Assembly (NCBI GenBank): GCA_963797095.1
Contig: CAWCNY010000002.1
Span: forward strand, 896,001 to 960,000
DNA length: 64,000 nt
Reading direction: 5' to 3'
DNA from: an uncultured Chloroflexia bacterium
GTDB taxonomy: Bacteria; Chloroflexota; Chloroflexia; QHBQ01; JADMIH01
Position 1 is the stretch's first letter. Every line of letters starts with the position of its first letter. Position numbers and translations under genes: made by a program. The notes below the pieces were generated by a model, which ran no database searches, was not told where the DNA came from, and saw nothing but the letters and a program-made list of their open reading frames with translations. Below are positions 1 to 64,000 of this stretch, piece by piece.

Positions 1-28
1 TCGTGTGGCGTCGCCTCGCCCGCTCGGC

Positions 29-841
29 CTAGCTCATCTTCTTGCCCCGCACTGCCCAGGCCCTGCCCACCAACCGGATCGAGCCATCCGCCTCAACAGG
101 CAACCTCGATCTTATCAACTCACGCAATTCTGAGCGTTCCTCAGCGCCAAGCGACATAGCGTAGTTTGGCGCTGGGCCTTGCCCACCGAGAAAGGGCGAC
201 CAGTAGTCGTCAAAGTCACGGAAGTGCGTGGGTGCATCAATAGGTCTCGCTGCCACATCTCTCAGACCTGCTTGTTTCCATAACTCCTTGAGAGGTTCCG
301 GCCTGCAAATAAGGAATCGCCTTCCCTCGTCCAGTTCCAGTGCTCCTGGATTAAGGTCCGCTGCCGCATCCCAGAAGTACTTCATCAACTCCATCTTCTC
401 GGCGTAGTCCCACACGTAAACCGCCACCGTTCCCCCCGCCGCGGCAACTCGCGCCATCTCACTCGCTGCTTTCGGGGGATCGGGCACAAAGTTGAGCATC
501 AGCCCAGACACAACAGCGCCGTACATACCTGCTTCGTATGGTAAAGCCTGCGCATCACCTACATCGAACCGTACCGCCGTCCCCTGCACGTTGGCGCGTG
601 CGAAACCGATAAAGCCCTCCGAAGGGTCTATCCCGGTCACAGACTCAGGATGCGCCGCTTCCAGGATGGTCCTTGTGAGCGCGCCCGTTCCGCACCCCAC
701 ATCCAGCCACTTTGCTCCGTCCGGCAGTTCGAGCCACGCCACAAACTCTCGCGCCACCAGCCTGCTCCAGCGCCCCACATAAGGCTCGTAGGCATCGCCA
801 CTGGCCCATGCTTCCTTTCGCTTTGCTAAGGCATCTTCCAT
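29..841 (-). CDS. Class I SAM-dependent methyltransferase
   Basis: 270 aa; motif I WLDVGCGTG, plus GIDPS and VGDAQALP; GGAGAG RBS upstream. Confidence 0.9.
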   Translation of the reverse strand: MEDALAKRKEAWASGDAYEPYVGRWSRLVAREFVAWLELPDGAKWLDVGCGTGALTRTILEAAHPESVTGIDPSEGFIGFARANVQGTAVRFDVGDAQALPYEAGMYGAVVSGLMLNFVPDPPKAASEMARVAAAGGTVAVYVWDYAEKMELMKYFWDAAADLNPGALELDEGRRFLICRPEPLKELWKQAGLRDVAARPIDAPTHFRDFDDYWSPFLGGQGPAPNYAMSLGAEERSELRELIRSRLPVEADGSIRLVGRAWAVRGKKMS

Positions 842-910
842 AACACTCTCCCCTACTCATTCTCGCCAAATCGCGGACCCTCTATGTTATACATGGCCGA
901 CGCAAAGTGT

Positions 911-940
911 TGTAGGGGCGAGGCATGCCTGGCCCCTACA
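911..940. repeat. REP-like palindrome (GTAGGGGC...GCCCCTAC type)
   Basis: tgtaggggcgaggcatgcctggcccctaca is a near-perfect inverted repeat resembling RAYT-associated REP elements. Confidence 0.65.
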
Positions 941-1050
941 ACCAATTCATCCTTCCAACAACGTACCGACTTTGCACTCGCCCTGCTATGGTATGCCTCC
1001 AGGCTCGATGCATCGGTGAAACATATTATATGATCATATGACCCTTCCCT

Positions 1051-1088
1051 TACTCATGGGTGTTACCAATACTCATGGGTGTTACCAA
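1051..1088. repeat. 19-bp perfect tandem duplication
   Basis: tactcatgggtgttaccaa twice, in the divergent intergenic region. Confidence 0.9.
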
Positions 1089-1193
1089 AGCACATAGGCA
1101 AGCTGCAAAGATAGGACTATGCAAGCCCGATGAGTGCGCGTTATACTACAGTATAGAAACCACTCCAAACTGAAGAAAGGAAAGCCTCAGGCT

Positions 1194-1421
1194 ATGCCCA
1201 TTTACGAATACTTCTGCCCACATTGCAAGACAGCCTTCGAGAAGCTGCGCCCTATCGCCTCGAGCGACAGCGATATTGAGTGCCCCAAATGTGGCTCCAA
1301 AGTGCGGCGAATGCTCTCTGTAGTGGCCGCTATCAGCCGTAGCTCTGAGGCCGGCCAATCGTACAGCGGTGGAGGCGGCTGTGGTTGCGGCGGCAACTGT
1401 GCCTGCGGCAGGCATAACTGA
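1194..1421 (+). CDS. FmdB-family zinc-ribbon protein
   Basis: MPIYEYFCPHC...CPKCGS and Cys/Gly-rich tail; AAAGGA RBS. Confidence 0.9.
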   Translation: MPIYEYFCPHCKTAFEKLRPIASSDSDIECPKCGSKVRRMLSVVAAISRSSEAGQSYSGGGGCGCGGNCACGRHN

Positions 1422-1623
1422 CGATTCTCCGCTGAATTGTACCCGGACTTCTGTATTTGTACGGTGTGGCAATTTCCACATGCTGTGCTGATCATTCCAC
1501 CGATTCTTTACCGATTTAGACCCATTCTGCAACTAATAAGCATTAATATGAAGGTGAAAACGTCTATTTTGCGTATGATCCGGCGTTCATGCCGGAACAA
1601 CGGTTGCACGCCTGTAAATGTAG

Positions 1624-1632
1624 TGCTATAAT
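1624..1632 (+). promoter_or_regulatory. Putative extended -10 promoter of gatB
   Basis: TGnTATAAT (tgctataat) about 30 bp upstream of the start. Confidence 0.5.
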
Positions 1633-1664
1633 TAAGATTGGCCCTATGAGGAGTGCGTTATAAA

Positions 1665-3224
1665 ATGGCAAATACAGCCGAAGCGTCAGACGGGATATCT
1701 ACGCTCCGTGATGACTTGCAAGAGGCAGCGGGTTCCGGCTTTCTGACTACAATCGGCCTGGAAGTGCACGCCCAACTCCTCACGGAGAGCAAGATGTTTT
1801 GCGGTTGCGGCGCGAGCATTGCCTATGCTCCGCCTAACTCTCACGTCTGTCCTGTCTGCATGGGTATGCCCGGCACTCTCCCCGTGATCAACTCCGAAGC
1901 TGTGCGCAAGACGCTTCTTACCGGCCTGGCACTGCACTGCACAGTCCCTCCTCTTTCCAAGTTCGACCGCAAGAATTACCCCTATCCCGACCTGATGAAG
2001 GGTTACCAGATCTCCCAGTATGACCTTCCCTTCTGCAAGGATGGTTACATCGATGTTGAGGAGACCGATCCCAGGGGCAACATCACGCGCACCTTTCGGG
2101 TGGGCATCATCCGCGCGCACCTTGAGGAAGACACCGCCCGCCTCATGCACCGCACCGACCCTGATGGTACCCCCTACAGCCTGATGGATGTGAACCGGGC
2201 AGGCGTGCCCCTCATGGAAGTAGTATCGGCCCCCGACATCAACTCCCCCGAAGAGGCCGAGCTTTATTTGATGCAATTGCGCCACCTGCTCCGCTGGCTA
2301 GCCGTATCGACGGGCAATATGGAAGAAGGCGCTTTCAGGTGCGATGCCAACGTTTCGGTGCGCCCAGCCGGGCAACAAGAGTATGGTACCAAGGTCGAGA
2401 TCAAGAACATGAACTCGTTCAAGGCCGTGGTCGCCGCGCTCAAGTACGAGGTCAATCGCCAGGTCGAAATGCTCCAACGTGGCGAGCGCATTGTGCAGGA
2501 AACGCGCGGTTGGGACGACGTGCGCAACATCACCGTTTCTCAGCGCACCAAGGAAGAGGCCCACGACTACCGCTACTTCCCCGAACCAGACCTGCCCCCT
2601 CTCACCTTCTCGCCTGAGCAGGTTGAAGCCTTGCAAGCTCAGTTGCCTGAGCTACCCACCGCCCGCCGCGACCGTTTCATGAGCCAGTACGGCGTTTCGG
2701 CCTACGACGCCAACCAATTGTTGTCGAGCCGAGCCACCGCCGACTACTACGAGCGCGTGGTCGAAGGGATAGGCTCAAACGACGAGCGCGCCCGCATCGC
2801 GGCAAGTTTCATTGTGAACGACCTTGCCCGCCTCCTTAGCGAAGAGGGCGGCTCCATAGAAGAGAGCACTCTTGAGCCTTCCACCCTGCGTGAACTTGTA
2901 GATCTGGTAGCGGAAGGCACTATCAACCATACAATAGCCAAGGGTCTCCTTCCTGATCTTTTCAGGGATGGCGGCTCGCCGAAATCCATTGTAATCGAGC
3001 GTGGGTTGGCGATCCTGCGCGACGAGTTGGCCCTCGAAAAAGCGGTGGATGACGCCATCTCCGCCAATCCGAAGGCCGTTGCGGACTATCTGGGGGGCAA
3101 AGAGAGCGCAATCGCCGCGTTCCTCGGCCCCATCATGCGGGCAACCCGGGGCCAGGCAGACGCCAATACGGTTCGCGAGATGCTCAAGCGGAAATTGGAA
3201 GGAATGCGGGAGAGTCACGAGTAA
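1665..3224 (+). CDS. gatB: Asp-tRNA(Asn)/Glu-tRNA(Gln) amidotransferase subunit B
   Basis: IGLEVHAQL, FDRKNYPYPD, HLEED, RCDANVS, EIKNMNS, YRYFPEPD motifs. Confidence 0.97.
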   Translation: MANTAEASDGISTLRDDLQEAAGSGFLTTIGLEVHAQLLTESKMFCGCGASIAYAPPNSHVCPVCMGMPGTLPVINSEAVRKTLLTGLALHCTVPPLSKFDRKNYPYPDLMKGYQISQYDLPFCKDGYIDVEETDPRGNITRTFRVGIIRAHLEEDTARLMHRTDPDGTPYSLMDVNRAGVPLMEVVSAPDINSPEEAELYLMQLRHLLRWLAVSTGNMEEGAFRCDANVSVRPAGQQEYGTKVEIKNMNSFKAVVAALKYEVNRQVEMLQRGERIVQETRGWDDVRNITVSQRTKEEAHDYRYFPEPDLPPLTFSPEQVEALQAQLPELPTARRDRFMSQYGVSAYDANQLLSSRATADYYERVVEGIGSNDERARIAASFIVNDLARLLSEEGGSIEESTLEPSTLRELVDLVAEGTINHTIAKGLLPDLFRDGGSPKSIVIERGLAILRDELALEKAVDDAISANPKAVADYLGGKESAIAAFLGPIMRATRGQADANTVREMLKRKLEGMRESHE

Positions 3225-3314
3225 CGAGTTACAGCATAAGCACTCGTCACTTACCACTTGCCCGCCCTGAAATCAAATCGGCCATTATTACACTCAATGA
3301 GGAGAACCAAACCA

Positions 3315-4580
3315 ATGTCGGCAGAACCAAAACTACACAAGCCTAACCCATATCAGGTAGCCGTCGAGCAATTTATGATTGCCGCCGAGAAGCTGAACCT
3401 GGAAGAGGGGATGAAGCAGGTACTTTCCAAACCCAAGCGCGAGTTGATCGTGAACTTCCCCGTCCGCATGGACGACGGTTCCCTGCGCGTCTTTACCGGT
3501 TTCCGGGTGCAGCATTCCCTCACTCGCGGCCCCGCAAAAGGCGGTATCCGCTATCACCAGGATGTTTCCCTTGACGAGGTGAAAGCCCTCGCCATGTGGA
3601 TGACCTGGAAGTGCGCCACCGTCGGTATTCCCTACGGTGGAGGCAAGGGCGGCGTTATTGTTGACCCCAAGCAACTGAGCCTCGCCGAGACCGAGCGCCT
3701 CACTCGCCGCTTCGCCGCCGAGATAGCCCCTATCATCGGCCCCGAGGTGGACATCCCCGCTCCCGATGTGAACACCAACTCTCAGACGATGGCCTGGATA
3801 ATGGACACCATTTCCATGATGCGCGGCTATCCGATCCCCGGCCTCATTACCGGCAAACCTATCGCCGTCGAAGGCTCGCTTGGGCGCAACGAAGCGACCG
3901 CGCGCGGTCTCCAGTACGTGGTGCGTGAAGCCGTCAAAGAGCAGGGGATGGACCTCAAGGGTGCTCGTGTTGTGGTGCAGGGCTATGGCAACGCAGGCGC
4001 GATTGCTGCCCGCCTCCTCTCCGAGGATGGGGCTACTGTTATCGCCGTCTCAGACAGCAAAGGTGGCATCTACAACACAAAGGGTATCGATCCTGTGAGC
4101 GCCCTCCGCTACAAGCAGGAGCACGGCACCCTCTCCGGCTTCGCAGGCTCGGACGATATCTCCAACGAGGCTATCCTGGAGGTCGATTGCGACATCCTGG
4201 TGCCCGCCGCTCTCGAAAGCGTGATCACAGAGAGCAACGCCTCTCGCATCAATGCCAGGATGATCGCCGAGGCCGCCAACGGCCCCACCACCCCGGAAGC
4301 TGATCGCATCCTGTATGACAAGGGGATTATGGTCCTACCTGATATCCTGGCGAACGCCGGTGGCGTGACCGTCTCGTATTTCGAGTGGGCTCAGAATATC
4401 CAGGGCTACTACTGGGCAGAGGACGAGGTCAACGAGAAGCTGGAGCGCGTGATGAAGCGTGCCTTCCTCGATGTACACCAGATCTCCGACAACAACTCGG
4501 TAGATATGAGGACCGGTGCCTATATGCTGGCTATTTCGCGTGTAGCTGAAGTAACCCGCCTGCGCGGCATCTTCCCGTAG
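3315..4580 (+). CDS. gdhA: Glu/Leu/Phe/Val dehydrogenase (probably glutamate dehydrogenase)
   Basis: GPAKGGIRY, GGGKGG, DIPAPD, QGYGNAG, NAGGVTVSYFEW motifs; AGGAG RBS. Confidence 0.93.
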   Translation: MSAEPKLHKPNPYQVAVEQFMIAAEKLNLEEGMKQVLSKPKRELIVNFPVRMDDGSLRVFTGFRVQHSLTRGPAKGGIRYHQDVSLDEVKALAMWMTWKCATVGIPYGGGKGGVIVDPKQLSLAETERLTRRFAAEIAPIIGPEVDIPAPDVNTNSQTMAWIMDTISMMRGYPIPGLITGKPIAVEGSLGRNEATARGLQYVVREAVKEQGMDLKGARVVVQGYGNAGAIAARLLSEDGATVIAVSDSKGGIYNTKGIDPVSALRYKQEHGTLSGFAGSDDISNEAILEVDCDILVPAALESVITESNASRINARMIAEAANGPTTPEADRILYDKGIMVLPDILANAGGVTVSYFEWAQNIQGYYWAEDEVNEKLERVMKRAFLDVHQISDNNSVDMRTGAYMLAISRVAEVTRLRGIFP

Positions 4581-4593
4581 TAGACAAAAGACG

Positions 4594-4790
4594 AAACGTG
4601 AAACATCCCCAAATTTAGATTCAGCTTCGCAGGCGTGCAATCTGGTTCTAAAAAGAGCGAAATTGGCGGCTAGCCGCCAATTTCGCTCTTTTTAGAAGGC
4701 CCATCCCCAGATCTTGGAGATGATTGGGAGGGGTCTTTGGTCGTTCCCAATCTGTTGTACGCACGAAACTAAAAGTCGGGATGATCCATG
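4594..4790. repeat. Structured repeat / MITE-like element, copy 1
   Basis: CATCCCCAAATTTAGATTCAGCTTC...AATCT, then a 25-bp perfect hairpin ttctaaaaagagcgaaattggcggc/gccgccaatttcgctctttttagaa; similar to 27549-27685 and 61670-62081. Confidence 0.8.
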
Positions 4791-4796
4791 TATCCC

Positions 4797-6155
4797 CTAC
4801 TTCAAGGTGATCATCACGGCCATAGTGCCGTCCCCTGATTCCAGGTTCGCCATGGCCTTGCCGATGACCGACCCAAACACGGTCTCTTTGGGATCGGCCT
4901 TCATCGCCACACCCGCTGTGTCGCTCGCTACCAGCAGGTCGCCCACGTGGATCGGCCCGTTCGCCGCGCTGACCTTCACGTTCTTGTAAGCACCCGATGT
5001 GACCACCCCAAAGTATTCCCCCGGCTTGATCGCCGTGGCCGCATGGTCGTAGTAACCGGTGCGCTCTCTGGTGCCTTCGCGCGCGCTGGGGTCGGCTGTT
5101 ATATAGCGATCATAAACTACCCCTGCTACTGCCGTGCTGTATGCTCCCTCGGCACGTCCTGCGCCTACTAGCGGCGTATTCCCAATCTCCGCCGGGCCGC
5201 TAGGTGCTGAGGTCATCGCCGCTATTTCGCCCTGGTGCAGGTCAGTCGTGCCTGTGTTCTGCATGATAACTACCAGTGTGCAGCCGGTGCAATTGCCCGC
5301 CACCTCAAGGTCGCCGCCTATATACGAGTCGTTCAACGGATCGTCGCCGCTGGTTCCAACAGAGAAGCCGCCCTGTTGTTGCATTACATACAGGCCGTAG
5401 TTATTGCCGGAAGCGGCCATGCTGCCGATCCATGCCCCGTTGTCGTTATCCGACACTGCCACCATGCCTACGCTGTTGCTGGAACCTCTGCCATAAGAAA
5501 AGACACCGGAGTTGAGGTCGCCGATCGTTCTACCTATTCCGGTACCGGTGCCGTAGCCTGCCAATCCTGCACTGTCGGCGTATGATCCGAAGCCCACGAC
5601 TCCAGCACCGTTGTTTGCGTTGGTTACTACTGAGATAGGAACATTCCCGGACGCTATGTCTATCCCTTCAAGGTGTCGTGCGTTGTCGATGAATTTGGAC
5701 ATTTGCGCCCTGCTCACGGTGGCCCCTGGTCGGTAATATGGACGGTGCTCCGAGTTGCAAGGCTCGCCGGGGCCGCCGCACGGATAACCCGATACGAGGT
5801 CTTGCATGTAGATTTTGTTGGTGAAGGTATAGAACGGGTCGCCTGCCGGAACGTCCGAGAAGCATGGCAGGATCGGGCAACCCGCATCAGGCGCTTCCGC
5901 CTGGCCTGGATTGTCACCTCCAGACGTGTTATATAGACCGCTATTCGTGGGGCTTTTCTCCATGCCGGGGAGAGTGTTCCCTCCACCATTTTGTGCGGCA
6001 CTGCCCATAGTCTGCACTACGGTCGCCAGGTTTGTTTGCTCTGCGGAAGCACTATAAGCGGCGCTACCACCGCCTGTCACGATTGCCAGGGACATCAATA
6101 CCGCCAGTGCAGCTATCCCAAAGCGAAGGTATGTCAGGTGCAACTGTCGCTTCAT
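4797..6155 (-). CDS. Secreted SLH-domain protein with Gly-rich beta region and a C-terminal domain like those of fibre proteins
   Basis: Signal peptide; FSDVPAGDPFY...GYPCGGPGEPC...YRPGATVSRAQMSK; C-terminal VKVSAANGPIHVGDLLV...GVAMKA...VIGKAM. Confidence 0.75.
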   Translation of the reverse strand: MKRQLHLTYLRFGIAALAVLMSLAIVTGGGSAAYSASAEQTNLATVVQTMGSAAQNGGGNTLPGMEKSPTNSGLYNTSGGDNPGQAEAPDAGCPILPCFSDVPAGDPFYTFTNKIYMQDLVSGYPCGGPGEPCNSEHRPYYRPGATVSRAQMSKFIDNARHLEGIDIASGNVPISVVTNANNGAGVVGFGSYADSAGLAGYGTGTGIGRTIGDLNSGVFSYGRGSSNSVGMVAVSDNDNGAWIGSMAASGNNYGLYVMQQQGGFSVGTSGDDPLNDSYIGGDLEVAGNCTGCTLVVIMQNTGTTDLHQGEIAAMTSAPSGPAEIGNTPLVGAGRAEGAYSTAVAGVVYDRYITADPSAREGTRERTGYYDHAATAIKPGEYFGVVTSGAYKNVKVSAANGPIHVGDLLVASDTAGVAMKADPKETVFGSVIGKAMANLESGDGTMAVMITLK

Positions 6156-6382
6156 CCTCGTTCTCCTTTTCCGGCCCTCTACTGCTTGTTCTACTGCATA
6201 GCCGCAGGCCGAGCGCGACGTATGCCTGGGGCATCCCCCATGTTACATATTTACCAGGGTAGAAGTGAGCATCCGGGAGATCGCCTGGCCTGAGACCGAT
6301 ATCTTCGGTGGACCTCACCACTGCCCTATCTTAGATCAACGAATCTGTGGGTAGAGGGTTTTTACTCCACCGGGCCAAATAC

Positions 6383-6425
6383 AAAAAGGCGAAGGACGGA
6401 AGCATGATACCTCCGTCCTTCGCCC
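6383..6425 (-). terminator. Intrinsic terminator of the 6521-7867 gene
   Basis: ggcgaaggacgga/tccgtccttcgcc stem preceded by an A-run on + (U-tract on -). Confidence 0.7.
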
Positions 6426-6520
6426 CGACAAGCAACCGGTACGCATTGAGTACTGAGTGCTGCCTATTCCATAGCGCTCCGGCTACCGGCTACCGGCTAC
6501 CGGCGACTATAGTCCATCCG

Positions 6521-7867
6521 CTACGTCGTCACGCAGAAGTAGATCACTGACTGGTGCTTACTGTAATCACCCTGGAATGTAATTGCCCACCTGCCCGGTA
6601 CGAAGTTGAAGTCGATAGGCACATCCAGGTAGAAACTGCCGCTGTCGGGAACCTGGAAGGAGGGGTGAGAAGTGCCCACCACGCTACCATCAGGAGCGGT
6701 GAACCACAGCGAAAGAGGCTCCTGTGGAGTGAAGTTCCAGGCCGTTACACGGATCGTCTGGCCGGGTTTGGCGCTCGTGGGATTGGCCATTCCGTCAACC
6801 GATGCGCTTACATCGCAGCCCCCACCGCCAGGGTTAGGTGTGGGGTTCGGATTAGGATTTGGGTTGGGGCCGCCGCCGCCGCACTGATCCGTATTGGCAA
6901 CGACCTGGAAGTAGCCTATTGACTGGTGGCTGCTGTAATCGCCCTGCCAGGTCATAGCCCACCAACCCTGCGCCCAGTTGAAATCGGTCGTTATATCGAA
7001 GTAGAACTGGCCGTCTGAAGGTGTAAGGAAGGAGGGGTGCGAGGTGCCCACTACACTACCATCAGGAGCGGTGAACCAGGCCGACAGAGCCTCCCCAGGC
7101 GTGAAGCCGGAGCCGTAGTAGCGGAAGGTAGTGCCCGGCGTGCCGCAGCCCGGCTCGACCCTGGCATCGACATTTGTGTGGCCCGAAGGTGCGGGTGAGC
7201 CGCCCTGGTTCTGGTACTTGGCCTTGTACCTGTATGTCCCTAGCTGGCTCAACAGCACTTCATAAGGTGTGCCCGCGTTCTCAGGGTGATACTCGAACAC
7301 GGCGCGCTCGAAATACTGCACAAGGTATGTATTCCCGTCCAGGTCGCTCTTCTCCATGAATTCGTCAGAGATCGGATAGCCCTGCTGCGCGAGACCCCCG
7401 TGGGTGTCCCAGTAAGTCTTGAACTTTCCGCCGAGCCTCTTGCCGGTTTGCTGGTAGAGCACCGAGCCTGCCGATGTATTGGGCTGCTGTCCAGGCGCTC
7501 CGCTCGCATACTTCTGCTGCTGTAGGAATACACCCAGCAGTTGGAGCAGCACCTTGTTAGCTGTGGTCAGTTCAGGGTGCATCTCAAACACTGCCCGCTC
7601 GAAGTACTGGACAGTATAAGTCTTACCATCGGTATCCGACCTCTCCTGTATCTCTTCGGAGATCGGATAGCCCTGTTGGGCCAATCCCCCATTATTGTTC
7701 CAGTATTGAAGGAACTGCCCATTGACCGTTTTGCCCGTTTCGGGGAAGGTGCGGCTATCTCCTTGTGCGCTGGCCGGAGTAACACCGCTCGCCAACGGCA
7801 ATGCCATCAGGATGGCACCTATAACCGCGAGCCATCTACCGTTCTTGATCCTGGTAAATCTGAACAT
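6521..7867 (-). CDS. Secreted protein with two 'FPETG...GGL..GYPIS...QYFERAVFE.HPE' repeats and two tandem beta-sandwich-like domains
   Basis: Signal peptide; duplicated QYFERAVFE domain; duplicated WFTAPDGSVVGTSHPSF domain separated by a PN-repeat linker. Confidence 0.8.
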   Translation of the reverse strand: MFRFTRIKNGRWLAVIGAILMALPLASGVTPASAQGDSRTFPETGKTVNGQFLQYWNNNGGLAQQGYPISEEIQERSDTDGKTYTVQYFERAVFEMHPELTTANKVLLQLLGVFLQQQKYASGAPGQQPNTSAGSVLYQQTGKRLGGKFKTYWDTHGGLAQQGYPISDEFMEKSDLDGNTYLVQYFERAVFEYHPENAGTPYEVLLSQLGTYRYKAKYQNQGGSPAPSGHTNVDARVEPGCGTPGTTFRYYGSGFTPGEALSAWFTAPDGSVVGTSHPSFLTPSDGQFYFDITTDFNWAQGWWAMTWQGDYSSHQSIGYFQVVANTDQCGGGGPNPNPNPNPTPNPGGGGCDVSASVDGMANPTSAKPGQTIRVTAWNFTPQEPLSLWFTAPDGSVVGTSHPSFQVPDSGSFYLDVPIDFNFVPGRWAITFQGDYSKHQSVIYFCVTT

Positions 7868-8011
7868 AAACTCCTATCCTCCTATTTATTGGCTGAGTTG
7901 AAGTTATCGCGAAACCTACCAAGTATACCACTATCAATGCCACTAAAGTTAAGGGGCTAAGGGGCTAAGCGATCAAAGACCAAAGAATTAAGACTAAAGC
8001 AGTATCAAGCA

Positions 8012-8047
8012 CAACAAAAAGGGCGGTGAGAAGCCGCCCTTTTTGTT
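8012..8047 (-). terminator. Intrinsic terminator of the 8072-11284 gene
   Basis: aacaaaaagggcgg-tgagaag-ccgccctttttgtt hairpin with A/T tails on both sides. Confidence 0.75.
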
Positions 8048-8071
8048 ACTTTATGTCTACTTCGCTTGTCT

Positions 8072-11000
8072 CTACTGTTTGTTATCGCTGGGAGTGTAGC
8101 AGTTGGGATAGAAGGTGTTCGCTACTATCTTCGATGCTTGTCCTCTCGTCGCGTTGGAGCCTGGCCTGAAGTATGGCAGGTTGTCTGGGCCTACACACGG
8201 CTCTCCCGGGCTGCCGCATGGGTATCCGTTCATGATGCCAAGGTCTGTCAGCCTCCAGATGTAGTCGTAGAACGTCGAGCCTGGCAGTACGTCCTCGAAC
8301 TGCTGTGCTCCAGGTGTCGTGTTGTACCCTGCTGCCTCTGACACTATCTTCGACAGTTGTCCTCTCGTGATGTTGGCGTTCGGTCTGAAGTACGGCAGGT
8401 TATCCGGCCCTACACACGGCTCTCCTGGGGAGCCACATGGGTACCCTGTCACGATGTTGCGGATTGCCAGCCTGTTGATGAACGCGTAGAACGTTGAGCC
8501 TGCCGGTACATCCTGGAACATCTGCAGTCCTGGGTCGTCGTTGAAGCCAGCCGAGTTGGACACTATCTTGGATAGCTGACCTCTTGTGACCAGGTTACCA
8601 GGGCGGAAGCATGGATTGCCAGTCTCACACCCTGTCGAATAGCCGTTGATGATGCCTCTGCATGCCAGGCACCTGATGTAGGTGTAGAAGGTGTTGTCTG
8701 GCAGCACATCTGTGAACTGCATTGGACACGAGGTTGGTGTGGCTGTTGGTACCCCTGGTGTGTCGGTGGAGGTGGGTGGCACTAGTGCTGTGTCAGTCGG
8801 TGGCACTACTGCCGTATCGGTTGGAGGCACCACTGGTGTACCCGTGTCAGTTGGAGGCACCACTGGTGTATCTGTTTCGGTTGGCAATACGGGTGTGTTG
8901 GTAGCTAAGCTTGTTGAGGTGCTCGTTGCAAGCGTACCGGTTGGAGTGCTAGTGGGTGTGCCGGGCGTGTCAGTGCTCGTTGGTATGGTGGTGTTCGTAC
9001 TGGTAGGTACCGTTCCCGTGGGGCTGTTAGTAGGTGTGCCGGTAATAGTAGGCGTATTTGTCGGGGCATTGGTGGGCGTATTGGTGGGTACGCTCGTAGG
9101 TGTGTTCGTGTCTGTAGGTGTAACGGTGACCGTGCCGGTGCTGCAAGCTCCCGTGATTATGATGTCATCAATGCGCCACCCTGTGGCTGATACACTGCTG
9201 TCTGTGCCTTCCCTGAACCTTACCAGCAGGTTCTGCCCTGCATATGGGCTGAGGTCCACCACACTCTGTACATACCCACTGCTCGAGGCTACCCATGCCT
9301 GCCTGCTTGCCAGCGGGTTATTGCAGCATGTGGATACCGTGCCTCCATACCCTCCTGAGATGATGTTAGCTCCCATATCAGCCCAGGTGCTCCCACCATT
9401 GGTAGAAGCCTCAAGCACTCCTCCATCGTAGTAATTGGAGCCGTTGAACTCGAAGGCGTAGTCATGCCAAAAGGTGAGTTGTGAGCCTGCCACGGGCACC
9501 ACAGCAGAGACTAGGGTAAGTTGTTGGTCCGATATATTACTTACATCGGGGGCGAATGCTGAGAAGCTGCCTGAATGTGGACTGGCAGCCTGGGCAGCCC
9601 ACCCACACCCACCAGGCACACAGGTGGGAACCACCGAGGTGAATGCCCCAAGCGTCCCCGACTCAAATCCTTCGGCCAGTACCACCCCACAAACTGTAGG
9701 GCTGGGTGAAGGTGTGCGCGTGCTCGTGCTTGTGAGTGTACTGGTGTTTGTGGGCGTGGAAGTAGGAGGAGTGCCCGTTGGCGTGGGGGTTGCCGTACCT
9801 CCGCCTTGCAGGCTCATGCTTCCCATATAGAGATCGAATTGATGCAGAGTGCCGTTGGCGTTGGTGCCATCGCAGTTGGCGTTATCCGCCCACATCCCGA
9901 CGAACCTGCCTGCATAAGCGTCATTAGCCACGTAGTCGCCATAGTCAATGCCGTTGCCGGCATCATCAGCATTCGAGAAGCCGCCGCTCAGGCGCTGGTT
10001 GGGTGCCCAGGTGGCCCCACCATCGGTGGTATAAGTCGCATAATACTCGGAGTCGTCGTTGGGCGTATTGTTCGTGCCTCCTGAGCCGGGCACGCCGTCG
10101 TCGTTGCGCGCATCGTGGAAGCTCACTGCTACAGTTCCGCTTGTCCGGTCGAGCGCGATGTACGGCAGGAACTGGCTGCGAATTGGACCTGATGGATCAT
10201 CGTTCACACGCACAGGCGCAGACCATGTCGTGCCGTCATTGTCCGACGTGCGCACATATATATCCATGTCGTTGCTTTCGTTGACAATCTCTTCCGTATA
10301 AACCATGTATACGCGTCCATTGTACGGCCCGCCGGTCGAATCCCACACAAGCCCGGACTCAGCATCGACCGAGCGGCCCGACTGTGCCGGGATATAGTCG
10401 AATCCGCCCACGTTAGTGGTCGTTACCGTGATCTGCGACCCGAAGTTCGATGGGCCAAGACCGTCCGGGTCCACATTGGCATAGATAGTGGCTGGGCCTT
10501 GCCCTCCTGTTGGGTTCTGGTACACGATCATGACCTTGCCGCCGGGGCCTACCGCGATGCCTCCAAAGCTACCGGAGGCGCTTGGCGGTGTTTGTGTGGC
10601 GGCGAACGGTCCGTAAACGCCAAGTCCTGTGACCGGCGCACCACGCGCCCTCATGCTTCCGCTCTGGTTCCAGTCTACCCACACGCTTCCAGCGCCAACG
10701 GCAATTGAAGGCTGGTCGATGCTGCCTGAACCTACTGTAAGGGGCGCGGTGAAAGTCACTCCGCCATCGGTGCTTGAGATCACATTGATCTGGTTGACCG
10801 AGCCGTTGATATACACCAGGAAGAGATTGCCGTATGTATCGAACACTGCCTGCCCATCGCAGCAAGCCACGCCTGTCGCGACCGAGCCGCGTGTCCACGT
10901 AGTGCCGCCATCGAATGAATACGCCCGGAATATGTTGTTGACCGATGCCTCATTGGAAAACGCTACCAGGTTTTGCGTATTGGTCGGGTTGATGAGTATA

Positions 11001-11284
11001 GCGCTCTCGGATTGGTTACCGCTTTCTACGCTGACATTGACCACAGGTTCCACGCACGCTTGCGGTTGGTAGCTCGTATCGGGCGGTGTTGTTCCCGGTC
11101 TATCTGCCGGGGGTGGAACCTTGAGCGTACCATCCTGTACATCGACCTTGGTTCCCCCCTGGATAATTGCCCCGGAGAGCGCTGCTTCTTGCGGCCCAGC
11201 GGTCGCCGGTGCGCTGCTCACCACCAGGAATGCCAATAGAACCAGGATTGCAACAGTGATTGTTGACCAGTATATGCGCCGCAT
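8072..11284 (-). CDS. Secreted BNR/Asp-box (sialidase-like) beta-propeller + beta-sandwich module + Thr/Pro linker + three SLH domains
   Basis: Signal peptide; SxDGGxTW repeats; EGFESG...GWRIDDI module; C-terminal FxDV...FY...GYPCG..GEPC...PYFRP...TRGQ repeats. Confidence 0.85.
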   Translation of the reverse strand: MRRIYWSTITVAILVLLAFLVVSSAPATAGPQEAALSGAIIQGGTKVDVQDGTLKVPPPADRPGTTPPDTSYQPQACVEPVVNVSVESGNQSESAILINPTNTQNLVAFSNEASVNNIFRAYSFDGGTTWTRGSVATGVACCDGQAVFDTYGNLFLVYINGSVNQINVISSTDGGVTFTAPLTVGSGSIDQPSIAVGAGSVWVDWNQSGSMRARGAPVTGLGVYGPFAATQTPPSASGSFGGIAVGPGGKVMIVYQNPTGGQGPATIYANVDPDGLGPSNFGSQITVTTTNVGGFDYIPAQSGRSVDAESGLVWDSTGGPYNGRVYMVYTEEIVNESNDMDIYVRTSDNDGTTWSAPVRVNDDPSGPIRSQFLPYIALDRTSGTVAVSFHDARNDDGVPGSGGTNNTPNDDSEYYATYTTDGGATWAPNQRLSGGFSNADDAGNGIDYGDYVANDAYAGRFVGMWADNANCDGTNANGTLHQFDLYMGSMSLQGGGTATPTPTGTPPTSTPTNTSTLTSTSTRTPSPSPTVCGVVLAEGFESGTLGAFTSVVPTCVPGGCGWAAQAASPHSGSFSAFAPDVSNISDQQLTLVSAVVPVAGSQLTFWHDYAFEFNGSNYYDGGVLEASTNGGSTWADMGANIISGGYGGTVSTCCNNPLASRQAWVASSSGYVQSVVDLSPYAGQNLLVRFREGTDSSVSATGWRIDDIIITGACSTGTVTVTPTDTNTPTSVPTNTPTNAPTNTPTITGTPTNSPTGTVPTSTNTTIPTSTDTPGTPTSTPTGTLATSTSTSLATNTPVLPTETDTPVVPPTDTGTPVVPPTDTAVVPPTDTALVPPTSTDTPGVPTATPTSCPMQFTDVLPDNTFYTYIRCLACRGIINGYSTGCETGNPCFRPGNLVTRGQLSKIVSNSAGFNDDPGLQMFQDVPAGSTFYAFINRLAIRNIVTGYPCGSPGEPCVGPDNLPYFRPNANITRGQLSKIVSEAAGYNTTPGAQQFEDVLPGSTFYDYIWRLTDLGIMNGYPCGSPGEPCVGPDNLPYFRPGSNATRGQASKIVANTFYPNCYTPSDNKQ
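9132..9674. repeat. 543-bp direct repeat, copy 1 (other copy 15413-15955)
   Basis: Line-by-line comparison shows no differences; constant offset 6281 bp. Confidence 0.92.
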
Positions 11285-11524
11285 ATAGAACCTTCCTTCC
11301 TTGCTGAGAATAACTACCTGCAAATAACCGGATAATCATAGCGAATCGTGCGCACAAAGATGAAGCAGGGACATATAGATGGGTAACATTGGAGCAGTAG
11401 GATCGTTGTCCCCTTGAGTTCGGATGAGAACGCACTGTGTTGAGGGGCCTCAAGAATATTCTAGCGACTAGATTGTAGATTGTAGCACCTATTCTTCTCG
11501 CTTGTCAATCACCGATCCGCTTGG

Positions 11525-12151
11525 GGGTGCGCGCCATCGTTTAGGCGACTTTTCTGAGAGGGCGAGTTTTGGGCCAGCATTGCTCCCACCTCTCACTGAG
11601 CAGTTCGGCTCTCAGTGTCAGCACCCCTTGTGCTCCTGGTTTGCTCCAACACATGCCTGCTCCCTTGAGACGGGCACCAATCAGCCGCTTGCATGCACTC
11701 TCCACCGTGCCTGAACCAACTGGGAAGCCCAATGCCCGGTACTCGGAGTAGCGCATCCTCTCTTTGTTCGTCTGGAAGTAATGAATCTGCTCTCGTGCCG
11801 CTTCTCCCGCCTCCCCTTCACGTTTGCTCTCTCTGTGTAGAGCCACAATGACTGCTTCTACCCTTCCCTCCCATAATTCCTTCTCCCAACGCTTCACCCA
11901 TCTTGCGGCGTCTGGTGTGCCCTGCCCGAAGATACCATTACCTGCTTGCCACAGGTGCTCCATGGCGTGATACCAGTCGAGTACCTCTACCCTGTTGGCA
12001 AAGTGCTCATCGAACTGTATCCAGTTGGTGGGTGCCCCATCTCCCAGACATACAACCTGCTCCTCAGGGCCTATCCCTCTCCTCCATGCTTCAGCACTCA
12101 ACCGCTTTCCTGCCCGCTCCATCGAGCCGACCTCCGCCACATAGCTCTGAT
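11525..12151 (-). pseudogene. 3' remnant of an ISKra4-family element (transposase C-terminal half plus one end)
   Basis: GDGAPTNW, LDWYHAMEHL, GSGTVESACK, RLKGAGMCWS motifs; GGGTGC end at about 11525; 5' part replaced by the adjacent IS. Confidence 0.85.
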
Positions 12152-13697
12152 GGGTGGCTCAGATAGGGGGCGAGTTGTAGACCAGGTGCCAGCACTGATC
12201 GAAGCGTGAACTGAGGATTGCCGTCCGCACTGGCAACAGCTTTTCGGCACCCAGGCGGCTCCAACGCATACCTGCTCCGGCGAAGCGAGCCTTGAACTGC
12301 TTGCCTGCGCTCTCCACCGTGCCTGAGCCAATAGGGTAACCTGCTTCGCGCATCTGGGAGTAGTTCATACGATGTGCGTTATTGCTGAAGTAACCAGCCT
12401 CAATGTTTAGCTGTTCAGCTTGTTTTGGTTGCCGCTCTGCCAAGTCAGCTAGCACCTGTGCCAAGTAGCCTGCTCCACCCTCAAATAGCAGCTTTTTCTG
12501 TGCCTCTAGCCATTGTTTGGAGGCGCTCGCGTCGCCTTCGTGTGATGCTAAAGATGCTTGGGCCAGGTGCTGCGCTCCATGATACCAGTCTACCAGTTGA
12601 GCACTGTCATACAAGTGCTCGGTGGCCAGGTTCCAAATCCACCCAGCACCATCTGCTACTACCAGCGTGTGATCAGCCCTCTCCCACCCTCTGTGGTGTG
12701 CCTCTCCCCATAGCATCTGTCCGAACACGGTGGGTCCGCCTAGATGGGCTACATAGCTTTGGTTAGTAGCACGGGCACGACTATCTTCGCTTCCTTCCTC
12801 CTCAAACTCAGTGGCCAATGCAGGCTCCGTTTTATCAGCCTCCATCTCCATAGCTTCAATGTCGAAGACGCACCCCACCTTCAACTCTTTCCAACCTTCC
12901 CCACGAATGTGGATCATAGCGCCATCCATACTCGCACCCATCTTTGTGAATTGCCCAAGGCACCCCAGGCACCCCAGGCACCCCAGGCACCCCGGGCGCA
13001 AATGCGTTGGAACCTTCTGCCTTAGAACCTTCCCTCTCGACCTGTATATGTACATCGTTGGCGGAGTTGGCTGCTCTCCACCGTGCAGCCTCCACCTCTC
13101 CAAAGCTACTACCCCACTCCTGGCACAGCCTCCAAACAGTGCTGTCGGAGATGGACACACCTCCTATCTGCTCAAGTACTTGTGCCCCTCTCTCGAAGTC
13201 CACCAATCCTCCCAGCCATACTGACTGCTTGAATATCCATTCGCTCCAATGCACGTCCCACAAGTGCAACTGCTCATCCAGGGGGGAAAAGCCCCTTACG
13301 GCAGTAGGAGCAATAGTAGTAGGAGCGTTGTACTTTGATGGTGCCTATCCTGCTTTCCACAGGGTGAGCCTTCTCTCCCTTGTAGCGCATCTCCCGGTTG
13401 CACTCAGGACAAGGTGGGCCAGGTACATTCTGAGTGGAGACCTCTTGCTGTGCCAGCACCGCTTGTGCCATCTGCTCACTCAGTTGAGTGCGCAGCTTCA
13501 CTACCGCCTCCTCGATCTGAGCTAGTGTGGGTTGGGGGGTGTCGGCTGACCAGCCAATCAGTTGTTCAATTGCTTGCTCTGCCTGTGCCATCAGGTCCGC
13601 CTTCATCTGTTCTCGGGTACGTTTCATCAGGAGCCTCCATGCTACGCGCAAGATCCTCCTATTATCTCAAACCTTGCCCCCTATCTGAAATGCACCC
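12152..13697 (-). mobile_element. ISKra4-family insertion sequence with a split transposase
   Basis: Terminal IRs gggtggctcagatagggggcgag / cttgccccctatctgaaatgcaccc; transposase in three frames (13651-13274, about 13283-12958, about 12957-12159) with CPEC..YYYC, DG..W, LVDWYH and GSGTVES motifs; no target duplication seen. Confidence 0.88.
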
Positions 13698-13752
13698 TAC
13701 GCTTATTCGACATAAGCCGCCTGGTCTTGCTGGGCAATGTGATACTCCAGAT

Positions 13753-13803
13753 AATAAGCAAAGGGAGGTGGACGGCTGGACCATCCATCTCCCTTTGCTT
13801 ATT
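13753..13803 (-). terminator. Hairpin terminator of the 13816-17646 gene
   Basis: ataagcaaagggaggtgga/tccatctccctttgcttat inverted repeat. Confidence 0.7.
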
Positions 13804-13815
13804 ACTCCCTTCCCT

Positions 13816-16800
13816 TTACGGTGAATAGGTCACGGCCAGATAGACGATCTTGCTGATCTGGGCGCGAGTTGCGTTGTCTCCCGGCAGGAAGTAAGGCTTA
13901 TTCCCCGGCGCTACACATGGGCCTGCGGGTGGTGTCCCGCATGGATACCCTTCCACCACGCCATGTGCAACAGCCGTCTCTATGAACTGGTAGAAGGTAC
14001 TTCCCTTAGCCACGTCCTGGAATGTGTTAGTTGCTGGATCAAGCAGAGTCCAGTTCGTGGGGTCTGCGATTATGGCCGCATTTACCACGATCTTCGATAG
14101 CTGGCCCCTCGTGATGTACGCGTCCGGCCTGTAGGTGTTGTCCGGGTAGCCTGAGAAGATACCAAGATTGAAGCCGGTCTCTACATAAGGGTAGAAAGTG
14201 CTTCCCACCCTCACATCGCTGAAGTGTGGCCCGCCGCTGGTGTTGATCGGGAAGTCGAACGCCAACACCACGATCTTCGCCATCTGCCCGCGAGTGGTGT
14301 TGTTGCCCGGCTTGAAGCAATTGACGCCAGGTGCGCTGCACGGAGGCGAGGTGCTATATCCATTCACCACCCCATGACAGTACAGGTAATGCACGTAATC
14401 GTAATACCAGTTGCCAGGAACCACATCCTCGAAGCTCATCGGACAGAGGGTGGCCGTAGCGGTGGGCATGTTGGTGGGCGTGCCTGTCCTGGTCGGCGTG
14501 TTAGTTGTCGTGTTTCCGGGCGGGTTGGTAGCGGTTCTTGAAGGTGTATTCGTAGCAGTGTTGGGAGGAGCGCCGGTTGGGGTCCTGGTTGTAGTACTGG
14601 ATGGCGTGTTGGTAGCAGTATTGATAGGCGTCAGAGTTGCAGTATTGGACGGTGTGCTGGTAGTTGTGTTCGACGGAGTGCCGGTCGTAGTAGTATTGGA
14701 TGGGGTATTGGTAGCGGTATTGACAGGCGTGCCGGTCGCGGTGCTCGTAACTGTGTTTGTGTTAGTTGAGGTCCTGGTTGGCGTACTGGTTGGTGGTGGG
14801 GTGCCCGTTGGAGTGTTGGTGGGAATGTTGGTTGGGGTGTTGGTCGGTGCATTTGTACTACTAGGGGTATTGGTGGGTAAGTTGGTTGGGGTCCTGGTTG
14901 GAGTACTAGTTGGCGGTGTAGTGCCTGTCGGAGTACTAGTTGGCGGTGTAGTGCCTGTCGGAGTACTGGTGGGTATGTCGGTTGAAGTGTTGGTTGGCAC
15001 AAGCGTACTGCTTGGGGTATTGGTTGTCGTATTTGTCCGCGTAGGAGTGTTGGTGGGCGGTAACGTGGCGGTAGGAGTATTCGTCGGAACAGGGGTGAAT
15101 GTGGCTGTAGGCGTACTGGTCGGCACATTCGTAGATGTTGCCGTAGGCGTATTTGTGTGGGTTGAAGTGGCCGTAGGCGTATTGCTCGCTGTACCGGTTG
15201 CGGATGGTGTATTGGACGCGGTACTGGTCGCCGTTGACGTGTTACTCGGCGTACTCGTTACAGTGGAAGTACTGGTCGAAGTGTTCGTTCGTGTGGGGGT
15301 GCTGCTGGTCGTGTTGGTCGCCGTTGACGTGTTAGTGGCCGTATTTGTTCCGGTTGGCGTATTAGTCGGTACGCTGGTTGGTGTACGAGTTGACGTACTG
15401 GTGGAGGTAGCTGTGCCGGTGCTGCAAGCTCCCGTGATTATGATGTCATCAATGCGCCACCCTGTGGCTGATACACTGCTGTCTGTGCCTTCCCTGAACC
15501 TTACCAGCAGGTTCTGCCCTGCATATGGGCTGAGGTCCACCACACTCTGTACATACCCACTGCTCGAGGCTACCCATGCCTGCCTGCTTGCCAGCGGGTT
15601 ATTGCAGCATGTGGATACCGTGCCTCCATACCCTCCTGAGATGATGTTAGCTCCCATATCAGCCCAGGTGCTCCCACCATTGGTAGAAGCCTCAAGCACT
15701 CCTCCATCGTAGTAATTGGAGCCGTTGAACTCGAAGGCGTAGTCATGCCAAAAGGTGAGTTGTGAGCCTGCCACGGGCACCACAGCAGAGACTAGGGTAA
15801 GTTGTTGGTCCGATATATTACTTACATCGGGGGCGAATGCTGAGAAGCTGCCTGAATGTGGACTGGCAGCCTGGGCAGCCCACCCACACCCACCAGGCAC
15901 ACAGGTGGGAACCACCGAGGTGAATGCCCCAAGCGTCCCCGACTCAAATCCTTCGCTGAACACCACACAAGCGGTAGGAGTAGGTGAAGGTGTGGCGGTA
16001 GAGGTAGGAGGCGTGCCCGTTGCTGTAGGAGTTGGCGTAGCTCCCGTGCAGCCCGGGAATTTGAAGTTCCCTATGCGTGTGCGCCAGTTGAATTGGCCTG
16101 TGGAGGCGTAATACTCGTTGGTGTACCAGAATGTGCAGTCGTCCACCGGATCTACGGTCAGGTCGCTATAGTCACCCCAACGATTGCCGGTGCCTGTTTG
16201 CGAACCTGTGCCCGCAAAGAGAGTGACTTCGCCTTGAGACAGGTTATTGATTGGGTCGGTGGAGAGACGCCCCGCGTAGCGCAACTGAGGGAATATGGAA
16301 GACGACGACGCGCTGAAGCCGACAGCCAGGTTGCCCTGCTGGTCCATCGCCGCACTGCCCAGCCATCTCCAGGTGGTATCCGGCTGGTAAGTGCTCTGCT
16401 GAACGAAACTGGGCGTGCCCGATGTGGCGTTGGTTACCTCCCACCAGCGCACGCCTGCTACCCCGCCTGAGCTAACGCTCTTGTTGCCGACCAGGGCTTC
16501 ATGTCCATCGGTGAAGCGCCTGTACGCCAGGCGGAACATCGGCCTGTCGCCTATCCCGTCCAATCCGCTGGCGGTGCCCGACTGCGGCACGCAGTTGCGG
16601 GTGGCCGAACACAGGGTAGTGTAGCCCGCCGGTGAGAGGTTGGTCGCCAGGGTAAATGTGCTGTTGGCCGGAGTTGCGAAGTCCACATGGTACCGGTAAA
16701 CGGGCCATGTGGACCCCGAAGCACCCATGAAAGGCGCGGGAGCGCCGGCAGGCGGTAGTATCGAGCCGTCGATGTCAGCCGGTAGCATGAAACCTATTGC

Positions 16801-17646
16801 CGTGGAAAGTGGGCTGGCTGTAGATAAGAAGGTGGCTGCCCCGCCCGTCAGCATAGCAGAGCGATCAAAAGCGAACGGCTGAGGCCCCAGGTAAGTGGTG
16901 CCAGCAGTGTTGAACACATTGTCGCCCATATAATAGGCATCGGGCCACACGCCGATATGTGGGTAGTCGAAGAAGTTGGAACCGAGGTGGAACCCGTACC
17001 GGTAATAAGTCCCTGTTGCGTCGCTTGTTGTCGAGATAGCGATGCACTCGTCGGTGGGAACCGAGCTACCGGCGAACTGGCTGACCAGCCAGCGATTCGC
17101 CAGTTGATCGTATAGCACAATAGGGTCCCCGTGCCCTGCCGTTTCGCACACCCCTCCGAAGCCGTTCCAGAGGCTGATAATCGAAAGAGGGCCAAGCACG
17201 GATGCGCCGGTAGTCTTATTGAACACCTGGAAGCCTTCATTCACCATCTGCACGTATTGGGTCGCACCCACTTCGCCATCGGTGTCGGGTGGCGCGCAAT
17301 TACAGATGACCCCTGGGAACGGTATGCCGTCGAAGTTGAGGATCGGTGTGGGCATTGCGAGCGGCCCCATCACCTTTTGCACAACGGTGTCGGGTTGGTC
17401 GGCGTACTGGACCATCGTGTACGGGTTCGGGTTCGCCTCCACCTCTTTACCGGGGTTGACCTGTATATTCGGCATGTCACGCAAGGGTGGCGTTTCGTCA
17501 TTGTGGTACGAGTGGCCCTCGATCAGGCCCGACGGTACCTTTACCCCGGCGCGGGCCGCATTAGCTGTAAGCAAGATCGCGGCAAGCAAAAACGGGAGCG
17601 CAAGAAGATACTTCCAGTTCCTGTGGCTCTCTTTCCTCGTGTTCAT
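13816..17646 (-). CDS. Large secreted SLH protein: N-terminal beta-rich domain, shared beta-sandwich module, ~330-aa Thr/Pro/Asn linker, three SLH domains
   Basis: Signal peptide; PPDTDGEVG...RWGDYS...DDCTFWY domain; TPT-repeat linker; FxDV...TRGQ SLH repeats. Confidence 0.85.
15413..15955. repeat. 543-bp direct repeat, copy 2
   Basis: Matches 9132-9674. Confidence 0.92.
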
Positions 17647-18011
17647 CTTTACCCCTTCCTTTTCCTGTCAAAGCCCATAATGAAACCTGACCCGATCATA
17701 TGAGAATGCCGATCAGCAAGCGTAGTGAAACAAGTGAGTGAAACAAGTGATGGAATATAGCCTGATCGCGCGTATGATAGCATGGACTGGCACCATGCGG
17801 AAGAGAATGCACAGCAAAGTAAAAATGCAAAGTAATTTCTCTTTGCCGGCGATCATACTATATGCTACCGGGGGCCACAATTGGATAGGTTTTGGCCGGT
17901 ACTTTCGGGTAATCTCCGTGTGACTTTTCGACTACGCCTCAGCGCTCCCACAACCTCACCCCACCCATTGCCTGCTTGGTGACTGTGCAGCCTGACGCCC
18001 CGGCGGCTTTC

Positions 18012-18020
18012 TGGTATAAT
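18012..18020 (+). promoter_or_regulatory. Putative extended -10 promoter of tig
   Basis: tggtataat about 35 bp upstream of the TTG start. Confidence 0.55.
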
Positions 18021-18053
18021 CATGGTTAGCCTTATAAAAAGGGAGTCATAGAA

Positions 18054-19559
18054 TTGAACGTTACACGTGAAGACTTGCCGGGCAGGCAAGTTGCCCTCAC
18101 AATCGAACTTGATGCCGATACCGTGAACTCGGCATTAGACCGAGCCTACAGGCAGTTGGTGAACCAGGTGAACGTGCCGGGATTCAGGCGCGGGCGCGCA
18201 CCCCGCTACATACTTGAAAGCTATGTTGGCAAAGATACATTAACCGAGCGTGCGGTTCGCAACATCCTGCCAGATAAGGTGCAGGATGCCATCAAAGACC
18301 AGGATATCACTGCGATGGACGTAAGCGATTACGAGATCGTCAGTATGGACCCTGTTCAGATCAAGGTGATCATAGTTCAGCCGCCGAAGGTTGAGCTTGG
18401 AGACTACAGCAACATACGCGTCGAAAAAGAATTGAAAGAGATCACCGATGCTGACGTTGAAGAGGTTATGCTTGAGTTGCGCCGCGAAGGTGCGCCCTGG
18501 AACGAGCCTGCCGAGCCTCGCCCCATCAAAGAAGGCGATATGGTCTACCTCAACCTGGAAGGGTTTACCACTCAAGGCCCATTAGAAGCCGCCACCCGCG
18601 AGAACTTTCCCACGATTGTGGGAGTCTCTCGTGCAGGCGTGCCTGAGGTGGTGAATCAGGCCCTGGTTGGTATGAACGTGGGCGATGAAAAGGATGTTAC
18701 CGACACTCTCCCCGATGATTATCCAATAGAGGAGCTTCGCGGCCTCGATGCAACCTACCATGTGACGGTGCTCTCAATGAAAGAGCAGGAACTGCCGGAG
18801 GTAGACGACGAATTCGCCAAGAAGGTCGGGTACGATACCATTTCGGAGTTGCGCGAAGCCGTGGAGGGCAATCTGAAAAACCGCGCCGAGGAAAACGCTT
18901 CGTCCAATCAACTGGACGCGATTATTGACCAACTGGTAGCGAGTTCCCAGGTGGAAGTGCCGGATGTCCTCGTCAATGAGGAACTTGACGGCATGCTCCA
19001 GAACCTCGAAGCACGCCTCAAGGAATCTCGTATAAACATTCGCCAGTACTTCACCTATAACGGCATTACCGAGGCCGAGTGGCGTGAAGCCAACCGGGAA
19101 CGCGCCAGGGAGCGCGTGATCAGAACGCAGGTCCTCTCCGAATTCGCCCGCCGCGAAGGTATCTCGGTGGACGAAGATGATGTGGATGGAGAGATCAATA
19201 CGATCCTGGAGCGGTTTGAGGGCGAAGAGCGCGATGCTGCCCAGAAGGTGCTAGGCGAGCACGAAGCCCGCCACGACCTCGAGGACAGGCTCTTCCAGCA
19301 AAAGATCGTTGAGCGCCTTGTGGGGATTGCCGAAGGTAAAATCGAGGCGGCCAAGCCTGACGAAACTGAAGCGGCAGAAGATGAGACCGGGGAAAGCTCT
19401 GGCGAAGCAGGCACAGCAGATGGCCTGGCTGAAGCGGGCGGCGCTGCCGAGGTGCTCGGTACAGGGGACGTAGACCTACAGTCCGAGAACGAAACAGGCG
19501 ACGCCCCAGGCGGTGGCACGCCCACCACAGCGCCCGGCCTGGACGAGACCGAAAGTTAG
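18054..19559 (+). CDS. tig: Trigger factor
   Basis: VPGFRRGRAP ribosome-binding signature, FKBP-like middle domain, acidic C-terminal extension; TTG start with GGAG RBS. Confidence 0.93.
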   Translation: MNVTREDLPGRQVALTIELDADTVNSALDRAYRQLVNQVNVPGFRRGRAPRYILESYVGKDTLTERAVRNILPDKVQDAIKDQDITAMDVSDYEIVSMDPVQIKVIIVQPPKVELGDYSNIRVEKELKEITDADVEEVMLELRREGAPWNEPAEPRPIKEGDMVYLNLEGFTTQGPLEAATRENFPTIVGVSRAGVPEVVNQALVGMNVGDEKDVTDTLPDDYPIEELRGLDATYHVTVLSMKEQELPEVDDEFAKKVGYDTISELREAVEGNLKNRAEENASSNQLDAIIDQLVASSQVEVPDVLVNEELDGMLQNLEARLKESRINIRQYFTYNGITEAEWREANRERARERVIRTQVLSEFARREGISVDEDDVDGEINTILERFEGEERDAAQKVLGEHEARHDLEDRLFQQKIVERLVGIAEGKIEAAKPDETEAAEDETGESSGEAGTADGLAEAGGAAEVLGTGDVDLQSENETGDAPGGGTPTTAPGLDETES

Positions 19560-19591
19560 CCCTGCCTGCTATCTCAATTGCATACAAAACA

Positions 19592-19642
19592 GACGTTGCC
19601 TGGCGCTTTATTCTGAGATAACATAGAGCGTCAGGCAACATC
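19592..19642 (+). terminator. Hairpin after tig
   Basis: gttgcctggcgctttat/atagagcgtcaggcaac imperfect inverted repeat. Confidence 0.55.
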
Positions 19643-19743
19643 TATCTCTATCTTTGCACATTTCAAAGTGAAAGATTGAAGGCATAGGGCCTATCGGGTA
19701 TAAGAGGGTTGCGAACACCAATCCTTACCCGAGGAGGACCACT

Positions 19744-21281
19744 ATGCCTACCCCCATTATATGCGCCGATGGGAGCGTGCGCTACTTCGCCCAGACCTTC
19801 CGTCACTGCTTCAGCAAGCCTCAATTCCAGTACTTTGTTACCGTACTGCTGGCCTTGCTGTTGTGCATGGAAGCTCGTACCCTGTGTGGACTGCACCGTG
19901 CTGTGTGCGGAGGCGGAGTACGCACCCGCGCTCGCGCTTACTGTGGCCTGAGCCGCTTCTTGAGCCGCGCTCCTTGGGAAGGGCAGGCTGTTGTGGCTGC
20001 CTGGTGTGCCCGTTTCCGAGCACAACTTGCCCCCCAGGTAGCCCAAGAGCGTGCCACCTTGCGTAGTCACCACCGACGCTACACCGGTCGGGGTCGTAAG
20101 GGTCGCCTTCCTGCTCGTGTAACCTCTGTGACCGGTTCTTGATTGGAGACGACTCCACCATGCACAAGCCCAAAGGCCGCAAGATGGCTGGGATAGGCCG
20201 CCACTTCTCCTCGACGGTGGGGCACCCGGTGCAAGGGCACAACATGTTGACCACCCTGTATGTGTTGCCTACGTTGGATAGGTGCTGTCCCCAGGCTCCT
20301 TGTCTGTATCGGCAGCGAGAGGTCTGTGAGCGAGAGGGTGTGCCCTTCAAGAGCAAGGTTGACCTGCTGGTGGAGCAGATTGAGAGTTTCGAGCCGGTGG
20401 AAGGGACCGACACCCATGTGCTGGTGGACAGTTGGTTTGGGTGCAAGGCGGTATGGAAGGCGGCTCGGCAGCGAGCCTTCCATATTACCAGTGGGCTGAA
20501 AGCCAATCGCTCCATCCGAGTAGAGCAGCTTGTCGGCGGTACGAGTGCCGCCAGTGCCGCCAGTGCCGCCAGTGCCGCCAGTGCCGCCAGTGCCGCCAGT
20601 GCCGCCAGTGCCGCCAGTGCCGCCAGTGCCGCCAGTGCCGCCAGTGCCGCCAGTGCCGCCAGTGCCGCCAGTGCCGCCAGTGCTGCAGACTGGTGTTGGC
20701 AGCCTCTGCCGGAATATGTGGCGGGCTTGAGCGAGGCCGATTACGTGCTGGTACGCTGGCCCAGAAGCGAACTCGGTTGCGGTCGCGATGCCGATGCCAA
20801 AGGGGAGGTGAGCACTGTGTACGCGCATGCGATTACCACAATGGTGCGTAAGCTGTACAAGTGCCAGGTGCTGGTAGTGAGGCACAGCCTGGGTGCTCCT
20901 GTGTCCGAGACCAGATACTGGGCATCGAGTGACTTGGGGGCAAGTGTGGAGCAGTTGCTGCAATATGTAGCGGCACGCTGGGACATCGAGGTGCTGTTTG
21001 CCGACTGCAAGGAGTTGATGGGGCTTGACCACTACCAAGTGATGAGCGCCCCGGCTATCGAGCGGTTCTGGACGTTGGTGTTGGCGGCGTACCTGCTCTT
21101 GGACGAGGAGCGTGCCCGTTTGCAGGCCACCACGACCGAGACTGAACATGTTCGTGTGACCATCGGGGATGCGCGCCGAGAAATGCAGCGAGTGCATCGG
21201 CGGCACTTGCTGGATTGGCTGCATAAGCAGTTTGTGGCGGGTGTTGCTCAGGAGCATCTGTATGACCTATTCGCCGCTTGA
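19744..21281 (+). pseudogene. IS701-like transposase, frameshifted near 20137, with an in-frame (SAA)16 expansion
   Basis: ORF 19744-20142 continues in a shifted frame as LIGDDSTMHK...VLVDSWF...RWDIEVLFADCKELMGL. Confidence 0.85.
20544..20687 (+). repeat. 9-bp tandem repeat (AGTGCCGCC)15 plus one degenerate unit
   Basis: Directly visible in the sequence. Confidence 0.97.
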
Positions 21282-21337
21282 CGGGCCAGTTCTAAAATCT
21301 GCAAAGATAGAGATCTATTTACAATGGGAGAAGAAGG

Positions 21338-22612
21338 ATGATAAACGAAGCCTCAATCAAAGCGGTAGCCGGCGCGCAATGGAACGAGCATTTCATCCGG
21401 CCCCTTTACGACTCGTATTGCTTCTCACAGATCCCGCGCCTCCTGCAATCGCTCTTTACCGGCGAAGATACCGAAATCCAGCAAAGGCTGCTTGGCCCAT
21501 TAGCCGGGCGATATGATAAGGTCATCCTTTTCTTCGTAGACGCGTTCGGCTGGCGCTTCTTCGAGCGCTATGCCGATGGCTATCCGGTGTTGCGTCGCAT
21601 CCTGGACGAGGGTTATGCTACCAAGCTCACTTCGCAGTTCCCCTCCACCACAGCGGCCCACGTAACCGCCATCCACACAGGCTTGCCCGTTGACCAGAGC
21701 GGCGTTTTCGAGTGGTTCTACTACGAGCCGAACATCGACGCCATGATCGCGCCTCTCCTCTTTTCGTTTGCGGGTGACAGGCAGCCTGGCACACTCCTAC
21801 AGGCGGGGGTCAAGCCGACCGATGTCTTCCCTTACCCTATTGAAACTGTCTACACAAAGCTCGCCGAGGCAGGTGTACGCTCGGCGGTATACCAGTCTGC
21901 GGCTTACACGCCATCGCCGCATGGGGCTATCGCGTTCCAGGGCGCTGAGGTTGTCCCCTTCGCCAAATTTGATGTGGCCCTCACCATACTTGCCGACCGG
22001 GTGCATAGCGAAGCCGGTCCTCGCTACTATTTCCTCTACTTCGATGGCATAGACTCAATCGGGCACGAAAGTGGCCCCAACTCCAGCGAATTCGATGCTT
22101 CTGTTGGCTATGCAATGAAGCAGATCGAGAAGTTCCTGTCAGATGCGCTCCGAGGCAGTCGTGGTCGCACCCTTTTTCTAATGACCGCCGACCACGGCCA
22201 GACCGAGACCAACCCCAAAACCACCTTCTATGTAAATCGCGAGATTCCAGGCTTCGACCGTTTCGTCAAGACCAACCGCAAAGGCCAGCTCATGGTGCCC
22301 GGTGGGTCGGCCCGCGACCTCTTCCTCTATATAACGGAAGAGCACGAAGAGGAAGCCTATTCTATCCTTCGAGACCGCCTCAATGGTCGTGCCGAAGTCT
22401 ACCATGTACGCGACCTTATTGCCGATCACATCTTCGGTTCGGGCGAGCCGTCCCAACGCCTTCTGGATCGTCTCAGCAATCTCGTTGCCCTCCCATACGC
22501 TGGCGAATCTATTTTCTGGTACGAGCAAGGCCGCTTCGAGCAACCCTTCTACGGCCATCACGGGGGCCTGACCCGCCACGAAATGGAAACGATCCTGCTG
22601 GCGCAAGCGTGA
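21338..22612 (+). CDS. Alkaline-phosphatase-superfamily protein (nucleotide pyrophosphatase/phosphodiesterase-like)
   Basis: FFVDAFG, FPSTT, DSIGH, TADHG, HHGG metal-binding motifs. Confidence 0.88.
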   Translation: MINEASIKAVAGAQWNEHFIRPLYDSYCFSQIPRLLQSLFTGEDTEIQQRLLGPLAGRYDKVILFFVDAFGWRFFERYADGYPVLRRILDEGYATKLTSQFPSTTAAHVTAIHTGLPVDQSGVFEWFYYEPNIDAMIAPLLFSFAGDRQPGTLLQAGVKPTDVFPYPIETVYTKLAEAGVRSAVYQSAAYTPSPHGAIAFQGAEVVPFAKFDVALTILADRVHSEAGPRYYFLYFDGIDSIGHESGPNSSEFDASVGYAMKQIEKFLSDALRGSRGRTLFLMTADHGQTETNPKTTFYVNREIPGFDRFVKTNRKGQLMVPGGSARDLFLYITEEHEEEAYSILRDRLNGRAEVYHVRDLIADHIFGSGEPSQRLLDRLSNLVALPYAGESIFWYEQGRFEQPFYGHHGGLTRHEMETILLAQA

Positions 22613-22700
22613 TACGTGATACGCAATACGTGAAGACGAGAACAGGAATACGAGGTAAGTAGTAAGCAATAGTCACATATCACGTTTCATGTATCACTCG

Positions 22701-24008
22701 TCACGGCGACACTCGACCTGAGTCTCGCGGAAAGATGGTCACCTCCCTGACGTTGGATGTGCCGGTCAATCGCGCTACCCACCTTTCCAGGCCAATAGCG
22801 AACCCTCCATGCGGCGGCATCCCGTACTTGAACGCTTCCAGGTAGCTCTCGAACGGCTCAGTTTGCAACCCTCGCTCCTCCAGCGCGTTCAAATAGTCCT
22901 TATAGCGATGCAGGCGCTGGCCTCCCGTTACAAGCTCAAGCCCTCGAAACAGCAGGTCGAAGCCATTCGAGTAGCCCGGCCTCTCCGGGTCGGGGTGTGT
23001 GTAGAATGGCCGCTTCGCCATAGGATACCCGACCACATACAGGAACTCGGACCCGTATTCACGCATAGCCCATTCTCCCAGCCACGCCTCCTCCGACGGG
23101 CTTAGGTCGGGTTCCGCGCTCACATCCTCGCTCGTCGCCTCTACATACAGCTTCTTGGCCTCGGTGAAATGTATGCCCGGTATCGTCTCCGGGACCTCGG
23201 GCAACTTCGCACCGGCCAGCGCAACCGCCTCCGGCTCTAATGCCACTGCTGCCACCATCTCCCGTAATACTTCGGTCAGCATCGCCATCACATCCTTGTG
23301 ATCCTCGATGAACCCCATTTCCATGTCCAGCGATACAAATTCGTTCAGATGGCGCGGCGTGCTGTGCGGCTCGGCGCGAAACACCGGGCCAACCTCATAC
23401 ACCCGCTCGAACACCCCAACCATCGTCTGCTTATAGAATTGTGGGCTTTGTGCCAGGTAAGCAGGCTCTCCGAAATAATCGATCTTGAACACATTCGCCC
23501 CGCTCTCAGTGGCGCTCGCCACGATCTTGGGGGTCTGGATCTCCGTAAATCCTCTGCTATTGAGTGCTGCCCGGAAGCCTGCCATCGACGCTGTTGCCAT
23601 GCGCCACATAGCACGCGCCCTGGGGTGCCTGAGCGATAGCGCGGCATGGTCCAGGATCGTGGGCAGGAGCGCCTTGATCTGCGGGCGAAACATGTCGAAC
23701 ATCGGCGTTTCTACGGCGGGCGAAATCACCTCGATCTGAGGCTCGTGTATCTCGTATCCTCTCAGCGCTTGCGCTTCTGCCACAACCACTCCCTCCACGG
23801 CGATCACCGACTCATGGGGCACACGCAGATTCTCCCCGGCCATCGAATGCTCACCGGAAACGATCTGCGCCAATCCCTCCTTGTCCCGAAGGATGATAAA
23901 GCTCACCTCGCTCAAGCGCCGGTAGTGGTGTAGCCACCCCATCAGGCGCACCCGCTGGCCTTCGTGTTCGGCCAGTTGCGTGGTCCATATTCTTCTTCTC
24001 TCTTGCAC
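22701..24008 (-). CDS. aspS: Aspartate-tRNA(Asp/Asn) ligase, short non-discriminating (archaeal-like) type
   Basis: 435 aa; OB-fold; YLAQSPQFYKQ, FRAE, PPHGGFAIGLER; no GAD insertion; T-box leader with Asp specifier. Confidence 0.92.
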   Translation of the reverse strand: MQERRRIWTTQLAEHEGQRVRLMGWLHHYRRLSEVSFIILRDKEGLAQIVSGEHSMAGENLRVPHESVIAVEGVVVAEAQALRGYEIHEPQIEVISPAVETPMFDMFRPQIKALLPTILDHAALSLRHPRARAMWRMATASMAGFRAALNSRGFTEIQTPKIVASATESGANVFKIDYFGEPAYLAQSPQFYKQTMVGVFERVYEVGPVFRAEPHSTPRHLNEFVSLDMEMGFIEDHKDVMAMLTEVLREMVAAVALEPEAVALAGAKLPEVPETIPGIHFTEAKKLYVEATSEDVSAEPDLSPSEEAWLGEWAMREYGSEFLYVVGYPMAKRPFYTHPDPERPGYSNGFDLLFRGLELVTGGQRLHRYKDYLNALEERGLQTEPFESYLEAFKYGMPPHGGFAIGLERWVARLTGTSNVREVTIFPRDSGRVSP

Positions 24009-24027
24009 AGTAGTACCTCCATAGCAG

Positions 24028-24286
24028 AATCAAGAAGCCCCCTTCGCCATGCGGACGAAGGAGGCTTCCGTGGTACCACCGCACTTCGCGATTGCGTTCC
24101 CATCCCTTGGGAACTCTAGCAATCGCCTCATGCCCGCTAACGGGGGCGAACCGTCAAGGCTTACTCGATTTCTCTTTCTTCCTCGCGCTCAGGAGTGTCT
24201 CCGCAGGTACCGGATGCCGCCCTCCCACCCTCGACGGCTCTCTGTGCTCCGATTACGCCTGCTACTCTTCTCCGTCGTAGCTTTTC
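24028..24286 (-). ncRNA. T-box riboswitch with Asp (GAC) specifier
   Basis: Minus strand has AGAGA and GGUGGGA stem-I motifs, GAC at 24199-24197, T-box AAGTGCGGTGGTACCACG (24086-24069) and terminator gaagcctccttcg/cgaagggggcttc. Confidence 0.9.
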
Positions 24287-24387
24287 CTGTATGATCCTAC
24301 CTTACCAGATTGGCGTGTAGCCTGCAATCGGTCTGCGGTCTGACCTGTATAATCACAATGAAGTATCTTGCGATCCGGAGCGCCGTC

Positions 24388-25005
24388 ATGCCAACCCACG
24401 ATTGGAGATCGTTTCTTTCCCAGTTCAGCAAAGAGTTACTGGCCGACCCTCAGTTTCGTGCGGCTTCCCCCATCGAAGCCATAGCGTCAGGCTGGCTTGG
24501 CTTTCCCGGAGCCTCTGAGGCGCAGCTAGCAGATGCGGAGGCACGGCTCGGCACCAGGTTACCCCCTTCCTACCGGCAATTCCTTGGCACTACCAACGGC
24601 TGGCTAACTCTTGGTCATTTCATCAACAATATCTGGCCCATCGAAAAAGTAGATTGGTTCAGGGTGCGCAACCAGTGGGCCATCGATGCCTGGCAACTGG
24701 GCGAGAACTACTACAGTTCTGCCCCAACCACACGTCCTAGCGTGCCCGATGAAAAGTATTTCATCTACGGCGCAGATCAAGACCCCGCCTACCTGCGTTC
24801 CGAGTATTTGCACACTGCTCTGGAGATCAGCGATTGGGGTGATTCCGCCATCCTCCTGCTAAATCCACAGGTAGTTTTCGATGACGGAGAGTGGGAGGCG
24901 TGGTTCCATGCTAATTGGCTCCCTGGTGCCAGGCGATATCGTTCCTTCCTGGCTCTAATGCAGGATGAGTATCAAGCTTATCTCTATGTGAGAGATCACG
25001 GCTGA
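24388..25005 (+). CDS. SMI1/KNR4-family protein
   Basis: GASEAQLADAEARLGTRLPPSYRQFL..TNG and LLNP...GEWEAW...W.PGA.RY.SF. Confidence 0.87.
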   Translation: MPTHDWRSFLSQFSKELLADPQFRAASPIEAIASGWLGFPGASEAQLADAEARLGTRLPPSYRQFLGTTNGWLTLGHFINNIWPIEKVDWFRVRNQWAIDAWQLGENYYSSAPTTRPSVPDEKYFIYGADQDPAYLRSEYLHTALEISDWGDSAILLLNPQVVFDDGEWEAWFHANWLPGARRYRSFLALMQDEYQAYLYVRDHG

Positions 25006-25212
25006 TGCAAAGTCAGATAAAGCGGTGTTTCCCACCGCCCATCCAGGCCTTGTCATTCTGAACGAAGTGAAGAATGACATTACCAAACCTGGTGTGTCCG
25101 ATCCGACTTTGCATCAGCCGTTCATGAGCCTGTGGCACACCCCCAAGGATGAAAATTGGCCAAGCGCCTGGTACAGTTGTTGGTTACAGCGCCTATTTTC
25201 TTGGCAGCCCTG
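24997..25212. mobile_element. Non-autonomous compound insertion (MITE-like) with 10-bp target duplication
   Basis: TGTGAGAGAT at 24987-24996 and 25213-25222; CA(C/G)GGCTG inverted ends; internal 21-bp IR 24998-25018/25101-25121; REP-like gtcattctgaacgaagtgaagaat inside. Confidence 0.72.
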
Positions 25213-25251
25213 TGTGAGAGATAACGACAATAGAGAGTGATCCGCATGGTA

Positions 25252-25260
25252 TGGTATAAT
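25252..25260 (+). promoter_or_regulatory. Putative extended -10 promoter upstream of clpP
   Basis: tggtataat. Confidence 0.45.
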
Positions 25261-25433
25261 AGAAGAAGGCTGACCGTCTATACAGATCGCCTTACCTTAT
25301 AGCCCCAAATCCCCAAAATCAGCAAAAGTTAATGACATAACATCCAATAATCCCCGAAATTGGCTGGGGAAAACCAATTGTACTCCGTTATGTCATGCAG
25401 TATAATGAGCCCAAGAGGGCAGGAGTAAGAAAC

Positions 25434-26138
25434 ATGAATCAAATTTCACCCCTGTGGACCCCATCGTCCCAGACTCAGCCTGTTGCGCCCCAGTCTGTGA
25501 TCCCTTATGTAGTGGAGAGCAGCAACAGAGGTGAGCGCGTATACGATATCTACTCGCGCCTGTTGCGCGACCGCATCATCTTCCTCGGCACCCCGATCGA
25601 TGATCAGGTCGCCAATGCCGTAGTCGCTCAGCTACTCTTCCTTGACCATGAGGACCCTGAGCGCGACATCCAGCTATATATCCACTCGCCGGGCGGCTCC
25701 GTAACTGCCGGTCTCGCGGTCTACGATACCATGCAGTTCGTTCGCCCCGACGTGAGCACTCTTTGTGTGGGTCTCTCTGCATCGATGGCTACCGTCCTCC
25801 TGTGCGCGGGCGCGAAGGGCAAGCGCTATGCTCTCCCTAATTCCACGATCCACCAGCATCCTGCGGGCGTTGGCGGCATCGGCGGCTACGCCCCCGATAT
25901 CGAGATCCAGGCCCGCGAGCTTATCCGCCAGCAGTCGAGGGTCCGCCAGATCATGGCTGACCACACCGGCCAGTCTATCGAGCGTATATCCCGCGACTTT
26001 GACCGCGATATGTACATGGACACCCAGCAGGCCAAAGAGTATGGTATCATCGATGAGATCATGCCAACTGCTCATGCAATACCAGGCAACGAAAAGAACT
26101 CCGCCGATTCACTGATAGCGGGCGGACTCAAGCTCTAA
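25434..26138 (+). CDS. clpP: ATP-dependent Clp protease proteolytic subunit
   Basis: [28 protein letters not shown] (catalytic Ser), [13 protein letters not shown]. Confidence 0.96.
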
Positions 26139-26139
26139 A

Positions 26140-26197
26140 GTGATATGTGATATGTGGTACGTGAATTCTCACTCACGTACCACATATCACATATCAC
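26140..26197. repeat. Heptamer-repeat hairpin between clpP and clpX
   Basis: gtgatatgtgatatgtggtacgtga / tcacgtaccacatatcacatatcac, a perfect 25-bp IR built from 7-bp units. Confidence 0.9.
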
Positions 26198-26222
26198 ATA
26201 CCAATCCGAGGAGTTGACCAGC

Positions 26223-27530
26223 ATGGCTAGCACGAGAGGTGGGAAGCCCCAATACCGTTGCTCGTTCTGTGGTAAAAGCCAGGAAGATGTGCGCCGCCTT
26301 ATAGCAGGGCCGGGAGCTGTCTATATCTGCGACGAGTGCGTGGAGCTTTGCCGAGAGATCATTGATGAAGACGATCTCACAGCATCCCACAAACCAGGCT
26401 TCAGACTGGACCGCGATATCCCCAAGCCTCGCCGTATATCCGAGATGCTTGATAGCTATGTAATAGGCCAGGACCGAGCCAAAAAGGTGCTCTCCGTGGC
26501 CGTCTACAATCACTACAAGCGCATTGTTTCCGGCATCAAAGGCGATGAGATAGAGCTTCAGAAGAGCAATATCCTCTTGCTTGGGCCTACAGGTTGCGGC
26601 AAAACTTTGCTCGCCCAGACCCTCGCCAAGATACTCGATGTGCCCTTCTCCATAGCCGACGCCACCGCCCTCACCGAAGCAGGCTACGTGGGTGAAGACG
26701 TGGAGAATATCCTCCTGAGACTCCTCCAATCGTCTGACCTCGACATACAGCGCGCCGAAAAAGGCATCGTCTACATAGACGAGATCGATAAGATTGCCCG
26801 CAAGAGCGACAACCCTTCAATTACCCGCGACGTATCGGGTGAGGGTGTGCAACAGGCGCTCCTCAAGATCATCGAAGGCACCGTCGCGAATGTGCCTCCT
26901 CAGTCGGGCAGAAAGCACCCCCACCAGGACTTCATCCAGGTAGATACCTCCAACATCCTTTTCGTCTGTGGCGGAGCGTTTGAAGGCCTGGAGGAGATCA
27001 TAGCCAGGCGCGTGGGTGGGGGCGATACCATCGGGTTCGGCAAGCACCTGACCGGTGAGGAGCGGATGCGCCAATCAGCCAATCTCCTCTCCAAAGTGAT
27101 CCCTGAGGACCTTCTCAAGTATGGCCTGATCCCCGAATTCGTAGGTCGCCTCCCCATAATCGTGGCCCTCGACCCATTAGAGCAGACGGCCCTGGTGCGC
27201 ATCCTTGTAGAGCCAAAGAACGCCATTGTCAAGCAGTATGAGAAACTGCTTCAGCAAGACAAAGTCGAGTTGATTTTCACCCAGGATGCCCTCGAAGCCG
27301 TGGCCGACAAAGCCCTCAAGCAGAAAACCGGCGCTCGCGGTCTGCGCACGATCATCGAGGAGATTCTGCTCGACGTGATGTTCGACATCCCATCACAAGA
27401 GAGCGTGCGTCAGTGTGTGATCAATCGCGAGGTAATAGAGGGCACGCGCCCTCCCCTCCTTGTTACCCGCAACGACCGTGGTCGCACTATCGAACGGGGC
27501 AGCACCAAAGACCTCGAAGAGAGCGCTTGA
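26223..27530 (+). CDS. clpX: ATP-dependent Clp protease ATP-binding subunit ClpX
   Basis: CSFCGK...ICDEC zinc finger; GPTGCGKT; GYVGEDVE; RKHP; IGF loop; GARGLR. Confidence 0.97.
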
Positions 27531-27548
27531 TCCCTTCGCGGAATCTGA

Positions 27549-27685
27549 AAAACATGGGTCATCCCGAATTTTAGATTCAGCTTCCCAGGTGTATAATCTG
27601 CTTCTAAAATAGGCAAAATGGCGGCGAAGCCGCCATTTTGCCTATTTTAGAAAGCCCCTCCCAAAATTGGGGATGCCTTATGTTT
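27549..27685. repeat. Structured repeat / MITE-like element, copy 2
   Basis: catcccgaatttt...aaaattggggatg terminal IR; 24-bp hairpin ttctaaaataggcaaaatggcggc/gccgccattttgcctattttagaa. Confidence 0.82.
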
Positions 27686-27823
27686 CCTACCTGACCTTCG
27701 GTCCAGAACTTCGCTGTCTTTGGCTCTTGCGTAGAAACGCAATGCTCGTTACAATCCAGGTGTTGTTCGTAGAGCCCTGTTGAATATCTGCCGTTGCTTG
27801 CAATACGGCCGAAAGGGTACCTT

Positions 27824-29431
27824 ATGCTTACTCACCCGTTGCGCTCTCGCCTCCCTATTCTGGGGGTTGTTGTTCTTTTGCTCTCCCTTTTGCCCTGGCA
27901 AGGCTCGTCCCGTGCAGTTGCCGCCCCCGTTGCCCAATCAGGCGACAGGCTGGTGCTGGCCTTTTACTACGCCTGGTACAGCCCCGCCGACTTCGCCAAG
28001 GGCCAGATGCTCGATACCCCCTCCAGCCCCTACGACTCCAATCAGCCTGAAACAATCGAGAGGCAGGTGCGCGAGGCTGCCGGGGCCGGCATAGATGGTT
28101 TTATCGCATCCTGGTCTGGCCTCGATACGCAAAGCGATGCCAACTTCGGAAAGCTCCTCGATACAGCAGCCAAGAACAACTTCAAAGCCACCATCTATTT
28201 CGAGACAGACTCGGTCGTGCAGCACGGCGACGTAACAAGCCAGCTACAGGGCCTCCTTGCCAAATACGCCAGTCACCCCGCCTTTCTCCATTGGAACGGC
28301 AAGCCTGTGATCTTCTTCTGGTGGCCGCAGGCGGTGGGCGGTGCGGCACAGTGGCAGGCGGTACGTACCGCCGTTGATCCGTCCAATGGGCAGCTATGGT
28401 CTGTCGATACCACCGATACCTCCTACCTCGACGCGTTCGACACAATACATTTCTTCAGCGCGGGCAAGTGGACTGGCACCACCGATGCTGGCAAAGTTGA
28501 TGCTCAGTGGCGTACAACTATCGACAACTACAACAAACAGCACGGCACCAACCGTCTCTGGGTGGCGGGTGTGATCCCCGGCTGGGATGAAAGCAGAGTG
28601 CTGCCGCCACGCCCCGACGCTAAAGTCTTTCCCAGGAACGACGGCGCGCTCTACAACGACATGTGGAAGGGCGCAATCGCCAGCAATCCTGTATGGATCA
28701 CTATCACCAGCTACAACGAATGGTACGAAGGCACGCAGATCGAGCCTGCCTCCTCTTATGGCACGCGCTACCTCGACCTGACAAAGCAAAACATCCAATC
28801 CTGGAAAGGCGTTGCTTCTGCTCCACCCACGCCTGCACCTGCGCCTGCACCCGTCTCCAACCCCGGCGCAGGCGATTCATGCGCGGGCGGCACTCTATTC
28901 CCCGAAACCCAGCTTGTCATCTGCAAAGCGATGGAGAGCTACTGGCGTGCCAACGGCGGCTTGCAGCAATTCGGCTACCCCATCTCCAACTCTTTCAGCG
29001 AAAAAAGCGCCCTCGATGGCAAGGCCTACACCGTCCAGTATTTTGAGCGCGCAGTTTTCGAGCTACACCCCGAAAATGCGCCGCCCTATGACGTACTGCT
29101 CTCCCAATTAGGCACCCTCGCATATCGCCAGACCTATCCCGATGGCGCTCCCAACCAGCATCAGAACCAGGAAGGCGGCAGGCTCTTCCCAGAAACGGGC
29201 AAGTGGGTAGGAGGTGGGTTCCTCCAGCGCTGGGAGAACAACGGCGGCCTCTTCGTCAACGGCTACCCGATCACAGACGAATTCCAGGAGCAACTCTCCG
29301 ACGGTAATACCTACGTGGTGCAGTACTTCGAGCGTGCCCGCTTCGAGTTCCACCCTGAGAACCCTCCACCCTACAATGTGCTGCTGGGTGCGTTGGGCCT
29401 ACTGGCGTGGGACCAGCATGGAGGGCAGTAA
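27824..29431 (+). CDS. Secreted GH99/GH71-like glycoside hydrolase with two C-terminal QYFERA repeat domains
   Basis: Signal peptide; VLAFYYAWY, AGIDGF, GKPVIF, PGWDE, ITSYNEWYEGTQIEP. Confidence 0.85.
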   Translation: MLTHPLRSRLPILGVVVLLLSLLPWQGSSRAVAAPVAQSGDRLVLAFYYAWYSPADFAKGQMLDTPSSPYDSNQPETIERQVREAAGAGIDGFIASWSGLDTQSDANFGKLLDTAAKNNFKATIYFETDSVVQHGDVTSQLQGLLAKYASHPAFLHWNGKPVIFFWWPQAVGGAAQWQAVRTAVDPSNGQLWSVDTTDTSYLDAFDTIHFFSAGKWTGTTDAGKVDAQWRTTIDNYNKQHGTNRLWVAGVIPGWDESRVLPPRPDAKVFPRNDGALYNDMWKGAIASNPVWITITSYNEWYEGTQIEPASSYGTRYLDLTKQNIQSWKGVASAPPTPAPAPAPVSNPGAGDSCAGGTLFPETQLVICKAMESYWRANGGLQQFGYPISNSFSEKSALDGKAYTVQYFERAVFELHPENAPPYDVLLSQLGTLAYRQTYPDGAPNQHQNQEGGRLFPETGKWVGGGFLQRWENNGGLFVNGYPITDEFQEQLSDGNTYVVQYFERARFEFHPENPPPYNVLLGALGLLAWDQHGGQ

Positions 29432-29628
29432 GGGGAGGAGTGCAAGCGAGCGCGATCTATTATTTGTAATACTGTTGTAACACTTTCGTAAGCAGTTTTA
29501 CCCATAGGTAAGCAAGCGCAAGTACGATAGGTGCGAGACCTGTGCGCCCTACCTCCGGCGAACTCGAGCCGGGCCAGGTGTTCCAGATTCACACCTATCC
29601 ACACTTATCACGAAAGGAAGCAACAGTG

Positions 29629-30627
29629 ATGTTCAAAACAATCAGGAAGTTCGCGCTCGCTTTCGCACCTGTTCTGGCCGTTCTCGCGCTTGTAACTCCT
29701 GCTCTGGCACAGACAGGCAGCGTATTTACAGATCCCCCCAAGTCGTACACGCTTACCACCGGCTGGTATCAGGGGCGTGCCACTTTTTACTACGACTTCG
29801 GTATGAATTCCCCCGTTGACAAGAGCAGCGGCAAGGTAATACCCGCCCCCATTTATGTCCTCATAACAGGCATGGACGCTGATGGCAACCCCATTATGGT
29901 CCCCGACCAGCGCAACATAATAGACGTGGTGCCCGGCGACGCAGGCTATTCCGACCTTTGGCAGGTCAATCTCGTGGTCGTTCCCTCTGATTACGTTGCA
30001 AACACCTTCAAGTCAGCCGACGACGTGAAGAACTCAGGTTACCAGACGATCGTACCAGGTCTGCTTGTGAACTGCCCGGTCGTCCCCCTAAACTCCACTC
30101 TATCCGAGCCTAGTCCCGCCTCCGGCAGCACCACTCCCACCAAGGGTTGGTACAAAGGACAGGAAGTCGACTACTTCGACTTCGGCCCAAACCCCAACTC
30201 AACAGCTCCCATCTATGCCTTCATCACCGGCTTCGACTCCTCGGGGATGCCCCAGTTTGTTGACGGCCAGCACAACATCATCGACGTGCTGCCCGGCCTG
30301 GATGGCTACAGCGCATTCTGGGATGTGACCCTCGTAATGGTCCCCGATGGCTACCAGGCAAACTCGATCACCACTCGCCAGCAGGTGCTTGATTCAGGCT
30401 ACGATATGATTAACCCCGGTCTGACAGTCAATTGCCCCGTCATCCGCACTGACGATGCGGTCACAGGCAACACAGGCCCCGTGGTGGTGGTCGGTATGCC
30501 TCACACGGGCGCTCCCGCCGGCGATAACCTCGCCATCTGGACAGCACTGGCAGCAGGCCTCGCGGTAGTGGCCGGTCTGGGCCTTCGCTTCAGAAGCTCA
30601 ATCGTCTCAAAGAGCCGCGCCAACTAG
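29629..30627 (+). CDS. Secreted protein with two tandem unknown domains and a sortase-type C-terminus
   Basis: Signal peptide; duplicated GWY.G....Y.DFG...APIY...NIIDV.PG..GYS..W.V...NCPV; MPHTG followed by a TM segment and basic tail. Confidence 0.78.
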   Translation: MFKTIRKFALAFAPVLAVLALVTPALAQTGSVFTDPPKSYTLTTGWYQGRATFYYDFGMNSPVDKSSGKVIPAPIYVLITGMDADGNPIMVPDQRNIIDVVPGDAGYSDLWQVNLVVVPSDYVANTFKSADDVKNSGYQTIVPGLLVNCPVVPLNSTLSEPSPASGSTTPTKGWYKGQEVDYFDFGPNPNSTAPIYAFITGFDSSGMPQFVDGQHNIIDVLPGLDGYSAFWDVTLVMVPDGYQANSITTRQQVLDSGYDMINPGLTVNCPVIRTDDAVTGNTGPVVVVGMPHTGAPAGDNLAIWTALAAGLAVVAGLGLRFRSSIVSKSRAN

Positions 30628-30643
30628 CATATCCTCCTTCCTT

Positions 30644-30687
30644 CAAGCGTTGAATGGGTGCGTTCGTGGCGTGCCCATTCAACGCTT
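30644..30687. terminator. Hairpin between convergent genes
   Basis: aagcgttgaatggg...cccattcaacgctt. Confidence 0.7.
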
Positions 30688-33600
30688 AATTCCCCAGCCA
30701 ATCGGTCACAGCAGTGGGCAGATTGACGCTGGGTCCCCTCTTTATTGTGCAATCGGGCAGCGAGTTGAGGAATGCCTGCCCGTAGTATTTCGAGAGCACC
30801 CGCCGGTCCAGCACGGCCACCACTCCCCGGTCGTTCTTGCTGCGGATCAACCTGCCAAAGCCTTGCTTGAACTTCAAGATCGCCTGCGGCACCGAATACT
30901 GCGCGAACGCGTTGTCGAACAACTCAGACCGAGCCGCGAACACCGGATCGCTCGGCACCGAAAAAGGTAGCTTCGCGATCACCAGCACCGACAGCGCATC
31001 CCCCACCACATCGATCCCCTCCCAGAAAGAGGACGTACCCAGCAGCACCGTGCGTGGATTGCTCTTGAACCGCTCCAGCAACTGCTTGCGTGAGCCGTCG
31101 ATATTGTGCCCCAGCACCATGATCCCGCCGTCTTCCAGCGACCTCTGGATCCCCCTGTAGGTGGCCCTCACCGCGCTGTGTGACGTAAACAAAATGAGCG
31201 CGCGTCCAGCCGATGCCTTGCACAGTGCGATAAGCGTTTGCTCTAGGGCTCTCTGGTAGCCCGCCATGCCAGGCTCCGGCATATCTGCGGGCACGTACAC
31301 AAGTGCGGCCTGCCCGTAATCGAATGGTGACGACAATTGCAGGTCTACCCCTGTGCGTAGGCCCAAACGCTCGCGTACGTACGAGAAATCGTTGTCGGTT
31401 GACAGTGTGGCCGAGGTAAGCACCACCGTCTTCTTCTGCGAGAAAAGGTGCTCGTCAAGCAGCGGGCCAACGTGCAGGGGTGCGCACTTCAGGGCAACAT
31501 CCCCGCCTCGCGCTTTCGCCTCCAGCCAGTACACCGCCCCATCCTCCGGGTTGGTGACCGCCGAGTTAGCGTTGGCCCGCAGGTCGTGCAGCCGCGTGAT
31601 GTGGTTGCGTAGCTCAATTGCCACGTCAGAATATGAGGCCACCTCGTCGCCGTCCACACTCCTCGGCATTGAGTTCCAATCTACATCCCCCAGCAGATTA
31701 TTGATCCTGGTCAATCCCTTCTCTATATCGGCCAGTTGCAGCCCCAGGTTGTCCCACACCAATTCAAGATGCCCCCACGTTGGGTGCTTGCGCACCTCCT
31801 CCGTGATCCTCTGCCGCAGGTCATACACGTTTTGCTCGTCGTGGTACACGTCCAGTAGCGTGATAAGGGTGGCGAACATCTCCGAGGCCGAACCTTTGGC
31901 CCGCTCTATGGCCGTGCGCAAGCCCGCCGATACCTCGTCCACCGACACCAGCAAGTTTCGCATTGATGACACCCGATTGGCCATAGACGATGGGCCTTCC
32001 CGTCCTCCGCCATTGTCTTTGCCTCGCCCTCCATCCTTGCCCTTCACCCCTGACATCTCCCTGGCGAGCGCCGCATGCAGTTTGCTCAGAAAGTCGTCCG
32101 ACACACCCAGCGAATTAGGCGGGGCGTTCAACTCCGTCAGCAACTTCATCGTTGATGGTCGGTCCACCGTGAAGCCGAGCGCATCCGTCGCTTCGTCTTC
32201 CAGGTTGTGGGCCTCATCGATGATCAGATGGTCGTATTCGGGCAGCACGCCACCGCCCATAGCCAGGTCGGCCAGCAGCAGCGCGTGGTTGACCACCAGT
32301 ATATTGGCGCTCTTTGCTCGCCGTCGCGCCCGGTCGAAGAAGCACAGTCCCTTTTGCCTTACCTGGCACTCATACAGCGGGCACCCTTCCTCGCTCACGC
32401 AAACGTGCTTCCACACTTCGTTCTCGTCGTTCAGCAAAAGCAATTCGTTTCGGTCGCCTGTTTCGGTCTCCGGCAGCCAGATCATAAGCTTGACCATCAC
32501 CCGCAACTGCTCTATCGAGGACGGCGACCCCCTGCGGAACGAGTACCATCGCCGCAAGCAGATATAGTTTGCCTTCCCCTTCAGCAAAGCCGATTTGAAT
32601 TGCCCTGAGGACGAAGCGCGAAAGCCGGATGACGAACGTCCATTGCCGTCGTCCTTCGTCCTTCGTCTTTCGTCTCCGAACCGACCTTCGTCTTTTGTAC
32701 TTCGTCCTTCGTCCTCTCCATATTCCCTCAGCAGCCTATCCAGTATCGGCAGATCCTTATGGAACAATTGGTCCTGCAAATTGATCGTGTTGGTCGATAC
32801 GACCACCCGCTCGCCTGTGCGAAGCGAGTAGAGGATCGACGGCAGCAGATACCCGATGCTCTTACCCGTGCCCGTGCCCGCCTCCAGGATCAGATGGTGG
32901 CCCCTATTGAGCGCATTGGCCACCGCCTGCGCCATCTCGATCTGCTGCGGGCGATGCTCGTAACCCGCGAACACCCGCGACATCGGCCCGCCCGGCGCTA
33001 ATATACGCTCGATCTCAGCCGGGTCCAGTGGGGGCTTGTCCTGCGAATACTCCTTCGCATCCTCGTCGCTCTCAGGCTCGTAATACGGCTCATCGAAGGG
33101 GTGAAGGAATCCCACATCAAGCTCGGCATCCGACAGCCCTTTAGCCGACAACTGCGAACGTATGGACGAGCCGGACGAGAAAGCGTTGCGCGACTTCTCG
33201 TACTCAACCTCGCGGAACAGGTGCCGCAGGGGCCAATCGCTTCTCTCGGTGGCCTTGCCGATCTCGGCCAGCACCTCCAGCGGTATATCCTCGATCCGCT
33301 CGCGCAGCGCCAGGAACACGTTCATCGTAAGCTCGGCGTCGGTCACGGCCCGGTGCGCTCGACCTTCACCCTCTTTCACCCCCAGCTTCTCGGCCACCGC
33401 CCGCAAATTATAGACAGCCGCTTCGGGCACCAGCAAAGTAGCAAGCTCGAACGTATCCCACGATACATTCCGCACATGGATACCCCCTCGCGCCAGCATG
33501 GCAAGGTCCAACTCTACCGATTGCCCGATCACCGGGCTATCCCCCACAAATTTTAGGAAATCACGCGTGATGCTTTGTATCGAAGGGGCGCGCGCCACAT

Positions 33601-33784
33601 CGCTTGCTCTAATACCGGTGAGCTGCGTGACCTTATAAGGTATAGGTTGATTAGGGCGCACAAAGCTCTCCCAACGGTCCACGATCTGACCGTCACGGAA
33701 CTTTACTGCCCCGATCTCAATGACCTCGTCCCGGTCGGGGTGCATACCGGTAGCCTCGAGGTCCAGCGCGATATATGTCCGCAA
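30686..33784 (-). CDS. dinG: DnaQ-like 3'-5' exonuclease / DinG-family helicase fusion
   Basis: ALDLEATG exonuclease motif, HRAVTDA, EAGTGTGKS, IIDEAH, LTSATL, FWEGID, QGFGRLIRS. Confidence 0.93.
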   Translation of the reverse strand: MRTYIALDLEATGMHPDRDEVIEIGAVKFRDGQIVDRWESFVRPNQPIPYKVTQLTGIRASDVARAPSIQSITRDFLKFVGDSPVIGQSVELDLAMLARGGIHVRNVSWDTFELATLLVPEAAVYNLRAVAEKLGVKEGEGRAHRAVTDAELTMNVFLALRERIEDIPLEVLAEIGKATERSDWPLRHLFREVEYEKSRNAFSSGSSIRSQLSAKGLSDAELDVGFLHPFDEPYYEPESDEDAKEYSQDKPPLDPAEIERILAPGGPMSRVFAGYEHRPQQIEMAQAVANALNRGHHLILEAGTGTGKSIGYLLPSILYSLRTGERVVVSTNTINLQDQLFHKDLPILDRLLREYGEDEGRSTKDEGRFGDERRRTKDDGNGRSSSGFRASSSGQFKSALLKGKANYICLRRWYSFRRGSPSSIEQLRVMVKLMIWLPETETGDRNELLLLNDENEVWKHVCVSEEGCPLYECQVRQKGLCFFDRARRRAKSANILVVNHALLLADLAMGGGVLPEYDHLIIDEAHNLEDEATDALGFTVDRPSTMKLLTELNAPPNSLGVSDDFLSKLHAALAREMSGVKGKDGGRGKDNGGGREGPSSMANRVSSMRNLLVSVDEVSAGLRTAIERAKGSASEMFATLITLLDVYHDEQNVYDLRQRITEEVRKHPTWGHLELVWDNLGLQLADIEKGLTRINNLLGDVDWNSMPRSVDGDEVASYSDVAIELRNHITRLHDLRANANSAVTNPEDGAVYWLEAKARGGDVALKCAPLHVGPLLDEHLFSQKKTVVLTSATLSTDNDFSYVRERLGLRTGVDLQLSSPFDYGQAALVYVPADMPEPGMAGYQRALEQTLIALCKASAGRALILFTSHSAVRATYRGIQRSLEDGGIMVLGHNIDGSRKQLLERFKSNPRTVLLGTSSFWEGIDVVGDALSVLVIAKLPFSVPSDPVFAARSELFDNAFAQYSVPQAILKFKQGFGRLIRSKNDRGVVAVLDRRVLSKYYGQAFLNSLPDCTIKRGPSVNLPTAVTDWLGN

Positions 33785-34101
33785 AGCGGATTTGCGGCCT
33801 TTCTAGGCCAATGGCCGGTAGGGGATCCTGGGCGCGAAATGTAAGACGCAACATAACCGGTGAGATTCGCCGAACATGCCTCGAACCATGCCCGGTCACA
33901 TCTCATGCGACGCTCATTCTACTACCTCTCAGGCGCAGATGCAATAGGTATTCCCCAATTATTCTCGTTCAGGCTAATAATCTGTTTATAAGGTAGGGAA
34001 AATTGCAGGTTTGGTTGCCAATTTCCCCTATCCTGGAATGCCTCTCTTGCCAGGGAGATCTTCGTGGGCGGCTAAAGAAGTAGGCATGGTAAAATGAATA
34101 T

Positions 34102-35799
34102 ATGAACCACCCAGTCAAGGGACGACATATCCCTAGAGCGTTCTTCCTTGCCCTTGTATTCATGCTGGCAAGCGCGGGAGTAGCCGCTGCCTGCCCCACC
34201 GCTACCCGACCCTATGAAGGCGTCGGTGAAGCCAAACTGATCTTTGTCGGCGATCTGATGATGGGTCGCTATGTGGGTAGCACCCTTCTCCGAACCAACA
34301 ACTACGACCCCCCCTTCGCCCCCATCAAATCCTACCTCTCCTCAGCGGACCTCGCCATCGGCAACCTCGAAGGCCCCATAGTGCCCAGGGGTACAATCGC
34401 CATCCCTCCACCCGCCCCCAACGAGCTTAACCTCACAGGCGATGCCCGTTCCGCCTATGCCCTCTCCAGGGCAGGCTTCGATCTTCTGTCGGTAGCGAAC
34501 AACCACGCCCTCGACGCAGGCACTCCCGGCCTCAACTACACCATCACCTACGTCAGGCGTGCAGGCATGGCCCCCTTCGGCATCGACCCAGGCCCGGCCA
34601 ACGGCGGCCAGAAGCCCGTAATCCGCACCGTACATGGCCTCAGGATCGCCTTCCTCGGCTACACCACCGTCATGAACATCCCAGGCACCGGCGGCGTAGC
34701 CTTCGTTCGCCCTTATGTGAAGGCCGATCTCGACCGGGTCACTCGCGAGGTCAAAGCCGCCAGGCAGTCAGCCGATCTCGTGATCGTGATGATGCACAGC
34801 GGCACCGAATACGCCATACAGCCCAACAGCGACCAGAAGACCCTGGCGAAAACCCTGGCAGATGCGGGCGCTGACCTCGTAGTGGGCGCTCACCCGCACG
34901 TTGCCCAGGGTACGGAAACCCTCTCCAGCGCGGGCCACACCACCCTCGTGGCCTACTCCCTCGGCAACGCCCTTTTCGACCAGGAAAGCCGCCCCGAACT
35001 GCGCCAGGGCCTCGCCCTCGAAGCCACAGTAGACCGCGATGGCGTGCGCACAGCCCGCCTTGTCCCTCTACAGATTGTCACAGGCGCGACGGGCTACACC
35101 ATGAACCTGTGCGACAATCCCACTTGTAGCCTGCCTATCGAACGCGCCTCTCAAAGCACCTCTCCCGACCTCCAATGGCAGGTACAGTGGTCGGCCACCC
35201 AGCCGACCGGCAAAGCCCTCGTCTACAAGCGCCCCGCTACGTCTGATTTATCCTCCCTGGAAGACCTCGGTCTCGGTGTGCCCACCCGCGTTGATCTCAA
35301 AGACGGCACCCTCTCAGTCTCAAGCCTCGACAAGCAATCCCAATGGCAAACCGTCTGGACCACCGAAGCAGGGTGGCGCGTCACCGGCTACTCGGTCGGC
35401 GATGCCAACGCCGACGGCACACCCGACCTGATCTACACCCCCTGGAAGCACAGCCTCACCTCCGAGCGCCCTGAAGGTGGCGGCCTCGACGTGAACATGG
35501 AGGGCGGCGACCTCCTCCCTCACATCTACATCAACACCTATCGCGATGGCGACATGAAACCCCTCTGGCACGGCTCCCCTCGCCCTGCCCCCTTGCTGGG
35601 TGTGGTGACAGCCCCCATAGGCAAAGACGGCAAGCCCCTCCTCGCGACCCTCGAAAGCAGCGACCCCACCGTAGAGCGCGCCCCCGGCAAGCTCACACTC
35701 TGGGAATGGACCGGCGGCTTCGGCTTCGAACTGGCGGCCACCATCCCCGGTGCTTACTCCAACGTCTGGTCCGACGGGCGGGTGCTCCTGTTCAAGTAA
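34102..35799 (+). CDS. CapA-family (metallophosphoesterase fold) secreted protein with C-terminal beta domain
   Basis: FVGDLMMGR, NLE, SVANNHALD, MHSGTEY, GAHPHV, YSLGN. Confidence 0.88.
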   Translation: MNHPVKGRHIPRAFFLALVFMLASAGVAAACPTATRPYEGVGEAKLIFVGDLMMGRYVGSTLLRTNNYDPPFAPIKSYLSSADLAIGNLEGPIVPRGTIAIPPPAPNELNLTGDARSAYALSRAGFDLLSVANNHALDAGTPGLNYTITYVRRAGMAPFGIDPGPANGGQKPVIRTVHGLRIAFLGYTTVMNIPGTGGVAFVRPYVKADLDRVTREVKAARQSADLVIVMMHSGTEYAIQPNSDQKTLAKTLADAGADLVVGAHPHVAQGTETLSSAGHTTLVAYSLGNALFDQESRPELRQGLALEATVDRDGVRTARLVPLQIVTGATGYTMNLCDNPTCSLPIERASQSTSPDLQWQVQWSATQPTGKALVYKRPATSDLSSLEDLGLGVPTRVDLKDGTLSVSSLDKQSQWQTVWTTEAGWRVTGYSVGDANADGTPDLIYTPWKHSLTSERPEGGGLDVNMEGGDLLPHIYINTYRDGDMKPLWHGSPRPAPLLGVVTAPIGKDGKPLLATLESSDPTVERAPGKLTLWEWTGGFGFELAATIPGAYSNVWSDGRVLLFK

Positions 35800-36592
35800 G
35801 GAATTCTCGCAAAGCTGTATTGAACGCCTCCGGCTCCTCGACCATAGGCAGGTGCCCCGTATTCTCGATCACCACGTGCACCGATCCCTCGATCCCTGCG
35901 TGCATCTTCTCGGCCTCTACCGCCGGGATGATCTGGTCTTCCCCTCCACTGATGATCAGCGTCGGCACCTTGATCCGCGCCATATCCGGGGTTGAGTCGG
36001 GCCTCCCCACCATCGCGTGCAGCGAATCGATCACCCCTCGCTTGCCCTGCCTCAGCATCATCGCGTGCACCCACTCGGCGATCTCTTTGTCCTGCTCGTA
36101 GGTCGAAGGCGCGAACACCCTGGGGAACATCCCTTCTGCCGCTGCCACCGCCCCCTTCTCCTCAACGCTCTGCGCTGTCTTATATCGCCCCTCCCGCGCT
36201 GCTTCTGTGTCGGCCCCCGGCCTGGTCGCCACCAGTATCAACTTCTCCAGCATCTCAGGGAACTTCCGCACAAACGCAAACGCGATATACCCGCCCATCG
36301 AGTGCCCGGCCAGCACGATCTTCTCCACTCCCGCCGATTTCGCCCAACCCGCGATAGCATCCGCGTAATCGTCCATTCCTGCTTCCCTGTTTAACTCCAG
36401 CGGCTCTGACTCGCCCATTCCAGGCATATCGGGTGCAACCACCCACATCCCACCCCCAGGCCCCTCCAGTTGCTTCTCCCACAGGCTCCCGTCGAACGGG
36501 AACCCATGCACCAGCACAAGCGGCGCTCCATTCCCTTTCCCCTCGCCGCGCTGCCTCACATTCAACTTTGCTTTCAACTTTGCTGCTGCCAT
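35792..36592 (-). CDS. Alpha/beta fold hydrolase
   Basis: LVHGFP, GHSMGG, GHLPMVE; AGGAGG RBS before the 36592 start. Confidence 0.9.
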   Translation of the reverse strand: MAAAKLKAKLNVRQRGEGKGNGAPLVLVHGFPFDGSLWEKQLEGPGGGMWVVAPDMPGMGESEPLELNREAGMDDYADAIAGWAKSAGVEKIVLAGHSMGGYIAFAFVRKFPEMLEKLILVATRPGADTEAAREGRYKTAQSVEEKGAVAAAEGMFPRVFAPSTYEQDKEIAEWVHAMMLRQGKRGVIDSLHAMVGRPDSTPDMARIKVPTLIISGGEDQIIPAVEAEKMHAGIEGSVHVVIENTGHLPMVEEPEAFNTALREFLT

Positions 36593-36737
36593 CGCCTTTG
36601 CCTCCTGTTTAGAGTATATTCTCATCACATGCTGATGCTCTGCTCTCCTTTTCCTCGAACCGTGCCACTATACAATGCGCAATTCGCGTTTATCAACCCA
36701 TTGAACTTTCTCTACCCTCACCCCACGCGCTACCGGC

Positions 36738-37654
36738 GTGGGGCTTGTTTTGCTTGCAGCCGCTCTCTGGGGCACTCTCGGCACCCTCTATAAGATCGGC
36801 ACCCAGCAATACGGCCTCACTCCCCTCTCCATAGTCTTCTGGCGGGCCGCGCTGGCCGCCATCATCCTCTGGCTGGCCTTCGGTATAGTCACTCCCCTGG
36901 TGGGTGGCGGTTGGCGTTCCGTGCGCGTTGAGAAGCGCGATCTTCCCCTCTTCGCCGCCTTCGGTCTCCTCGGCGTGACCGCCTTCTACATCCTCTATAT
37001 CTACGCAGTGGTGCTTGCTGGCGTGGCTGTGGCGGTCGTCCTCCTCTATACTGCCCCCGTCTTCGTCTCCCTCATGTCCTGGCGCTTCCTGGGCGAGCCA
37101 TTCACCCACCGCAAGACCCTTGCCCTCCTCCTCGCCCTCACAGGCTGCGCGCTGGTGGCTCGCGCCTACGACCCTGCCCTTCTCAGCGTCAATGCCCCGG
37201 CATCCTGTGCGGCCTCGGTGCCGGCTTCACCTACGCCCTCTACAGCATCCTCGGCAAATTCTCTCTCAGGCGCGGCTACGGCATCGCCACCATGTCTCTC
37301 TACATCTACTCGATTGGCGCTCTCGGTCTCCTCCTGGTGGCCCTCCTTGCCGCGAGCATCTCCCCAGGTATATCAGATATCACCCTGGTGGTCGCCCCCG
37401 ATCCGGGTGCGTGGCTCCTCCTGCTGACCCTCGCCCTTTTCGCCACCATCGGCGGCCTCTACGCCTACACAGCGGCTCTGCGCCACCTCGAGGCGGGGGT
37501 CGCCAGCATCCTTGCCACCTTCGAGTCGGTGGTTGCTGCCACCTCTGCCTATTTTGTGGTGGGCGAAAGCGTCGGTTGGCCCCAGGCTCCCGGAGGTCTT
37601 CTTATCATCCTGGGCGTGCTGATCCTCCAGATACAACCCCGAAAAAAGTTCTAA
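36738..37654 (+). pseudogene. EamA/DMT transporter split by a one-base frameshift near 37196 (or assembly indel)
   Basis: AAALWGT...LLYTAPVFV...FLGEP in frame 1; GILCGLGAGFTYALYSILGK and FESVVA...VVGE in the next frame; one extra C in gccccgg would restore it. Confidence 0.8.
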
Positions 37655-37859
37655 ATATGCCAAGATTAATGTTTCTTACTACTTCCATTCCTGGAACAAT
37701 TGTGATAATATAGGCCCATCAAAACGGCGCGAAGGCTACCCTTCACGTTATCAATGACGCTGTCGAGCGTCACTATTGCTACGGCTGGCGGCCCACGCTG
37801 TAGCGCCGGTGAGGCCATCAATCCAATATCCACATGTCAAGTCAAGAGAGGAGAGCAGG

Positions 37860-39209
37860 ATGCCAAAGGTCAGACCTTTACTCATTTTGGCCGTAGTTGC
37901 CTTACTTGGTGCTATAGCCATTCTTGGAGCCTTCGCACTAGGTAATCAGGGAAGTACTGTAGCTTCGAGCGGCACGGAGCTAACGGTACCGAGAGCAAAC
38001 ATGGGAATGGCAGCCAACTTCCAGGCATCGCCAGCCACAGGCAAAGGGAGCACAGCCTCCCTCCCCTTCGCCAATATTCGGGTCAACCAGGACCAGGGAA
38101 TAGAAGCTCAAAATGAGCCTTTCATAGCTGTCAATCCGTCCAATGCCCGCCACATCGTGGTAGGAGCCAACAACTGGGAAGCAGGCAATGGCCGCTTCGA
38201 AGTCACAGCCTACGTCTCCTTTGACGGAGGAGTGAGTTGGGCCACCTCCCACCCATACATCGATAGGAACGCAGGTCGCCTCAACGCCGCAGACCCCACA
38301 GTATCATTCGGGCAGGACGGAACGGTGTACTTCGGGTTCGTAGCCATGACCCCAGCCCCAGGAGCAGTGGCAGTGTCCACCTCCCATGATGGAGGGCTGA
38401 GTTGGTCCTCCCAAAGTTGGGCCACCCCCTTCACCACCCAGGCGGACAAGCCGGCCATAGCAGAGGCAGCGGGCAAGCTGTACGTCTTCTACCAGAACAC
38501 CTCCCTGATGAGCACAGTATCCTCAAACGGAGGAGCAAGCTGGTCAGCAGCCTCCACGATAGAGGCAGGAGGGAAGAACGCAGCCCCAGTAGTGGACAGC
38601 CACGGCAACGTATATGTCTTCTACAACACCCCCACCGCCATCAGGGTAGCCCGCCCAGGAATGGGAAGGATAGTGACCGTGTCGGACGCAGTAGCGCTGC
38701 AATCGAGGCCGGTGCAGTACCGAGCGGGAGTATACCCGACAGCGGGAGTAGACGGGCATGGAGTGCTGTACGTAGCATGGGCAGATGGTAGGAACATCAG
38801 CACAGGCAACGACATCATGGTCTCACGGTCAACCAACGGGACGAGTTGGAGTGGAGCCGAGAGAGTGAACACAGACGCAGGGTATGCAGACCAGTTGATG
38901 CCGGCGCTAAGTGTAGGGAGAGACGGGGCAGTATCGATAGCATGGTTAGACACTCGGAATGACCCGTCAAGAGTGAACTACGACGTGTACATGGCCCGCT
39001 CAGAAGATGGAGCAAGCTGGAGTGGGGCAAACAGCAGGGTAAGTGCGGTATCATCGAACCCGAACAACGACCCGAGGATGCAAGGGCAGCTAATCGGGGA
39101 CTACTTCGCACTAGGAGCGGGAGATGGAGGAGTGTACGTGGTATGGACAGACACTCGGAATGCCAACGAGGACATCTACCTCGCTCCTGTCCCTACCTCT
39201 AACAACTAA
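37860..39209 (+). CDS. Secreted BNR/Asp-box sialidase-like beta-propeller
   Basis: Signal peptide; QNEPFIAVNP; SxDGGxSW repeats; IGDY; WTDTRN. Confidence 0.85.
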   Translation: MPKVRPLLILAVVALLGAIAILGAFALGNQGSTVASSGTELTVPRANMGMAANFQASPATGKGSTASLPFANIRVNQDQGIEAQNEPFIAVNPSNARHIVVGANNWEAGNGRFEVTAYVSFDGGVSWATSHPYIDRNAGRLNAADPTVSFGQDGTVYFGFVAMTPAPGAVAVSTSHDGGLSWSSQSWATPFTTQADKPAIAEAAGKLYVFYQNTSLMSTVSSNGGASWSAASTIEAGGKNAAPVVDSHGNVYVFYNTPTAIRVARPGMGRIVTVSDAVALQSRPVQYRAGVYPTAGVDGHGVLYVAWADGRNISTGNDIMVSRSTNGTSWSGAERVNTDAGYADQLMPALSVGRDGAVSIAWLDTRNDPSRVNYDVYMARSEDGASWSGANSRVSAVSSNPNNDPRMQGQLIGDYFALGAGDGGVYVVWTDTRNANEDIYLAPVPTSNN

Positions 39210-39401
39210 CTTAGCCCTTTAGGATTTCAGGGTTCGCGGGAGGTCCAGGCCGCTGGCTCTCCTGCAACATCGGAGCTATCAGGGCAGAGGAACGGCTTCG
39301 AGACGGCTTCGCGTAAGCGAAGCCGTCTCATTCTTAAAGCGCCCATCCAGGCGCACGTATAACTGGTATAATAGGGTGCTCCAAACGAAAGGTATGTACT
39401 C

Positions 39402-41789
39402 ATGCCTCGATCTTCCAACTTCTTTTCCCGCGTTCTATACGCTTGCCTTCTTTTTACTCTCCTGGCCCTGGCACTAGTAATATCAGGCGCTCATTCCACG
39501 GCAGGTATGACCATCCCTGTCCAACCCATCTCACCCAACTCTTTCTCCTCCATTATCTGGGGCACCGATATCAACGTAGGTCTGGGGATTGGACTACCTG
39601 CATTAGACCCCTCTATTCCGGAAGCGAACAGCCGTCGCAAAGATCACGTTATGGGCATCGATCCGGCTAACCCGAACCATGTCACGGCGGCATTTGTTCA
39701 AGTTGACATCGGTTTCGAATCATACTATGCGAACAGCACCAACGGCGGCCTCACCTGGTCAAGGGGCAGGCTCGCCTACCCCAACGGCTTTAGCTCAGGT
39801 GGTAGCGTGAGCTTTGCCTACGATGCTCACGGTGTGGGCTACTATTCGTCCCTCGCCATCTCCGACACTCTCGATGCGCTCTTTGTGTACACCTCCACAT
39901 CCGGCACCTCATGGAGCCAGCCGGTGCCAGTAGACATTTACTCGCACAGCGAATACCGCTACCTCCCTACCATCGCCATCGACAAACGCACATCGGGCAC
40001 GGACGCCGGCAGCGCTTACATCTTCTACGAAAACTACGGCAGCTACGATCCCTACTTCCTCGGTATCTGGGGCAGATACTCGCGCGATGGCGGCCTAACC
40101 TGGAGCGACGAATTTCAGGTGTCGGGTCCCACTCACTATTATGCTCACGGCCCCATCTCCCAGGTAGCATCGGATGGCACAGTCTACGTCGCTTACGAGT
40201 TCAGGCCGTCGAACCGGATATACAATGCGTCGGAGCTTTATCTCGACCGCAGCACCGATGGGGGTGTTACCTGGGGTCCCGATAGCCTCATCTCGGGCGC
40301 GCCAATTCAGGATATGGGTGCGCCCGACTGGAAAGAGCTTGAGCTGACCCTCACCGTAGACCAGAGCGATAGCTGCAATATGATACGCATCAACCACTAC
40401 CCAACCATTGCCGTATCGCCGACCGATCCCAACACTGTCTATGCGACCTGGAACGACGGTCGCTGGGAAACCTCATTCCCTGGCTGCGCCACCGGCACAG
40501 GCAGGCACTCCGACATAGCTTTCAGCAAGACCACCGATGGCGGCGCTACATGGTCAGCGCCCATACGCGTCAACGACGATACCCTCGGTAACGGCGTAGA
40601 TCAGTTTATGCCCACAATAGGGGTTGCCTCTGACGGCACTGTTGGCATCGCTTTTTACGACCGACGCTACGACCCCAACCACCTCAACTATGATCTCTCC
40701 TATTCCGAGTCGACCGACGGCGGAGCCACCTGGAGCGCCAACCAGCGTGTGAGTGATGTTTCAAGCGACCCCAACAGGCTGGTTGACCTCAAGAGCATAG
40801 ACGATATAGGGATGCGCAAAGCCCTGGTCTTTGGCCCTGACTACGCAATTGCGTCCTGGGTAGACACCAGGCTCGGCTCCCAACAGGGCGAATTCTTCAT
40901 CGACCGGGGCATTATTGAAGGCACGCCCACAACTCCTACACCCACACTAACCCCCGGCACTCCAGTTTCGACCCCAACTCATACTCCAACAACTACCGTT
41001 ACCCCCACTGCTGAAAGCTCGTCTACTCCTGTAAGCGCATCGCCAACCTACACTGCTCCACCCACATCGACAGCTACCTCTACAGCTACCTCTACAGCCA
41101 TCGCTACGGCGACCGCCACAATTGCCCCCACCGCCTGCACCATCCAGTTCGCGGATGTGCCCCCAGGCAGCACCTTCTACACATTTGTGCGCTGCCTGGC
41201 ATGCCAGGGCATCCTCTCAGGTTACCCTTGCGGTGGGCCGGGCGAGCCTTGCCAACCTCCCGACAATAACCCCTATTTTCGCCCCGGTGCCAACATCACC
41301 AGGGGTCAGCTATCGAAGGTAGTATCCAACGCCGCCGGTTTCAACGACCCGGTCAGCGGCCAGACCTTCGAAGACGTGCCTCCCGGCTCCACCTTCTACG
41401 AATATATTGAGCGCCTGGTTTCAAGGGGTGTTATGTCAGGCTACCCATGCGGCAACCCTGAGCCATGCGTACCCCCCGGCGACCGTCCTTACTTCCGACC
41501 TAACAACGACGCCACCAGGGGCCAGATCTCCAAGATCGTAGCCAAAGCCGCTGCTCTCAACGATCCTCCCGGCACGCAACTATTTGAAGACATGCCTCCC
41601 GGCTCCACCTTCTATACATTTACTCAGCAGCTAGCCAACCTGGGAGTAATATCGGGCTACCCATGCGGCAACCCTGAGCCATGCGTACCCCCCGGCGACC
41701 GTCCTTATTTCCGACCTAACAACGACGCCACCAGGGGCCAGATCTCCAAGATCGTATCTAACACCTTCTTCCCCGAATGCTCTCCATAA
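39402..41789 (+). CDS. Secreted BNR beta-propeller + Thr/Pro linker + three SLH domains
   Basis: STDGGxTW repeats; FADVPPGSTFY...GYPCG..EPC...PYFRP...TRGQ repeats; tggtataat at 39364-39372 upstream. Confidence 0.87.
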   Translation: MPRSSNFFSRVLYACLLFTLLALALVISGAHSTAGMTIPVQPISPNSFSSIIWGTDINVGLGIGLPALDPSIPEANSRRKDHVMGIDPANPNHVTAAFVQVDIGFESYYANSTNGGLTWSRGRLAYPNGFSSGGSVSFAYDAHGVGYYSSLAISDTLDALFVYTSTSGTSWSQPVPVDIYSHSEYRYLPTIAIDKRTSGTDAGSAYIFYENYGSYDPYFLGIWGRYSRDGGLTWSDEFQVSGPTHYYAHGPISQVASDGTVYVAYEFRPSNRIYNASELYLDRSTDGGVTWGPDSLISGAPIQDMGAPDWKELELTLTVDQSDSCNMIRINHYPTIAVSPTDPNTVYATWNDGRWETSFPGCATGTGRHSDIAFSKTTDGGATWSAPIRVNDDTLGNGVDQFMPTIGVASDGTVGIAFYDRRYDPNHLNYDLSYSESTDGGATWSANQRVSDVSSDPNRLVDLKSIDDIGMRKALVFGPDYAIASWVDTRLGSQQGEFFIDRGIIEGTPTTPTPTLTPGTPVSTPTHTPTTTVTPTAESSSTPVSASPTYTAPPTSTATSTATSTAIATATATIAPTACTIQFADVPPGSTFYTFVRCLACQGILSGYPCGGPGEPCQPPDNNPYFRPGANITRGQLSKVVSNAAGFNDPVSGQTFEDVPPGSTFYEYIERLVSRGVMSGYPCGNPEPCVPPGDRPYFRPNNDATRGQISKIVAKAAALNDPPGTQLFEDMPPGSTFYTFTQQLANLGVISGYPCGNPEPCVPPGDRPYFRPNNDATRGQISKIVSNTFFPECSP

Positions 41790-41817
41790 GCCAAACAGGA
41801 GGAGCAGGGGATATATT

Positions 41818-42642
41818 CTACTTTCGGGCCGGTGCGCGCTCAGGAACAGGTTGCATCCTGGTTGGGTATAGCATCGGCATGGCAGGTGTGGTCTGAGCTT
41901 TGCCTGCCATCGCCACCAGGCCGGTCGCTACTGCCTTGTCCTTCGAGTGCCCGGCTCGGGCCGAGATTACCCTGTAGATAGAGCCAACAAGCACGCTTGC
42001 TGCGCTGCCCCAGTAGAGGGCGCTTGCCCACCAGTTGCCGCTGTCTGTGCCGCTTTGCAGGCCGTGAATGAGCACCATCAAAAAGAGCGCGAAACTGAGC
42101 GAGTGGATCAGCCGCCAGGTGCGCACGCCAAGCCTGGAGCGGAAGTAGTAGCTGAAAGCGACTACCGACAGCGAATAGATCGCGACCTGCCCAAGTCCAA
42201 CCCACTGTGGCCTGTAGCTGTCGGCCATGAAGGGCACAAGCAGCTGGCCCAATGTGTAGCTCATGTACTGGTCGCCCAGTAAGATAAGCGCGTGCAAGGT
42301 GCCGAATCCCAGGCCCAAAAGGCTTGTGAACTTGTGTATTTCAAAGCTGGACGGCATCCCCGGCCATCTGCGCCCCAACTTGCCGGTGATACCCAGCCCT
42401 GCGAGCATCGACATCCAGAGGAGGAAATAGGCGACGAATGCGCTTGCCCTCGAAACATACCAGTAGGCCTGGGGCGTAGGCCCTGAGAGCGTTTCCATAA
42501 TAGCCGGGATCATGATCGGAGCTACCACCAACGCCATTACCGCTCCTAAGATTATGGACAGTATCACCCAGACGGGTGTATTGAACCGTTTCCTGGTGGT
42601 GCTTTGTTGACCGGTCTGTTTTGATGTTATAGGCTGGAACAT
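41818..42642 (-). CDS. Ferric-reductase-like (MsrQ-like) heme-binding transmembrane protein
   Basis: WYVSRASA, EIHK, LHAL, WRLIHSLS, IHGLQSGTD: four His residues in TM helices. Confidence 0.82.
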   Translation of the reverse strand: MFQPITSKQTGQQSTTRKRFNTPVWVILSIILGAVMALVVAPIMIPAIMETLSGPTPQAYWYVSRASAFVAYFLLWMSMLAGLGITGKLGRRWPGMPSSFEIHKFTSLLGLGFGTLHALILLGDQYMSYTLGQLLVPFMADSYRPQWVGLGQVAIYSLSVVAFSYYFRSRLGVRTWRLIHSLSFALFLMVLIHGLQSGTDSGNWWASALYWGSAASVLVGSIYRVISARAGHSKDKAVATGLVAMAGKAQTTPAMPMLYPTRMQPVPERAPARK

Positions 42643-42687
42643 TTCATGTGCCTCCAGTGGCTTTCTTTCTATAGGGAAGCTATGCGG

Positions 42688-43140
42688 CTACCTGGATGAG
42701 CGTGTGCTGGTGAGCGCCGCCGGTGCCTGGGCTTCGACCACGGGTGTTGCGGTTGCACTTACTGTAGTGACTTCCGCAGCGTCCACAGGCGTGGATGTCG
42801 CGCTCACTGTGGTGGCTTCCGCAGCAACGACGGTTGTAGCGGTCGCGACCTGGGTGGCCGCTTCGGTAGGTACTTCGGTGGCGGCTGCGATAACGACAGA
42901 AGCCTGGTTTGAGCTATCGGCCTGGGTGACCTGCGCCATTTGCGCGTCCTGCCCCGTGAAGGCCGCCCATGCAAGCAGGGTAGCAACCATAGAGGTGGCG
43001 ACCATGGAAGCGTGAGCGGCCTTTGCCTTGCGTGCCGATGATCTTGCCTGAAGGACGTTTTTCTTTATAGTCGGGTCCGGTTTGTTTGCGTATCTTGAGT
43101 TCATTGTTCTATTTATCCTGGGGTTTTCTATGATCGGCAT
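42688..43140 (-). CDS. Small membrane-anchored Ala/Thr-rich protein ending in TSTRSSR
   Basis: Basic N-terminus, one TM segment, low-complexity stalk; co-oriented upstream of the ferric reductase-like gene; start codon uncertain. Confidence 0.6.
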   Translation of the reverse strand: MPIIENPRINRTMNSRYANKPDPTIKKNVLQARSSARKAKAAHASMVATSMVATLLAWAAFTGQDAQMAQVTQADSSNQASVVIAAATEVPTEAATQVATATTVVAAEATTVSATSTPVDAAEVTTVSATATPVVEAQAPAALTSTRSSR

Positions 43141-43378
43141 GCAAGTTGTGAAAGTTATGTAGTTGGCCCAGGTCCTCTTTTCTCTTCGTTGGTTTCATTT
43201 TAGCTTTGTATTCTTGAGATTTGATGGGAATGGGTGGGCATCTCTCCAATGTTTCTCCAATGATGACGTTACGAACGCCCATAACACCGGATATTCATCC
43301 TGGTGACCGCATTCCGCCTCCCGACCGATCTATCCTGCGGCGAAATGCGCTACACTTGGAACAATCGGCTACAAACTG

Positions 43379-44101
43379 TTGAACTCAAAGCCGGATCAAT
43401 TGCCAATGCCCTCCAGCGATCTGCTCCCTTATATCTTTACCAATACACGTCTACCACTCGCGGTGCAATTCGCTCACTGGGTTCAGGCGTCGCCCCGCTT
43501 TCGCGTGTTTGCCGAGACTTACCGCGACAAAATCCGCAAAAAGGTGCGCGGGATTACCGAGGCCGAGGGCTATGGCGATCTGCAGGCTGAACTGGCAACG
43601 GCCTACTTCCTGGTGCAGGAACGGCGGTTCCTGGTTGAATATGAGAAGTACGGCCTTGGCAAGCAGCGCGGTCCGGATTTCTCCGTCACCTACAAGACGC
43701 ATATCCGCTTCGATGTAGAGGTCACACGGCTGCGTGGGGGGCAGGCAGGGATAGCTCCAGAGCCGGGCAAGCTAGCCAATGCGCTCTGTGCCAAGTTGGT
43801 ACAACTCCCGCCGAGCATGATCAATATCCTTGTTCTGGTCGCGGACGATGCGCCCTACAATCGGGAGGACCTGGAGAGCGCGCTGCGAAGCGCAGTTATA
43901 TTGTTGCAAGAGCGAGCCGAACACAAAGACGACGAGTTCTTCATCCGGCGCGGCTTCCTCGGTGTGCGCGACTTTCACAAGCACTACGGCAGGCTCAGCG
44001 CCATTCGCCTGACCATGCCTGGTGCTCCGCCCGTCCTCCGGCTCCAGCCCCAGGCCAGGCACCCTTTGCCGCCCGACCTCGCTATCCTCCTGCGCAAATA
44101 G
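43379..44101 (+). CDS. Hypothetical protein, possible PD-(D/E)xK-like fold
   Basis: 240-aa ORF with GPDFSV...FDVEVTRL; start could be 43406. Confidence 0.6.
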   Translation: MNSKPDQLPMPSSDLLPYIFTNTRLPLAVQFAHWVQASPRFRVFAETYRDKIRKKVRGITEAEGYGDLQAELATAYFLVQERRFLVEYEKYGLGKQRGPDFSVTYKTHIRFDVEVTRLRGGQAGIAPEPGKLANALCAKLVQLPPSMINILVLVADDAPYNREDLESALRSAVILLQERAEHKDDEFFIRRGFLGVRDFHKHYGRLSAIRLTMPGAPPVLRLQPQARHPLPPDLAILLRK

Positions 44102-44238
44102 GCGCGCCTGCTACATGCTACACTCCAACTATATGAAGAATGATCCGCCTTGTTTAGGTCTTTTGATGTATTGACGGCGCACCCGGCATCCGCTATCATG
44201 GCAGAAGCCGTTGAGGCTCGAAAGGAAACCGACCGGTG

Positions 44239-44378
44239 ATGAGCATACTTAGCCTTTGTCGAAGGAAAACAGGAGATCTGGCCGCCACGGGAGATTTGCG
44301 CCCTGCTGGTGGTTGACATAATATTCCAACGTAGGTTGGGGACCGCGCCGGGGCCAATAGCCCGCGGCGTTTTTGTTT
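44239..44378 (+). promoter_or_regulatory. Putative attenuator: 25-codon uORF (44239-44316) plus intrinsic terminator (44345-44378)
   Basis: AAGGA RBS, MSILSLCRRKTGDLAATGDLRPAGG*, then cgccggggc/gcccgcggcg stem with tttttgttt, ahead of the ABC-F start. Confidence 0.6.
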
Positions 44379-44462
44379 GTACGGCTTGCTTTCTCGCACA
44401 TGCCGCACACGGCCCCGCTTGCTGTTGCGCCCACGGTTCGCTCCCCGGAAAGGGAGACTACA

Positions 44463-46103
44463 ATGATACTGGTGAACCTTGATAGCGTAGCCAAATACTA
44501 CGGAACCCATCTGATCTTTGATAACCTCTCGTGGCAAATCGACGAGCATGAGAAGATCGGGTTGGTGGGGCCGAACGGTGCAGGCAAGTCGACCCTGCTG
44601 AGGTTGCTGGCGGGCACCGATGTGGCGGATGGCGGTCAGGTGGCGGCGAGACGCGGCCTCAAGGTTGCCTTGCTGCCGCAAGAAGTGCCCACTGAGCCAG
44701 GAAGCACGCCCCTCTCCGTTGCCATGAGCGGCAGCGCCGACATGCGTTCCTTGCTGGCCGCTATCGAGCGCGCCGAAGCAGCTTTTTCCGACCCCGAAAT
44801 TTACGAGGACCTGGATCGCCTTACTACGTTGAGCGAGGAGCACGCACGCTTGTTGGAGGCATACGAGGAGGCTGGCGGTGGGCGGTTACGCAGCCAGGCA
44901 ACGGGGCTGCTCAACTTGATGGGTTTCAGCGCAGAGGAGCTGGAGGAACCACTCGCCAACATGAGCGGCGGCCAGAAGAAGCTGGCCTACCTGGCTGGGT
45001 GTCTCCTCCTTGAACCTGACCTGCTTCTGCTCGATGAGCCGGACAACCACCTCGATCTCGAAGGAAAGACGCGACTGGAAGCCATCGTGTGCGACTTCGC
45101 GGGATCTGTGGTGATCATATCGCATGACCGCTATCTGCTGGACGGAACCGTCACCAGGATCGCCGAGCTTGATAGCGGGCGCTTGAAACCCTACACAGGC
45201 AACTACTCGTCCTACGCGGTGCAAAAAGAGCTTGCTCTGGCGAAGCAGCAATCCGATTACGTGGCGCAACAGAAAGAGATACAACGGCTGGAGGAGGCGG
45301 TAGCCCGCTTCAAAGATTGGGCCAATCGTGTAGTGGACGAGAGGCATATCAAGCAGGCGCGCAACAAGCAACGCCAGATCGACCGGATGGAGAAGATCGA
45401 CAGGCCGGTGCTGGAGCGGCGCAAGATCGGCCTGCAACTGCACCCGCATCAGCGTGGCGGCCAGAAGGTGGTAGAGCTACGCAATATGAGCAAAAGTTTC
45501 TCCGACAACGGTCATGGCCCCGTAGAGGTACTGCGCAGGTTGAACGGACTGGTGCGGCATGGCGACCGCGTGGGGCTGGTTGGGCCTAACGGCGCGGGCA
45601 AATCGGTGCTCTTCCGGCTTATTGCCGGTCAGGCGCTGCCAACGTCGGGCGAAGTGTGGGTTGGGCCAAGCATCCAGCTTGGGCTATACACCCAGGAGCA
45701 CCAATCGCTCGAAATGGGTAGCACGCCTGTCGACACCGTGCGGCGCGTCAAGCCGATGTACGAGGAGCAGGCTTACGGCTTTCTGGGAAGGTTCATGTTC
45801 AGCTACGACAAGTCTCGCCGACCTATCAACACCCTTAGCGGTGGCGAGAAAGCCCGTCTGCAACTGGCTTGCCTGATGCTGACCGGGGCCAACTGCCTCC
45901 TCCTGGACGAGCCTACCAACAACCTTGATATAGAGAGCGCCGAGGTGTTGGAGCGTGCCCTCGCCGACTACGCGGGCAGTGTAATCGTGATCTCCCACGA
46001 TCGCTACTTCCTCGACCGGGTGGTTGACCGCATCTGGGAGTTGAAAGACGGCAGACTGCGCGAGTTCGATGGCGCGTGGAGCGATTACATGGAGCGAGCG
46101 TGA
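44463..46103 (+). CDS. ABC-F family ATPase (ribosome-associated, possibly antibiotic-resistance type)
   Basis: Two GPNGAGKS Walker A motifs, MSGGQ/LSGGE, LLDEP.N, ISHDRY; no TM segments. Confidence 0.92.
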   Translation: MILVNLDSVAKYYGTHLIFDNLSWQIDEHEKIGLVGPNGAGKSTLLRLLAGTDVADGGQVAARRGLKVALLPQEVPTEPGSTPLSVAMSGSADMRSLLAAIERAEAAFSDPEIYEDLDRLTTLSEEHARLLEAYEEAGGGRLRSQATGLLNLMGFSAEELEEPLANMSGGQKKLAYLAGCLLLEPDLLLLDEPDNHLDLEGKTRLEAIVCDFAGSVVIISHDRYLLDGTVTRIAELDSGRLKPYTGNYSSYAVQKELALAKQQSDYVAQQKEIQRLEEAVARFKDWANRVVDERHIKQARNKQRQIDRMEKIDRPVLERRKIGLQLHPHQRGGQKVVELRNMSKSFSDNGHGPVEVLRRLNGLVRHGDRVGLVGPNGAGKSVLFRLIAGQALPTSGEVWVGPSIQLGLYTQEHQSLEMGSTPVDTVRRVKPMYEEQAYGFLGRFMFSYDKSRRPINTLSGGEKARLQLACLMLTGANCLLLDEPTNNLDIESAEVLERALADYAGSVIVISHDRYFLDRVVDRIWELKDGRLREFDGAWSDYMERA

Positions 46104-46135
46104 TCAGATGGCAGGGATAGTGTAGGATATAGGCC

Positions 46136-47308
46136 ATGACCGAGGCGCTTCGTATTCTCTTTGACGCGCGCATGGTGCACTACCGGAGGGCGGGCATCGG
46201 GCAGTACGCGATCAGCCTGTTGCGCGCGCTGGCTCAATTGCCTGATCCGATGTCAGTCGATATGTTGCAGATGCGCGCCGATACGCGTCCTATCGTTTAC
46301 GATCCGCGTTTCAGGCGCGTGCCCGCTGCTACACCGCCCCACAATCGATTCGAGCAGGCTGCTCTCCCTGTCGAATTATTGAAGATCAGGCCCAGGCCGC
46401 AGGTGATGCACTGCCCCGACTTCGTGCCGCCTCGCGTGCGTGCCTTCCCTGCCGTAGTGAACATACAGGACCTGGCCTTCCTTAAGTTTCCTGAGCTTAC
46501 GTTGCTGACGGACGAGAGCAAGCGATATTACGGGCAGGTCCAATGGTCGGCGCGCAATGCCGAGGCCCTGATCGCGCTCTCGGAGTCGACGCGCGCTGAT
46601 ATAGTACAACTTCTCGGAGTGAAGGAGCGCAAGGTGACCGTGATCCCGGCTGCCGCCGGCGCACGATTCCACCCACCCGATGATCCGGCGAAAGCCAGAG
46701 AGGTTGCGGACCGTCGTTTCGGGCTGGGTCCGAACGAAGGTGGCTACATTCTTTTCGTCGGCACGATTGAGCCGCGCAAGAACCTGGCAACGCTGGTGGA
46801 AGCCTATAGTGTGTTGAAATCACGCGGCAAGGTAGAGCCAATGCCTGTACTGGCGCTCGTGGGCGCAAAGGGGTGGCTTTCCGAACGGCTATATGAGCGG
46901 ATAGAAGCGTTGGGTCTGGAGAAGCAGGTCTATTTCCTGCATGGTGTGGAGGATAGCGCGCTGCCGGTGTTTTATGCCGGGGCGCGTTTGTTCGCGTTCC
47001 CATCGTTGTACGAAGGGTTTGGCCTGCCCGCTCTGGAAGCTATGGCCTCGGGTACGCCTGTCGTGTCCTCAAATGCAGGGTCATTGCGCGAGGTAGTGGG
47101 TGATGCCGGGCTATTAATGGACCCTCACGATGTAGAAGGATGGGCCGGCGCGCTGGAAAGTGTGCTGTTGGACGATACATTATCAAACAGGTTGCGCGAG
47201 GCAGGGCCTATTCGGGCTGCGCACTTCTCGTGGGAGAGGGCCGCGCGGGAGACATTGCAGCTTTACCGGCAAGTAGCACGTGCTTCCGGCAAGGATTTTC
47301 AAGAGTAA
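46136..47308 (+). CDS. GT4-family glycosyltransferase
   Basis: [30 protein letters not shown]. Confidence 0.93.
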
Positions 47309-47413
47309 GTTTCGTAACAGGGTTTGCAATCCGGCGCGTTTGTGGTACGCTCAATATGTACCTCGCCAATGGAGCCGTGGAGACGCGCCGTACTCTGTTT
47401 CAGGAGGCTAACT

Positions 47414-48619
47414 ATGGCCGACACGCGCCCGCTCACTATCCTTTGCTTGGCGAGCTATTTCAAGGGCAACGCTTTCCTGCGGGAATGCAAGCGCCAGGGC
47501 TGCTCTACTCTCTTGCTGACAGTAGACAATCTGGAAGGGTCTCCGTGGGACTGGGAAAGCATTGACGAGTTCTTCCACGTTCCCGATCTCTTGAACCGGC
47601 AGTCTGTGACCAATACGGTTAGCTGGATTGCCCGCACCCATGAGATCGACCGCATCGTGCCGATGGACGATTACGACGTGGAGATGGCGGCCGGGGTACG
47701 CGAGCACCTGCGCGTGCCCGGCATGGGCGACACGACGGCACGTTACTTTCGCGATAAGCTTGCTATGCGCGTGCAGGCTCGTGACCGCTACATCCTGGTG
47801 CCGCCCTTCGTGCCGGTACTGAGCCACAGTCGTATAGCCGAGTTCATGGAGAGCACACCGCCGCCCTGGGTGTTGAAGCCTCGTTCGGAGGCTTCTGCTG
47901 CCGGGATCAGGCGGATTTACAACGCGGACGACCTGTGGCCGCAACTGGACGCGCTTGGCGATAGACAATCGCACTTCATCCTCGAAAAATACGTGCCGGG
48001 CGACGTGTACCACGTGGACGCGGTGACTTATGAGCGCGAAATCCTGTTCGCGGAGCCGCACCGTTACGGGTCGCCGCCCCTCAACGTGGCCCATGATGGG
48101 GGCATTTTCACCAGTATGACGCTTTCGAGGGATTCGGCTGATGTACAGACGCTTCTATCGCTGCACGGCGAGGTATTGCGCGCTCTCAACTTTGTACGAG
48201 GAGTGACCCACACCGAGTTCATCAAGAGCAACGAGGATGGCCGCTTTTACTTCCTGGAGACGGCGGCGCGCGTTGGCGGCGCGAACTTGATGGAGCTAAT
48301 CAAGGCCAGCACCGGGCTTGACCTGTGGGCAGAGTGGGCGAAGATAGAGATCGCGGGTGGGGAGCGCCCCTATGAGTTGCCGGATCACAGGCGAGATTAC
48401 GGCGGGATCATTATCTCGCTGGCGCGGCAGGAGTGGCCCGATATGAGCCAGTACAACGATCCTGAGATCGTGTGGCGGTTAGAAAAAGACCACCACGCGG
48501 GCCTGGTGGTGGCGTCGCCCGACTACGAGCGCGTGAATGCGCTGATCGAGTTGTATGTGCCGCGCTTCTACGCCGATTTCCACGCCGTGCAGCCGCCGCT
48601 TGAGAAGCCCTTGAGTTGA
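47414..48619 (+). CDS. ATP-grasp domain protein
   Basis: FRDKLAMR, VLKPRS, LEKYVPG, HTEF, FLETAARVGG. Confidence 0.87.
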   Translation: MADTRPLTILCLASYFKGNAFLRECKRQGCSTLLLTVDNLEGSPWDWESIDEFFHVPDLLNRQSVTNTVSWIARTHEIDRIVPMDDYDVEMAAGVREHLRVPGMGDTTARYFRDKLAMRVQARDRYILVPPFVPVLSHSRIAEFMESTPPPWVLKPRSEASAAGIRRIYNADDLWPQLDALGDRQSHFILEKYVPGDVYHVDAVTYEREILFAEPHRYGSPPLNVAHDGGIFTSMTLSRDSADVQTLLSLHGEVLRALNFVRGVTHTEFIKSNEDGRFYFLETAARVGGANLMELIKASTGLDLWAEWAKIEIAGGERPYELPDHRRDYGGIIISLARQEWPDMSQYNDPEIVWRLEKDHHAGLVVASPDYERVNALIELYVPRFYADFHAVQPPLEKPLS

Positions 48620-48625
48620 GAGAGA

Positions 48626-49318
48626 TCAGGCGGTTTGCTTCCTTGCGGACCGCACCACGCCCGACACGGGGCTTAGCGCAAGCCATTTTGGGAACGCCCT
48701 GGCAAGGCTAGGGGTGGCGTCCAGCTCGATGAGTTGGTTGCGCACAGCATCCGCGAATGCGATACGCCCCAACCATACTTCATAGCAGGCAGCGAGGTCG
48801 GCGGTCACCAGCACATCGGTATCGAAGCCGGGGTGCGTGAGGCACACCGACACATCGTCCCTCGCCAGTAGCATCCAGTAATTGCCTTCGCACGCGCCCC
48901 GAAAGTTGAACTCCACAACTACGCGGTGGTGCGGCAGGCGCTCGGTGTAAATACCCGCCCGCATCCACCAGAGGAGGAGGATCGGATCAAGCTCTGTGGA
49001 TCGCGGCTCGCCAAAAGCCCACCTTGCTCCCCATTCGATAAGGGTATCGACTACAGGCTTCAACTCTTTGCCTGCCTGGGTAAGGTGGTAGCTGGTGTCC
49101 CTCCCGTTGGGCGAAACGTGCCTCTCGATCACGCCTACCTGTTGCAAGCGCCGCAATCGCTCGGCCAGAAGCGATTTTGAGATGCCCGGCAGTCCACGCT
49201 CCAACTCGTTGAAGTGCTGGGAGCCATAGAGCATATCGCGAATGATCAGCAGCGTCCACCGGTCGCCCAGTATCTCCACCGCACGCGCACCTGGGCAGTA
49301 CTGTCCATATCCGTTCAT
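48626..49318 (-). CDS. HxlR-family winged-helix regulator with C-terminal SCP2-like domain
   Basis: YGQYCP.ARAVEILGDRWTLLI.R...FNEL..GLPGIS. Confidence 0.9.
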   Translation of the reverse strand: MNGYGQYCPGARAVEILGDRWTLLIIRDMLYGSQHFNELERGLPGISKSLLAERLRRLQQVGVIERHVSPNGRDTSYHLTQAGKELKPVVDTLIEWGARWAFGEPRSTELDPILLLWWMRAGIYTERLPHHRVVVEFNFRGACEGNYWMLLARDDVSVCLTHPGFDTDVLVTADLAACYEVWLGRIAFADAVRNQLIELDATPSLARAFPKWLALSPVSGVVRSARKQTA

Positions 49319-49351
49319 GGGTGCAGTATAACACAGGCGTGGCCGCCGCAT

Positions 49352-49368
49352 AGTCCATTTTTTGAACT
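49352..49368. promoter_or_regulatory. Putative HxlR-type operator
   Basis: AGTCCA-N5-TGAACT imperfect palindrome in the divergent intergenic region. Confidence 0.5.
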
Positions 49369-49453
49369 ATCGGAGTGGAGTCCTGTGCGCTATATTGTGT
49401 CCAGATCGGCTATGTGAGGGTGCGTCCTGAGAGTTGAGAAAGGAGTAGCGAAG

Positions 49454-50254
49454 ATGAGTGAAAGCAAGACCGGACAGGTTGTAGCCAGCGCCGCCGAGGT
49501 GTATGAGGATTTCTTTATTCCGGCGTTATTTGAGGAGTGGCCGCCTCGCGTTGCAGATGCGGCACACATTGGGCCGGGCCAGAGAGTGCTCGATGTGGCG
49601 TGCGGGACCGGGGTGCTTGCCCGCTATGTTGCAGGCCAGGTTGGACCTGATGGGTCGGTGATTGGCGTCGATATCAACGATGGTATGCTGGCCGTGGCGA
49701 GGCGAATCGCGCCTGAGATCGAGTGGAGGCATGGCGAGGCCGAGCAACTCCCATTTGCTGGCAATACTTTTGATGCTGTGGTCAGCCAGTTCGCGCTGAT
49801 GTTCTTCCGGGATAGGCAGGCAGCGATAAAGGAGATGGTACGTGTGTTGCGGCCAGGCGGTCATCTGGCGGTGGCTGTCTGGGACTTTATCGAGAACAGC
49901 CCAGGATACGCGGCTATGGCGAAGTTGTTGAGACGGCTGTTTGGTGAGCAGGCGGCGGATGCATTGCGGTTCCCCTATGTGTTGGGCGATATAGAGGTGG
50001 TACAGTCTTTGTTTGCCAATTCCGAGTTGCCTGATGTCGAGTTCGCGACTTATGAGGGTACTGCCCGGTTTCCTTCTATCGAGTCATGGGTATATACGGA
50101 TATCAGGGGATGGACGCTGGCGGATATGATCGATGCTGAGCAGTACGAGACGCTGCTTCGCGAGGCCAGACGCGAGTTGCGGCCTTTTGCTAATGAGGAG
50201 GGCAAGGTCGCGTTCAGTTCGCCCGCGCATATCATCAGCGCAACCAAAGTATGA
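49454..50254 (+). CDS. Class I SAM-dependent methyltransferase
   Basis: VLDVACGTG, GVDIN.GML, LPF...FDAV, RVLRPGG. Confidence 0.92.
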   Translation: MSESKTGQVVASAAEVYEDFFIPALFEEWPPRVADAAHIGPGQRVLDVACGTGVLARYVAGQVGPDGSVIGVDINDGMLAVARRIAPEIEWRHGEAEQLPFAGNTFDAVVSQFALMFFRDRQAAIKEMVRVLRPGGHLAVAVWDFIENSPGYAAMAKLLRRLFGEQAADALRFPYVLGDIEVVQSLFANSELPDVEFATYEGTARFPSIESWVYTDIRGWTLADMIDAEQYETLLREARRELRPFANEEGKVAFSSPAHIISATKV

Positions 50255-50305
50255 AATCCTACTTACCATTAGCGCCTCCAAAGCGCGTTGCCAATAGCTT
50301 AGTCC

Positions 50306-51469
50306 TCATAACATGGCCTGACCAATTTCCACCTGTTCTACAAATCCTCTCAAGGGTGCAACACCCTCAGCGTTCTCAATTGTCTCAAGCAATATCCGCC
50401 GAGCCCTCACTTGGCTCCTCTTCCTCTCGATTGCTTGCTTTATAGACTTGCATGTGTAGATCAATAGAAAGATTATGACCACAACCAGTAATATCAGGAA
50501 GAGAATAGCCATTAGGTTTGAAAACGCTTTTTGGGTCCATGCATCATACAGCAAGATAACAGCTAGCGCTAGTTCACCTAACGCACCCCACAATGTGAGG
50601 AATGCCGTCCATACAAAGACAGTAGCGGTAGTCTCTGGTTCTTTCTTCTCTGGGGGAACCTTAAGAGTTGAATTATAGATAATAGGCGCAAACACAATCA
50701 GCAACGCGAAGAAGATCCCCAGACCTGTAATTCCAGCTTTGGATATGATGCGTGAATTGTCCGACAGGAAAGCACTGCTAAGCTGAGTGGTAATGGTGGT
50801 TGCTATCGCCATATTGGTTGCCCAACTCTTTCCAAAATCCAAAGTGAGCGGTCCAGGGAGTTTCGTGCTATCAAGTGCCTCTCTCTTCTCTTTAGATGCC
50901 AAAGACACCGGCACAATAACAATGAAGCTGACAACAAGCGTAACAACCGCCACTATGAAGTCCGATAGGGAAGAGATCTGTGGGGGATCAGTTTTCGGGG
51001 TTGAGAGGCTTACAGCGCGCGACCCCGCCCCCAGCTTCGTCCCATCATCAGTCTTCCCTTCAACCAGCAGAAAACCTTTCTTAGCTGATGGTTTAGCTGT
51101 GAGGGTCAACGTCAGCACAAATGGTTTTTCTGAATATGAACTTATCATTGTATCTTCTGGATCTGCCAGGGAAAGTGAAGTTGTAACGATCCCTTTCTCA
51201 TCCGTCATGACAAGCGTGAACCGTATTCCGGATACGTCCGAAGCACTGGTGTTTTCCACAATTACACCTGCGGACCCTTGATACGATGTCTGTGCTGTCG
51301 CAGATAGGGAAACAGTTAGCTCACTGGAGTCCTTGAATCGTAATGCGGGTGTCGCTGTTCGCGCATAACCCTGACCGATTACGACGATAAAGTGGGTGAT
51401 GCCAAAAAGAAGCAAGGAGATGAGTACGAATGCTAATAATACTTTGGGGCGCATTTCTGATCTAGCCAT
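50306..51469 (-). CDS. Hypothetical membrane protein (N-terminal anchor, soluble domain, about 5 C-terminal TM helices), low GC
   Basis: Long ORF with hydrophobic segments; AT-richer than its neighbours; AAGG RBS. Confidence 0.6.
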   Translation of the reverse strand: MARSEMRPKVLLAFVLISLLLFGITHFIVVIGQGYARTATPALRFKDSSELTVSLSATAQTSYQGSAGVIVENTSASDVSGIRFTLVMTDEKGIVTTSLSLADPEDTMISSYSEKPFVLTLTLTAKPSAKKGFLLVEGKTDDGTKLGAGSRAVSLSTPKTDPPQISSLSDFIVAVVTLVVSFIVIVPVSLASKEKREALDSTKLPGPLTLDFGKSWATNMAIATTITTQLSSAFLSDNSRIISKAGITGLGIFFALLIVFAPIIYNSTLKVPPEKKEPETTATVFVWTAFLTLWGALGELALAVILLYDAWTQKAFSNLMAILFLILLVVVIIFLLIYTCKSIKQAIERKRSQVRARRILLETIENAEGVAPLRGFVEQVEIGQAML

Positions 51470-51694
51470 TTGCGGCCTTCCATTATCACACATGCGTAAG
51501 CATCATAGAACATAAAGTGGGCGCTTCTTGATGCGAAAACAAGCAGGAAATTGAGGCTGTGCTTAGCGCTGCAAATGCCGCCAACTAAGATGGCGTCAGC
51601 AAAACAACGAAATTATACTGCAGGTTGACTCCTCTTGCCTACTATCAAACTGACCATGTTGGAATTGCTTTCAATCATTACTCGGCGTTAGAGA

Positions 51695-53019
51695 GTTGGT
51701 GTATTATCTTTTCTGTAAATTGGGAAATGTGGACCGGCTGAGATAGACAGCAGGTCAGGGTGTATCCTTTGAGTTGCGAAACACCAAAAGGAGGGCACCC
51801 ATGACCTACCAGCCAGATTATACGTTATCGCAGGAACTGTTGGAACGTCTCAACGAAGAAGGATTAGACGCTTTACCAGAGATGATTCGAATCGTCATTA
51901 ACTCAGCTATGCAAGCTGAGCGGCTCAAATAGTTGGGTGTTGGTGCTCCTTACGAGCGCTCTGCGGAGCGGCAGGACCAGTCCAACGGTTACAAGCCAAA
52001 GACGCTCAAGACCAGAGTGGGTGAGATTACCTTCTCTGTGCCCCAGGTGCGACAGGGCGACTTCTACCCTGGAGCCCTGGAGAAGGGACTGCGCTCGGAG
52101 CGTGCTCTCACACTGGCGTTGGCAGAGATGTACGTGCAAGGGGTCTCGACGCGCAGAGTGGCAGCCATCACCGAGAAGCTATGCGGTACCCAGGTATCCA
52201 GTGCTGCAGTGAGCCGAGCTGCCTCCCAGTTGGACGAGGTGCTGGAAGGGTGGCGCAACCGACCGCTGGGGGAGTGTCCCTACCTTATCCTGGATGCCCG
52301 TTATGAGAAGGTGAGGCAGGACGGGCAGGTGAGAGACGCTGCAGTGCTGATTGGTATTGGCATCACCCGTGCAGGGCGACGGCAACTGCTGGGAGTATCG
52401 GTATCTTTGAGCGAGTATGAGGTGCATTGGCGCACCTTCCTGCAGAGCCTGGTATCGAGGGGGCTATCAGGAGTGAGGATGATAACATCCGACGCTCATG
52501 AGGGGCTGGGGGCAGCACGCAAGGCGGTATTCGGAGGAGTGCCCTGGCAGCGGTGCCAGTTTCATCTGCAGCAGAATGCCCAGGCTTATGTTCCCCGGCA
52601 GGAGATGAAAGCTGAGGTAGCCCAGGACATTAGAGCCATCTTCTCGGCATCATCATTGGAGCAGGCCAAACAGATGCTGGACAAAGCGGTTGCGAAGTAT
52701 GAGAAGAGCGCTGCTCGCCTATCGCACTGGCTGCAAAACAACATCTTGGAAGGGTTGACCGTCTTTGCCCTCCCACAATCACAGTGGCGATCCCTTCGCA
52801 CCACCAACGGGCTGGAACGCATCAACCAGGAGGTACGCCGGCGGACCAGAGTGGTGGGGATCTTCCCCAACGAGGCGAGTTGCCTGCGCTTGGTGACGGC
52901 AGTGCTGATGGAGATCAGCGACGAATGGGAGACAGGCCGAGCTTACATGACTTTTGACTACTGATTGACCAATTTAGAGGAACACCCTGACCAATTTACA
53001 GAAAAAGGCTTGCATAATC
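51695..53019 (+). mobile_element. IS256-family insertion sequence
   Basis: Imperfect terminal IRs sharing ttttctgtaaattgg / ccaatttacagaaaa; 8-bp target duplication GTTAGAGA at 51687-51694 and 53020-53027. Confidence 0.93.
51801..52964 (+). pseudogene. IS256 transposase with an in-frame TAG at 51930-51932
   Basis: ATG at 51801 with GGAGG RBS, in frame with NGYK...GVSTR...LDA...SDAH.GL...QRCQFH...TTN.LER.N.E. Confidence 0.9.
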
Positions 53020-53215
53020 GTTAGAGATTTCGTTGGCATTTTTTGAATATGGTCCCAAGAGCCACTACGTGTGGACGGTTCTGTTCAAAGGAAGAAGAAC
53101 TGGAAGTGCCTTCAACTCTCGGGGTTCGAAGAATGAGTATAAATACTTCCTTTGTAAAGTGTGTTATACTGGCTGTTTGGAAGCTGATAATCACTATCTG
53201 AGGAGAGGTTGTTTG

Positions 53216-53683
53216 ATGGAACGAACTCTGGTATTGCTGAAGCCGGACAGCGTGCAGCGCGGGCTGCTTGGAGAGATAATCGCTCGCTTCGAGCGCAAGG
53301 GTTTGAAGATAGTAGGGTTGAAGATGGCCGCGATCCCTGACGAGACCTGGAACGAGCATTACGCGCACCTGTCACATCTGCCCTTCTTCGGGGAGATCAA
53401 GGCGTTCATGATGCGCACGCCTGTGGTGGCCCTTTGCCTTGAGGGTGTGAATTGCGTGAACGTGGTGAGGCTGATGTGCGGGCCAACCAAGTCGTGGGAG
53501 GCCGCGCCCGGCACGATCAGGGGCGACTATGGGATGAGCATCCAGGCCAACCTCGTACACGCGTCCGATTCGGTGGAGACGGCGCAAGCCGAAGTACCGC
53601 GCTTCTTCAGCGACAGCGAGTTGTTCGATTACGACTTCCTTAAGCTGGGGTATCTGTACACGCAGAAAGAGCTTAGCGAGTAG
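53216..53683 (+). CDS. ndk: Nucleoside diphosphate kinase
   Basis: ERTLVLLKPDSVQRGL.GEII.RFE.KG, PGTIRGD, NLVHASDS. Confidence 0.97.
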   Translation: MERTLVLLKPDSVQRGLLGEIIARFERKGLKIVGLKMAAIPDETWNEHYAHLSHLPFFGEIKAFMMRTPVVALCLEGVNCVNVVRLMCGPTKSWEAAPGTIRGDYGMSIQANLVHASDSVETAQAEVPRFFSDSELFDYDFLKLGYLYTQKELSE

Positions 53684-53699
53684 TCACCCGGTTTAGAAC

Positions 53700-53734
53700 A
53701 AGCAAAAATGGCGGCCCCGCCGCCATTTTTGCTT
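53700..53734. terminator. Bidirectional terminator hairpin with the AAAATGGCGGC core
   Basis: aagcaaaaatggcggc/gccgccatttttgctt between convergent genes. Confidence 0.8.
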
Positions 53735-53777
53735 AGATACACCCTGTAGGTGACTGTGACTGCGACAGCCGAACCTG

Positions 53778-55298
53778 CTAGCGCTGGGCCGCGTCACAAC
53801 AGCCAGGGAAGAAGGCATTAGCCACTATCTTGCTCACCTGCCCGCGCGTGGCATTATCCGCCGAGCGGAAGTATGGTAGGTTGCCGGGCGACACACAAGG
53901 CTCTCCCGCCCCGCCGCACGGATAGCCGTTCACGATGCTCCGGCTCGATAGTCTCTCGATGAACTGGTAGAACGTGCTGCCTATCGGAACATCCTGGTAC
54001 GATTGGGTGGTATGGTTTTCGGTCCAGCCCTTCGCGTTTGCCACGATCTTGGAGATCTGCCCACGCGAGGCGTTATCATTAGGCCGGAAGTATGGTAGAT
54101 TGCCGGGCGACACACAAGGCTCTCCCCTCCCACCACATGGATAGCCATTGATGTAGCCGCGTGATGCCATCCTCTGGGTAAAGCTGTAGAAGGTGCTGCC
54201 GGGCTGCACATCCTGGAAAAGCTGGTTGCCGGGCGTGTCATTCCAGCCCGCCGAGTTGGACACCATTTTCGCCAATTGCCCTCTTGTGATCGGATTTCCA
54301 GGCCGGAAGGTGGTATCGCCATACCCGTTCACGATACCGTGACACGCCAGGTAGTAGATGAACTCGTAGTTGTAACTGCCGTACGGCACATCGCTGAACG
54401 AGCCGCAGAGCGAGGCATGAGGGCTGAAGAGGTCGGTATCTCCTACCGTAACACTGCCGTTGGCGGGCACGGTCAGGTTCCATTGTAGTCCCGCTCCCGA
54501 ATCATGGTCGGTAGTAATGATCGTATTGTTGAAGCCTGCGCCCGGAGCGGTAGTATCACCGATGGCAGCCCAGATGACGTTGTAGTAAGACTCTTCATGA
54601 GCGGCAGCGGGCACATTGGGCACGAATTGCTGGTAAAGCACCGTGCTATCGGTGCGCGTGAAATAATCGCCCACACCGCCTGTCGATGAATCGTAGTAGC
54701 CGAAGCCGGTGTCGCTACCGGCGGTATAGAGGTCGGCAGCATGGAACAGGGTGGCGGTTACGGGGGAACTTCCGCCCACCTGGGCCAACTGGAAGTCGAG
54801 ATGCACGAACTCGGCACCGTTCACATAGGTGGCGACCTGTGTGAGGCGCAAATCAGTGCTGGGCACCGACACCACGGTGGTGATCTTCCAGGGGTTGGAG
54901 GGCGAACCCGCCCCGCTCTTCGTGTTGCTCACGTTAGTGTAAGGGTTGGTATCGCGGCCTGCCGGCACATGCCCCGGCCCATATACCTTGGTTGTGCCTC
55001 CCACGTTTACCCACAGATACACGCCCTCCGCATCCTGCCCGTAGAATTGGTATTCGCTTGGGTTGCGGTAGCGGATATCCATCCGAGAGTTATCTTCTAC
55101 GGTGATGGTGAGGGGGAACCCGTAAACGATCTGGCTGCTCTCCGGAGATGACTGCTTGTCAGGTTGGGGCTTGATGAGCTGGTCGCCCTTCGATTGAGCG
55201 CTTGCGCTGCTTGCCGCCAGTAGCGCCAGGGCAGCCAGGCCCGTCAGAAAGAGGGCTACTATAGCCCGAATATTGCTGGGAGACTTTGCTTGATTCAT
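53778..55298 (-). CDS. Secreted beta-rich protein with three SLH domains
   Basis: Signal peptide; FSDVPYGS...FRPGNPITRGQ; GYPCGG.GEPC...PYFR repeats. Confidence 0.85.
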   Translation of the reverse strand: MNQAKSPSNIRAIVALFLTGLAALALLAASSASAQSKGDQLIKPQPDKQSSPESSQIVYGFPLTITVEDNSRMDIRYRNPSEYQFYGQDAEGVYLWVNVGGTTKVYGPGHVPAGRDTNPYTNVSNTKSGAGSPSNPWKITTVVSVPSTDLRLTQVATYVNGAEFVHLDFQLAQVGGSSPVTATLFHAADLYTAGSDTGFGYYDSSTGGVGDYFTRTDSTVLYQQFVPNVPAAAHEESYYNVIWAAIGDTTAPGAGFNNTIITTDHDSGAGLQWNLTVPANGSVTVGDTDLFSPHASLCGSFSDVPYGSYNYEFIYYLACHGIVNGYGDTTFRPGNPITRGQLAKMVSNSAGWNDTPGNQLFQDVQPGSTFYSFTQRMASRGYINGYPCGGRGEPCVSPGNLPYFRPNDNASRGQISKIVANAKGWTENHTTQSYQDVPIGSTFYQFIERLSSRSIVNGYPCGGAGEPCVSPGNLPYFRSADNATRGQVSKIVANAFFPGCCDAAQR

Positions 55299-55625
55299 GA
55301 TCGGTTTGCCCTTTCTTATGATAATGATCGTGCTGGTAACCATAGTCGCGGCGTGCATCTACGAGCATCAAGCCTGGCCGGAATGATCCTCGTCCTGCTA
55401 GCATTGTAGTGAAATTATCCCAGCTTAAGTAAACCTTTTTCAACAAAACGCGCTCTCCTCCATTCCGATTTGCGGAACACGCACCGCGTTCAACAGCCTG
55501 CCTATCTCACGGGAGCATGGTGTGCCGACATTTGGTATACTTGCCCCTGGCGACATTCATACGCTTGATTGTGCTGGTCCTGTACCCGTAATAGTGCGCC
55601 CGATCAGGGCAAAAGCTCTAGTAAT

Positions 55626-56363
55626 ATGAGCAAAGAGCAGGACAAAACAACAGCCGCAACCCCTACAAAACCCGAACCTGAAGACGACAAAGGCCTGGAG
55701 CGGCTGGTCTTTTTCAGCGATGCTGTCTTCGCAATCGCCATGACCCTCCTTGCCCTCGATATCCGGCTGCCGGGGCCGCCCCCAGACACCTCGGACGCCT
55801 CCATGCTCAACAGCCTGCTGGAAACAGGCCCCAAATACCTCGCCTACTTCATAAGTTTCGCGGCAATAGGCCTCTTCTGGATCGGACATAACAGGACGTT
55901 CAAGTACATCAAGTGGTACGACAATTCCCTGATATTCCTGAACCTGCTGCTGCTGATGTTCATCGGGTTCATGCCCTTCACCTCCAGTCTGCTCAGCGAC
56001 TACAGCAGCAGCCGGATCGTGCTGGTTGTCTATGCGCTTGAACTGACCGCTACGAGCATAGTATCAATACTGATCTGGTTGTACGCCGGTCGCAACGACC
56101 TGTTGATGAGAATTGGGCCTGATGGGCACCAGGCCCGCAGGAATCTCGGTGAAATTCTTTCTACTCCGATCAGCTTTGCGATTGCAGCTTTTGTTGCCTG
56201 GTGGTCGTATGCGCTTGCATGGGTGCTGTTGTGGGGTATTCTTATAGTCTCGGTAATTCACGCCATTCGCATCCGCGATTTGTCCCGGCCCCCCGATCGG
56301 CAACCAGGACAAAGCAAGCCCCCACAACAGCAAAGAAATAAGCTCGATAAGCCCGGCCCTTGA
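55626..56363 (+). CDS. TMEM175-family membrane protein (K+ channel-like)
   Basis: RLVFFSDAVFAIAMTLLALDI signature; ISF..IG.FW..H. Confidence 0.9.
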   Translation: MSKEQDKTTAATPTKPEPEDDKGLERLVFFSDAVFAIAMTLLALDIRLPGPPPDTSDASMLNSLLETGPKYLAYFISFAAIGLFWIGHNRTFKYIKWYDNSLIFLNLLLLMFIGFMPFTSSLLSDYSSSRIVLVVYALELTATSIVSILIWLYAGRNDLLMRIGPDGHQARRNLGEILSTPISFAIAAFVAWWSYALAWVLLWGILIVSVIHAIRIRDLSRPPDRQPGQSKPPQQQRNKLDKPGP

Positions 56364-56381
56364 AGATCGGATCGGGATACC

Positions 56382-56408
56382 TGTCACAAAACCACTTGTT
56401 TACCTGTC
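56382..56408 (+). promoter_or_regulatory. ECF41-type promoter
   Basis: TGTCACA-N16-TGTC, one mismatch to the ECF41 consensus TGTCACA-N16-CGTC, upstream of the oxidoreductase-sigma pair. Confidence 0.8.
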
Positions 56409-56442
56409 TCATCCATAGAAACAACTCTTATGAGGTGAGACA

Positions 56443-57690
56443 ATGGAAACACAACAAACACAACAAACAAACGTAAACCTAGTAGTGACTGGCGCGGGCT
56501 ACGCCGGGCTGCTCGCTACGGTGCGCCTCGCGGGCAAGCTGCGCCACCGCCCCATAAAGATCACGCTGATCAACGCCTCCAACACATTCGTTGAGCGGGT
56601 GCGACTTCATCAGTTCGTGGCAGGTAGGGCGCTCAAGCAGATTTCCCTACCCAAAATCCTGCAACGCACAGGGGTCGAATTCTTGCAAGGCTATGTAACC
56701 AGGATCGACCCGTCAAATCACACCTTGACCGTGCAAACAGAGGGCGGCACTCACACGGTAAGCTACGATTACTTGCTGTACGCCCTCGGCAGTAAGGCCG
56801 ACACAGACCCTGTGCCTGGTGTGCGCGACTACGCCTACACCCTCGCGGCTACCGGCCCGCTATCCGCCGAGAAGTTACGCGAGCGCCTCCTTGCCCTCAA
56901 TAGCACTGGTGGCAACATGGTGGTGTGCGGGGGTGGTGCCACAGGCATCGAAGCAGCAGCCGAGTTCGCAGGCACATTCCCCAACATCCAGGTGCACCTT
57001 GTCACGCGGGGCACGGTCGGGGCGATGTGGAAAGCGGGTGGCGAGACAGTCACCGAGTACATCCGGCACACGCTCGAAGAGTGGGGCGTGACCATCCACG
57101 ACCGCGCCAACGTGACCGAGGTGCGCGCCAACGAGGTTTGCACAGATGCGGGCGTGCTGGCGAGCGATATCACCCTGTGGACGGGCGGGTTTGTCGTACC
57201 GTCCCTGGCGCGAGAGGCAGGACTGACGGTGAATATGCGCGGCCAGGCTCTCATCGATCCATTCTTGCGCTCGATCTCGCACCCCGACATCTTTGTCGTT
57301 GGTGACTCTGCCCAGCCGGTCGAAGAACCCGGCGCACCGTTCCGGATGAGCGCGTTCATGGCGGTCGTCACGGGCGCTCACGGAGCCGATTGCCTGAGCG
57401 CCATTTTGCAGGGCAAAACGCCAAAGCCTCTCAGCTACGCTTTTGTTGGGCAGGGTATTGCTCTAGGCCCGCACAAGGCCATCGGCTTCCTCAACTACCC
57501 GGACGATAGGCCGCGTCACCCCTACTTTACCGGGCGCGCAGGCTACGAAGTACGCGAGTTCTTCGTCCGCTATCTTGCCAGCGTCGTACCATTCGAGACG
57601 CGATGGCCTGGCTTCTTCTTCTGGCTGGGCAAAGGTCGGTATGTGGCCTCCAAGCGCCACGCACAGCAAAAAGCCCAGCTCGATACCTGA
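56443..57690 (+). CDS. FAD-dependent oxidoreductase (NDH-2-like)
   Basis: GAGYAG, ERVRLHQ, YALGS, GGGATGIE, VGD. Confidence 0.9.
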   Translation: METQQTQQTNVNLVVTGAGYAGLLATVRLAGKLRHRPIKITLINASNTFVERVRLHQFVAGRALKQISLPKILQRTGVEFLQGYVTRIDPSNHTLTVQTEGGTHTVSYDYLLYALGSKADTDPVPGVRDYAYTLAATGPLSAEKLRERLLALNSTGGNMVVCGGGATGIEAAAEFAGTFPNIQVHLVTRGTVGAMWKAGGETVTEYIRHTLEEWGVTIHDRANVTEVRANEVCTDAGVLASDITLWTGGFVVPSLAREAGLTVNMRGQALIDPFLRSISHPDIFVVGDSAQPVEEPGAPFRMSAFMAVVTGAHGADCLSAILQGKTPKPLSYAFVGQGIALGPHKAIGFLNYPDDRPRHPYFTGRAGYEVREFFVRYLASVVPFETRWPGFFFWLGKGRYVASKRHAQQKAQLDT

Positions 57691-57710
57691 GAATCAATAT
57701 ATAGGCTAAA

Positions 57711-58628
57711 ATGAACAATATCAAACGAATGCAAAACGGCACGTCCCGACCATCACCCATGCTGAATCCCGTTGACCAATTTGAAACCTACCGGCCCTTG
57801 ATGCTGTCCATCGCATACCGCATGCTGGGCAGCATCGCAGAGGCTGAAGACATGGTGCAAGAGACCTACCTGCGTTATCGCGCGGTGCCGCCCGACACGA
57901 TTACTTCTCACAAAGCCTTGCTCAGCACCATAGTCACACGCCTCTGCCTCAACTACCTCAACACAGCACGCGCGCAGCGCGAAACCTACATAGGGCCGTG
58001 GCTGCCGGAGCCTGTGACGACCGAAGCCGATCCTTATATCTCTGTAGCTGAAGGACCACTCTTGCACGAATCTCTTTCGATGGCGTTCCTGGTGCTGCTC
58101 GAAGAGCTCACACCACTGGAACGTGCCGTCTTTCTCCTTCGGGAAGTATTCGAGTACGAATATGCGGAGATTGCGGAAATAGTCGGCAAGGAAGAGGGCA
58201 CGTGTCGCCAGTTGTTGAGCCGGGCGAAGAAGCATATCGCGGCCAACCGCCCACGCTTCAAACCGAGCCGCGAGGCTCATCGCCGCCTGCTCGACAGGTT
58301 CCTCAAGGCTGTTAGCTTCGGCGATATGGAGGGGTTGATGCAACTGCTGCACACCGATGTAATACTGTGGGCAGACGGCGGAGGCAAGGCGCGAGGCGCT
58401 GCCACCCGCCCTGTGTATGGGCGCAACGCTGTGACCCGCTTCCTGATGGCCTCCACGCGCCTGCCCCAGGAAAGCTACACTACCGAAGTCGAGGAGATCA
58501 ACGGCGAGCCTGCTATCGTCTTGCGCACAGCCGAACAGGTCATCGTGGCGCTCTTCATTGAATCGGATGGCGAATACATCAAACACATACGAGCTATCGC
58601 CAACCCCGATAAATTGCAGCACATATAG
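57711..58628 (+). CDS. ECF41 (SigJ-like) sigma factor with SnoaL-like C-terminal extension
   Basis: IAYRMLGS..EAED.VQE, YIGPWLPEP, DGGGK, NPDKL; start could be 57759. Confidence 0.93.
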   Translation: MNNIKRMQNGTSRPSPMLNPVDQFETYRPLMLSIAYRMLGSIAEAEDMVQETYLRYRAVPPDTITSHKALLSTIVTRLCLNYLNTARAQRETYIGPWLPEPVTTEADPYISVAEGPLLHESLSMAFLVLLEELTPLERAVFLLREVFEYEYAEIAEIVGKEEGTCRQLLSRAKKHIAANRPRFKPSREAHRRLLDRFLKAVSFGDMEGLMQLLHTDVILWADGGGKARGAATRPVYGRNAVTRFLMASTRLPQESYTTEVEEINGEPAIVLRTAEQVIVALFIESDGEYIKHIRAIANPDKLQHI

Positions 58629-58634
58629 GCTTTC

Positions 58635-58677
58635 TAACAAACAAAAATGGCGGCCAGGCCGCCATTTTTGTTTGTTA
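58635..58677. terminator. Bidirectional terminator hairpin with the AAAATGGCGGC core
   Basis: taacaaacaaaaatggcggcc/ggccgccatttttgtttgtta. Confidence 0.8.
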
Positions 58678-58693
58678 TGCGACTAAGTTAGAT

Positions 58694-59518
58694 TCAGACG
58701 TATTCTTCGGTGTTGGTTTCGGAGGTTTCGGTGCTATCCGCCTCTTTGCCGGCGGCGCTGCCTGTCAATATCTCACGAATCTCGTTCTGGCACCTCTCAA
58801 GCGCCTGCCTGATCTTGCGGACTGTCTCGGGGTTCTGTGCGAACGCGCCGCTCCTGAGACCACCGCCCACTGTACGCAGAAGGTCTTTGAAAGCGTCGCC
58901 CGCGAATTTAAGCTCGTACATATTCGCTCCTGAGGGTATGCGCTCGCGGAAGCGCGTCCAGAAACCCTCCACAGCGTTGTGCTGTTTGTCAAGCTCAGCG
59001 TGTCCCGCTTCTGTCAGGCTGTAGACGCGCTTCTCGCCCTCCTGCTCGGAGCGCACCAATCCCTGGTCTTCCAGCAGTTGCAGCGTCGGATAGAGGGTGC
59101 CGGGGCTGGGAGTGTAGTGCCCGCCTGTTTTCTCCTCGAGGTACTTGATGATGTCGTAGCCATGCTTGGGGCCGTCTTTGAGCACGCTCAAGATCACGTA
59201 CTTGAGCAAACCGCGCTCCAACCGCTCGCGCCCCGGGCCGAAGGGGCCAAATCCCCCAAAACCGCTGAACCCTCCTGGACCTCCTGGGCCGCCCCAGGGC
59301 CAACCGCCTTCCGCACCAAACCAGTCCTGACGCCCTCTGCCGCCTCCGCGCCCGCGACCGTGCCCCTGCCAGCGCTCCCGCTGCTGCTGCTGGTGTCTGA
59401 TGTCGCGCTCGGCGTGCCTGTGCATGCGCTCGGCATGCCTGTGAGCATTACTCCAGAAATCGTGTCCCCACGGTTCGTGAGTACTTTCGTGCTCGTGTTC
59501 ATTCGTATTGTCTGCCAT
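58694..59518 (-). CDS. PadR-family regulator with His/Gly-rich N-terminal extension
   Basis: IL..L..GPKHGYDII...Y.PSPGTLYPTLQLLED. Confidence 0.9.
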   Translation of the reverse strand: MADNTNEHEHESTHEPWGHDFWSNAHRHAERMHRHAERDIRHQQQQRERWQGHGRGRGGGRGRQDWFGAEGGWPWGGPGGPGGFSGFGGFGPFGPGRERLERGLLKYVILSVLKDGPKHGYDIIKYLEEKTGGHYTPSPGTLYPTLQLLEDQGLVRSEQEGEKRVYSLTEAGHAELDKQHNAVEGFWTRFRERIPSGANMYELKFAGDAFKDLLRTVGGGLRSGAFAQNPETVRKIRQALERCQNEIREILTGSAAGKEADSTETSETNTEEYV

Positions 59519-59561
59519 TGTCATTCTCCTTGAATTCTTGTTTTAGGTGTGTCTTTGATAT

Positions 59562-59579
59562 ATAAAGATATATCTTTAT
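59562..59579. promoter_or_regulatory. Putative PadR operator
   Basis: Perfect 18-bp palindrome ATAAAGATATATCTTTAT upstream of padR. Confidence 0.65.
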
Positions 59580-59768
59580 GCTTACTATACATCAGTTTTG
59601 TGCAGTTGTCAATACCCAATTCCATACGAATCTTCACCACCCAACTTTCAACCCATTCACGAGCTTGCGCAAGACGATATCTTAGACAATTATGCCGGAT
59701 CGGGTAAAATAAGCGCATATTCTCTTTCAGCATATTCAGGCTTCGAAAGAAGTAAGGAGACATATAAC

Positions 59769-60752
59769 ATGGACAACCAAACAACCACTAAAACAATCAA
59801 GGGCATACATCATATTACCGCTATTTCAGGCGATGCCCAGCAGAACCTCGACTTCTATTCAGGCGTGCTTGGGATGCGCCTGGTGAAGCGAAGCGTAAAC
59901 CAGGACGACCCCGGCACATACCACCTCTTTTATGCAGACGCCGAAGGCCATCCTGGCACCGACCTCACCTTCTTCCCCTGGGCTAATATGCCTCGCGGGC
60001 GCAAGGGCGCGGGCCTTTCTGTCGAAGTGCAGTTGGCTATTCCTGCGGGCAGCCTCGATTATTGGACCTCAAGGCTGGCCCAATACAACGTTGACACCTC
60101 ACCTGTGGAGACCCGCTTCGGCGAGCGCGCCATCCCTTTCCGCGATCCTCACGGAATGGACCTTGCTCTCGTGGAAACCGCCGGCGACCGCCTCTTCACT
60201 CAATGGGATAATGGGCCGGTGCCGCCCGAATACCAGGTGCGCGGTCTGCATGCGGCCCGCCTCTGGGAGCGTAGCCTCGATACCACGGGCCGCTTCCTCA
60301 CTTCGGTGCTCGGCTTCGAGCAGATCGGCGAAGAAAACGGCTGGACCCGTTTCGGCGTGCAGGGTGGCGGCTCCGGCAAGTTCATAGACATCCACGAGGT
60401 GCCCGGCGAGCGCCTGGGCGAGTGGGGCGTCGGCACTGTGCACCACATCGCGTGGCGTTTGCCCGACGTAGAGCGAGAGATGGCTCTACGCGTCGATGTG
60501 ATCGCAGCGGGAGGCCACCCGACCGACCTTATAGATCGCTTCTGGTTCAAGTCGGTCTACTTTCGAGAGCCGGGCGGAGTGCTCTTCGAGTTCGCCACCG
60601 AAGGCCCCGGCTTCGGCATAGACGAGGACATGTCCAGCCTAGGTGAGCACCTGGTGCTCGCGCCCTGGCTCGAACCCTATCGAGGTGAGATCGAGGCGGC
60701 CTTACCTCCGCTCAAGATGCCTGCCGCGCAAACAGAGCCGCTCCAGGCATGA
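59769..60752 (+). CDS. Ring-cleaving dioxygenase, VOC/glyoxalase family (MhqO/PcpA-like)
   Basis: GIHHITAI...SVNQDDP.TYHLFY, VHHIAW, DRFWFKSVYFREPGGVLFEFAT. Confidence 0.93.
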   Translation: MDNQTTTKTIKGIHHITAISGDAQQNLDFYSGVLGMRLVKRSVNQDDPGTYHLFYADAEGHPGTDLTFFPWANMPRGRKGAGLSVEVQLAIPAGSLDYWTSRLAQYNVDTSPVETRFGERAIPFRDPHGMDLALVETAGDRLFTQWDNGPVPPEYQVRGLHAARLWERSLDTTGRFLTSVLGFEQIGEENGWTRFGVQGGGSGKFIDIHEVPGERLGEWGVGTVHHIAWRLPDVEREMALRVDVIAAGGHPTDLIDRFWFKSVYFREPGGVLFEFATEGPGFGIDEDMSSLGEHLVLAPWLEPYRGEIEAALPPLKMPAAQTEPLQA

Positions 60753-60763
60753 AAAACGCACCT

Positions 60764-61153
60764 ATAACCCGCGAGATTGTCAAATTACACGGTGGTTCTA
60801 TACGCATTGAGGAACCGCAACACCGAGGCACGCGCCTTGTCATAACCCTTCCGCCCCTCCCCGGCGCTATTTTCAGGCATCCGACAGTCAGGCGGCGCTC
60901 GATCTAGTTGCCGGGCAGCACCCCGACATCATCCTCCTCGACATGAAAATGCCCGGTATGGATGGCTGGGAGTTCGCCAGGGTCTACCACCGGACATACG
61001 ACCGATGCGCCCGATCATGGTCCTCACCGCCGCCCAGGATGCTTCCGCGCGAGCAGCAGATATCAACCTCAGAGCTATCTGTCCAAGCAATTCGACCTGG
61101 ACGAGCTACTGGCGCGGATGGCTGAAATCGCCAATATGCTTGGCGACAACTGA
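60764..61153 (+). pseudogene. Fragments of a histidine-kinase C-terminus and a frameshifted receiver domain
   Basis: ITREIVKLHGGSIRIE...GTRLVITLP; then PDIILLDMKMPGMDGWEF, PIMVLTA and YLSKQFDLDEL spread over different frames. Confidence 0.75.
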
Positions 61154-61159
61154 GAACGC

Positions 61160-61555
61160 TTAGAGATCGGGCACGCTTCTTCCAGCCGGATAAATCAAAT
61201 ACGCCGTCCCACCCGAAGCTTGCAGCCACAGCTTCTCAAGTTCTGCCCGCTTATAGGTGCGCTGCACAGTCTCGTTGGCGGGCGCAGCCGGGTCGTTCAC
61301 AATCGGGTTGCCCTGTGCATCGAACCCAACCAGCACTATCAGGTGCCCATTGCTCGCCGCGATAGGAGCGCCGCTCAGTTGCCCCCTCCCCCAGCTAATG
61401 CTCATGATCACGGGCACGCCTGCCTCTATCCATTTTTCCGCCTGGGACATACTCTCAAATCGAGTCACAAACGCTTCCATGCCCTGGCTTGCCGCGTAGG
61501 CTGTATTGAACGGCCAGTTGCCGTGTCCCTAATACACCCGGTCGTAATCTCGGCA
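61160..61555 (-). pseudogene. C-terminal remnant of a peptidase C39-like protein
   Basis: DYDRVY*GHGNWPFNTAYA...GHLIVLVGF...VNDPAA; internal TAG at 61529-61531; N-terminus absent. Confidence 0.78.
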
Positions 61556-61669
61556 TTTTGCACTCAACCTTTCCTGGCAAAGCAACGTAGCGAATACGGG
61601 CGGTCCAATGCATCCTCACCGGGAGTATAACACGGCTGGGCGTTTCCCATCTGGAACTGCACACCCTAT

Positions 61670-62081
61670 AAACATAAAACATCCCAAATCTTAGATGCAG
61701 CTTCGCATGCGTGCAATCTACCTCTAGAATAGGCAAAAATGGGGGCGAAACCTCCATTTTCGCCTATTCTAGAAAGCCCCTCCCCAAATTATGGGGCTTT
61801 CAAGGGTAGGTTTCTGCAAAAGGGGGTGCAGGGGTACTCCCCTGACAGGGGGAGTGATGGGGGCAGTGGGGTGTCCCCCAACTCTTTCCCCACTATTTAC
61901 TCTCCCCTCTCCCCATTTTATGGGGAGAGGGGCCGGGGGTGAGGGGTTTTAGCCTGTACTCACCGGCGGATCTTCATGGAAAACCTACCCTTGAAAGAAA
62001 TTATGGAGAGGGGTTAGGGTGGGGTCTTGGGGCATCTTGATGCTCTCCTACGCACGATTTCAAAATTCTGGATGACCCATG
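61670..62081. repeat. Structured repeat / MITE-like element, copy 3, interrupted by a nested element
   Basis: catcccaaatcttagatgcagcttcgca...tctagaataggc/gcctattctaga hairpin; right end aaaattctggatgacccatg resembles the copy 1 right end. Confidence 0.78.
61797..61997. mobile_element. Nested 201-bp MITE
   Basis: Perfect 17-bp IRs CTTTCAAGGGTAGGTTT / AAACCTACCCTTGAAAG; flanks aaattatgggg / aaattatggag (10 of 11 bp duplicated); contains cccctctcccc...ggggagagggg REP-like hairpins. Confidence 0.8.
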
Positions 62082-62111
62082 ATCCGGTTTAGCATTCAGC
62101 CGGCACGATCA

Positions 62112-64000
62112 TTAACTGCCCCCGGCAAACAGCACATCATCAAGGTAGAAGGTAGGTTGTGGGCCTCCTGTCGTGTCCTGTAGCACAATGGCTGTTATCA
62201 CCCGGCTGGTAGCACCCAGGTCAGATAGAGGTATGCTTACCTGCCTCCAACTGTTCTGGCCTATGCTCCCACCACTGATGTAGCTGTCCAGCGGCCTCGA
62301 TGTAAGGTAATTACCGTTGGCATCGGCCACATACACCTCCATCTGCTGGCCTGAGCTGGACCCACCATTCACCCAGAAGGTGAGGCGGTCATACCCTGTG
62401 GTGTTGAACCCACTGCTGCCAAGCTGCAACCCTGCCCACGAACCAGTGAACTGGACGCTGGTAGACCTGCTCCCAGCATGCACATAGGCAGTGCTCGCGA
62501 AGTTGATGTTCGACCTCCACGACCAATTCTGCCACCCGTTGTCTAGTGCATCGTCATACACCGTACTGTGCGTACCCGCAACAGAGGTAGGTGTACTCGT
62601 AGCGGGCACTGAAGTGCGTGTGGCTGTACGGGTAGGTGTAACGGTAGGAGAACCACCTGACATATGCGTAGGGGTAGCAGTTGCACCTTGGTTTGTCGGT
62701 GTCGGACTGGGTGCAGGACCCCCACCACCGAAGCGGGTGGCCTCGGATATGATGCGGTCCCTCACCGATATCCCATATGGGTTGCTCGGTGTGAAATCCA
62801 TCCGGTCACCTGTCAGAAGACATGGACATCCCTCGTTGTCGAATAGCCATGCTGTCCACCCTATGTGCCTCCCTCCACTGTTCATCGTGTTCATTAGAGT
62901 TTCGGTGTCTGACTGGCTCATCTGTGACCCTGTCCCAAACTCGGTTACCATCACGGGGTAACCTGCATCTGCCACCGACAGGAAGTAGCTCCACTCTGAG
63001 GGTGGGTCGTATGGGTGGGAGGAGTAGACGATATTCTGCCCACCGTCTGCGGTGATGGGATTGCTCACAGCTCCACTGATGTCCCTCCCCCAGTTGCTCC
63101 CTGAGGCAAGGATAAGGTGCTTCTGAGGAGAGGGGTTATCGACAGCCCGCATGGCACTCACCATCTGGTCGTACACAGGACGCAGAGTGGCCCAACTCAC
63201 AGAGTAGTAAGTACCATTCCAATCGCCTGAGTGAGGCTCAGCCTGGAGCATAAAGAGGACATTGGACTTGTTCTTGTAACGCTGAACGAGGTCAACGAGA
63301 GCCTGTTGAGCGTTAGGGTCGACCGAGGCTGTGGGAGGCTGGTCGCCATTGATAGAGGGGTAGTAGTAGCAGTAGATAATGTACATACCATTCTGTTCAG
63401 CGAGTTGTTGGTACTCATCGAGGACAGAGAGGTAGGTAGCATCACCTGCCACCACAGGGCCGGAGGCGAAGCCATGCACAATAAGGTTAGAATGCCAGAC
63501 ATTGGCAAGCTGTGGTACAGCCTGTTCTTCGAAGGACATGGAGGGATAGACCCACTCGTTACGAAGGAGATTCACCCCTCTCAGTTCAACAGGGGAGGAG
63601 TTATCGGCACGCACCACTCTACCGCCCTGTGTCTTCAGCCATGGCAAGGCCCCCCCAGCCTGTGAGGTGGGAGTTGCGGCTGCTACTGTGTTAGTGCGTG
63701 TGGGAGTGTTCACAGGAGTATCAGTGAGGGTGGGTGTTCTGGTAGCCGTAGGTGCGGCGCTTGTGGCTGTTCTAGTGGAAGTGCGCGTAGCTGTGGGTAT
63801 TGCTCCTGTAGGTGTGCGAGTGGATGTGCGTGTAGCGGTGGATACGGGGCTTGTCGGTGTGCGTGTTGCCGTATTGGCAGGTGTGTTTGTTGGAGGTGCT
63901 GAGGTTCTGGTGGCCGTTGCAGGCACGCTTGTGTTAGTCCGAGTAGCCGTCGCCGCGGTGGTCGCTGTTGCAGCCTGCCCGCCGGCAAACAGCACATCAT
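62112..64000 (-). CDS. Partial (5' end outside the window) GH5-like glycoside hydrolase with Thr/Pro linkers and a C-terminal carbohydrate-binding-like domain
   Basis: LRGVN, QAEPH, YSSHPY, VMVTEFG, GWTAW; VYDDALDNGWQNWSW...YLDDVLF domain; DDVLFAGG also at the window edge. Confidence 0.82.
   Translation of the reverse strand, partial: DVLFAGGQAATATTAATATRTNTSVPATATRTSAPPTNTPANTATRTPTSPVSTATRTSTRTPTGAIPTATRTSTRTATSAAPTATRTPTLTDTPVNTPTRTNTVAAATPTSQAGGALPWLKTQGGRVVRADNSSPVELRGVNLLRNEWVYPSMSFEEQAVPQLANVWHSNLIVHGFASGPVVAGDATYLSVLDEYQQLAEQNGMYIIYCYYYPSINGDQPPTASVDPNAQQALVDLVQRYKNKSNVLFMLQAEPHSGDWNGTYYSVSWATLRPVYDQMVSAMRAVDNPSPQKHLILASGSNWGRDISGAVSNPITADGGQNIVYSSHPYDPPSEWSYFLSVADAGYPVMVTEFGTGSQMSQSDTETLMNTMNSGGRHIGWTAWLFDNEGCPCLLTGDRMDFTPSNPYGISVRDRIISEATRFGGGGPAPSPTPTNQGATATPTHMSGGSPTVTPTRTATRTSVPATSTPTSVAGTHSTVYDDALDNGWQNWSWRSNINFASTAYVHAGSRSTSVQFTGSWAGLQLGSSGFNTTGYDRLTFWVNGGSSSGQQMEVYVADANGNYLTSRPLDSYISGGSIGQNSWRQVSIPLSDLGATSRVITAIVLQDTTGGPQPTFYLDDVLFAGGS

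Follow-up and report, generated by a model that had tools for sequence, protein, structure and literature searches.

Fungal RIP, described in Neurospora and others, needs an enzyme resembling a C5-methylase, acts mainly on CpA, which it converts to TpA, and leaves the repeated copies full of C>T differences. The relative abundance of dinucleotides is said, after Karlin, to serve as a genome signature. The atypical signature of horizontally acquired DNA is used to recognize genomic islands (van Passel et al. 2005, PMC1310630; IslandPath-DIMOB, PMC6022643). The under-representation of CpG in Mollicutes is driven by the CpG-specific C5-methyltransferases M.SssI and M.MpeI (Wojciechowski et al. 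2013, as cited in the excerpted part of PMC11282364). According to the same excerpts, CpG content varies genome-wide among bacteria and is linked with growth temperature (Forni et al. 2024, PMC11282364), and CpG-poor bacterial genomes without CpG methylation exist, so that a CpG-poor reservoir need not methylate. Avoidance of restriction sites has been reported for mobile elements and genomes (Rusinov et al. 2015, PMC4687349, in the part used here).

As in genome-signature outliers, DNA carrying mobility genes deviates from the host signature in the genome of the soil Chloroflexota bacterium studied here, several dinucleotides shift (CG, TG/CA, AT, TA, and AG/CT), and the borders of the deviation match the inserted unit; unlike in such outliers, a single dinucleotide dominates, GC content and codon usage outside CpG are host-like, and the deviation extends over unrelated IS families, at least 10 in number, and over recombining modules of surface proteins. 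The combination of a CpG deficit with a TpG/CpA surplus is shared with the Mollicutes that carry M.SssI or M.MpeI, but there, as far as the excerpts go, it is genome-wide and goes with a resident C5-methylase, whereas here the chromosome is CpG-normal, PF00145 is absent, and recent substitutions proceed without CpG hypermutability. The association with homology, which is confined to nearly identical DNA, recalls RIP; unlike in RIP, there is no gene for such an enzyme, TpA is lower in the repeats, the index (CpA+TpG)/(ApC+GpT) is ∼1.26, and copies are either identical or differ without CpG bias. Restriction-site avoidance would likewise act on incoming DNA while sparing the chromosome, and CGCG and GATC are rarer in the mobile pool, but its classical form concerns specific palindromes, whereas here the dinucleotide itself is short and the palindromes ACGT, CCGG, GCGC, and TCGA stand at 0.90 to 0.99 of their Markov expectation in the repeat pool. 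Forni et al. compare whole genomes in the excerpts cited, whereas our contrast lies between mobile and core DNA within one genome.

We propose, with a probability of about 0.72, that CpG poverty and TG/CA surplus are an inherited signature of mobile and recombining DNA and not the product of a copy-number-sensing process in this cell. The pool would consist of at least 10 unrelated IS families together with the nearly identical modules exchanged between genes for SLH-anchored surface proteins, and each copy would receive the signature from its source copy. A correlation with copy number would then arise because the DNA that multiplies or recombines would be the DNA that circulates horizontally.

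The window, by which we mean the whole 64-kb stretch of DNA that was analysed, had been given an initial annotation with CpG counts made by hand, all of which our recount reproduced exactly. Positions 9181 to 9660 hold 14 CpG, corresponding to an observed/expected ratio (o/e) of 0.36 at a GC content of 0.569 and a TG+CA o/e of 1.51, compared with 16 CpG (o/e 1.53; GC 0.592) at 10021 to 10140 and 9 CpG (o/e 1.68) at 2461 to 2520 in gatB. The SLH repeats at 8580 to 8760 contain 4 CpG (o/e 0.30), and neither 62221 to 62280 nor 63061 to 63120 contains any. When the genome was cut into 50,129 overlapping 480-bp windows, just 15 had an o/e of ≤0.36, placing the flagged stretch among the extremes.

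The core of this stretch is a 543-bp cassette encoding an InhA-like MAM domain (copy A, 9132 to 9674, minus strand; 18 CpG, o/e 0.42), the longest block identical with 15413 to 15955, where copy B (minus strand) has all 543 bases in common with it; the identity ends abruptly at both edges within Pro/Thr linkers. Judged from the amino acid sequence and the codon usage of the genome, ∼50 CpG would be expected in the cassette and 16 are present (Poisson P = 1.5e-8). The domain match to PF20773 (Pfam InhA-like MAM) is marginal, with 27.0 bits in gene A and 26.9 in gene B at a cut-off of 26.9 (E = 3.8e-6 in gene A; about 4e-6 overall). Gene A (8072 to 11323, minus strand; Pfam SLH, BNR_2, and InhA-like_MAM) encodes an SLH-anchored surface protein of 1,083 amino acids, in which a BNR/sialidase-like domain of normal CpG forms the N-terminal part and is followed by the MAM cassette, Pro/Thr linkers, and SLH repeats. 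Gene B (13816 to 17646, minus strand; Pfam SLH and InhA-like_MAM) encodes an SLH-anchored surface protein of 1,276 amino acids with the second cassette copy; the two genes are neighbours on either side of an ISKra4 cluster. When CpG was controlled for amino acid sequence in blocks of 60 codons, the ratio was 0.25 to 0.38 in the cassette versus 0.8 to 1.3 in the N-terminal domain of gene A, and the unique and repeated parts differed in both genes (0.95 versus 0.51 in gene A, 0.93 versus 0.41 in gene B). The SLH anchor module of gene A (8084 to 8803, minus strand; self-match depth, 10 to 14) is common to ∼10 to 14 other sites of the genome, its best partner being 99% identical, and is moderately CpG-poor, with an amino acid-controlled ratio of 0.32 to 0.81. 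The signature is thus a property of the element and not of the host gene. Since the cassette copies show zero differences, the CpG depletion is older than the duplication, and the cassette reached these sites very recently, by copying or recombination out of a CpG-poor source; it was already CpG-poor when it entered two otherwise CpG-normal genes.

The assembly comprises 8 contigs from a soil metagenome and is 93.24% complete. Positions 9026 to 9571 are matched with 0 differences by Logan contig pieces that stem from one study (three soil-metagenome runs), which lends weak support to the accuracy of the sequence, since the source sample may have come from that study; the pieces cover parts of 8000 to 14000, and the cassette borders are spanned by none of them. 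The cassette family occurs in 32 of 40 relatives and is thus native to the clade, and its homologues there are CpG-normal (mean of 0.95 at 29 loci), so that the cassette of this genome is an outlier within its own family and low CpG as a trait of the domain family is ruled out. The genes with the closest cassettes (in relatives G005, G003, and G017) and gene A have no N-terminal domain in common, and polarizing the cassette by orthologues was therefore unsuccessful. A donor search in JGI metagenomes returned one locus at 42% identity and no donor.

Further repeated elements of the window carry the same signature. Next to gene A lies a C-terminal fragment of the ISKra4 family (11541 to 12140, minus strand; NCBIfam NF033572, E = 2.3e-57) from an element with 12 gene copies (CpG o/e 0.57; depth, 13.8; ratio, 0.49), and beside it a second ISKra4-like element (12159 to 13651, minus strand, with ORFs at 12159 to 13160 and 13274 to 13651; NF033572, E = 6.9e-47 and 1.7e-7), which has 3 copies, a CpG o/e of 0.47 to 0.60, and 33 to 38% identity to the main ISKra4 transposase. 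An intact 503-amino-acid copy of ISKra4 scores 271.5 bits against NF033572, over the cut-off of 205; the fragments in the window score 195 and 160.5, which is under the cut-off, as expected for fragments. The IS256-family transposase (51933 to 52964, plus strand; Pfam Transposase_mut, E = 4.5e-107; NCBIfam IS256, 358.5 bits versus a cut-off of 150) has 5 near-identical copies with a CpG o/e of 0.69, one of which (L215) stands at 0.71 versus flanks of 1.02. The IS701-like DDE transposase (20139 to 21281, plus strand; Pfam DDE_Tnp_1) belongs to a family of 4 gene copies with a CpG o/e of 0.77 and a TG/CA o/e of 1.50. The family labels given in the initial annotation are thus upheld for ISKra4 and IS256; IS701 is the best NCBIfam match of its gene, yet at 115.8 bits stays under the cut-off of 150. 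A GH5 (cellulase-family) protein of 1,078 amino acids, the part of which inside the window spans 62112 to 63995 (minus strand; Pfam Cellulase, E = 4.3e-23), has about half of its sequence in common with another gene at up to 99.8% identity, and its CpG ratio is 0.80 in the unique and 0.47 in the repeated part. A BNR-repeat protein (37776 to 39209, plus strand; Pfam BNR_2) is duplicated elsewhere over 86% of its length (CpG o/e 0.70; depth, 0.86; ratio, 0.56).

The claim of the initial annotation that repeated and mobile DNA is depleted of CpG is borne out across the genome and survives control for amino acid sequence and codon position. Over 12,034 windows of 500 bp, CpG o/e fell with rising self-match depth through 0.996, 0.941, 0.891, 0.833, and 0.712 to 0.642, the lowest value (0.64) belonging to the class with >9.5 extra copies, while TG/CA o/e climbed from 1.10 to 1.28; 122 of the 170 500-bp windows with a CpG o/e of <0.6 were repeated. 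Among windows at ≤0.45, 18 of 88 were not repeated, several of them lying between genes. The CpG rho value of the repeat pool was 0.756 after duplicate copies had been removed, compared with 0.966 for the whole genome and 0.97 to 0.98 for the CpG-normal chromosome. From unique to repeated DNA, CG went from 0.98 to 0.77, TG/CA from 1.09 to 1.20, AT from 1.16 to 0.91, and AG/CT from 0.99 to 1.10, and TpA was lower in repeats (0.75 versus 0.83); arithmetic on these dinucleotide figures balances ∼70% of the CpG deficit by the TG/CA surplus. Unique DNA stood at 0.99 (coding) and 0.92 (intergenic), repeats at 0.77 (coding) and 0.74 (noncoding). Relaxed selection that lets sequences drift to the neutral composition of the host is ruled out by the value of 0.92 for unique intergenic DNA; the signature is more than this host's neutral state. 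A single contig serving as the CpG-poor plasmid reservoir is likewise ruled out, with unique-DNA CpG at 0.97 to 1.01 in all 8 contigs.

Given the protein sequence, observed/expected CpG decreased from 0.98 to 0.48 toward repeated DNA. The fraction of C at third codon positions before G was 0.477 in transposases versus 0.643 in unique genes; before other bases, C was not avoided (0.713 versus 0.696), and codon usage outside the CpG context was host-like. An artefact of amino acid composition or codon usage is ruled out by the protein-controlled ratios together with the loss of third-position C only before G. Synonymous contexts open to transitions were depleted most (r23, 0.50 to 0.83; r31, 0.37 to 0.95), and Arg CGN, where a transition alters the amino acid, was largely spared (r12, 0.92 to 0.98 except in the top copy class). 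In transposases, lost NCG codons were replaced about equally by NCA, NCC, and NCT, and Arg CGN was scarcely swapped for AGR (0.256 versus 0.224). The GC content of repeats (0.55 to 0.57) was close to that of the genome (0.58).

The initial annotation had tied the depletion to copy number, a link that fails at the level of families: across 51 transposase families, CpG o/e was uncorrelated with the number of copies (Spearman, −0.17; P = 0.23), and single-copy families were as depleted as those with three to five copies (means of 0.74 for 1 copy, 0.75 for 2, 0.74 for 3 to 5, and 0.65 for >5). Seven of the 10 single-copy genes with an o/e of <0.70 were transposases, one of these matches being weak. 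At the level of genes, CpG does fall with copy number (Spearman, −0.40 in transposase-like genes; regression, −0.046 per doubling), where the copies within one family are not independent. The depletion is tied to mobility genes and recombining cassettes, independently of copy number in transposase families, and extends from the at least 10 unrelated IS families to recombining surface-protein modules. In 27 nontransposase genes with modules of ≥94% identity, the repeated part averaged 0.63 versus 0.86 for the unique part and was the lower in 22 (P = 1.6e-5); SLH proteins make up 14 of 16 examined genes with such modules. Paralogous parts below 90% identity showed no depletion (0.92 to 0.98). 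A restriction of the depletion to modules of ≥94% identity would also be expected of a homology-dependent process.

The CpG poverty of mobile DNA is strongest in this genome and weaker in the same genus, and the wider phylum sample does not show it. It provides an example of mobile DNA with its own CpG-specific dinucleotide signature restricted to one lineage. In four genomes of the same genus, DDE_Tnp_1 ORFs averaged 0.69 to 0.85, and 26 of 30 such ORFs (27 from the same genus and 3 from the same-order genome G026) lay below their flanks; in the wider phylum sample, 30 ORFs averaged 1.02, with 12 of 20 below flanks, and 21 IS256 loci averaged 1.01 versus flanks of 1.02. The nearest IS256 relatives among those sampled (59 to 67% amino acid identity) belong to other families in the phylum; two of these relatives reside in CpG-poor genomes (flanks, 0.78 to 0.84), and copies from the same genus are only 48% identical. 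For the ISKra4 transposase, a donor search with one genome per species gave 6 loci, the best 42 to 46% identical, and no donor. Chromosome samples (8 to 20 kb) of 20 relatives all had a CpG o/e of 0.91 to 1.17, so the CpG-poor reservoir is something that we infer and did not see. The shared CpG-poor pool that the initial annotation had offered as its fallback is the sole surviving reading of its two, and the donor search found no reservoir for it.

Candidates for what keeps the pool CpG-poor are past methylation and deamination in reservoir hosts and selection against CpG on entry into cells. ISKra4-like lineages of this genome that have diverged down to 33% amino acid identity all stand at 0.57 to 0.67, which argues for a persistent force and against a single foreign origin. 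The first candidate, possible though doubtful in our view, is that past hosts or vectors of the elements methylated CpG and that deamination of 5-methylcytosine turned it into TpG/CpA before arrival here. The pairing of CpG deficit and TG/CA surplus is compatible with such a history, as are the transition-reachable synonymous contexts being worst affected while Arg CGN is largely spared, the C5-methyltransferase genes carried by 21 of the 40 relatives (by 11 of the 24 from the same genus), and the existence of CpG-poor Chloroflexota with related IS256 elements. Against it, relatives that bear a C5-methyltransferase have CpG-normal chromosome samples (G003, 0.96; G005, 0.99; G007, 0.94; G017, 0.98), the most depleted IS elements occur in G012 and in the present genome (G000), both without such a gene, the replacement of NCG by NCA, NCC, and NCT in about equal parts is not what it would give, and a reservoir was sought among relatives, species genomes, and JGI metagenomes with none identified.

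Rather unlikely, in our estimate, is that DNA passing into new cells time and again loses its CpG by selection, through avoidance of restriction or defence, for example, by escape from methylation-dependent nucleases after transfer out of methylating donors. Such selection would fit the similar depletion of coding and noncoding repeat parts, its maintenance across the diverged ISKra4 lineages, the host-like codon usage outside CpG, and the genes for McrBC-family and Mrr-family nucleases in a genome lacking a C5-methylase; a search for an SRA-domain nuclease (PF02182) found none, and N6/N4 methylases are also present in this genome. CGCG (Markov o/e of 0.70 in the mobile pool versus 0.91 in the chromosome) and GATC (0.71 versus 0.94) point the same way, but they alone stand out against the chromosome: ACGT (0.95), CCGG (0.90), GCGC (0.98), and TCGA (0.99) in the repeat pool show no palindrome depletion beyond composition, so that the effect lies at the dinucleotide level, unlike classical restriction-site avoidance. 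Selection on CpG should also favour AGR over CGN, a replacement that hardly occurs. A lineage-specific force that keeps DNA moving from cell to cell (many IS families and swapped S-layer modules) CpG-poor while the chromosome stays CpG-normal strikes us as a long shot; it could possibly take the form of a defence that acts against incoming DNA bearing CpG or methylated sites that contain CpG. A bacterial system that recognizes bare CpG is not known to us, and such a defence, if real, would give bacteria a counterpart of CpG-based self/non-self discrimination.

We consider it very improbable that the host itself singles out multicopy DNA for methylation or mutation at CpG, be it by a RIP-like process or by repeat-targeted 5-methylcytosine, as the initial annotation had suggested. 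The monotonic drop of CpG with repeat depth, the confinement to modules of ≥94% identity with old paralogues spared, and the offset of ∼70% of the deficit by TG/CA speak for it. Against it stand the single-copy transposases depleted to the same degree, the identical cassette copies, the lower TpA in repeats, and the multicopy IS256 elements of other Chloroflexota, which are not uniformly depleted (0.94 versus flanks of 1.07 for 11 copies, 1.03 versus 1.24 for 7, and 1.17 versus 1.18 for 11). A search for C5-methyltransferases (PF00145) gave 0 matches in this genome at its 93.24% completeness, and the same search was positive in 9 of 14 control genomes; the gene on which the annotated process would depend was thus not recovered. 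Nor was there an excess of CpG>TpG among repeat copies: polarized singletons from 13 families of four or more copies comprised 22 CpG-loss and 27 CpG-gain transitions, small counts that fit a steady state or slow drift toward host composition. Per site, singletons gave a transition rate of 0.0112 at CpG, compared with 0.0062 for the remaining C and 0.0127 for A/T, and pairwise C/T differences at 95 to 99% identity were 0.0141 per conserved CpG versus 0.0067 to 0.011 in other contexts, so that CpG transitions among copies run at 1.3 to 1.8 times the rate of other C sites, with gains at least equal to losses. Selective methylation or mutation of multicopy DNA was therefore contradicted on all three points fixed beforehand, namely, copy number, single-copy elements, and substitutions between copies. 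It would have been the first such case, as known from fungi, for a bacterium, and evidence against it removes a false lead.

Least probable is an artefact, in which low CpG would stem from Thr/Pro/Ser-rich, Arg-poor proteins, lower GC3, or long-read consensus errors in repeats: the surface proteins are indeed rich in Thr, Pro, and Ser, low-GC single-copy genes are likewise low on the codon-usage-based ratio, and the 8-contig genome was assembled out of a soil metagenome, but the amino acid-controlled contrast lies within one gene (0.25 to 0.38 in the cassette versus 0.8 to 1.3 in the N-terminal domain), third-position C drops only before G at a repeat GC near that of the genome, cassette homologues of relatives are CpG-normal, independent contig pieces agree with the cassette at 0 differences, and CpG-poor transposases are seen in short-read MAGs of relatives too.

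Taken as an inherited signature of mobile DNA, low CpG o/e flags mobile or recently exchanged DNA in this clade, including domain-sized cassettes within native genes, which GC content would miss. CpG depletion as a general trait of IS elements was not established, the systematic Chloroflexota samples having shown no tendency. As an anecdotal observation, IS1, IS30, IS5, and an IS911 fragment of E. coli K-12 stand at 0.80 to 1.03 versus 1.13 to 1.33 for core genes.

The source genome (G000; 6.02 Mb in 8 contigs, 58% GC) shows no CpG depletion as a whole (rho of 0.966), and 15 of 50,129 overlapping 480-bp windows genome-wide are as low in CpG as the stretch at 9181-9660, which has 14 CpG in 480 bp (observed/expected [o/e] of 0.36, GC of 0.569, TG+CA o/e of 1.51). 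The window spans positions 896001 to 960000 of contig C2 in G000. The hand counts of the initial annotation were all reproduced on recounting, with 16 CpG in the 120 bp at 10021-10140 (o/e of 1.53), 9 in the 60 bp of gatB at 2461-2520, 4 in the SLH stretch at 8580-8760, and 0 in each of two sampled lines of the GH5-like gene. At G000:C5:647161-653280 (C, contig) and other single-copy places, some of the 480-bp windows that are not repeated but have CpG o/e of ≤0.45 are intergenic.

That CpG depletion tracks repeated DNA, as had been proposed from the window, was confirmed genome-wide and under amino acid and codon context controls. Repeat depth was scored by megablast of the genome against itself, in which 9.7% of the bases had another copy. 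Across 12,034 windows of 500 bp, mean CpG o/e fell with rising depth from 0.996 (n = 10,158) through 0.941, 0.891, 0.833, and 0.712 to 0.642 (n = 54), while TG/CA rose from 1.10 to 1.28; 122 of the 170 windows below 0.6 were repeated, and the repeat pool still had a CpG rho of 0.756 after deduplication. For 4,465 genes from our own ORF and codon usage caller, CpG was also related to the expectation from protein sequence under genome codon usage, and this CpG ratio fell over the depth classes from 0.98 to 0.48, in all three codon contexts. The C fraction of two-fold Y-ending codons before a G-starting codon was 0.477 in transposases, 0.537 in shared modules, and 0.643 in unique genes (0.713, 0.763, and 0.696, respectively, before other codons), and the NCG share of NCN codons was 0.173, 0.198, and 0.297, respectively. 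The depletion in repeated DNA is specific to CpG. Among other dinucleotides, repeats show lower TpA and a drop of AT from 1.16 to 0.91, neither of which is predicted by CpG decay. Since unique intergenic DNA has a CpG value of 0.92 and repeats have values of 0.74 to 0.77, coding and noncoding alike, repeats are not simply at the neutral composition of the host. A CpG-poor contig within the genome was ruled out, as none of the contigs is CpG poor. After Markov correction, ACGT, CCGG, GCGC, and TCGA showed no special avoidance in the repeat pool; CGCG (0.70 versus 0.91 in the chromosome) and GATC (0.71 versus 0.94) were avoided. Unique DNA strongly avoids many 6-bp palindromes (GGCGCC, CTCGAG, CGGCCG, and GGGCCC at 0.19, 0.20, 0.23, and 0.28 of Markov expectation), which suggests long restriction-modification pressure in the past.

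Families with at least three gene copies are mainly transposases from unrelated insertion sequence (IS) families, including ISKra4 (12 genes), two IS66 families, IS701-like and other DDE families, IS21 (both genes), ISAzo13-like, IS110, IS256, IS3, and Tn3, and the CpG ratio across multicopy families is 0.46 to 0.94. The remaining CpG-poor repeats consist of modules with at least 94% identity within large surface proteins; 14 of 16 examined module-bearing genes encode SLH domains, plus subtilase, Kelch, or BNR parts. In nontransposase genes with such modules, the CpG ratio was 0.63 in the shared part versus 0.86 in the unique part (22 of the 27 genes agreed in direction; P = 1.6e-5); shared parts whose best partner was <90% identical had ratios of 0.92 to 0.98 (129 genes). 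The glutamate dehydrogenase gene (3258-4580, plus strand) has a second genomic copy over 83% of its length, and the CpG of this copy is normal (1.03). The large SLH-anchored family, of proteins up to 4,156 amino acids long with Pro/Thr linkers, comprises 8072-17646 in the window and some 25 further genes (for example, at C2:129909-192918, C2:505675-537941, C5:359484-367790, and C5:487184-499654). Their N termini are interchangeable enzymes or propellers (subtilase, Kelch, BNR, and GH5), and anchor and internal modules are held at 94 to 100% mutual identity, suggesting that they evolve in concert or that cassettes are exchanged.

The flagged cassette encodes an InhA-like MAM domain (PF20773, with a marginal score). 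Its two copies, at 9132-9674 and 15413-15955, are identical at all 543 bp, and the identity ends abruptly within Pro/Thr linkers. The host genes, at 8072-11323 (with an N-terminal BNR domain) and 13816-17646, both encode SLH-anchored surface proteins and are separated by fragments of two ISKra4-family elements. In gene 8072-11323, the CpG ratio is 0.8 to 1.3 in the BNR domain and 0.25 to 0.38 in the cassette; outside the shared parts, it is normal in both genes (0.95 and 0.93, respectively). With zero differences between the copies, the CpG-poor state must be older than the duplication. Contig pieces from public soil metagenome runs of one study, which may be the source sample, also showed zero differences over 9026-9571. 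The cassette belongs to a family native to the clade: this family is present in 32 of 40 relatives, often at many places per genome, and its homologues there have a mean CpG o/e of 0.95 (range, 0.65 to 1.18) versus 0.99 for the remainder of the loci (29 loci). The nearest copies in relatives are 62 to 67% identical and lie downstream of different N-terminal domains, so an orthologue for polarizing cassette substitutions is lacking. In some relatives the MAM-like cassette is highly amplified, G011 having 23 matches and G012 having 14, and several often lie in tandem in a single open frame.

The initial annotation attributed the pattern to methylation or mutation targeted at multicopy DNA, and the evidence went against this. 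No C5-cytosine methylase, as such methylation would imply, was detected: PF00145 had 0 matches in the genome (93% complete), in a search whose control found it in 9 of 14 genomes, and the five N6/N4-type methylase matches include two of full length. Among relatives, 21 of 40 carry PF00145 genes (11 of 24 within the genus), and the chromosome samples of the carriers are CpG normal all the same. In gene family alignments, singleton transitions per site were 0.054 at CpG versus 0.039 at other C and 0.050 at A/T; conserved CpG sites had C/T differences at about 1.3 to 2.6 times the rate of other contexts, by context and identity band (451 pairwise matches); and 13 families with at least four copies had 22 CpG-loss versus 27 CpG-gain transitions, small counts that fit a steady state or slow drift to host composition. 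Under 5mC hypermutability or RIP, a many-fold excess of losses is expected; the anticipated CpG>TpG excess among copies was absent. CpG did fall with depth at the gene level (Spearman, −0.40 within transposase-like genes; regression, −0.046 per doubling), where copies of one family are pseudoreplicates, and the dependence vanished over 51 transposase families (Spearman, −0.17; P = 0.23), whose mean CpG o/e was 0.74, 0.75, 0.74, and 0.65 at 1, 2, 3 to 5, and >5 copies, respectively. Single-copy mobile genes were thus not spared, and transposases (one by a weak Pfam match) make up 7 of the 10 genes with CpG o/e of <0.70 among 3,380 single-copy genes.

Low CpG is probably a property of the mobile and recombining DNA of this lineage as a class, inherited by each copy; the correlation with copy number would arise only from the fact that the DNA that multiplies is also the DNA that circulates. 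For its origin, the surplus of TG/CA and the fact that Arg CGN codons are spared point to a possible mutational history of methylation and deamination in some reservoir. Selection acting on DNA as it enters the cell may account equally well for the way the signature persists in IS lineages that are deeply diverged and for codon usage that otherwise resembles that of the host; McrBC-family and Mrr-family nuclease genes are present (G000:C2:1011526-1012446, locus L275, and G000:C7:130088-130441, locus L277). These two genes are candidates for methylation-dependent restriction, in a genome with no C5-cytosine methylase; such methylases occur in 21 of 40 relatives. No donor or reservoir was found in the relatives' chromosome samples, an ISKra4 transposase donor search, or a metagenome cassette search. 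Related literature covers genome signature detection of islands (PMC1310630 and PMC6022643), restriction site avoidance (PMC4687349), and genome-wide CpG variation in bacteria (PMC11282364). The last of these cites the work on M.MpeI, together with a study whose conclusion is that CpG deficiency in bacteria does not stem mainly from methylation. A full-text search, limited and no proof of absence, found no report of CpG depletion confined to the IS elements of a bacterium.

ISKra4-like lineages in G000, diverged to 33% amino acid identity, all have CpG o/e of 0.57 to 0.67; homologues have values of 0.73 to 0.78 in same-genus genomes and 0.78 to 1.24 in other families and phyla. Most ISKra4 copies (11541-12140 in the window) are broken into two frames near residues 190 to 230 of the 503-amino-acid transposase, by either a common or a programmed frameshift, and the full frame is open at two places only (C6:53198-54706 and C6:890873-892381). 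DDE_Tnp_1 ORFs average 0.69 to 0.85 per genome in four same-genus genomes and, with 3 ORFs from same-order G026 added to the 27 of the genus, lie below their flanks in 26 of 30 cases and below 0.8 in 14; in 150 other Chloroflexota, 30 such ORFs have a mean of 1.02, with one below 0.8 and 12 of 20 below flanks. IS256 genes in the 150-genome draw, which includes genomes with 7 to 11 copies, have a mean of 1.01 versus 1.02 for flanks (lower in 10 of 21), and those of the genus are mildly low (mean of 0.90 over 11 loci; 5 of 8 below flanks). The tallies of relatives (cassette, chromosome samples, ISKra4, PF00145, and genus IS256) include the unpublished genomes G016, G021, G022, and G032, and the wider-phylum IS256 tally includes G078; no conclusion hangs on any of these alone. 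In E. coli K-12, four IS elements likewise score lower than its core genes, an anecdotal comparison. The nearest sampled relatives of G000 IS256 (59 to 67% amino acid identity) are in other families, two within CpG-poor genomes. Five near-identical IS256 copies (51864-52934 in the window; loci L215, L263, L265, L268, and L270) each carry one in-frame TAG near the N terminus of the Pfam match, giving an open frame of 405 amino acids with readthrough or 343 if translation begins at the next start; a diverged sixth IS256 (C2:416386-417462) is without the stop. Adjoining the IS256 copy in the window is a single-copy gene for a 395-amino-acid membrane protein (50306-51493, minus strand; 47% GC versus 58% for the genome; CpG o/e of 0.75), which is probably a separate foreign insertion.
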